Virus record (IMG/VR): IMGVR_UViG_3300020020_000018
Location: 1 to 20,925 of that record
DNA from: a virus
Length of the DNA: 20,925 nucleotides
Direction: 5' to 3' (one strand)
Shown here: positions 1 to 20,925 of the stretch, in pieces
Position numbering within the stretch: the stretch's first letter is position 1
How the letters are laid out: every line of letters begins with the position of its first letter
Position numbers and translations under genes: made by a program
The notes under the pieces: generated by a model
The model's input: the letters and a program-made list of their open reading frames with translations, nothing else
What the model was told of the DNA's origin: nothing
Database searches by the model: none

Positions 1-127
1 CTCACCCGAGCGCACCGATAGCAGCCGGTTGTGGACCTTGTAACTGTGGCCGGAGAGTATCTCGGCCAGCTGGCTGGTGATCGTGATCATGGTCAGGACC
101 AGTCAGCTACGGCGGCCGCCAGCATGG
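1..127. repeat. Terminal overlap, copy A. Identical to 20799-20925, so the contig closes into a 20,798-bp circle or a circularly permuted unit.
   Basis: Base-by-base comparison of the first and last 127 nt shows identity. The junction falls inside coding sequence (the N-terminus of the 374-aa tail gene and the C-terminus of the 93..929 gene). Confidence 0.95.
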
Positions 128-929
128 ACTGGCCCGCGAACATGGCAGCGAAGTCTGCGAAGTCATCACCAGGTGCGAACGCGGCCGCCACGTCAGCGAA
201 CGTGAACGAACCAGGCGCCAGGCTGGGGGCCCACGCATCCGTTTCGGCCACGGACAGGCCGACAATCCGCCGCTGGTCTGAGCCGTCCTGGCTCCACCGC
301 TTGACCGAGACGCCCAACACTGCCAGGTATGCGTCTACGCCGTCATAGCCGCCAGGCTGCCGTATCTGGACCACGCCCTCTGTGGCCTGGCCGAGTAGCA
401 GCAGCACGTTGTCCAGCTGGTCCGTGGTCTCTGTGTACAGGTCCAGGTCAGACTCCGGCTGGACCAGGGGCCCCAGGACGGCCAGGTTCCGGCCGTTGAT
501 CTTGAACAGGCTGGAGTCTCGGCCGTAGTTCTTCTCCGGCCAGCTCAGCACCACTACCTCAGCGGCGCGAGAGTTGACCGCGTCAGTCAGGGCCACCTTC
601 CCGCCGTCGAGCGTCAGCGTGACCGTCTCTGTGTCCAGGTCCAGACCGTTGACTGTGAGGTCATAGAACAGCTCGACCCCTAGGGGGGCCTCATGATCAG
701 TGAGGATGATCACGTCTGAGTCTGTGGTCAGGATGCTGTCACCACCACGGACGGGCGTGCGGATCGGGGAACCGGCCACGCGGCGGGTCACACTGACTGT
801 GGTCCCTAGCACGTTCTCACTCACGGTGAGCAGGACACGCGGCGGCCAGGTGGCCTGAACCACCAGTGACACGTCTGTGTCACCGCCCCAGATGCCGGAC
901 CCCCAGGTCCCGTGTCCCCAGACGCCCAT
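93..929 (-). CDS. Minor tail protein (Dit-like by position).
   Basis: ORF-track ORF 93..1007. I prefer the ATG at 929 (MGVWGHG...) because it sits 2 nt after the upstream TAG (932-934) and removes a 76-nt overlap. The protein is beta-rich and lies in the post-tape-measure tail block. Function is assigned by position only. Confidence 0.55.
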   Translation of the reverse strand: MGVWGHGTWGSGIWGGDTDVSLVVQATWPPRVLLTVSENVLGTTVSVTRRVAGSPIRTPVRGGDSILTTDSDVIILTDHEAPLGVELFYDLTVNGLDLDTETVTLTLDGGKVALTDAVNSRAAEVVVLSWPEKNYGRDSSLFKINGRNLAVLGPLVQPESDLDLYTETTDQLDNVLLLLGQATEGVVQIRQPGGYDGVDAYLAVLGVSVKRWSQDGSDQRRIVGLSVAETDAWAPSLAPGSFTFADVAAAFAPGDDFADFAAMFAGQSMLAAAVADWS

Positions 930-931
930 GG

Positions 932-1468
932 CTAGGCGACCCGATGAGCCATCAGGTGAGAGCCGATCCTCAGCGTGGTGGACGCGGCCGCGACAACCTG
1001 AGCCCATTGCATCTGGAGGTTGCCAGCAGTGCCGGCCGTGACAAGCTGGCCGCGGCCGCGAACGTGAGTAAAGGTGCTCGCGGCAACGGTGCCGTGTTGG
1101 ATTACGGTCCCAATAGTTGGGCCGTCCTGGCTGGTCTGTGGCAGGTTCGTGGCATCCCCAATATTCAGGCCCAGGGATGACCAGACCATGGTCGCACCAG
1201 CCGGGCCCACCCAGGAATATTTGAAGTCGTTAGCCGCCGGCCCGTCCATGCGCAGCCACCACTCCAGCAGATACACCGCGTTAGCCGCAACGGGCAATAG
1301 CAGATGATCATCATTCTGGATGGTGACAGAGTTGATCGCCTCATCTGCAACCTTGCGGACAAATTGCAGGTCGTCATTGATCTGGTTAATTGCCGCGTTG
1401 ACGATGGGCCCATAGGCGTCGTTGCTGACTGGGTCTCCAGGGGTGGGCAGGGTAATCGGTCGGCCCAT
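932..1468 (-). CDS. Minor tail protein (178 aa, beta-rich, fibre or receptor-binding-like).
   Basis: The ATG overlaps the tape-measure stop (TAATG at 1466-1470). It lies directly downstream of the tape-measure gene. No named motif was recognised. Confidence 0.5.
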   Translation of the reverse strand: MGRPITLPTPGDPVSNDAYGPIVNAAINQINDDLQFVRKVADEAINSVTIQNDDHLLLPVAANAVYLLEWWLRMDGPAANDFKYSWVGPAGATMVWSSLGLNIGDATNLPQTSQDGPTIGTVIQHGTVAASTFTHVRGRGQLVTAGTAGNLQMQWAQVVAAASTTLRIGSHLMAHRVA

Positions 1469-3192
1469 TATCGGCTCCCAATTCTGGCGCGGTATGCGTC
1501 ACGCCTGTTCTCATCTTTAATGATTGCTTTGAACCGTCCGGCCACCTGGCGGCCGTCGAGGAAGAATTGCGCTTCTACGTTGGGTGCTGCCACGTTGACC
1601 GATGGAGCCGCCGTACGGTACGCGCCAGCTGGGGCCAGCGTGGGGGACCAGTTGCCGCCCGCTGCCCAGCTGGTGGAGCCGCCGCCGCCGCCGCCAGGAT
1701 TCCCACTGGCCTTAGCCTTGAGTCCGACTATCCGGCTCACGGCGGCCGCGATCCTGGCAGCGAAACGCTGGACGCCGTCCAGGGCTGTCTGAAATGCGCC
1801 GGCCATGGCACCCCAGAGCCCAGCCACGGCACGGCCAGCAGCCCCAGGAATGCCTTTCAGGAACCGGAACACGCCGTCCTTTGCCTCTCGGGCCCGCTGT
1901 ATGCCGCGCTGCTTGGCCCGGTTGAACGCGCCAGCCATGCGGCCCCACAGGTTCGAGACAGCAGCAGCAGCGCGGCCGGGGAGCTTCTTAAACCAGCCGA
2001 TCACCCCGTTAAAAGTGCGGCGTGCCACCGCTGAGGCTTTGGCCTCCATGGGTCGCATCTTGGCGCGTACGCGGTCGGGCAGCGGGCCCAGATATCCGAT
2101 GATCTTTTTGCCATTGCGCTTGACCGCGTTCCACATGCCGCCCAGTGGGCCGCCGTTCTCTTTACCAGTGGACTGCTCGAATTTGTCGACCTTGGTTGCC
2201 AGCTCACCGTATTTAATCGAGATAGTGACCAGCGCGTTAGCAAGATCAATAGCAGAATCAGCGGCGCCGCGTAGCAAATCGGCCGTATTCTTCACGGCCG
2301 TTTTTACTTTCTCCGGGTCTTTCAGAATGGCCGCGATCGCGTCGCCTATTCCCTTGCCGATTTTGGGGGCCTGCTTGCCCCACTCTTTCATGCCCGCCGT
2401 TATGCCGGGGAGGGCCGGCTCGAGTGCGGTAACGAAAGCAATAATCCCATCCATGGCACCATTGACGAGCTTCTCAAATCCGGGCGCCAGCGTCTTGATC
2501 ATGCGGCGGAATTTGGGGCCGAACTTATCGAGCTTCTCACCGGCTGAATCCATCAGCCGGAGGACTGTGGGTTTGAGCGGCGCGGAAATGGTCTCCATGA
2601 AATTGTGGGCTTTGCTTTTGAGCTGGTTAAGCGCGGCCGCCTGTTTGCGTAATTCACCCAGGCGGTGAGTTTCGCCAGCGATATCCTCACGGATTTGCTT
2701 TTTGGCATCCTTGCTGCGGGCCGACGCGAGCCGCCGTCGTAAGCTCTCCAGCCGCTTAAGCGATGTCTCCTGATCCTTGGCAGCGGTCAGCTGCTTTTTG
2801 ATCAGGAATATGAGCGGGGCTGCCACCAGTGCCGGGCCCAACAGCAACGGGAGTCCAGCCAGGATCAGGTTGCCAGCCTGGACCAGGACGGCACCGGCCA
2901 GCGCGGCCGCGAACACACCACCCAGCCGGGTGCCAGCGCGAGAGAGGCCGGGGCTCATCTTGGCAGCGGCCTGGTCACCTATGCGGCCCAGGGTGATACC
3001 CCTGAGGAAGGACTGGACGAAACTGTTCGCACCGTCAAATCCACGCTTACGCATTGACTTCTCAGTGTCGGCTGTGAACCGCTGGAGCCGCCGCTTGACG
3101 CGGTCCAGGTTCCGGCCAGCAGTGGCCGCCATCTTGCCTGTGTCGTCGTGGCCCACCAGGTGGAGGTCAACGTCGCGCCTGTTGCTACCCAT
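1468..3192 (-). CDS. Tape measure protein (574 aa).
   Basis: It is the second-longest ORF in the window and the longest within the tail module. It has hydrophobic helices (GGVFAAALAGAVLVQAGNLILAGLPLLLGPALVAAPLIFLI), long charged helical stretches, internal repeats (LWGRMAGAF / LWGAMAGAF) and a Gly run (NPGGGGGGS). Confidence 0.85.
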   Translation of the reverse strand: MGSNRRDVDLHLVGHDDTGKMAATAGRNLDRVKRRLQRFTADTEKSMRKRGFDGANSFVQSFLRGITLGRIGDQAAAKMSPGLSRAGTRLGGVFAAALAGAVLVQAGNLILAGLPLLLGPALVAAPLIFLIKKQLTAAKDQETSLKRLESLRRRLASARSKDAKKQIREDIAGETHRLGELRKQAAALNQLKSKAHNFMETISAPLKPTVLRLMDSAGEKLDKFGPKFRRMIKTLAPGFEKLVNGAMDGIIAFVTALEPALPGITAGMKEWGKQAPKIGKGIGDAIAAILKDPEKVKTAVKNTADLLRGAADSAIDLANALVTISIKYGELATKVDKFEQSTGKENGGPLGGMWNAVKRNGKKIIGYLGPLPDRVRAKMRPMEAKASAVARRTFNGVIGWFKKLPGRAAAAVSNLWGRMAGAFNRAKQRGIQRAREAKDGVFRFLKGIPGAAGRAVAGLWGAMAGAFQTALDGVQRFAARIAAAVSRIVGLKAKASGNPGGGGGGSTSWAAGGNWSPTLAPAGAYRTAAPSVNVAAPNVEAQFFLDGRQVAGRFKAIIKDENRRDAYRARIGSR

Positions 3193-3652
3193 TAGCTAGC
3201 CTCTCAGCCGCGTTCTCACACGCCTCCAGAATGGCCGCCTCCAGCTGGTCTGTTCCTTCCTCACTGGCGCCCTCAGAGAACGCGCCAGGGGGGACCGTCT
3301 GCGGGTGCCACGGCTCCCGGCCCCAGGTCAGGTGTCGGATGCGACCAGCGTCGAGCCTACGCATATCTACGCGGGTCCCGTGCTGGCTGTTGCGACCTTG
3401 CCTGATCACGACGCCGGCCGATTTTGGGGCACGCCGCACCAGCGTTTTGATCTTGCCAGAGGCCACGTATGCACCCAGGCCGCTGGGCAGGACCAGGACC
3501 TCATGGGCCTTGATCGCGTCTCTGATCTTGGACGTGCCGCGCCGGATCGCGGCGGCCATGTCGTTGACGATCTTGCGATCCTTGCCCAGCTTACGAACAG
3601 CAGCAGCCACTAGCGCGATTTCTTCCGCGCCAGTGATTCTGTAGCTGGCCAC
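3185..3652 (-). CDS. Tentative HK97 gp10-like neck or tail-completion protein (155 aa).
   Basis: GTG start preceded by a strong SD (GGAGAGGAAG). There is an 8-nt overlap with the tape-measure start. Similarity to gp10-family proteins is judged by eye only (helical N-terminus, then a ...HLTWGREPWHPQ... segment). Confidence 0.4.
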   Translation of the reverse strand: MASYRITGAEEIALVAAAVRKLGKDRKIVNDMAAAIRRGTSKIRDAIKAHEVLVLPSGLGAYVASGKIKTLVRRAPKSAGVVIRQGRNSQHGTRVDMRRLDAGRIRHLTWGREPWHPQTVPPGAFSEGASEEGTDQLEAAILEACENAAERLANG

Positions 3653-3655
3653 TGT

Positions 3656-3787
3656 TCACTTCCTCTCCATCGCGGCCGCCTGTTCAGCCAGCACCCTGAG
3701 CGCTGACCCGACAGCTTCCGGCTCCCACGTGATGACCTCCGCTAGTGGCTGGCGTATTCCGATTGCCAGACGCACCAGGTTGTCCAT
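3656..3787 (-). CDS. Small ORF (43 aa). It is either coupled to the chaperone-like gene (TGATG) or is the extension product of a -1 frameshift.
   Basis: The ATG at 3787 shares its A with the upstream TGA. This frame is the -1 frame of 3787..4122 and stays open back to 3883 (the 75-aa ORF in the track). I saw no canonical XXXYYYZ slippery heptamer in the overlap. Confidence 0.4.
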   Translation of the reverse strand: MDNLVRLAIGIRQPLAEVITWEPEAVGSALRVLAEQAAAMERK

Positions 3788-4122
3788 CACGGAGCCGGTT
3801 GGGTAGGGTCCGCTGCCTCTCCCAGCTCGTCCGGGTTGGGCTTGTCGTCCTTCTCGTCCACGCTCATGATCTTCTGGCCCCACTCCTGGAACGCCAGCCC
3901 GCTGTCAATCTCACCGGTACGGCGCAGAGCGTGCCAGCCCAGATAGCGGAGGAATGTCACGGTCTGTTCCTCCAGGGCCTTGGTGGTACCCATGCGGTAG
4001 GTGACCTCGAACGCGGCCATGTCGCGCTGGTCAGCGCGAATCGTGTACGCGGGCGGGTCGTTCTCTGGGTCCTGGTCCTCTGTGTAGATTTCAAGATCAA
4101 AGATCATTGCAGCCATGGTCAA
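3787..4122 (-). CDS. Tail assembly chaperone-like protein (111 aa, acidic).
   Basis: It is small, acidic and upstream of the tape-measure gene, with an overlapping -1 frame ORF at its 3' end (gpG/gpGT-like layout). Assigned by position and architecture only. Confidence 0.5.
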   Translation of the reverse strand: MTMAAMIFDLEIYTEDQDPENDPPAYTIRADQRDMAAFEVTYRMGTTKALEEQTVTFLRYLGWHALRRTGEIDSGLAFQEWGQKIMSVDEKDDKPNPDELGEAADPTQPAP

Positions 4123-4433
4123 TAGCCCTTTCTTAGTTGCGGCGGAAGCTGGGGCTGTGTGTCGCCATCCGCGTAGGCGACTAGTGGTGGATCAGCGTTC
4201 ACTGGTGGCGTCTCCTCCAGAGCGCGGCGGGGCTCTGGGTCTGACACCTTGGACTGGGCCAGCGTGGCCACAGCAGCGGCTACAGGGCCGTAGGCGGCCC
4301 ATGCTGCTGTGAGCCACACTGGCTGCCCCCCGAGCGCGAGACACGCTGCCTGGGCGGACGCCAGGACCACCCCGAGCACAGCAGTGCTGAGATAGAGCCA
4401 GGCCCTCACCCGTGGCGGCAGCGTGATCAACAT
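4119..4433 (-). CDS. Membrane protein with two predicted TM helices (104 aa).
   Basis: I prefer the ATG at 4433 (MLITLPPRVRAWLYL...) because it lies 1 nt after the upstream TGA (4435-4437). Hydrophobic segments are AWLYLSTAVLGVVLASAQAACLAL and VWLTAAWAAYGPVAAAVATLA. Confidence 0.55.
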   Translation of the reverse strand: MLITLPPRVRAWLYLSTAVLGVVLASAQAACLALGGQPVWLTAAWAAYGPVAAAVATLAQSKVSDPEPRRALEETPPVNADPPLVAYADGDTQPQLPPQLRKGY

Positions 4434-4434
4434 G

Positions 4435-4779
4435 TCAGGGCAGTTTCTTGAGCCAGGACTGAATGCCAGCACCTGACGCGGAGTTGGTGATCGTGATGAT
4501 TCCAGTGGCGAGGTCAGCGAAGTCCGGCAGGACCAGGATTTCCTTGTCGCCCGTGGTGGCCGGAATGCTGACCGCCGGGTTAGAACCAGTGGAGCCGCCC
4601 GGTGTTTTGCCGTTGTCCTGAACCGTGACGTTGACCGGTGAACCGGTGGTGTTCTTCACGTGGAGGATGGCCGGGCGGCCACCCAACAGGTTCACGTCGA
4701 TAGTGTCTGTGGCGGCCACGTTGGCAAACGCCGGAACGGTGCCTGTCTTCGCAATCGTGGTGGGAACTAGTGCGGTCAT
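4435..4779 (-). CDS. Hypothetical beta-rich protein (114 aa) in the tail module.
   Basis: ATG start. The composition is Thr/Val/Gly-rich and beta-type (ILHVKNTTGSPVNVTVQDNG). No named family was recognised. Confidence 0.5.
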   Translation of the reverse strand: MTALVPTTIAKTGTVPAFANVAATDTIDVNLLGGRPAILHVKNTTGSPVNVTVQDNGKTPGGSTGSNPAVSIPATTGDKEILVLPDFADLATGIITITNSASGAGIQSWLKKLP

Positions 4780-4824
4780 GATCGTTTGTGCTTTCTGCTA
4801 GAGGCTGACCAGGTGGCTGGATGG

Positions 4825-5235
4825 TTACGGCTGGACGCCCTTGACCGGGGACCCCGTGAGCGGTAGCTCAATCTCGATCTGGGCGAACTCGCCCTGTTTG
4901 CCACCGATGGGCGGGGCCACGATCGTGACGGTTCCAGTGAACTGGACCTTTCCTGACCCCTTCTTGGTGGCGTAGGTGAACGACGATGTCAGGTTCGCGT
5001 TGGCCCACAGGAACGCGGCCAGGCCGGTGCTCTCCCAGTCTTGGAAACCGGTGAGCTTCATGACCCAGGTGGCTGAGTCAGCGTCAGAGACCTGGCCGTC
5101 TGGGACCATGGTGCGCTGTTGCTGAATGGGCGTCTCGGGGTCGATCGAGCAATCCCAGTGCTGGTTCGTGTAGTCAGTCGCGCCGAACTTGAGAATGCCG
5201 TCCTTGAGGACGTACGCGCCACCGTATGCGGGCAT
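4825..5235 (-). CDS. Major tail (tube) protein candidate (136 aa).
   Basis: Its size, position after the neck genes and beta-rich tube-like pattern (ATWVMKLTGFQDW ... VQFTGTVTIVAPPIGG) fit a tail tube protein. Judged by eye. Confidence 0.5.
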   Translation of the reverse strand: MPAYGGAYVLKDGILKFGATDYTNQHWDCSIDPETPIQQQRTMVPDGQVSDADSATWVMKLTGFQDWESTGLAAFLWANANLTSSFTYATKKGSGKVQFTGTVTIVAPPIGGKQGEFAQIEIELPLTGSPVKGVQP

Positions 5236-5239
5236 GGGG

Positions 5240-5590
5240 TCAGCCTTCCTTGTGCAGTGTGATTTCGGCGCCGTGCATGACGCCTACATTCGGGATTTGG
5301 AAGTCAACGGGTGCCACACCCGTGACGTAGGCAAGATCATCCAGGGCGTCTGTGATCAGCTCCAGGTGGGTGTCCAGGAACTTCATCGCATCCGATGGGG
5401 TGCCGCCAGTGATCACGTCGACCAGCCAGCTGGACAGATACGTGCCGGGGGGGCCAGCCGGAGTCCAGCCGGCCCAGCGGACCCAGGCATCGCCCACGTT
5501 CAGCAGCGCGGGCTGGTCATCGTAGCCGGTTATGTCGGCGATCGGGTCGAGCGCAGCAGCGAACGCGGCGCGGTCAGCAGCTAGAGACAT
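5240..5590 (-). CDS. Head-tail joining or tail terminator-like protein (116 aa).
   Basis: The start is coupled to the adaptor stop (TGATG at 5588-5592). It sits between the adaptor and the tube gene. Positional call only. Confidence 0.45.
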   Translation of the reverse strand: MSLAADRAAFAAALDPIADITGYDDQPALLNVGDAWVRWAGWTPAGPPGTYLSSWLVDVITGGTPSDAMKFLDTHLELITDALDDLAYVTGVAPVDFQIPNVGVMHGAEITLHKEG

Positions 5591-6603
5591 CAGCCCACCA
5601 CCAGCTTTCGGTATGGGGCCTCCAGGCGCTTGACCTCAGCGTCCTGGCGCGGGACGAATGAGGGGCTCCCACCGTCGCTGGACTGCTCGACCACACCCAG
5701 GGTGATGCCACGGCGAGCAAAGTTGATCACGACGCGGCGGGCCAGGGCCTCGCGTAGATCGGGAGAGCCGCCCCCACCGGCCAGATAGCCCTCAGCCAGC
5801 AGTCTCTCACCGTCGGACAAGACACGCTGCCAGACCAGGACCTCATATACATCACCAAAGAATGGGCTGCCACCCTCCTCATCTGCACCCAGCCCGACAC
5901 CAGCGGAGGGCGTGTCGGAAATCGGGCCAGTGCCCAGCGCGGTAGCCACGGTGTCCTTGAGGACCCCGTCAACGTGAATTGTCATCACAGCGTGGCCGTG
6001 ATCAACAGCGAGCGCCACATTGTGAAGCGCCTGATCCTGGCCGGACGTGAACACATAGGCCGGGGGCGCGTCACCGTCCAGGCGTCGGAGGTCCAGCCCC
6101 CAGTGGCCGCCAGCGCCAGAGAATCGGATACCTGCATACAACCGGGTGAACAGCCCGTTATTGGAAAAACCGATGACGCGCTGGGTTGTGGTGGCAGAGC
6201 TGGACTTAACGCGCATCAGGATCGTGACCGCGATTTGGTTCCGGGTGAGCTGGAGCGCGTCGCCGCCCACGCTGAGCCAGTCGGTTCCGTCGAATCGAAC
6301 CAGGGTGCGGCCGTCCTGTGTGCGCTTTGTGGGCTGGGCTGAGCCTGTGCCCTGGGTGGCCACGGAGGTCCCGGCTGCGGAGGTCCAGCTGGAGACTGGG
6401 TCACCATCGGCCAGGCCGGAGAGGTCCTCAGCGCGGAACCACAGAGCCAGACCAGACGGAAGATCAACACTAGGGACGCGGCATTTCTTGCTCTGGGCGG
6501 CCGCCTCTGTGGCTATGGCCTGGTTAAGCGCCGCGTCGGAGTAGCGGCCAGCGGGCACACCAATAGATGCCAGGTAATCCTTGACATCCTGTAGCGCACC
6601 CAC
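5590..6603 (-). CDS. Head-to-tail adaptor (gp6-like) with an inserted LamG / concanavalin-A-like domain (337 aa).
   Basis: GTG start with a strong SD (GGGGAAGGGGAG). N-terminus: ALQDVKDYL...SDAALNQAIATEAAA. C-terminus: LREALARRVVINFARR...EVKRLEAPYRKL. Both ends resemble connector/adaptor proteins. Residues about 50-275 (LALWFRAEDLSG..DPVSSWTSAAG..LVRFDGTDWL..VLVWQRVLSDGE) look like LamG_3. Confidence 0.65.
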   Translation of the reverse strand: MGALQDVKDYLASIGVPAGRYSDAALNQAIATEAAAQSKKCRVPSVDLPSGLALWFRAEDLSGLADGDPVSSWTSAAGTSVATQGTGSAQPTKRTQDGRTLVRFDGTDWLSVGGDALQLTRNQIAVTILMRVKSSSATTTQRVIGFSNNGLFTRLYAGIRFSGAGGHWGLDLRRLDGDAPPAYVFTSGQDQALHNVALAVDHGHAVMTIHVDGVLKDTVATALGTGPISDTPSAGVGLGADEEGGSPFFGDVYEVLVWQRVLSDGERLLAEGYLAGGGGSPDLREALARRVVINFARRGITLGVVEQSSDGGSPSFVPRQDAEVKRLEAPYRKLVVG

Positions 6604-6633
6604 TGGCCGCTCCCCTTCCCCTGTGTGTGTTGC

Positions 6634-6924
6634 TCAGATGTCCAGGTCAGCCGCGGTGACGCGCTTCCCTGTGGCCGGGTCGATCGTGGAGCCGTAGATT
6701 TCCACGTCCGACTTGACGCCCGCGGAGATGTAACCCGCGGCCGGGACACGGGTCCCGCCCTTCTGGCCCGAGCTGGGACGCTCTCCAGGCTTGTGGATTC
6801 CCTGGGCCTCTGGGCCGACTTGCAGCGCCGGGTCCGGGTCGGCCGCGGGCTCGGCCTGGGTGTCCGCCTGGGTGTCCACCTGGGCGTCCTCTTCGCTGGT
6901 GATCGTTTCGTTCTTCCGGGACAT
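6634..6924 (-). CDS. Small acidic protein downstream of the capsid gene (96 aa). It could be a decoration or scaffold-like protein; function unknown.
   Basis: I prefer the ATG at 6924 (MSRKNETITSEED...) with SD GAAAGGGG, because the longer track ORF (to 7041) would overlap the capsid stop. The N-terminal half is disordered and acidic, with a DTQADTQA repeat. Confidence 0.5.
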   Translation of the reverse strand: MSRKNETITSEEDAQVDTQADTQAEPAADPDPALQVGPEAQGIHKPGERPSSGQKGGTRVPAAGYISAGVKSDVEIYGSTIDPATGKRVTAADLDI

Positions 6925-6974
6925 GTCGGGCCCCTTTCTCTGGTACGCGCTGAATAGCGGATGATCTTGGTTGA

Positions 6975-7012
6975 CCTGGCCCGCCGCACCCGCCGCGGGA
7001 CGGCGGGCCAGG
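6975..7012 (-). terminator. GC-rich 12-bp stem-loop immediately downstream of the capsid ORF.
   Basis: CCTGGCCCGCCG (6975-6986) is the exact reverse complement of CGGCGGGCCAGG (7001-7012), with a 14-nt loop. It lies 10 nt after the stop at 7023-7025. There is no U-tract, so it may be a partial terminator or an RNA-stabilising element. Confidence 0.45.
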
Positions 7013-7022
7013 TGCTTGGGTG

Positions 7023-8315
7023 TTACGGGACCGGGTCCCAAATGATCTTGCGGATGCCGGGAACGTCGATCACTTCCACGACCCGGTAGCCCCAGATGGC
7101 CAGCTCAACACTCTTCACCTGGTACTGGAACTCCAGCCGCTGAGGCACGGACGCGACAGCAAACACCGAAGCCGGGTCGAGCAGGTAGCTGTTGGCCGGA
7201 GCGACCTGGCCACCAGCAGCCAAAGCCCACTCCGGGAAGCCGTCCACGCCGTGGATGTTGAGCTTGGCGAACCGTGGTGCAACTGTGCCGTTTGCGTTCG
7301 TCGGGCCGTAGATCGGGAACAGCGGCCGGTTGGTCGTGTCGATGGCGCCAGCCAGCAGCTTGTAAAGGTCCTGCTGCAACGCCAGGGTGGAGAAGTCGAA
7401 CCCACCGCGGACAAACTGGAGGTCAGCGAAATGGCCACCCAACGCGGCCCCCTGCGCCTGCCCAGTGAGACCGGGTGTCAGCGTGATGGCGGTTACGCCA
7501 CCCTCGCCGTCCAACTCTGTGACGACAGACGCCTCAAGCGCTTCGTTATAGCTCTGGACCATCTTGGCCCAGATGAGCGCGCTGGCGGCTGGGCCGCCCT
7601 GGTCCCATACCTCACGGGTGATTTCCACACGACCTGACACGGCGCCAGGGGTGACAGTCTCACTGGTGGCCACGAATGTCCCGGGCGTGGGGTTCACGTC
7701 CTGGGTGTGAGCCGCCACCAGGCCGCCGTGGCTGGACCACTTCGGAACCACGATGGGCGTGATTTCGTCCAGCGTGCCCTTACGGACTGCCTCCCAGAGG
7801 GGATAACGGAACTGACGCTGGTCCACGTACAGGTCCGGACGCTGAACCGGGACCCCGACCAAGGAAGACACATCGCCGGTCTGGACAGCGAACTGGACAG
7901 GACCGTCCGGCATGTCGGTAGCGGGCGCATTGAACGCGTGAGCCTGAATAAATCCCATAGCCCGCTCATGCGCAGCGGCATCCCCACGGAAGCTGTCGCG
8001 AAGATCACGCGCGAAGTCATGCGTCCCCGCGACCAGTGCGCCGCTTCGGTCGAATCGGTACGGCTCAGGCTCAGCGACCTGAGCGCCGGAGCCAGCAGCA
8101 CCATCGGCCGGGTTGATCACTTCCGGGCCGCCGCCAGCCGGGGCAGGGGCAGGAGGCTGAGCTGGCGCAAAGTGCTGGCCGAGCGCAGCGACAAGCGCGC
8201 CCATGTCGAACTGGGGTGCTGGCGCAGCTGGCGCGGCAGGGGGCTGGGGGGCCACGTATCGAGTGGTGCTGTTCGGCAGCGCGCACTCTTGGCAGTGGCA
8301 TCCTTCTGGGTGCAT
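7023..8315 (-). CDS. Major capsid protein as a nested in-frame product from an internal start (430 aa). Hypothesis.
   Basis: An in-frame ATG at 8315 (residue 575, MHPEGCHCQEC...) is preceded by AGGAAGGA with a 5-nt spacer. Confidence 0.5.
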   Translation of the reverse strand: MHPEGCHCQECALPNSTTRYVAPQPPAAPAAPAPQFDMGALVAALGQHFAPAQPPAPAPAGGGPEVINPADGAAGSGAQVAEPEPYRFDRSGALVAGTHDFARDLRDSFRGDAAAHERAMGFIQAHAFNAPATDMPDGPVQFAVQTGDVSSLVGVPVQRPDLYVDQRQFRYPLWEAVRKGTLDEITPIVVPKWSSHGGLVAAHTQDVNPTPGTFVATSETVTPGAVSGRVEITREVWDQGGPAASALIWAKMVQSYNEALEASVVTELDGEGGVTAITLTPGLTGQAQGAALGGHFADLQFVRGGFDFSTLALQQDLYKLLAGAIDTTNRPLFPIYGPTNANGTVAPRFAKLNIHGVDGFPEWALAAGGQVAPANSYLLDPASVFAVASVPQRLEFQYQVKSVELAIWGYRVVEVIDVPGIRKIIWDPVP

Positions 8316-10037
8316 TTCGTTCCTTCCTGAGTCTGCCTCTGCCAGGACAGCCGAGACACGTGCTGAATCAAACGCCGGGTCAGGCGTAAGACTGATTTCG
8401 GCCAGGTCGTTTCCCTGGCCGGAGTGGTGGACATCGCCCACCAGTGAGAAACGGGCGTCAGACCGGAGCCCGATGGAGAGGCCGTCATAGACGCCGTCAG
8501 CTGCCAGCATCAGCGCACGGTCACCCTCTGGGCCGCGTGCGATCTGGAACGTGACATAGAGGCCGTCCGGCCGATCATCCAGGATCGTGGCCTTACCCAC
8601 AGCCTGAGAACGATCATGCTGGATGTGGAGCTTGATACGCGACGGATCAGCCGGCAGGCGAAGAGAGCCGCGAGCGAACTGATACGTCCGGCCATTCTTC
8701 CGGGCTGTTACCCCATAGGGGACCGCCAGGCCGCTGATCGTGCGCCGCTCTTGATCAACAGAGAACGTGCTGAATACCGCGTCCGTGGCGAAGCTAAATC
8801 CTTGCGCGTCATCAGCGTCAAACGCAATGTTGTGACGCGCCGGCGGTCCACTCTGTTGCGTCTCGAGTGAGCTATCACGCAAAGAGTTTGCGTCACCGGA
8901 CTGTATTGCGGGCTGGGCTGGCATGGGGAACGTGGGCTGCGGGAGGCCCTCGCGGCGCGCGATCGCGTCACGGTCGAAGATTCCCAACTTGACCCCCAGT
9001 GCGTAAGCCTGGAACCGAGAAAGATCATCGGCCCTCAGGAACCCGTTAAAGTCCGCCTCTACGCGGTAGCCGCGCGGCGTGATGTCAGGCATAGAGAGCC
9101 GCTCAGCAATCGCGCTGACGTACATGCCCAGGGTGTCGTTGATCTTGTCAATGCGGCGCTGCTGGCCGTTCTGGTAGGTGCGGCTGGTGGTGCTGACGCC
9201 CAGGTCCTCTGGGTCCACACCCATGGCGGCCGCGATTTCGACCACTGCCTGTTTGCGGCCCTCCACCAGCTGGAGCTGGTTGGGGTCCCACTGGGTGCTG
9301 TGGTAATCCACCACCCCTGGCACGTAGGCGTCCACGCCGTTCTGGCGCGCCTGCTGCCAGTCATCCAGGAAGGTCTCAACGTCAGACTGGTCCGGGTCAG
9401 CCTCTGGGCGCGGGGTGAACCAGCCCTGTGGCCGGGGGCTGTCCGCGTAGCGATCGACAGCAGCGGCCAGCTTCAGCCAGGTGCGGATGGCCCGCGCGCC
9501 AGCACTGAGCACACCCTCAGTGGGAGACTCAAACACGACATAGTCAGCTGGTGGAACCTTGATCAACTTACCGTCGGGCATGGTGACGTGGAGGTAACCG
9601 TCCTGATCAACAGTGGCGCGGGGATCGACCCGCCAGACGTAGGTGGGGAACCGGTTAAAGTTCCGCTCCCGGGTCCACCAGTACGCCTTACCCTCAAACA
9701 GCAGGTCTTCCACGAGCTTGGTCATGGTGACCGATCGGGCACGGTTACGCTCTGGCTGGCTCAGCAGCGTTGAAACATGCTCCACGTTGTCTGTGTCCAG
9801 CAGCCGGAACGGTATGGTTCCGATTTCACCAGCGATCAGGTCGCGGCCTTTCTTGACCGCTGGGACCTGGATGGCCTCACGCCTGGAGACGGCGGCCACG
9901 GGTCCGATCGTGGAACTGTAGGACGGTATGCCGAAGATTTCACTAGGCATTGAGCCCGCGTCGATCTCAAATTGGGGACCACGGCTGTCTGGACGTTCAA
10001 ACCCGAGCCATTCAGCTACGCGCCACCAGAAGCTCAC
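7023..10037 (-). CDS. Portal - prohead protease (S78/HK97-type) - major capsid protein (HK97 fold) fusion ORF (1004 aa).
   Basis: This is one uninterrupted frame. Residues about 1-390 are portal-like (AIQVPAVKKGRDLIAGEIGTIPFRLL, QAVVEIAAAMGVDPEDLGV). Residues about 400-565 are protease-like (LHIQHDRSQAVGKA, DGLYVTFQI, DGLSIGL). Residues about 575-640 form a Pro/Ala-rich linker. Residues about 640-1004 are HK97-type capsid-like. The GTG start has only a weak SD. Confidence 0.85.
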   Translation of the reverse strand: MSFWWRVAEWLGFERPDSRGPQFEIDAGSMPSEIFGIPSYSSTIGPVAAVSRREAIQVPAVKKGRDLIAGEIGTIPFRLLDTDNVEHVSTLLSQPERNRARSVTMTKLVEDLLFEGKAYWWTRERNFNRFPTYVWRVDPRATVDQDGYLHVTMPDGKLIKVPPADYVVFESPTEGVLSAGARAIRTWLKLAAAVDRYADSPRPQGWFTPRPEADPDQSDVETFLDDWQQARQNGVDAYVPGVVDYHSTQWDPNQLQLVEGRKQAVVEIAAAMGVDPEDLGVSTTSRTYQNGQQRRIDKINDTLGMYVSAIAERLSMPDITPRGYRVEADFNGFLRADDLSRFQAYALGVKLGIFDRDAIARREGLPQPTFPMPAQPAIQSGDANSLRDSSLETQQSGPPARHNIAFDADDAQGFSFATDAVFSTFSVDQERRTISGLAVPYGVTARKNGRTYQFARGSLRLPADPSRIKLHIQHDRSQAVGKATILDDRPDGLYVTFQIARGPEGDRALMLAADGVYDGLSIGLRSDARFSLVGDVHHSGQGNDLAEISLTPDPAFDSARVSAVLAEADSGRNEMHPEGCHCQECALPNSTTRYVAPQPPAAPAAPAPQFDMGALVAALGQHFAPAQPPAPAPAGGGPEVINPADGAAGSGAQVAEPEPYRFDRSGALVAGTHDFARDLRDSFRGDAAAHERAMGFIQAHAFNAPATDMPDGPVQFAVQTGDVSSLVGVPVQRPDLYVDQRQFRYPLWEAVRKGTLDEITPIVVPKWSSHGGLVAAHTQDVNPTPGTFVATSETVTPGAVSGRVEITREVWDQGGPAASALIWAKMVQSYNEALEASVVTELDGEGGVTAITLTPGLTGQAQGAALGGHFADLQFVRGGFDFSTLALQQDLYKLLAGAIDTTNRPLFPIYGPTNANGTVAPRFAKLNIHGVDGFPEWALAAGGQVAPANSYLLDPASVFAVASVPQRLEFQYQVKSVELAIWGYRVVEVIDVPGIRKIIWDPVP
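8316..8328 (-). promoter_or_regulatory. Internal Shine-Dalgarno sequence (AGGAAGGA) plus spacer, upstream of the in-frame ATG at 8315.
   Basis: The plus strand reads tccttcct at 8321-8328, and cat at 8313-8315. Confidence 0.5.
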
Positions 10038-10047
10038 GACGCAAACC

Positions 10048-11694
10048 TTATGCGTGGGGTCGCGTTTTGGCGGTAATTAGTTGCAGACGCGCCGGAGGTT
10101 TGGCCGTTCTGGCCAGATTGGCGGCCCCGGCTGCGGCGTAGACCGCGTCAGCGTTGCCCATGCGGCGGGTGAAACGCCAGCCATCCCCCACCGGCAGGCG
10201 CCTGGAGCCGAGCGCGTGCGCGTTCAGCAGCGGGTCATTGCCGTGGATCAGCCCGCGCGCGAGCACCAGCTGAGCAAACCCCTGGCAAACGGCGGGGATT
10301 TCGGCCGACTTGATCTCCTCCATGCGCTTGAGCGTGCGGACATCCACCAGCACGGACGCAGCTGGCCCCCCGGGGAACCAGCACCCGCGCGCGGGCTGGT
10401 ACTGCTCCCAAATCTTGGGCAGGTCCAGCATGCACCTAGCAAGATCATTCCAGGCGCCCACGACGCCCAGCCGGACACGGCCGGAGTCAGTGAGCGCGGC
10501 GGCCGCCAGCGTGGCGTGGTCACCATCCTGGGACACGTCGAAGCAAAAGAACTTGTGAGGCATGGCCATAACGCCCGAGCCGGCAGGATCAGCACACGCG
10601 TTCCACGCCTGGGCTGAGATGGGGCTGTCGATTGCCTCCACCGTCTGGCAGAGGATCTCTGTGCGGAACACTGGCGGGGGATCGGTCCCCATGGCGGTGA
10701 GGATCGCGTCAGGGCTGATCGCGTACCCCAGTCCGGGGCATGCCTGAGCTATCTGGTCCCAGTCGTCCAGCTCGCAGCCCTCCACGCCGGACCACTCGAA
10801 CAGCCCTATGGACGGGTCTGTGCGGTTGATCCCAGACGCTCGCAGCTGGTTAAGCACCACGCTGTCAGCCTCACCGGCGTTCGAGATGGCCACCACCAGG
10901 CCCTGAGCTTTGGCGATGACAGTCTTAGACAGCGCGGACCAGGCCGTCCAGTCCTTCTGTTCGCGCAGCTCGTCCAAGATCATCAGGTCGACGGAGAGCC
11001 CCCGGCCAGCACCCTGCCGGGTGGCAGCGATCCGATACCGGGACCGGTTGAACATGCTCATGCTGGTGTCAGTGTTGCCGCGCTTGACCGAGTCCACCTG
11101 AACCCAGACCTTGTCATGATCTTGGGCCAGCTCCACCGTGGAGGACCAGCTGTTGCGTGCGATGTCCATTGACTGGGCCGCACCCAGCACCACAGAGCCT
11201 GGACGCTTGCACAGCATCCACAGCGTGAGTATCTGGAGAAGTCGAGTCTTGCCGGACTGGCGACCCACCAGCGTGAGCACCGTACGGAACCGGAACCGGC
11301 CCTGATCGTTCATCTCCAGCGCGTGGATCAGCCACCATTTCTGCCAGGGGTACAGCTCGATGCCCAGCTGTTCCTTTGCGAATCGGATTACCTCATACCC
11401 CTTGCTGTTGCCGACGTGGAGCCGCTGGAGTGGCGGGGTGAAGATGCGCGGTTCAGTGAGCCCTTTGATCCCCACTGGCGCAGGCCGGTGCGGAGTCGCG
11501 TCAAATAGCGGGTCCTGGTCTAGATCGGTCCCCCATAGCGCGGTCATGGCGCTGATTCTGACACCGCGCGCAAGCATCTTGCGCCAACGCGGCCTGAGGG
11601 CGTCTCTATTTTGCGCATGATCACAGGGGAGGGGGAACCACTCGGAAGGGGGTGGCGGGGTCCTCTGATTCTGGGAAAAAACCGCGAGACTCAC
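10048..11694 (-). CDS. terL: Terminase large subunit.
   Basis: Walker A-like VGRQSGKT, Walker B-like DLMILDE, a conserved LYPWQKW segment and a C-terminal nuclease-type region. The GTG start at 11694 is uncertain. In-frame ATGs occur about 40 and 50 codons downstream (MLARG..., MTALW...). Confidence 0.85.
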   Translation of the reverse strand: MSLAVFSQNQRTPPPPSEWFPLPCDHAQNRDALRPRWRKMLARGVRISAMTALWGTDLDQDPLFDATPHRPAPVGIKGLTEPRIFTPPLQRLHVGNSKGYEVIRFAKEQLGIELYPWQKWWLIHALEMNDQGRFRFRTVLTLVGRQSGKTRLLQILTLWMLCKRPGSVVLGAAQSMDIARNSWSSTVELAQDHDKVWVQVDSVKRGNTDTSMSMFNRSRYRIAATRQGAGRGLSVDLMILDELREQKDWTAWSALSKTVIAKAQGLVVAISNAGEADSVVLNQLRASGINRTDPSIGLFEWSGVEGCELDDWDQIAQACPGLGYAISPDAILTAMGTDPPPVFRTEILCQTVEAIDSPISAQAWNACADPAGSGVMAMPHKFFCFDVSQDGDHATLAAAALTDSGRVRLGVVGAWNDLARCMLDLPKIWEQYQPARGCWFPGGPAASVLVDVRTLKRMEEIKSAEIPAVCQGFAQLVLARGLIHGNDPLLNAHALGSRRLPVGDGWRFTRRMGNADAVYAAAGAANLARTAKPPARLQLITAKTRPHA

Positions 11695-11746
11695 AGCGAT
11701 GTAACTACTCGCGTGTAATCACAATGTTGTGGTTCCACTGGCCAAC

Positions 11747-11780
11747 GTGCCCCCTATGACTACGTCATATAAGGGGGCAC
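11747..11780. promoter_or_regulatory. Nested inverted repeat (9-bp outer stem enclosing a 5-bp inner stem) upstream of terL.
   Basis: GTGCCCCCT (11747-11755) pairs with AGGGGGCAC (11772-11780). The enclosed sequence contains ATGAC-TAC-GTCAT (11756-11768). It sits at the edge of the AT-richer patch at 11701-11771. Confidence 0.5.
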
Positions 11781-11785
11781 TGTTT

Positions 11786-11959
11786 CGTGGACAGATGGCG
11801 GGTGGTGGTGGTCAGTTGTGGTCACCTTGGACAGATGCCCTCCAACCTGCTGCTGACTAGGGGTGACGGGTGACCACGCTGTGATCATGGTGTGGTGGAC
11901 AGTCTGGACAGTAGGGCTACTGCTGGCCATCTGTCCACGAGCAGAGCGTGGACAGATGA
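11786..11959. repeat. Cluster of six GTGGACAGATG-type repeats (iteron, operator or DnaA-box-like sites).
   Basis: Copies: 11786-11798 CGTGGACAGATGG; 11827-11838 TTGGACAGATGC; 11895-11904 GTGGACAGTC; 11904-11913 CTGGACAGTA; 11927-11939 inverted (CCATCTGTCCACG); 11947-11959 CGTGGACAGATGA. The last two form a perfect 12-bp inverted repeat (11928-11939 / 11947-11958) with a 7-bp spacer. Confidence 0.8.
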
Positions 11960-12038
11960 AACGAGAGGATTTAGCGCCCAGCTAGCTGCTGGCCGTAAGT
12001 CTTGGATTCGGGGGTTCAGCCGAAATGATCATGACAAA

Positions 12039-12064
12039 GGCCCAGCCGCGCGGACGGCTGGGCC
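12039..12064 (-). terminator. Intrinsic terminator-like hairpin after the early/replication operon.
   Basis: GGCCCAGCCG (12039-12048) pairs with CGGCTGGGCC (12055-12064), with a 6-nt loop. On the minus-strand transcript it is followed by UUUGUCAUGAUCAUUU. Confidence 0.6.
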
Positions 12065-12071
12065 TGGATGC

Positions 12072-12124
12072 GGGGGTCTCGCGGCCCGTCTGGCGTCAGT
12101 GCGAGTGCGACTCACGAGACCCCC
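12072..12124 (-). other. Second structured element: a 10-bp stem enclosing a 33-nt loop. An alternative CCCCC/GGGGG pairing is possible.
   Basis: GGGGGTCTCG (12072-12081) pairs with CGAGACCCCC (12115-12124). CCCCC at 12120-12124 could instead pair with GGGGG at 12128-12132. It lies directly after the stop of the 146-aa gene (12138-12140). Confidence 0.35.
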
Positions 12125-12137
12125 GCAGGGGGCTAGG

Positions 12138-12578
12138 TTACGTCAGCAGCAGGCCCAGGGCTACCACCCCCACCACGAGCATGATCAGTATCACCATGCC
12201 CACGGCGCGGGCTGCCGAGTAGCCCTCGCGCCGCTGCTCTGGCCAGTCTCGCGAGACCTCCACGCCCGCTGAGACCAGCTCCCCAGGGGCCATGATCCAG
12301 TCGCCATCCTCGCCGGAGTCATCCTGGACGATGTACGCGCCGCTGGCCTGGCCGAGCGCCAGCATCTCGGCCTCCTCTTCGTCGGTAAGCCCACGCCTTG
12401 CGTGCATCTCTTCCAGGTAATACAACCGATCAATGGTGACCTGGACCGCTGCAAAGAGGGTGTTGAACCGAAGCGCTATCTCCTCATCGCGCGGGCCCCG
12501 ATCGCGTGGGCTCATGTGGCTCAGCGGGTGCGTGACGGTCCAGTCCTGTCTCTGTGCCCAGCGTCGGAGCGCGCGCAT
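12138..12578 (-). CDS. Tail-anchored membrane protein (146 aa), function unknown.
   Basis: The ATG is coupled to the upstream stop (TGATG at 12576-12580). The only hydrophobic segment is C-terminal (VGMVILIMLVVGVVALGLLL). The middle of the protein is acidic. Confidence 0.6.
   Translation of the reverse strand: MRALRRWAQRQDWTVTHPLSHMSPRDRGPRDEEIALRFNTLFAAVQVTIDRLYYLEEMHARRGLTDEEEAEMLALGQASGAYIVQDDSGEDGDWIMAPGELVSAGVEVSRDWPEQRREGYSAARAVGMVILIMLVVGVVALGLLLT
12458..12487. repeat. 30-bp perfect direct repeat, copy 1 (inside the 146-aa gene).
   Basis: GGGTGTTGAACCGAAGCGCTATCTCCTCAT is identical to 17480-17509. On the minus strand it encodes EEIALRFNT in frame. Confidence 0.95.
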
Positions 12579-13267
12579 CAGTAGACCTTGTCCACTGCGT
12601 AGGTGGCCTCAGCGTGGGTGAAGCCCTCGCCGTACTTAGACTCCAGCTGGTCCAGCAGCTCAGCCTTGGAGAAGTGCCCGCTGTCCAGGTACGACTCAGC
12701 AGCCTCCACGGCCTCCGCTTTGTAATCGGCTTTGACGTGATCAATTGCGAACTGGGCGTCTTTCTTGGTGAAGCCCTCACCGTACTCAGATTTGAGCTGG
12801 TCCAGCAGCCCCTGCTTGGAGAAGTGCCCGCTGTCCAGGTACGACTCAGCAGCCTCCACGGCTTCCTTCTGGGCCCTGGTCAGCGTGGGCGTGGGCTTTG
12901 GCTCGGCCGGGGCCGCCGTGGCGCTGCCAGACGCCTCTGGTAAGGTGCTCGACCCCTGGCCACGGTCGGCATCGTCACCAGGCTCCGCTGAGTGATAGCC
13001 GGTGTCCTGAGTGAACGCCCCTGATTCCTGCTCAACCGGGGAGCTGCCTACGGCATAGCCCAAGGCACAGCCGATCACAAACACCACGATCAGGACCAGC
13101 CAGCCGAACCGCTTGTCCTTCACGCGGGGCCTCTTCGGCTGGGGGCCTGTCCACTGCTGCTGTTCGGTCAGGTGTTCCTGCCCTGCCGGTGGGTAGGGGT
13201 GCTCGAATCCAGGCGGCGGGTTAAACATGGGGTTGAACATGGGTTGATCTTGCGACGGGTTAGACAC
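12578..13267 (-). CDS. Membrane-anchored or lipoprotein with two Ltp-like repeats (superinfection-exclusion candidate, 229 aa).
   Basis: Two about 45-aa repeats (AVEAAESYLDSGHFSK..LLDQL.S.YGEGFT...A.[FY]A[IV]D.V) match the pattern of the Ltp 'host cell surface-exposed lipoprotein' repeat as I recall it. They are preceded by a hydrophobic segment ending in a lipobox-like VIGC, and by a Pro-rich 55-aa N-terminus. GTG start at 13267; alternative ATG at 13240. Confidence 0.7.
   Translation of the reverse strand: MSNPSQDQPMFNPMFNPPPGFEHPYPPAGQEHLTEQQQWTGPQPKRPRVKDKRFGWLVLIVVFVIGCALGYAVGSSPVEQESGAFTQDTGYHSAEPGDDADRGQGSSTLPEASGSATAAPAEPKPTPTLTRAQKEAVEAAESYLDSGHFSKQGLLDQLKSEYGEGFTKKDAQFAIDHVKADYKAEAVEAAESYLDSGHFSKAELLDQLESKYGEGFTHAEATYAVDKVY
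12665..12862. repeat. Tandem duplication with a 150-bp period. It includes 48-bp perfect copies at 12665-12712 and 12815-12862.
   Basis: CTTGGAGAAGTGCCCGCTGTCCAGGTACGACTCAGCAGCCTCCACGGC occurs twice. These copies correspond to the two Ltp-like protein repeats. Confidence 0.9.
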
Positions 13268-14459
13268 TGTCAGTGTCCCCTTTCTGGGTTAGGTCTAGCT
13301 CTGGGTCTGGCTCTGGAGTAGGTGGTTCCTCCGGCTCTGGCTCAGCTGGCTCTGGCTCAGGCTCCGGCTCTGGTAGTGGTTTCCACAGGTACCAAGTTTT
13401 AGTCCCGTGGGGCTCGTCCTCGCGTACGACCATGCCGCGCTCGTGGAGCTGACGCAGCATCAGTTGAACGCTTGACCGCTTCTCCCTGGTCCAGCCGAGA
13501 TTGCTCCCCACGCTTGAGGCGTAGAGGCCCCTGGGGAACTCGGCCAGCACTTGCAGGATGTCCTGCTGATCTTGGCTGATAGGCCCCAGCTGGTGGGACA
13601 TCATGCCACACAGGACGGCGGACTTATTGGGCGCGGTGACCAGGTCGAGTGTGATCGGTTCCTGTTCCTCCACGTCCTTCTGCTTTCTGCATTCCACCTT
13701 GACGATCGACGAGCGCGGTTCCTTTGCGGTCCTCATCACGGTGGTGGCAGCCCCTTCCAGGGCTGTGGAGCCGCGTAGGTTCTCACCCGAGCGCGGCTCA
13801 TGGTGCACGATCAGGACGCACGCTTTTGACGCCTGCCTGACGCGCTCCAGGGCGGCAACGAACAGTCCCATGTCGCGAGAGCTGTTCTCTTCCATGCCCT
13901 CAGTCACTCGGGCCTGAGTGTCTATGACGATCATGTCCGGTTTCTGCTCTGTGACGAGCCTCACAAATGGCTCAAGCGTCTCACTGTTGGGGGTGAGCTG
14001 AACAGCGATCGGCAGGAATATCAGGTCGCCGGCGAGACAGTTTCGCGCCCACTCCCAGGCCCTGACCCTCGCGGCCAGCCCGTGGGCCCCTTCCGCGATC
14101 ACGTACAGCACGCGGCCGCGCCTGGTGCGTTTGTTGTGCCAGAGCTGGCCAGCACTGACTGCACAGGCCAGGTCGACGGCCAGGAATGTCTTGCCGCCGC
14201 CTGGCCTGCCCCCGAGCCAGGCCAGGCTGTTGCTGAACAGCCAGTCCTCCACGATCGGCTCAGGGGGCTTGAGAGCCTCCAGCTGATCGATGCGGATGAG
14301 GGCCAGGTCCAGCCTGTCATAAAGACGATCAGACTGGCCCTGGAGGTCCTCAGGCCCGAGCGCGCGCATTCCTAGATGTGCCCTGCTCGCCGCGGACAGG
14401 TGGCGGCCCACAGCCGCCCCCGGGATCGGAGCGTCTGGTACAGGACCAGCTCTTGCCAC
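13260..14459 (-). CDS. AAA_25 / RepA-DnaB-like replicative helicase-ATPase with a C-terminal winged-helix-like domain and a PE-repeat tail.
   Basis: Walker A GRPGGGKT and Walker B MIVIDT. The C-terminal segment (QDILQVLAEFPRG...LMLRQLHERGMVVRE) resembles a wHTH. The tail is PEPEPEPEPAEPEPEEPPTPEPDPE. The start is uncertain (alternative MRALGPEDL at residue 31). Confidence 0.75.
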   Translation of the reverse strand: MARAGPVPDAPIPGAAVGRHLSAASRAHLGMRALGPEDLQGQSDRLYDRLDLALIRIDQLEALKPPEPIVEDWLFSNSLAWLGGRPGGGKTFLAVDLACAVSAGQLWHNKRTRRGRVLYVIAEGAHGLAARVRAWEWARNCLAGDLIFLPIAVQLTPNSETLEPFVRLVTEQKPDMIVIDTQARVTEGMEENSSRDMGLFVAALERVRQASKACVLIVHHEPRSGENLRGSTALEGAATTVMRTAKEPRSSIVKVECRKQKDVEEQEPITLDLVTAPNKSAVLCGMMSHQLGPISQDQQDILQVLAEFPRGLYASSVGSNLGWTREKRSSVQLMLRQLHERGMVVREDEPHGTKTWYLWKPLPEPEPEPEPAEPEPEEPPTPEPDPELDLTQKGDTDSV

Positions 14460-14532
14460 GGTTCCGGCTTAAGCCCCGCTGACCAAACCGCGTCAGCGAT
14501 TCGACGGAACCACAGCGCATACGCAGGACCCA

Positions 14533-15480
14533 TCACCGGGTGCGCCTTGCCCTGGCGGCGCTCTGGATGGTCCTGACAGCCTCAGCGCGCGACAGCCCTA
14601 TCTGGATGGCCGCGTTCTCCAACGCGCCGGGGTCCAGGCCTTTCTCATGGGCTCTGGACGCTGCCCAGAACAGTGAGTGGTTACGCTCACCCTCCTGGGC
14701 GGCCAGCACGAACCGGACTAGCCCGTCCAGGTCCTTACCGTCACCCCGGCCCTGGTAGTCGGGGGTCCGCGGCCGCTGATCCTCTGGCAGCAGCAGCGCG
14801 AGGGCCCCGTACCAGTCGAACGTGGCACCGAGACGCCCACCCTGGGTGAACTCCCAGTGATACATGAGGCCGCTCGCCAGGACCGATGGGGCACCCACGA
14901 TGTAGCCGCCGCGGCCGCGGAAGTCCAGGCCCGTCCTGGCTGAGGCGTGGTTGCCGTCTCCTCCAGCTGCAAACAGGATGTGTTTGCCGCCGCTGGGGGT
15001 GGCCTGTGAGGCCCAGCCGCCGCTGAGGTAGCCCTGTCGGGTGATGGTGTCCAGCGATGACTCTCCGGCCTTGCCGTCTTTTGTGTCGACGTCGAGCGCA
15101 TCGAACACGTGACCTGTGGCCAGCCCTATGTTGAACTCTGGCCGGACTTTCCACCAGCCGCGCACCGTGGCCAGGTCTGTGCTGGCGTCCAGGACCCCGT
15201 TGCTGGTGGCTGGCAGCTTGGTCTGGGCCTGGAGTGGGTGCACGGGCACGCCGGCGATGGCGTACGCAGCGGCCGCCTCCATCAGTGACAGGCTGTTGGT
15301 CTCGATCAGCCTTGACAGCGTGATGGTTCGGGCCCGGTGCTGGATCGAGTAGTGGCAGGCCGCGCCGAACGTGCCGCCGGGGCCAGCCGGTTCCTTGACA
15401 CAGCGTGGGCAGCGGCCCTCCGGGATACCAGAGTCAGGGTGGGGGTCCGGGTCGAAATGCTCGGGTGCTAGCTCATTCAT
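14533..15480 (-). CDS. Bifunctional DNA primase/polymerase (prim-pol) with a PriCT-like C-terminus.
   Basis: VPVHPL...NGVLDAS, catalytic-type FDALDVDTKDG, SGGKHILF, and a C-terminal RNHSLFWAASRAHEKGLD...LSRAEAVRTIQSA. Confidence 0.85.
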   Translation of the reverse strand: MNELAPEHFDPDPHPDSGIPEGRCPRCVKEPAGPGGTFGAACHYSIQHRARTITLSRLIETNSLSLMEAAAAYAIAGVPVHPLQAQTKLPATSNGVLDASTDLATVRGWWKVRPEFNIGLATGHVFDALDVDTKDGKAGESSLDTITRQGYLSGGWASQATPSGGKHILFAAGGDGNHASARTGLDFRGRGGYIVGAPSVLASGLMYHWEFTQGGRLGATFDWYGALALLLPEDQRPRTPDYQGRGDGKDLDGLVRFVLAAQEGERNHSLFWAASRAHEKGLDPGALENAAIQIGLSRAEAVRTIQSAARARRTR

Positions 15481-15647
15481 GTGGGGACCTTCACTCTCGC
15501 GATGTGGTCAGCCCCGGTGGTGTGGCACTCGGAGCGCGGGGTGTAGACGCCTGGCAGGTCCGCGATGAACCGGACCCAGCGGTTCTGGCTGTCTTTGATG
15601 ATCATGTGGCCACAGTTTGAGCACCGTGGTACACCGCCGCTCACCAT
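15477..15647 (-). CDS. Small Cys/His protein (56 aa, zinc-ribbon-like). It is below the ORF-track size cutoff.
   Basis: My own translation: MVSGGVPRCSNCGHMIIKDSQNRWVRFIADLPGVYTPRSECHTTGADHIARVKVPT. SD GGGAGGG lies about 8 nt upstream. The stop overlaps the prim-pol ATG (ATGA at 15477-15480). Confidence 0.55.
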   Translation of the reverse strand: MVSGGVPRCSNCGHMIIKDSQNRWVRFIADLPGVYTPRSECHTTGADHIARVKVPT

Positions 15648-15651
15648 GGGG

Positions 15652-15843
15652 TCAGCCCTCCCGCTTGAGCACGATCAGGCCGGACTCACACAGGTCCAGC
15701 AGGGCATGCCCCACCCCCAACAGGGCACGAGCCTGGGCCCGCGCGAGGTCCTCAGGCGTGTGGTCGCCGTTATCCAGCAACCACTCCGCTGACTCCAGCT
15801 GCTCCCTGGCGTTGCGTGTGTCGCTGGTTACGAACTCACCCAT
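15652..15843 (-). CDS. Hypothetical acidic helical protein (63 aa).
   Basis: ATG start overlapping the upstream gene by 8 nt. No recognised motif. Confidence 0.5.
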   Translation of the reverse strand: MGEFVTSDTRNAREQLESAEWLLDNGDHTPEDLARAQARALLGVGHALLDLCESGLIVLKREG

Positions 15844-16273
15844 GGGGGTCCTCCAGGTGCGGCGCAGCGTTGATCACCCTGAGTAGGGCCTTGGTTTGGC
15901 GGGCGGCCAGCTCGGCCAGGAATGCTGTGTCTGACAGCTCCTCCAGCAGCCCCCGTAGACACTCCAGGATGGCGGCCACGTGGATCTGGGCCGCCCGGTT
16001 GCCTTGGGTGTGAATCTCCAGCGCCTTGGTTCGGACTGAGATGGCGCGGAGTTGAGCAAAGACATGCTCAGCTGGTAACGCTATGCTGGCGACGGCCGCA
16101 GCCCCGTGATGGGCCATAGTGCCGTTCAGGCCCCCAGTGTGGACCCCAGCATCGCTAACTGGGCCCGCTGGGGGCCCTTCATCTTTTGCCACTTTCGCGT
16201 GGTCCTTCCTGTTCAGCGCGCGGCAGGTCCGCGCGTCACAGCGAAGCCAGGGAACGGCAAAGCCGCTGACCAT
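15836..16273 (-). CDS. Hypothetical early protein. Start uncertain (145 aa maximum).
   Basis: The C-terminal 90 aa are helical. An alternative GTG at 16192 is preceded by AGGAAGGA 10 nt upstream. Another alternative is the ATG at residue 53. Confidence 0.45.
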   Translation of the reverse strand: MVSGFAVPWLRCDARTCRALNRKDHAKVAKDEGPPAGPVSDAGVHTGGLNGTMAHHGAAAVASIALPAEHVFAQLRAISVRTKALEIHTQGNRAAQIHVAAILECLRGLLEELSDTAFLAELAARQTKALLRVINAAPHLEDPHG

Positions 16274-16370
16274 GATCAGCTTGTGTCAAGTGCGCCCACA
16301 GGTTTGGGCTTATTCCCAGCATCGCTGGGGGCTACCTTAGCGGATAGCCGCCCAGCGTGCGGCGTGTCGT

Positions 16371-17564
16371 TCAGATTTTTGGCGTGTCGACCAGGGGCTG
16401 GGTGATCGCGACAGAGGCGCGGACCAGGTTGTGGTCAGAGGCGTGGGGCACATATTCAGGCTGCCCAGTGATCACCAGGGTGCCTGTGTACGGGTCAGCC
16501 ACCTTGCTGGTCAGAACGTCGTCAATCCAGATTCCGTCACGCTTGGTGGCGGTCCAGCCGTTGCGGCTGTTCCGGCTGTCGCCTTCCATTTCAGCGTCTG
16601 TGAGCCGGGAGCGGAGGTCACGGTAGCCAGCAGCGGCGAGGACCTGGCGTACAGGATCGAGCACGCCGCTGGGGCCCTGGGCACTGTTGAAGTCACCCAT
16701 GATCAGCACACGCTGATTGTCGGGCAGGGCCGAGAGGACTAGCGCGATCTCTTTTGCCTGGGCCAGTCTCAGCGCGGCCTCACCCGGCATGTTGACGGCC
16801 AGGTGGGTGGAGATGAACCAGGCGTCACCACCAGTGGCCACAGACTGGAGCCGGACACACGTCAGCGGCCGCGTCGACGGGAACCCTGGCAGTGCCGTGC
16901 TCTTGAGCTTGAACTCACGGTGATCAATAGCCACCCACTTGTCAGCCCGCCAGATGATTTTGGATGTGCCCGAGCCCCAGAAATTCCAGTTAGGGCCGAG
17001 CCCGTGGGTGAGGTCAGCGGCCAGCGCAGCATTGCACTCTTGGACACCCAGCACGCTGGGGGCCACATCGTTGATCACCCGGACCAGCTGGGGGAGCCGC
17101 CTGGACCACAGCCGCTCGGGGTGGAGCAAGTCGTCAGCTGACTTGTGGCGAATGTTGAACGACGCCGCTCGGACCTTGGTGGTGGTGACGGCTGGGGGCA
17201 CGATCGGGGCCTCTGTTCCGTAGCTGATATGGATATGGTCGTTGTGTGGGTCGCTGCCGTTATAGGTGCGGACTCCCTCAGCGGCCCGGGCCACGGACCA
17301 GATGCGGCGCCTGGTGATGATGTACGTGGCTCCCAGACGCTTAGCGTTGAGCTTGAACCAGGCCAGCATCTCGTCGTGGTGCGCTGCGCTGTTGTCGTAC
17401 AGCCAGAAGTCAGCCGCCAGGTCCCCAGACATGTCGTGTCCCGGGTCGCCGTCCGCGTGGCCCCGGTACGTACCTATCTGGGTGTTGAACCGAAGCGCTA
17501 TCTCCTCATTTGCCTTGACCACCCAGGACGGCCACGGCCGATAGTTGTCGATGTACAGTCCCAT
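16371..17564 (-). CDS. Endolysin candidate: N-terminal Zn-peptidase-like domain fused to an endonuclease/exonuclease/phosphatase (EEP) domain.
   Basis: It lies directly downstream of the holin (stop 17567, ATG 17564). N-terminus: GHADGD..GHDMSGDLAADFW...PHNDHIHISYG, LAS/M15-like and tentative. C-terminus has ordered EEP motifs: SFNIR, GVQECN, ISTHL, IMGDFN, WIDDV, ASDHNLV. Confidence 0.75.
   Translation of the reverse strand: MGLYIDNYRPWPSWVVKANEEIALRFNTQIGTYRGHADGDPGHDMSGDLAADFWLYDNSAAHHDEMLAWFKLNAKRLGATYIITRRRIWSVARAAEGVRTYNGSDPHNDHIHISYGTEAPIVPPAVTTTKVRAASFNIRHKSADDLLHPERLWSRRLPQLVRVINDVAPSVLGVQECNAALAADLTHGLGPNWNFWGSGTSKIIWRADKWVAIDHREFKLKSTALPGFPSTRPLTCVRLQSVATGGDAWFISTHLAVNMPGEAALRLAQAKEIALVLSALPDNQRVLIMGDFNSAQGPSGVLDPVRQVLAAAGYRDLRSRLTDAEMEGDSRNSRNGWTATKRDGIWIDDVLTSKVADPYTGTLVITGQPEYVPHASDHNLVRASVAITQPLVDTPKI
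17480..17509. repeat. 30-bp perfect direct repeat, copy 2 (inside the endolysin gene).
   Basis: Identical to 12458-12487. It encodes EEIALRFNT (endolysin residues 20-28) in the same reading frame. Confidence 0.95.
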
Positions 17565-17566
17565 GA

Positions 17567-17947
17567 TCAGTTACCTGCCTCTCTGTTGATCGCGGCCGCG
17601 ATGGCGCGGGTGACCGCTTCCTCTATGCGGAGGTCCAGGTCACCATTGAGACCATTGGCGGCCACCTTGGCTGCGGTGGCCGCCGTGTCCGCTTTGCCTG
17701 CCGCGTCTGCCACCTGGTGGCTTATGTGCTGGTTCTCTTCGCTGGATTTCTTAGTGCGGAACCAGAGCACCAGGGCCGCGCCCAGGGTGATTAGCGATGG
17801 AATCAGCGGACGGATGTAGACCTCAGCCTGGTCTGGATACCGGGTGATCAGATAGACCAGCATCAGCCCAGACGCGAGAAAACAGATGGTGGCACATATC
17901 AGGGCCACTGGCCCCACCGTGTGGCCTGACTTGGTTTGCAACGGCAC
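17567..17947 (-). CDS. Holin candidate (2 TM helices, 126 aa).
   Basis: I prefer the GTG at 17947, which has SD AGGAGA 5 nt upstream and avoids overlapping the HNH gene. TM segments are VGPVALICATICFLASGLMLVYLI and LIPSLITLGAALVLWF, followed by a charged C-terminal tail. It lies immediately upstream of the endolysin. Confidence 0.6.
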   Translation of the reverse strand: MPLQTKSGHTVGPVALICATICFLASGLMLVYLITRYPDQAEVYIRPLIPSLITLGAALVLWFRTKKSSEENQHISHQVADAAGKADTAATAAKVAANGLNGDLDLRIEEAVTRAIAAAINREAGN

Positions 17948-17964
17948 GAGATTCTCCTGACTAA

Positions 17965-18225
17965 TCACCACGCCCCCCGGGGCTCTGGATCGGATCGCTT
18001 CGCGGACTGGTTGCAAGGTCCACAGGACGCTCTGAGGTTATCTGGGTGATCGGTCCCACCCTGGGATTTCAGCACGATGTGATCACACTGGCTGGCGACT
18101 GTGAGGCACCGCGGGCCCCGTATCTGACAGCGGTACTGGTCCCGCTCGAGTACTAGGCGGCGCACTTTCTTCCACGCCGTGGTGGAGCCGCCGGCCCACG
18201 CCTTAGACATGGTGACGCTCAGCAC
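17965..18225 (-). CDS. HNH endonuclease.
   Basis: RCQIRGPRC...CDHIVLKSQGGTDHPDNLRASCGPCN. The likely start is the ATG at 18210 (MSKAWAGG...). Confidence 0.85.
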   Translation of the reverse strand: MLSVTMSKAWAGGSTTAWKKVRRLVLERDQYRCQIRGPRCLTVASQCDHIVLKSQGGTDHPDNLRASCGPCNQSAKRSDPEPRGAW

Positions 18226-18421
18226 ATCGGCTGATCAGCGGCGCGCGGCCGTACGGCTCTCCGCAGTCGGCGCACACATCGGAGCCGGCGAACAGGACCG
18301 GCCTGCCCTGGGCGTCACAGGGCTGGTCGGGTTTAGCCAGCATGGCCTGCGCGGCCCGGTATTCGTCCGTGGTTGAGCGGCGCTTACCGGACGCGATCGC
18401 GCGAGCGTCGATCAGGTCCAC
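18203..18421 (-). CDS. Small Cys-containing ORF (72 aa). Coding status uncertain.
   Basis: GTG start without a clear SD. It has four Cys (C-x14-C-x2-C-x12-C). It fills the gap between the tail gene and the HNH gene. Confidence 0.35.
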   Translation of the reverse strand: MDLIDARAIASGKRRSTTDEYRAAQAMLAKPDQPCDAQGRPVLFAGSDVCADCGEPYGRAPLISRCAERHHV

Positions 18422-18424
18422 GGG

Positions 18425-18997
18425 TCAGGCCGCGCGGTAATGGAGGTTGGCTGTGAACACGTCGTTAACGGCCAGGACGGTGGGGTCCGTGGAGTCAACA
18501 CGGCGGATGGACTGGAAGGGAGTCCCGGCCGCTGGCGCTGATCCGAAGCTGATCCTTAGGCCACCGGGGTCGTTCTGTACGACCGGGCCACCGAAGTGAG
18601 AGACGGGCGCCGTGGAGTCATCGCGGATGGCCCAGGTCCCTAACACTGTCGTGATGGCCTCTGTCCCACTGCCCCACACGTACGCGGGCACCGGCAGAAT
18701 CAGCGTGAACAGGCCAGCCTGGACAGATGGTGCGGTGCCGAGCCTGATACGGAACTGGGCGTCGACCATCTTTCCGTTGTCTTTGCGCCAGAAACCTTCA
18801 TTTAGGCCGCCAGCACCCACGCTGAGGATGCCGCCGTCAGATGGCGTGTTCCAGATAGGTGTCCAGCTGTTCCAGGCCCGCTCTGCGGTGCGCGCGGCCT
18901 GGATGCTGGCGGCCATCTCCGCGAAAGCATCCCACCAGTTGTTCATGGGGTAGTTGCTGTCCGGGTATGAGATGCCGTCTGGTGATGTGGTGCCCAT
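18425..18997 (-). CDS. Minor tail protein / receptor-binding candidate (190 aa).
   Basis: I prefer the ATG at 18997 (TGATG coupling with the upstream stop, SD AAGGA) over the TTG at 19015. The N-terminal GISYPDSN motif resembles actinophage tail-fibre N-termini as I recall them. Confidence 0.55.
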   Translation of the reverse strand: MGTTSPDGISYPDSNYPMNNWWDAFAEMAASIQAARTAERAWNSWTPIWNTPSDGGILSVGAGGLNEGFWRKDNGKMVDAQFRIRLGTAPSVQAGLFTLILPVPAYVWGSGTEAITTVLGTWAIRDDSTAPVSHFGGPVVQNDPGGLRISFGSAPAAGTPFQSIRRVDSTDPTVLAVNDVFTANLHYRAA

Positions 18998-19767
18998 CAG
19001 CTGATCCTTTGCCAATCGAGAATGAGTGCCATCGAACTGGAGTATTTTGAGCGGCCAGCCAGTCTGACGTGGGGCTGGCTATCGTCAGCCACCCAGATGG
19101 ACAGGCCCCCGCAGACGCCGTCCACCAGGTCCTGGCCAAACTGGGTCGGCATGGTGAACGTGTCTGTTTCGTTCACGCTCAGGTTAGGGCCGAGCATGCC
19201 TGAGCCGGTGCGTGTGGGGGCTCCGGCTGGCCGTGTCGTCTCACTCACGCGGTAGAACTCTGGTCGGCGTGCGCTGGAGTCGCCACCGGCTACGCGCTTG
19301 AGCTTGACGCGGCAGAGCGTCACCACCGCACCAGCCAGTGAGCGTGGGGCTGAGCCGTAGAACGCACAGCCGGTGTAAAGCATGGCGTCCCACTCACTCT
19401 GGAGTAGGTCGTCAGTGTCAAACCTCCACTTATCGTCACCCGGGCCAGCCTTATAGGACCTGGTCTCAACGGGGAACAGGGTGAGCTGGCCGGTGCGTGA
19501 GAAACCCTCAGGCTGTGGCGGGTAGTCGATGTCTGGTGGTGCGCTGGGTGCGCTGGCGTGCATCCTGGCAAGGATCAGGATTTCCCCACCCACTCTGACG
19601 CCTGCCACGATGTCACCGGCCGCTGTGGTGAGCCCCCGAGCGGCGCGACAGGTGACCACGGCCCCCATGATCTTGACGCTGACTGTACTGGTGCCGCTGA
19701 CTGTGCCCTGGGCTATGCCCTTGACCACGCCCGTGGATGGTGCGACTCTCAGCCCTGACCATTTCAC
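18997..19767 (-). CDS. Minor tail protein (256 aa).
   Basis: The GTG start overlaps the upstream stop (GTGA at 19764-19767). Assigned by position in the tail block. Confidence 0.5.
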   Translation of the reverse strand: MKWSGLRVAPSTGVVKGIAQGTVSGTSTVSVKIMGAVVTCRAARGLTTAAGDIVAGVRVGGEILILARMHASAPSAPPDIDYPPQPEGFSRTGQLTLFPVETRSYKAGPGDDKWRFDTDDLLQSEWDAMLYTGCAFYGSAPRSLAGAVVTLCRVKLKRVAGGDSSARRPEFYRVSETTRPAGAPTRTGSGMLGPNLSVNETDTFTMPTQFGQDLVDGVCGGLSIWVADDSQPHVRLAGRSKYSSSMALILDWQRIS

Positions 19768-20888
19768 GATCCCACCAGCCTCACCGTGAGGGCCTCAGCG
19801 CCGCCACCAGCCTGGTGGGGCAGCGTGTAGCCGGTGACCCGGCCCAGGGCACCAGCCAGCTGGAGACGGGCACTGGTGACCGCCACAGCATCGCCCAGCC
19901 TCAGGGCTGGGTGGGGCAGTATCTCGATCGATACTGACCGATTGTTATCGGCCCTCAGGTTCCGTTTCCTGGTCGCGGCCGCCGCCGCCACCATGGCCTG
20001 GGTGGTCATCAGCGGAGACTCGTACCCCACGGGAACCAGGTAGGGGCTGAACGGGCCGCCGTACCGGTAGGGGCTGGTCAGGTCTGTGTCATAGCTGGTG
20101 GCCACAATCTCCTGGCCTGCCAGGCCGCCAGCGGTGTCCGGGTACGAGCCGCGGGCCACCACAGCATTGAACTGGCCGTCTCGGGTAAGGCCAGTGGTGA
20201 ACCGCTGAGCGTTCAGCTTGTCGGAGACAGCCAGGTCCGCGCTGGTGGGGTCGTCTGGCACGGGCGTGACTCTCAGGACGCCGTCGACGGTAACCTCAGC
20301 CTGAGCTGGCCAAGCGTCCAGGACGGCCGCCACGTCATCCAGCCGGTTGTCTGACCAGCTGGTCCCAGCGGGCACGGTGCGATCAGCTGGTGCGGCTGTG
20401 AGGTCCACCGTGAGCCCTGGCTCGACCAGAGCTCTGATCACTGATCCCATGGTCGCGCCAGCCTTGGGCTGGTATTCCGCGACCAGCTCAGCCTCATTCA
20501 CCAGGTACAGCAGGCCAGCACACTGAACACTGACCGTGTCGCCGGAGTCGTCTGGGTCGACGCTGTGGATCAGGAATTGGCCACGGGTCAACCACTCGAC
20601 TTCCTCACCCACCAGTGAGACGCCCACCTGGGCCACGATCCGCTGGCCCCAGATGCCCAGCGGATGGTCATAGGAACTGGGCACCCAGGAGACGCCACGG
20701 TCCAGGATCGGAACACGAAAGGTCAGCTGCTCGGGGACCCTCAGGCTGGCGTCACCTTCCTCCACCACGTCCACGCCTGGAATGTCGTCAGCCAGCAGCT
20801 CACCCGAGCGCACCGATAGCAGCCGGTTGTGGACCTTGTAACTGTGGCCGGAGAGTATCTCGGCCAGCTGGCTGGTGATCGTGATCAT
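19764..20888 (-). CDS. Minor tail protein (Tal / baseplate-hub-like by position, 374 aa).
   Basis: The ATG at 20888 corresponds to position 90 of the circle, 2 nt after the stop of the 93..929 gene. It follows the Dit-like gene. Confidence 0.55.
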   Translation of the reverse strand: MITITSQLAEILSGHSYKVHNRLLSVRSGELLADDIPGVDVVEEGDASLRVPEQLTFRVPILDRGVSWVPSSYDHPLGIWGQRIVAQVGVSLVGEEVEWLTRGQFLIHSVDPDDSGDTVSVQCAGLLYLVNEAELVAEYQPKAGATMGSVIRALVEPGLTVDLTAAPADRTVPAGTSWSDNRLDDVAAVLDAWPAQAEVTVDGVLRVTPVPDDPTSADLAVSDKLNAQRFTTGLTRDGQFNAVVARGSYPDTAGGLAGQEIVATSYDTDLTSPYRYGGPFSPYLVPVGYESPLMTTQAMVAAAAATRKRNLRADNNRSVSIEILPHPALRLGDAVAVTSARLQLAGALGRVTGYTLPHQAGGGAEALTVRLVGS

Positions 20889-20925
20889 GGTCAGGACCAG
20901 TCAGCTACGGCGGCCGCCAGCATGG
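20799..20925. repeat. Terminal overlap, copy B (identical to 1-127).
   Basis: Same comparison as copy A. The 127-nt length is what an assembler k-mer overlap would leave, but that origin is inference. Confidence 0.95.

Follow-up and report, generated by a model that had tools for sequence, protein, structure and literature searches.

A single open reading frame for portal, prohead protease and capsid in a small phage genome, with a conserved candidate start for the capsid part

The stretch of viral DNA analysed here (20,925 nucleotides, hereafter the window) carries one open reading frame (ORF) that encodes a portal, an S78 prohead protease, a disordered pro-region and an HK97-fold capsid domain, in that order. 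To judge from sequence comparison, the capsid protein is very probably also made separately, and in far larger amounts, from a ribosome-binding site and start codon that are conserved within the ORF. We consider it likely that this ORF is read from two starts, giving a rare polyprotein and an abundant capsid precursor whose parts are released by proteolysis. The window represents a small, complete genome of siphovirus type, about 20.8 kb long and bearing a terminal repeat of 127 bp, and its host is probably an actinobacterium (high-GC Gram-positive). No integrase gene was found among its genes, nor any other portal, protease, scaffold or capsid gene.

Domains encoded in one frame

The ORF occupies positions 7023..10037 of the minus strand (1004 codons plus a stop at 7023-7025), begins with GTG and predicts a polyprotein of 108.7 kDa. 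Given the base composition, a frame of this length would stay open by chance with a probability of about 1.7e-12 per start position. An earlier note on this DNA had described a single uninterrupted frame holding three head proteins at these positions, and the ORF call and the domain matches bear this out, the strand being minus. The large terminase gene (10048..11694, minus strand) lies directly upstream, a context shared by 101 of the 151 related loci. Compared as DNA in distant mode with 50,697 phage records, the ORF gave no match, and similarity is confined to the protein level.

The HK97-family portal domain (8940..10037, minus strand; aa 1-366) is assigned by both sequence and fold. Pfam Phage_portal (PF04860) matches aa 60-363 with an E-value of 1.4e-29 and 103.7 bits, against a curated cut-off of 39.1, and also matches all 38 of the 38 family members searched; the stricter NCBIfam equivalog TIGR01537 scores 48.3 bits, below its cut-off of 112. 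Sequence comparison with the PDB also finds the portal 3kdr, and Foldseek matches the predicted structure to 3kdr (E 1.8e-17, TMt 0.74-0.76), to the HK97 portal (8fql/8cez) and to the GTA portal (6toa). The separate portal genes of two-gene relatives stop at the equivalent of about aa 366-385. The linker that follows in the window (8769..8939, minus strand; aa 367-423) is variable in sequence and length and predicted to be disordered (pLDDT below 50 over aa 377-423), and it is translated in frame, with coding periodicity unbroken through it (family GC3 0.83).

The S78 (HK97 gp4-type) prohead serine protease domain (8340..8768, minus strand; aa 424-566) is recognised from profile matches, of which the Pfam one is marginal for the window protein itself, from its fold and from two invariant residues. 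Pfam Peptidase_S78 (PF04586) aligns with aa 428-568 of the window protein at 19.7 bits against a cut-off of 21, and matches 37 of 38 family members at E<=1e-3 (best 2.9e-13). NCBIfam TIGR01543 scores 39.1 against a cut-off of 59, and PHROG 80 'head maturation protease' matches with an E-value of 3.3e-10. Two residues, H474 and S521, do not vary among 38 sequences of 42-76% identity, and HK97 gp4 leads us to take them as the catalytic pair by analogy. The AlphaFold model is confident over aa 425-555, and the fold matches an HK97-family prohead protease fragment in BFVD (rank 43, TMt 0.72); a PDB sequence search with the protease-capsid part alone gave no match.

The pro-region of the capsid precursor (8070..8315, minus strand; aa 575-656) is Pro/Ala-rich and mostly disordered apart from one short helix (aa 612-623), the structure model predicting disorder over aa 561-656. 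By analogy it would stand where other capsid precursors have a scaffold or delta domain, the label 'scaffold' being borrowed from PMC7302621. It contains a Cys/His cluster, CHCQEC (8283..8300, minus strand; aa 580-585), a variant of a CxxC..H..C motif that follows the internal Met in 40 of 101 relatives. The HK97-fold major capsid domain (7026..8069, minus strand; aa 657-1004, about 37 kDa) starts near a conserved E-x-PYRFD motif. PHROG 2263 'major head protein' covers aa 413-998 (E 1.3e-44), and the AlphaFold model of aa 660-1004, with a spine-like helix at aa 817-844, matches 9d9x (Bxb1), 8eck (Cozz), and 8fqk and 1ohg (HK97) in Foldseek with E-values of 1e-8 to 1e-9. No Pfam capsid model matches the window protein, Phage_capsid_4 matches only 2 of 38 family members, and the family profile finds one weak match in the PDB, a 516-aa capsid chain (9sz9, E 0.038). 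Profile and fold matches uphold the order that had been read from motifs (portal, protease, Pro/Ala-rich linker with CHCQEC, HK97-fold capsid). The expectation of three Pfam models in a row was borne out for Phage_portal and not for the capsid, the match to Peptidase_S78 being marginal.

At E<=1e-10 the protein has 761 homologues, of which the best 120 are almost all 920-1058 aa long, and a single uninterrupted ORF is present in about 110 of 151 fetched loci. Public databases already contain such fusion proteins, labelled for example 'phage portal protein'. Coverage of the query reaches 80% in no phage record, and identity to cultured phages is only about 30%. That an indel hides a stop and start between separate genes, or that the gene is decaying, is in our view vanishingly improbable: although fused ORFs and two-gene relatives differ by small indels at the junction, and in one chromosomal copy (L071) the gene is split over many frames, the same frame stays open at 35-81% identity in over 100 independent assemblies (genomes and contigs, mostly Actinomycetota) from various projects and technologies, coding periodicity runs across the junction, all domains are conserved and residues of catalytic type are invariant. 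Two copies in Kribbella jiaozuonensis were compared for the ends of the element and proved uninformative, being identical across the whole 22.9 kb compared.

A candidate start for the capsid within the frame

Within codons 571-573 lies a Shine-Dalgarno (SD) sequence, AGGAAGGA (8321..8328, minus strand), separated by a 5-nt spacer (acgaa) from an in-frame ATG (8313..8315, minus strand; Met575), the proposed start of a 430-aa, 45.2-kDa capsid precursor. This is the sole in-frame ATG of the ORF with a strong SD. The earlier note had located the site and its spacing correctly, but its description of the SD as near-ideal goes too far, because the duplex energy is only -8.1 kcal/mol, which is good and unexceptional. 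Energy rank by itself was discarded as evidence, the window site standing 17th of 893 codon positions with 16 others equal or better when start codons are ignored; the signal appears only once a start codon is also required.

An unbiased scan of alignment columns across the family found a single conserved column combining start codon and SD, present in 85 of 101 distinct fused ORFs (next best 27/101). Among 99 ORFs, 83 have ATG and 8 have GTG at this point, and 79% of these starts have an SD duplex of -8 kcal/mol or stronger, as against 4% of 5040 other in-frame start-type codons. The SD core lies 4-10 nt before the start, is found in each of the three codon phases (38/24/33) and is read as 85 different hexapeptides; the putative signal is conserved as nucleotides, not as peptide. 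Family GC3 drops to 0.65 only across the 12 codons preceding the internal start, and the folding energy of 50 nt of mRNA is -11.0 at the start versus -16.9 in the flanks (structure being weaker in 91 of 96 ORFs); such a structure minimum and GC3 collapse are typical of initiation regions. In one natural split relative (L040) the capsid gene occupies another frame than portal-protease, and its start is the homologous SD and ATG.

The start of the full-length ORF (GTG, 10035..10037, minus strand) lies 10 nt past the terminase stop and is the residue at which close homologues also begin. As had been noted from the window, its ribosome-binding site is weak, consisting of AAGG only (anti-SD duplex -3.8 kcal/mol). 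Across the family, full-length starts have median duplex energies of -2.1 to -4.2 kcal/mol, about two thirds being GTG or TTG, compared with a median of -8.65 kcal/mol for internal starts, which are ATG in 85 of 96; the internal start is the stronger of the two in 87 of 96 ORFs. The SD alone may underestimate the strength of the upstream start, and coupling to translation of the terminase is possible in the window with its 10-nt gap; as a general feature such coupling was rejected, since the gap varies from 7 to 128 nt across the family. From the conserved column to the weak 5' start, these comparisons argue for the nested gene that the earlier note had proposed, and do so much more strongly than a single sequence could.

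A scheme with translation from the 5' start alone, in which self-cleavage would yield all parts in equal amounts, surplus portal and protease would be degraded, and the purine-rich motif inside the ORF would mark a translational pause or be part of the linker, strikes us as very unlikely. The frame is indeed open throughout with an apparently intact protease domain, and about 5 of 101 fused ORFs have no start codon and SD near the internal-start column and would therefore need another source of capsid protein; yet such a scheme has to contend with a start codon conserved 4-10 nt after the motif in a hypervariable linker, with the structure minimum and GC3 collapse at the site and with its use as a gene start in L040, and with equimolar output some 20 or more portals and proteases would be discarded for each one that is used.

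If, as we favour, two starts are used, weak initiation at the GTG (10037) would give little of the 108.7-kDa polyprotein (portal, linker, S78 protease, pro-region and capsid), and the strong internal site (SD 8328-8321, ATG 8315) would give much of the 45.2-kDa precursor (pro-region and HK97-fold domain). The two initiation strengths would then set the ratio between low-copy portal and protease and the high-copy shell subunit. After assembly, the protease (His474/Ser521) would cleave the disordered linkers to leave a portal of about 41 kDa and a mature capsid protein of about 37 kDa, at the same time removing the pro-region and destroying itself. The 12:400 stoichiometry quoted in the earlier note presumes a T=7 head, and the 20.8-kb genome suggests a smaller shell.

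Joining and separation of the portal

Family comparison identifies the junction linker as the place where fusion and fission happen. On the portal tree there are at least about 11 changes between the fused and split states, with sister pairs differing in state; this count comes from a quick NJ tree, and some of the states in MAGs could be sequencing indels. It appears that small indels, at a junction where stop and start overlap, added the portal to the frame, and that this joining has repeatedly been made or reversed. With so many changes of state, the covalent tether is evidently tolerated and probably not essential.

The nested start has a wider distribution than the triple fusion. It is kept in 21 of 21 two-gene relatives in which a portal gene precedes a protease-capsid gene, in five (Kels, Maggie, Atraxa, JRok and Hadban) of the eight cultured phages with a protease-capsid fusion gene that were examined, and in a divergent triple fusion (L046). 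Because the two-gene relatives and several cultured phages share it, the candidate start is, judged by its distribution, older than the portal fusion, and it is not special to the triple fusion. It would have been inherited from an older protease-capsid fusion gene onto which the portal was joined later.

A different scheme retains the nested start and makes the tether adaptive and required, the covalent polyprotein serving as the seed of head nucleation: 12 full-length chains would form the portal ring, their capsid domains would recruit the first capsomers, and proteases would be packaged at a fixed dose. We think this unlikely, although several observations speak for it. Among distinct sequences, fused ones outnumber non-fused ones by 101 to 24, and the fused ORFs have no conserved second nested start at the protease N-terminus (the best, near residue 401, occurs in 15 of 53), so that in most of them the protease would be made only attached to the portal. 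The topology would be feasible because in HK97 the N-terminal scaffold domain of the capsid protein faces the procapsid interior, where it touches the portal wing (PMC10275583), and the chain would have sufficient reach through its disordered linkers, one of about 50 aa and one of about 80-95 aa. However, fused and split states interconvert, even between close sisters, so that neither is fixed; in two-gene relatives and cultured phages, assembly proceeds with the portal as a protein of its own; and 12 tethered capsid domains have no symmetric mapping onto the five hexons round the portal vertex. We accordingly view the portal tether as tolerated and possibly useful, but not required.

The corresponding idea of a self-contained head seed, in which a ring of 12 polyproteins carries its own capsid domains and proteases and growth starts only at the portal, is doubtful. 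If true, every head would contain a single portal and a set amount of protease, with the parts freed by self-cleavage afterwards; nature would then offer, in covalent form, the portal-nucleated assembly that has long been postulated, and a minimal head cassette of one ORF and two starts.

How a head acquires a single portal, and how compact genomes make structural proteins in unequal amounts, are long-standing questions. Hundreds of natural genomes link the portal covalently, via the protease, to the capsid, and such a link must therefore be compatible with assembly; comparing heads with the tether cut or kept offers a simple route to the question of portal nucleation. The nested capsid start would be a concrete answer to the stoichiometry problem, and it appears applicable to the whole class of protease-capsid fusions, including cultured Maggie, Kels, Atraxa, JRok and Hadban, each annotated with a single product. 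Current annotation pipelines call these proteins of about 1000 aa 'portal protein' or 'prohead protease', and the capsid gene is thereby missed. A head module of one ORF could also serve the building of minimal capsids.

Comparison with known head-gene arrangements

HK97 gp3, gp4 and gp5 have the same three folds in the same order, but as three separate genes. The HK97 capsid protein carries a removable N-terminal region, as does the predicted capsid precursor of the window; in HK97 the scaffold domain forms a coiled coil of 103 residues, while the pro-region of the window protein has about 80 and is predicted to be mostly disordered.

The proposed two-start arrangement resembles the lambda C/Nu3 type, in which a long, rare, protease-bearing product and a short, abundant one come from an internal in-frame start. 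In both, the shared C-terminal part would direct the two products into the procapsid, and the ratio would be set at initiation. In the lambda type, however, the shared part is scaffold, and capsid and portal are separate genes; in the window the shared part is capsid with its pro-region, so that the shorter product is a predicted capsid protein and not a scaffolding protein, and the long product carries the portal. Apart from the fold class of the protease, the two are unrelated in sequence. Further nested protease/scaffold systems are Mu I/Z and herpesvirus UL26/UL26.5.

Other in-frame joinings of head genes are known in actinophages, namely portal-MuF in Microbacterium clusters EA and EB and MuF-protease in EG (PMC7302621). 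As described there, they indicate that portal and protease tolerate in-frame joining, but they involve neither the major capsid protein nor a nested start. Our literature search found no description of a portal-protease(-capsid) fusion or of internal initiation in capsid-protease fusion genes, and the accessible sections of PMC5513430 and PMC7302621 make no mention of a nested start in such genes. This agrees with the earlier note, which knew of no described fusion that includes the portal; the proteins sit unremarked in databases.

The closest likeness is to cultured small siphoviruses in which an S78 protease, a linker or pro-region and an HK97-fold capsid share one ORF directly after the terminase and portal genes. 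Protease-(scaffold)-capsid fusion genes of this kind are documented for Arthrobacter clusters AN, AX and FE, Microbacterium EE, Gordonia CW and DM, and Rhodococcus phage RRH1 (Klyczek 2017, PMC5513430; Jacobs-Sera 2020, PMC7302621), in keeping with what the earlier note had supposed of very small actinophage genomes. Their genomes are compact (15-21 kb), as is that of the window at about 20.8 kb. In these relatives protease and capsid are already fused and the portal is a separate upstream gene, whereas in the window the portal stands in the same frame with no stop between. The window is thus a variant of the known protease-scaffold-capsid fusions, and what distinguishes it is the portal in the same frame.

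Portal, protease and capsid domains in one gene

A single open frame of 1004 codons with a GTG start occupies positions 7023-10037 of the minus strand; the earlier note had placed and described this gene correctly, leaving out only the strand. Given the base composition, a run of 1004 open codons has a probability of approximately 1.7e-12 per start position. Of the portal and S78 protease domains predicted from motifs, the first was recovered by Pfam above the cut-off (Phage_portal, aa 60-363, E 1.4e-29), while the second (Peptidase_S78, aa 428-568) fell slightly below it in the window protein, yet among 38 aligned relatives the portal model matches all 38 and the S78 model 37. Likewise, PHROG portal families align to aa 42-372, 'head maturation protease' to aa 425-570, and a 'major head protein' family of 551 positions, itself a protease-capsid fusion, covers aa 413-998. 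An AlphaFold2 model built from the family alignment consists of confident domains at aa 50-370, 425-555 and 660-1004, with two low-confidence linkers (aa 377-423 and aa 561-656). In Foldseek searches, the first domain aligns with HK97-family portals (3kdr, E 1.8e-17; HK97 8fql/8cez) and the last with the HK97-fold capsids of Bxb1, Cozz and HK97; the middle domain is matched by a prohead-protease fragment in BFVD, and H474 and S521 are invariant in the family alignment. A 516-aa 'major capsid protein' chain (PDB 9sz9/9sza) weakly matches the protease region of the family profile (E 0.038) and may be a solved protease-capsid fusion.

The window carries a 127-bp direct repeat at its ends (1-127 and 20799-20925), which points to a circular assembly or to terminal redundancy, so that the window represents a complete genome of approximately 20.8 kb. 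It also encodes a primase-polymerase, a helicase, a terminase, a major tail protein, a tape measure and tail proteins, and a further gene for portal, protease, scaffold or capsid was not found in it. Downstream of the fusion lies a 337-aa virion protein (5590-6603, minus strand) with a lectin-like Laminin_G_3 domain. The lysis-gene position is held by a 397-aa ORF (16371-17564, minus strand) with an Endonuclease/Exonuclease/phosphatase domain and no recognisable lysin domain. Another minus-strand ORF (12578-13267) encodes an Ltp-like protein with a pair of Ltp-type lipoprotein repeats (PF07553, E 1e-40) and a PHROG assignment to 'superinfection exclusion'; this is typical of temperate phages, yet no integrase was found among the window genes.

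Searching at the protein level recovered 761 relatives with E<=1e-10. Nearly all of the best 120 are 920-1058 aa long, with identities of 40-75%; among them are genes on chromosomes of Kribbella, Nocardioides, Micromonospora and Pseudonocardia that carry the names 'phage portal protein' or 'prohead protease'. The earlier note had asked whether the genes are separate in relatives: among 151 loci fetched from genomes and viral contigs, about 110 have a single uninterrupted ORF and about 25 have two genes. A terminase gene lies ahead of the fusion gene in 101 loci. Codon periodicity is unbroken across the portal/protease linker (GC3 0.83, compared with 0.89 and 0.88 in the domains on either side). 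These family-wide single ORFs, together with this periodicity, rule out an assembly artefact as the origin of the fusion for the family.

Several individual loci deserve comment. Two scaffolds of Kribbella jiaozuonensis NEAU-THZ27 (L001 and L057) carry the element and its flanks with 100% identity over the fetched 22.9 kb, a 50-bp offset aside, which reflects either a recent large-scale duplication or one introduced by the assembly. The homologous gene on a 7.6-Mb contig of Micromonospora sp. M12 (L071) is fragmented into nine or more reading-frame pieces, owing either to decay of a prophage copy or to indel errors in long reads. Short contigs from MAGs labelled Chloroflexota, Deferrimicrobiaceae and Paracoccus (L014, L031 and L049) are probably mis-binned phage contigs, because the distribution is otherwise actinobacterial.

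A putative internal start for the capsid precursor

The GTG of the fusion ORF lies 10 nt beyond the large-terminase stop and is preceded only by a weak AAGG (anti-SD duplex -3.8 kcal/mol). This weakness is family-wide, with medians of -2.1 to -4.2 kcal/mol and GTG or TTG used in two thirds of cases. The codon for Met575 (8315-8313, minus strand) follows AGGAAGGA at 8328-8321 with a 5-nt spacer (anti-SD duplex energy -8.1), and is the sole in-frame ATG of the ORF with a strong SD. Although the linker behind the protease is hypervariable in the family alignment, the Met575 column is still ATG in 83 of 99 sequences and GTG in 8, and most apparent exceptions have a start codon 1-3 codons away. When every alignment column of 101 distinct ORFs was scanned for a start codon plus SD, this site scored in 85 and the next best column in 27; no conserved start was found at the protease N-terminus. 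SD duplexes of <=-8 kcal/mol occur at 79% of internal sites versus 4% of 5040 other in-frame start-type codons. The internal site (median -8.65 kcal/mol, ATG in 85/96) is stronger than the ORF's own start in 87/96.

The SD core lies 4-10 nt from the start, is found in each of the three codon phases (38/24/33) and translates into 85 distinct hexapeptides; therefore what is conserved is a nucleotide motif, not a peptide. GC3 periodicity is lost solely in the 12 codons ahead of the internal start (0.65), and predicted mRNA structure is minimal there (-11.0 vs -16.9 kcal/mol; weaker in 91/96 ORFs). Hence the nested-gene arrangement put forward in the earlier note is supported by strong comparative evidence at the sequence level: the conserved SD and start, the GC3 collapse, the mRNA-structure minimum and the weak full-length start.

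Two products would result, a scarce 108.7-kDa polyprotein and a plentiful 45.2-kDa capsid precursor. The protease would then cleave the disordered linkers to release the portal (approximately 41 kDa) and the mature capsid protein (approximately 37 kDa).

Right behind the internal Met (8283-8315, minus strand; aa 575-585), the window has MHPEGCHCQEC, a variant of a CxxC..H..C motif found at this place in 40 of 101 fused ORFs. In its own clade (L073, L074, L076, L079 and others) the spacing is exactly C-x2-C-x4-H-x4-C, for example MECQICGSHDHTAQAC, which is that of CCHC zinc knuckles.

Split relatives and the portal tether

The two-gene loci use separate frames for portal and protease-capsid, and their overlapping stop/start has a strong SD. 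The nested SD and ATG/GTG are kept in 21/21 of those examined, 11-16 residues past the protease 'ARV' motif. One locus (L040) has the opposite split, portal-protease and capsid, and its capsid gene begins at the homologous SD and ATG; L051 is similar in appearance, and the same nested start recurs in the divergent triple fusion L046. Of the cultured phages whose annotation includes a 'major capsid and protease fusion protein', an ATG with SD occurs at the equivalent place in Kels, Maggie, Atraxa, JRok and Pseudomonas phage Hadban, and is absent in Emperor, EricDab and phiExGM16. Since it is present in two-gene relatives and cultured phages, the putative nested start is, on these comparisons, older than the portal fusion.

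Gordonia phage Emperor gene 10 (L153) and EricDab gene 9 (L157) have a far better SD and ATG just ahead of the protease domain, approximately 116-120 codons downstream of their annotated capsid-protease starts. Emperor's additional N-terminal stretch resembles a membrane segment. Either the annotations may begin too far upstream, or these may form another nested pair.

On a quick NJ tree built from portal domains, the fused loci are mixed with the split ones, which requires 11 or more Fitch changes. Where sister pairs differ in state, what distinguishes them is small indels or insertions within the linker. In L093 (1885-2100), a close relative of locus L075, an extra coding insert of approximately 70 aa (MTTTTPESRGRIAYTAYGRKVRF...) lies at the portal/protease junction, where the gene is split. 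The scaffold domain at the N-terminus of the HK97 capsid protein faces inward and touches the portal wing (PMC10275583), so a covalent tether from portal to capsid would be topologically feasible. Because the junction is so labile, the portal tether is regarded as tolerated rather than required; the stronger reading, in which it acts as a nucleation seed, is considered unlikely.

Comparison with known systems

Protease-capsid fusions are reported in PMC5513430 for Arthrobacter clusters AM, AU and AN and for RRH1. PMC7302621 calls the 'protease-scaffold-capsid fusion' a common feature of small-genome siphoviruses, and lists portal-MuF and MuF-protease fusions beside it. No phage record covers >=80% of the fusion-protein query, no entry among the top BFVD matches spans all three domains, and our literature search turned up no account of either a gene joining portal, protease and capsid or a nested capsid start. 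The predicted nested start shares its logic with nested genes of the lambda C/Nu3 type; unlike in C/Nu3, the part shared by the two putative products in the window is the capsid protein, and the long form includes the portal as well.

What the first reader, a model, noticed from the sequence alone, without database searches (positions are those of the whole stretch)
16371..17564. Endolysin candidate carries an EEP (DNase I-fold phosphodiesterase) domain
The gene immediately after the holin encodes 397 aa. The N-terminal 118 aa or so have His/Asp and HxH spacing suggestive of a LAS-type Zn peptidase (tentative).

The C-terminal 265 aa or so carry the full ordered motif set of the endonuclease/exonuclease/phosphatase family: N in SFNIR, E in GVQE, H in STHL, D/N in GDFN, and SDH in ASDHNLV. 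EEP enzymes cleave phosphodiester bonds; examples are nucleases, sphingomyelinase/phospholipase C and inositol phosphatases.

In a lysis cassette this suggests a second envelope-directed activity. Possible targets are the phosphodiester linkage units that attach teichoic acid or arabinogalactan-type polymers to peptidoglycan, or membrane phospholipids. The logic is analogous to mycobacteriophage LysB, although LysB is an esterase of a different fold. Alternatively the domain could be a nuclease released at lysis.

I do not recall this domain pairing being a standard endolysin architecture.
Basis: partly seen in the sequence, partly recalled or inferred. Interest (0 to 1): 0.65.

Follow-up and report, generated by a model that had tools for sequence, protein, structure and literature searches.

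The report
Phage endolysin with added phosphoesterase domain
The only cell-wall-lysing enzyme of this small uncultured actinobacterial phage joins a zinc peptidase that cuts peptidoglycan to an intact phosphoester-cleaving (EEP) domain, and this pairing recurs in many uncultured phage lysins, which suggests a cell-wall attack chemistry that I found no paper describing.

Summary

- **C-terminal domain.** Residues ~131-397 are a catalytically complete EEP domain. Pfam PF03372 scores E=1e-8 over the full profile. The AlphaFold model has pLDDT 93. The best solved match is BT3783, a Mg-dependent mannose-6-phosphatase acting on yeast cell-wall mannan (Foldseek E=4e-20).
- **N-terminal domain.** Residues 1-118 are a VldE-type (PF26571) LAS zinc L,D-endopeptidase. 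The top five PDB fold matches are all VldE.
- **Context.** The window is a complete circular ~20.8 kb phage genome. This is its only recognisable peptidoglycan hydrolase. It starts 2 nt after a two-transmembrane holin-like gene.
- **Recurrence.** Related EEP domains with all catalytic residues intact are fused elsewhere to VldE (26 clusters, several domain orders), an amidase-like endolysin domain, GH25, M23, LysM and PG_binding_1. Four different fusion types sit next to membrane-protein (holin-like) genes.
- **What is not settled.** The substrate is not established. A cell-wall phosphoglycan or teichoic-type target is favoured by association. A nuclease role is not excluded. The nearest cellular homologues are signal-less chromosomal proteins.
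- **Novelty.** No homologue was found in 50,697 GenBank phage records, and no paper was found. I rate it a new variant of a known kind.

The parts
16371..17564 (-). Two-domain endolysin gene: 397 aa, 43.8 kDa, ATG start, stop codon at 16371-16373.
   Evidence: ORF list and translation. There is no hydrophobic segment, so no signal peptide or signal-anchor. It is the only peptidoglycan-hydrolase-like gene in the complete genome.
17211..17564 (-). N-terminal VldE-type (PF26571) LAS-fold zinc peptidase domain, aa 1-118. The motif H107-N-D109-H110-I-H112 corresponds to VldE H370-x-D372-H373-x-H375, and D52 corresponds to VldE D308.
   Evidence: Precomputed PF26571 hits on orthologues. PDB profile hit to VldE, E=0.007. 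AlphaFold model pLDDT 86.8. Foldseek top five matches are all VldE. Residue roles are taken from PMC11667670.
17175..17210 (-). Pro/Thr-rich interdomain linker, aa 119-130 (APIVPPAVTTTK).
   Evidence: Read directly from the sequence. pLDDT is low at the end of the N-domain model. The segment TTTKVRAAS aligns with the N-termini (MTTSARCLS and similar) of stand-alone EEP proteins.
16374..17174 (-). C-terminal EEP (endonuclease/exonuclease/phosphatase, PF03372) domain, aa 131-397. Catalytic set: N137, E176, H254, D291, N293, D348, D377, H378.
   Evidence: Pfam E=1e-8 over the full-length profile. Catalytic columns conserved. AlphaFold pLDDT 93.3. Foldseek best matches are 3MPR/4C1R (BT3783) and 3G6S, followed by TDP2 and nocturnin.
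17567..17947 (-). Holin candidate. Probably 126 aa from the GTG at 17947, which has a GGAG upstream; the longest ORF runs to 18016. Two hydrophobic segments are followed by a charged C-terminal tail. Its TGA stop lies 2 nt before the endolysin ATG.
   Evidence: Hydropathy and start-codon scan. DNA read. No Pfam or PHROG family matches. A 106-aa protein with a similar C-terminal tail occupies the same position in the syntenic relatives L004-L006.
17574..17583 (-). Purine-rich Shine-Dalgarno-like stretch (GAGAGGCAGG) inside the 3' end of the holin gene, 9-13 nt upstream of the endolysin ATG.
   Evidence: DNA read. That this is a ribosome-binding site is an inference.

Best explanation
This is the holin-dependent endolysin of a complete, uncultured ~20.8 kb tailed phage. 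The host is probably in the Propionibacteriaceae. The enzyme has two catalytic modules.

- The protein has no export signal, so it would accumulate in the cytoplasm. It would reach the wall when the adjacent two-transmembrane holin-like protein opens the membrane (inferred).
- The N-terminal VldE-type LAS zinc peptidase then cuts peptidoglycan stem peptides. By homology with VldE this is the L-Ala-D-iGlu/iGln bond (inferred).
- The C-terminal EEP domain is a catalytically intact metal-dependent phosphoesterase, presumably Mg2+-dependent as in other EEP enzymes. It most likely hydrolyses a phosphoester bond in a cell-wall-associated glycopolymer. Candidates are a teichoic-acid-like or sugar-phosphate polymer, or the phosphodiester linkage unit on MurNAc.
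- Cutting that bond would strip or loosen the polymers that shield peptidoglycan, and so complete wall breakdown (inferred from association, not shown).
For: Domain identities are shown:
- EEP.
- VldE: with VldE biochemistry from PMC11667670.

Lysis role:
- The gene starts 2 nt after a two-TM gene.
- It has no signal sequence.
- It is the sole peptidoglycan-hydrolase-like gene in a genome shown to be complete by a 127-bp terminal overlap.

An envelope-directed role for the EEP module rests on what related EEP domains are fused to:
- VldE in 26 clusters (50% identity level) that carry the motifs of both domains. Domain orders seen are VldE-EEP, EEP-VldE and EEP-EEP-VldE.
- An amidase-like endolysin domain, phrog_17214 (P0005, P0288, L001 442 aa).
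- GH25 muramidase (P0318).
- Peptidase_M23 (P0287, P0309, P0353).
- LysM (P0135, P0151) and PG_binding_1 (P0273, P0308).
- P0273 already carries a canonical wall-binding module between VldE and EEP. That argues the EEP there is an enzyme and not the binding module.

Further points:
- Wherever the alignment covers them, the catalytic residues N/E/H/D/N and the Asp-His pair are kept in all 22 proteins checked. The only exception at a catalytic position is one D348 to S change.
- Four different fusion types sit beside membrane-protein genes in phage contigs: the window, L001, L029 and L030.
- Stand-alone copies lie inside arrays of paralogous ORFs just downstream of the tape-measure gene, presumably tail-fibre genes, in L001 and L007. 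This fits action on the cell surface.
- The nearest solved structure is BT3783 (3MPR/4C1R), a Mg-dependent phosphatase acting on phosphorylated yeast cell-wall mannan.

Logic (inference): a non-specific DNase or phospholipase accumulating in the cytoplasm before holin triggering would damage phage DNA or the membrane. A wall-polymer substrate is reached only after triggering.
Against: - No result identifies the substrate.
- After BT3783 and 3G6S, the next structural neighbours are the DNA-end phosphodiesterase TDP2 and the NADPH phosphatase nocturnin.
- The closest homologues found in cellular genome assemblies (41-55% identity over the best segment) are stand-alone proteins without signal peptides. 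They lie in Propionibacteriaceae and other Actinomycetota MAG contigs. The two neighbourhoods annotated (L010/L011 and L019) hold ordinary metabolic genes. That suggests a cytoplasmic ancestral substrate.
- The basic pI of the domain (8.6) suits any polyanion, DNA included.
- The count of VldE+EEP co-occurrences comes from a search with a two-domain query, which favours proteins that carry both.
- Identity to BT3783 is only 16-18%.
- The holin assignment rests on topology only.
- The first zinc-binding histidine of the peptidase cannot be placed. The loop aa 31-50 has pLDDT 57-62, and H43 is not conserved in P0003, P0010 or P0012.
Confidence: 0.5

Rival explanations
1. The EEP domain is a nuclease. 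Released with the endolysin at lysis, it would degrade host chromosomal or extracellular DNA/RNA. That would lower lysate viscosity, free virions from a biofilm matrix or recycle nucleotides. The peptidase alone would do the wall lysis.
For: - EEP is a classic nuclease fold.
- TDP2 structures fill most of ranks 8-50 of the Foldseek list.
- There is a weak NCBIfam hit to the ExeM/NucH extracellular endonuclease family, E=0.0013.
- The domain is basic, pI 8.6.
- The closest cellular homologues lack signal peptides and so are presumably cytoplasmic.
Against: - The ExeM/NucH hit scores 17.7 bits against a 300-bit cut-off and covers 60 residues.
- No DNase I, ExoIII/APE1 or CdtB structure is in the top 50 Foldseek matches. 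The best matches are the glycan phosphatase BT3783 and its uncharacterised Bacteroides relatives.
- The recurrent partners are peptidoglycan hydrolases and the peptidoglycan binders LysM and PG_binding_1, which place the domain on the wall.
- An unspecific nuclease accumulating in the cytoplasm during late infection would threaten phage DNA (inference).
- Stand-alone copies sit in presumed tail-fibre arrays.
Confidence: 0.2
2. The EEP domain is a sphingomyelinase/phospholipase-C-like lipid phosphodiesterase. It would attack membrane phospholipids or the phosphatidylinositol anchors of actinobacterial lipoglycans at lysis. That would play a role comparable to the membrane- or outer-layer-disrupting accessory lysis proteins (LysB, spanins).
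For: - The EEP superfamily includes bacterial sphingomyelinases and phospholipases C (established knowledge).
- Actinobacterial envelopes carry PI-anchored lipoglycans (established knowledge).
- The gene is in the lysis cassette.
Against: - No sphingomyelinase structure appears among the top 50 Foldseek matches.
- No hydrophobic membrane-insertion segment was detected.
- A cytoplasmically accumulating phospholipase would attack the inner leaflet before holin triggering (inference).
- The fusion partners bind peptidoglycan, not membranes.
Confidence: 0.1
3. The EEP domain serves mainly as the cell-wall-binding module of the endolysin. It would recognise a phosphate-containing wall polymer through its active-site cleft with little or no turnover, filling the C-terminal slot that binding domains normally occupy.
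For: - It sits in the C-terminal position typical of endolysin binding domains.
- Close VldE-domain homologues (68-77% identity) carry unrelated C-terminal modules instead. One type is a ~150-aa module predicted here only from its sequence to be beta-rich (P0010-P0013). The other is short tails (P0009, P0015-P0026).
Against: - The catalytic residues are conserved in all 22 fused and stand-alone proteins examined, apart from one D348 to S change, across lineages down to ~31% identity.
- P0273 and P0308 carry PG_binding_1 in addition to EEP. P0135 and P0151 carry LysM in addition to EEP.
- Some proteins carry two EEP domains.
Confidence: 0.1
4. The fusion is functionally incidental. A host-derived cytoplasmic phosphatase or phosphodiesterase gene would have been captured and fused to the lysin. 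It would act on a soluble cytoplasmic metabolite or nucleotide during infection, unrelated to lysis.
For: - Chromosomal stand-alone homologues occur in Propionibacteriaceae MAGs, and the neighbourhoods annotated hold metabolic genes.
- Nocturnin (an NADPH phosphatase) and a sugar phosphatase are among the structural neighbours.
Against: - An incidental fusion would not recur with five or more unrelated wall-hydrolase or wall-binding partners in several domain orders.
- The architecture is conserved at 74-93% identity in independent samples and in syntenic genomes.
Confidence: 0.05

Closest known systems
VldE (Spr1875) of Streptococcus pneumoniae; Pfam PF26571; the 'MT3' motif of the mycobacteriophage TM4 tape-measure protein
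   Same: - LAS-fold zinc peptidase domain of about 115 aa.
- It shares the extended HxDHxH motif (window HNDHIH, VldE HYDHVH) and the zinc-binding Asp in the A-x-D-F motif.
- VldE structures are the five best PDB fold matches.
- VldE is a proven peptidoglycan L,D-endopeptidase (PMC11667670).
   Different: - VldE is a cellular, septum-targeted remodelling enzyme with an N-terminal LysM module.
- Here the domain is N-terminal in a phage endolysin and is followed by an EEP domain.
- Identity is only 24-28%.
- The loop carrying the first zinc-binding His differs and is poorly modelled.
BT3783 (PDB 3MPR/4C1R) of Bacteroides thetaiotaomicron, with the related uncharacterised EEP protein BVU_0621 (3G6S)
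   Same: - Best structural matches of the EEP domain: E=4e-20 to 5e-18, TM 0.75-0.80.
- Best PDB sequence-profile matches.
- All share the W-x2-R motif after the first strand.
- BT3783 is a Mg-dependent phosphatase acting on phosphorylated cell-wall mannan (PMC4978465).
   Different: - Identity is 16-22%.
- The BT3783 construct crystallised was the mature protein, residues 27-314, consistent with an exported protein of a polysaccharide-utilisation locus.
- It is a phosphomonoesterase and has no link to peptidoglycan hydrolases or phages.
- Substrate-binding residues were not compared.
Modular two-catalytic-domain endolysins of Gram-positive and actinobacterial phages (for example mycobacteriophage LysA, staphylococcal CHAP+amidase lysins)
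   Same: - Holin-adjacent gene.
- No signal peptide.
- An N-terminal peptidase followed by a linker and a second module.
- Modules are exchanged between related phages.
   Different: In my knowledge of the published domain surveys, the second catalytic modules of known endolysins all act on peptidoglycan bonds (amidase, muramidase, glucosaminidase, peptidase). An EEP phosphoesterase module is not among them. No paper in the searched library links the two.
Phage-borne teichoic-acid phosphodiesterases of other folds: GDPD domains in staphylococcal and enterococcal phage tail or baseplate proteins, and the metallophosphatase ORF22 of Thermobifida phage P1312
   Same: They are precedents for phages carrying phosphodiesterases proposed or shown to cut wall teichoic acids alongside peptidoglycan hydrolases (PMC10194240, PMC4569894). 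The position in or next to the tail module resembles the stand-alone EEP genes in L001 and L007.
   Different: - The folds are unrelated (TIM-barrel GDPD; calcineurin-like metallophosphatase).
- They are virion-associated proteins, not parts of the endolysin.
Mycobacteriophage LysB (mycolylarabinogalactan esterase)
   Same: Only the logic is shared: a second lysis enzyme that detaches a non-peptidoglycan envelope layer.
   Different: - LysB is a separate gene with a cutinase-like alpha/beta-hydrolase fold and carboxylesterase chemistry.
- Its target exists only in mycolic-acid-containing bacteria (established knowledge).
- No sequence or fold relation was seen here.

Membership tests
EEP superfamily (Pfam PF03372, DNase I-like fold) | Significant match to the family profile over its full length. 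| tested here: met
   PF03372 E=1e-8, 35.6 bits (cut-off 24.5), aa 134-378, profile positions 1-225 of 225.
EEP superfamily (Pfam PF03372, DNase I-like fold) | Ordered catalytic set: Asn (motif I), metal-binding Glu (II), His/Tyr (III), Asp-x-Asn (IV), Asp (V), Asp-His (VI). | tested here: met
   N137, E176, H254, D291/N293, D348 and D377-H378 are present. They are invariant or at least 90% conserved in 75 homologues. In the 22 fused or stand-alone relatives checked they are kept wherever the alignment covers them, apart from one D348 to S change.
EEP superfamily (Pfam PF03372, DNase I-like fold) | Four-layer alpha/beta sandwich fold. | tested here: met
   AlphaFold2 pLDDT 93.3, pTM 0.92. There are 212 PDB matches at E<=0.001, and all of the top 50 are EEP enzymes, with TM up to 0.80.
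EEP superfamily (Pfam PF03372, DNase I-like fold) | Mg2+-dependent phosphoester hydrolysis. | not testable with these tools
   Requires an enzyme assay.
BT3783-like glycan-phosphate hydrolases (EEP subgroup containing 3MPR/4C1R and 3G6S) | Closest structural and sequence relationship within the EEP fold. | tested here: met
   Ranks 1-6 of the Foldseek PDB search. Best three PDB profile hits. Shared W-x2-R motif.
BT3783-like glycan-phosphate hydrolases (EEP subgroup containing 3MPR/4C1R and 3G6S) | Sugar-phosphate substrate specificity (substrate-binding residues, activity). | tested here: inconclusive
   Identity is only 16-22%. No activity data exist.
DNase I / ExoIII-APE1 / CdtB nucleases (EEP subgroups) | Closest structural relationship to these nucleases. 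| tested here: not met
   None appears in the top 50 PDB matches. The only nuclease-family sequence hit, ExeM/NucH, scores 17.7 bits against a 300-bit cut-off. Nuclease activity itself was not tested.
Bacterial sphingomyelinase / phospholipase C (EEP subgroup) | Closest structural relationship, and a hydrophobic membrane-interacting element. | tested here: not met
   No sphingomyelinase is in the top 50 PDB matches. The protein has no hydrophobic segment.
VldE family (Pfam PF26571; LAS fold, peptidase clan MD) | Profile-level sequence similarity. | tested here: met
   Precomputed PF26571 hits on the orthologues P0001-P0003 and on more than 100 N-domain homologues. The profile hits VldE chains at E=0.007. 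The local Pfam copy gave no hit.
VldE family (Pfam PF26571; LAS fold, peptidase clan MD) | LAS alpha/beta fold. | tested here: met
   Model pLDDT 86.8. The five best PDB matches are VldE structures at probability 1.00. The next matches (LdcB, Sonic hedgehog N-domain) are weak.
VldE family (Pfam PF26571; LAS fold, peptidase clan MD) | C-terminal HxDHxH motif (VldE H370, D372, H373, H375) and the zinc-binding Asp (D308). | tested here: met
   H107-N-D109-H110-I-H112 and D52. H107, H110, H112 and D52 are invariant in 70 homologues. Residue roles are from PMC11667670.
VldE family (Pfam PF26571; LAS fold, peptidase clan MD) | First zinc-binding His, 7 residues before the Asp (VldE H301). | tested here: inconclusive
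   H43 lies 9 residues before D52 but is absent from P0003, P0010 and P0012, which have H38 instead. H36 is conserved in the close clade. The loop aa 31-50 is modelled at pLDDT 57-62.
VldE family (Pfam PF26571; LAS fold, peptidase clan MD) | L,D-endopeptidase activity on cross-linked peptidoglycan. | not testable with these tools
   Requires muropeptide analysis.
Canonical holin-dependent phage endolysin | Peptidoglycan-hydrolase domain, no secretion signal, gene adjacent to a holin. | tested here: met
   VldE domain. No hydrophobic segment. The ATG lies 2 nt after the stop of a two-TM protein gene. The holin identity rests on topology only; no family hit was found.
Canonical holin-dependent phage endolysin | It is the lysin of the phage, that is, no other candidate exists. 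| tested here: met
   The genome is complete (127-bp terminal overlap). None of the other 29 minus-strand ORFs scanned matches a lysin family in Pfam, and none of the 17 of them also scanned against PHROGs does. This is limited to what those libraries can detect.
LysB-type mycolylarabinogalactan esterase | Cutinase-like alpha/beta-hydrolase fold with a Ser-Asp-His triad. | tested here: not met
   The domain has an EEP fold. The relation is one of functional logic only.

The most novel reading that the evidence does not exclude
The EEP module is a 'wall-polymer release' enzyme. It would hydrolyse the phosphodiester that LCP ligases make between MurNAc-6-OH of peptidoglycan and the linkage unit of teichoic-acid-like or other wall glycopolymers. 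Alternatively it would cut sugar-1-phosphate bonds within such polymers. As far as I know, no enzyme has been assigned the linkage-unit activity. Phages of soil Actinomycetota would then deploy it widely, both in endolysins and in large multi-domain lysins, paired with the VldE peptidase.
Probability: 0.15. Interest if true: 0.85.

Novelty: new variant of a known kind. Interest (0 to 1): 0.6.

Why it matters
In my knowledge of the published surveys, endolysin catalytic modules are peptidoglycan-bond hydrolases, combined from a limited and well-catalogued set of domains. A catalytically intact phosphoesterase module recurs with VldE, amidase-like, GH25 and M23 lysin domains and with LysM and PG_binding_1. 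That would add a new chemistry to the phage lysis toolkit.

It also points to phosphate-linked wall polymers as a barrier that phages of soil actinobacteria must remove.

If the substrate is a teichoic-type polymer or its linkage unit, the domain could be useful in two ways. It could serve as a reagent for dissecting wall-polymer attachment. It could also serve as an accessory module for engineered lysins.

The question is directly testable with recombinant protein. The finding also gives a phage-lysin context to the VldE family, whose biochemistry was first described in 2024.

Tried and rejected
1. **GenBank phages.** tblastn of the whole protein (E<=1e-5) and of the EEP domain alone (E<=5) against 50,697 GenBank phage records gave no match and only chance-level hits, respectively. 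The N-domain gave only weak hits in Arthrobacter and uncultured phages. No cultured relative could therefore be used.
2. **Local Pfam copy.** It did not detect the N-domain even at E<=10. This was resolved through precomputed PF26571 hits, a PDB profile search and Foldseek.
3. **NCBIfam ExeM/NucH hit.** I rejected it as evidence for a nuclease: 17.7 bits against a 300-bit cut-off.
4. **LysM+EEP proteins P0135 and P0151.** Their contigs (L002, L003) have giant 1,550-aa ORFs and sparse gene calls, so the origin is unclear. I used them only for domain architecture, not as phage context.
5. **Are the MAG-encoded EEP homologues prophage genes?** tblastn with the L001 and L007 structural proteins found none nearby. 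The L019 neighbours are metabolic genes. I therefore treat them as cellular, and this counts against the envelope hypothesis.
6. **An 'unfused' state.** I hoped the 265-aa gene directly after the VldE gene in L036 would be an EEP. It is not; no EEP motifs are present.
7. **Literature.** Searches for endolysin with EEP, PF03372 or Exo_endo_phos found nothing relevant.
8. **Zinc ligands.** Model coordinates are not returned by the tools and the loop is of low confidence, so the first His could not be placed.
Full report
**1. Observation.** The ORF at 16371..17564 is real. It starts with ATG, encodes 397 aa and lies on the minus strand. Pfam PF03372 (Exo_endo_phos) matches aa 134-378 over the entire profile (positions 1-225 of 225) at E=1e-8, which is 35.6 bits against a 24.5-bit gathering score. 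In a 75-sequence alignment reaching down to 22% identity, E176, H254, D291, N293 and D348 are invariant. N137, S376, D377 and H378 are at least 90% conserved. An AlphaFold2 model of aa 125-397 is confident (pLDDT 93.3, pTM 0.92). It has 212 PDB matches at E<=0.001, and all of the top 50 are EEP enzymes.

**2. Genome context.** The first 127 bases of the window are identical to the last 127. The window is therefore a circularly assembled, complete genome of about 20,798 bp. All plausible genes are on the minus strand. In order they are:
- large terminase (10048..11694);
- one 1,004-aa ORF combining portal, S78 protease and major-capsid similarity (7023..10037);
- a Laminin_G_3-domain protein;
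- small head-tail genes;
- tape-measure protein (1468..3192);
- tail proteins running across the junction (93..1007, 19764..20888, 18997..19767, 18425..19015);
- an HNH endonuclease (17965..18225);
- a two-transmembrane protein (17567..17947/18016);
- the 397-aa protein;
- small ORFs;
- Prim-Pol (14533..15480) and an AAA_25 helicase (13260..14459);
- an Ltp-type superinfection-exclusion lipoprotein (12578..13267).

I scanned 29 other minus-strand ORFs against Pfam, and 17 of them also against PHROGs. None hits a peptidoglycan-hydrolase family. At that sensitivity the 397-aa protein is the phage's only lysin.

Its ATG lies 2 nt after the TGA of the upstream gene and is preceded by a purine-rich stretch. 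The upstream protein has two hydrophobic segments (aa 33-59 and 66-86 of the longest ORF) and a charged C-terminal tail. Its probable GTG start at 17947 sits behind a GGAG. It matches no holin family, so 'holin' is a topology-based inference. The 397-aa protein has no hydrophobic segment at all, as expected for a canonical holin-dependent endolysin.

**3. N-terminal domain.** The local Pfam copy finds nothing. However, the orthologues and more than a hundred homologues of aa 1-120 carry a precomputed hit to PF26571, whose short name is VldE. A profile of the domain hits the VldE chains in the PDB (9FLH, E=0.007). The AlphaFold model (pLDDT 86.8) has VldE structures as its five best PDB matches (E=2e-5 to 3e-4, probability 1.00, 24-28% identity). 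Weak matches to other LAS enzymes follow.

VldE (Spr1875) of S. pneumoniae is an experimentally characterised LAS-fold zinc L,D-endopeptidase. It cleaves the L-Ala-D-iGlu(n) bond of the acceptor strand in cross-linked peptidoglycan. Zn-1 is held by H301, D308 and H375, and H370, D372 and H373 are essential. The domain corresponds to the 'MT3' motif of the TM4 tape-measure protein (PMC11667670). The window protein has H107-N-D109-H110-I-H112, which matches H370-x-D372-H373-x-H375, and D52, which matches D308. H107, H110, H112 and D52 are invariant in 70 homologues.

The equivalent of H301 cannot be fixed. H43 is 9 residues before D52 but is replaced in P0003, P0010 and P0012, which instead have H38. 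The loop is modelled with low confidence.

Many family members are fused to PG_binding_1 or PG_binding_3, and P0255's VldE-like N-terminus hits the endolysin family phrog_16241.

**4. Placing the EEP domain.**
- The best solved matches are 3MPR (four chains, ranks 1-4) and 4C1R (rank 6). Both are BT3783 of Bacteroides thetaiotaomicron (E=4e-20 to 5e-18, TM 0.75-0.80).
- 3G6S (BVU_0621, rank 5) and 3L1W (Enterococcus faecalis, rank 7) follow.
- Then comes a long run of TDP2 and nocturnin structures.
- No DNase I, ExoIII/APE1, CdtB or sphingomyelinase is in the top 50.
- The same three Bacteroides proteins are the best sequence-profile hits in the PDB. They share a W-x2-R motif after the first strand (W153 and R156 here).
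- BT3783 is a Mg-dependent phosphatase that removes phosphate from phosphorylated yeast cell-wall mannan and high-mannose glycans (PMC4978465).
- Among predicted viral structures, most matches are giant-virus EEPs. A few come from phages: a Citrobacter phage CR8 'tail fiber' protein, phage CrRp3 and Streptomyces phage Yosif.

So the domain groups with a glycan-phosphate hydrolase and not with the classic nucleases or sphingomyelinases. At 16-22% identity this is a lead, not a specificity assignment.

**5. Distribution and fusion partners.** The exact architecture at more than 70% identity exists in only three 90%-identity clusters (P0001-P0003). These come from syntenic ~21 kb uncultured phage contigs, in which a 106-aa protein with a similar C-terminal tail precedes the gene.

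About 60 clusters form a distinct EEP clade at roughly 33-72% identity. Most are stand-alone proteins of 255-265 aa. Beyond them there is a sharp drop to generic cellular EEPs at 23-29% identity.

An exhaustive phmmer search of 1.84 billion representatives with the full-length protein returned 724 hits. Of these, 26 show both the HxxHxH signature (mostly HxDHVH) and at least one EEP motif (GDxN or SDH). The orders seen are VldE-EEP, EEP-VldE and EEP-EEP-VldE, with lengths from 379 to 1,500 aa. This count is biased by the two-domain query.

Other partners of related EEP domains are:
- an amidase-like endolysin domain, phrog_17214 (P0005, P0288 and the 442-aa protein of L001);
- GH25 muramidase (P0318);
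- Peptidase_M23 (P0287, P0309, P0353);
- LysM (P0135, P0151);
- PG_binding_1 (P0273, which is VldE + PG_binding_1 + EEP, and P0308).

Wherever the alignment covers them, the catalytic residues are retained in all 22 proteins checked. The one exception at a catalytic position is a D348 to S change in P0294.

Four different fusion types lie next to membrane-protein genes in phage-like contigs:
- the window itself;
- L001, where three TM proteins are followed by amidase-EEP and then an M23 gene;
- L029, where three TM proteins and one further ORF are followed by GH25-EEP and then a two-TM protein;
- L030, where VldE-PGB-EEP is followed by a three-TM protein and then a one-TM protein.

Stand-alone copies in L001 and L007 sit just downstream of the tape-measure gene, inside arrays of paralogous ORFs (N-termini 'MAW[ST]TP[LI]TA') that I take to be tail-fibre genes. 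L001 thus has one EEP in its presumed tail module and another in its endolysin.

**6. Counter-evidence.** The only homologues found in 185,579 species-representative genomes are in MAGs of Propionibacteriaceae and unclassified Actinomycetota (41-55% identity over the best segment). These are stand-alone ORFs without signal peptides. They have no phage structural genes nearby. The neighbourhoods annotated hold ordinary metabolic genes. The ancestral cellular protein is therefore probably cytoplasmic, and its substrate need not be a wall polymer. These hits, the 67%-identical N-domain homologue from a Propionibacteriaceae MAG (P0028) and the 64% G+C content suggest the host lineage but do not prove it.

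**7. Mechanism.**
- Shown: a two-domain protein with an intact VldE-type peptidase and an intact EEP active site. It is positioned as the endolysin of a complete phage genome.
- Inferred: holin-dependent release, and cleavage of the L-Ala-D-iGlu(n) bond by homology with VldE.
- Hypothesis (confidence about 0.5): the EEP module hydrolyses a phosphoester in a wall-associated glycopolymer. This rests on (a) the recurrent fusions to wall hydrolases and wall binders, including proteins that already carry a binding module, (b) the tail-region copies, (c) the BT3783 relationship, and (d) the argument that an enzyme accumulating in the cytoplasm before holin triggering should have an extracytoplasmic substrate.
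- Rivals: nuclease (0.2), lipid phosphodiesterase (0.1), non-catalytic wall-binding module (0.1), incidental fusion (0.05). Their evidence is listed in the Rival explanations section.

**8. Comparison and novelty.** The gene is a member of the EEP superfamily and of the VldE family, with all testable defining features met except the position of the first zinc-binding histidine. It behaves as a canonical modular endolysin. It is not a LysB homologue, because the fold and chemistry differ. It is not a GDPD or metallophosphatase teichoic-acid phosphodiesterase of the kind already noted in phage tail modules (PMC10194240, PMC4569894); those are functional precedents only. No GenBank phage record holds a homologue, and no paper in the searched library connects endolysins with EEP domains. 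I therefore rate it a new variant of a known kind: a familiar endolysin framework carrying an accessory catalytic module that I could not find described. That module is widespread in uncultured phages of soil Actinomycetota, so this is not a one-off.

**9. Limits.**
- All functional statements about the EEP substrate are inferential.
- Pocket-level structural comparison was not possible.
- The co-occurrence census is biased by the two-domain query.
- The contexts of several fusion proteins are short metagenomic contigs.

Noticed in passing
window 1-127 and 20799-20925: There is an exact 127-bp direct repeat at the two ends of the window. The window is therefore a circularly assembled, complete genome of about 20,798 bp, with every plausible gene on the minus strand.
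   Followed up: yes
window 7023-10037 (-): A single 1,004-aa ORF combines three similarities:
- portal (PF04860, aa 60-363);
- prohead protease S78 (aa 428-568);
- major head protein (phrog_2263, aa 413-998).

A portal-protease-capsid fusion in one reading frame is unusual. Relatives in L004 and L005 also have an ORF of at least 739-800 aa that starts just downstream of their 517-aa ORF at the terminase position.
   Followed up: partly
window 17965-18225 (-): An 86-aa HNH endonuclease gene sits between the tail genes and the holin candidate. It overlaps the 5' end of the longest holin ORF. No gene is called in the corresponding 377-bp gap of the syntenic relatives L004-L006, so it looks like a recent insertion.
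   Followed up: partly
window 12578-13267 (-): A 229-aa membrane-anchored protein has two Lipoprotein_Ltp repeats (PF07553, E=1e-40; phrog_4980 superinfection exclusion). No integrase was recognised anywhere in the genome.
   Followed up: no
window 5590-6603 (-): A 337-aa protein with a Laminin_G_3 / concanavalin-A-like lectin domain (E=1.4e-10) lies in the head module. It could be a capsid decoration or glycan-binding protein.
   Followed up: no
L001 10001-10798 and 12556-13884: One 28.8 kb phage contig carries two EEP genes. One is a stand-alone 265-aa copy among paralogous ORFs (presumed tail-fibre genes) downstream of the tape-measure gene. The other is fused to an amidase-like endolysin domain (442 aa). 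The second follows three transmembrane-protein genes and precedes a separate M23 peptidase gene.
   Followed up: partly
L031 7001-11503; L033 7001-10942: Giant proteins of 1,500 and 1,313 aa combine Peptidase_M23, EEP (two EEP domains in the 1,500-aa protein) and a C-terminal VldE domain. They are encoded next to DNA polymerase III alpha, SSB and HNH genes, on contigs of up to 496 kb. The source could be a jumbo phage or another large element.
   Followed up: partly
L012-L020 and L023 (L021, L022 partial or disrupted); L010, L011: Stand-alone EEP genes (41-55% identical to the phage domain over the best segment) lie in Propionibacteriaceae and other Actinomycetota MAG contigs. The full-length ones lack signal peptides. 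The L019 and L010/L011 neighbours are SDR, alpha/beta-hydrolase, aminotransferase and amylase genes. Their cellular role is unknown.
   Followed up: partly
L002 4938-5957; L003 3290-4285: LysM+EEP proteins (339 and 331 aa) lie on contigs with giant ORFs of about 1,550 aa. In L002 the next ORF, of at least 1,396 aa, is LysM-rich. Gene calls are sparse, so the type of organism or element is unclear.
   Followed up: no
P0009-P0013 and P0015-P0026; L035 3417-4256; L036 1142-1750: Close VldE-domain homologues of the window endolysin (63-83% identical N-domains) carry quite different C-termini in place of EEP. One type is a ~150-aa module (predicted here only from its sequence to be beta-rich). The other is a ~80-aa tail (predicted from sequence to be helical). 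This shows module swapping at that position.
   Followed up: partly
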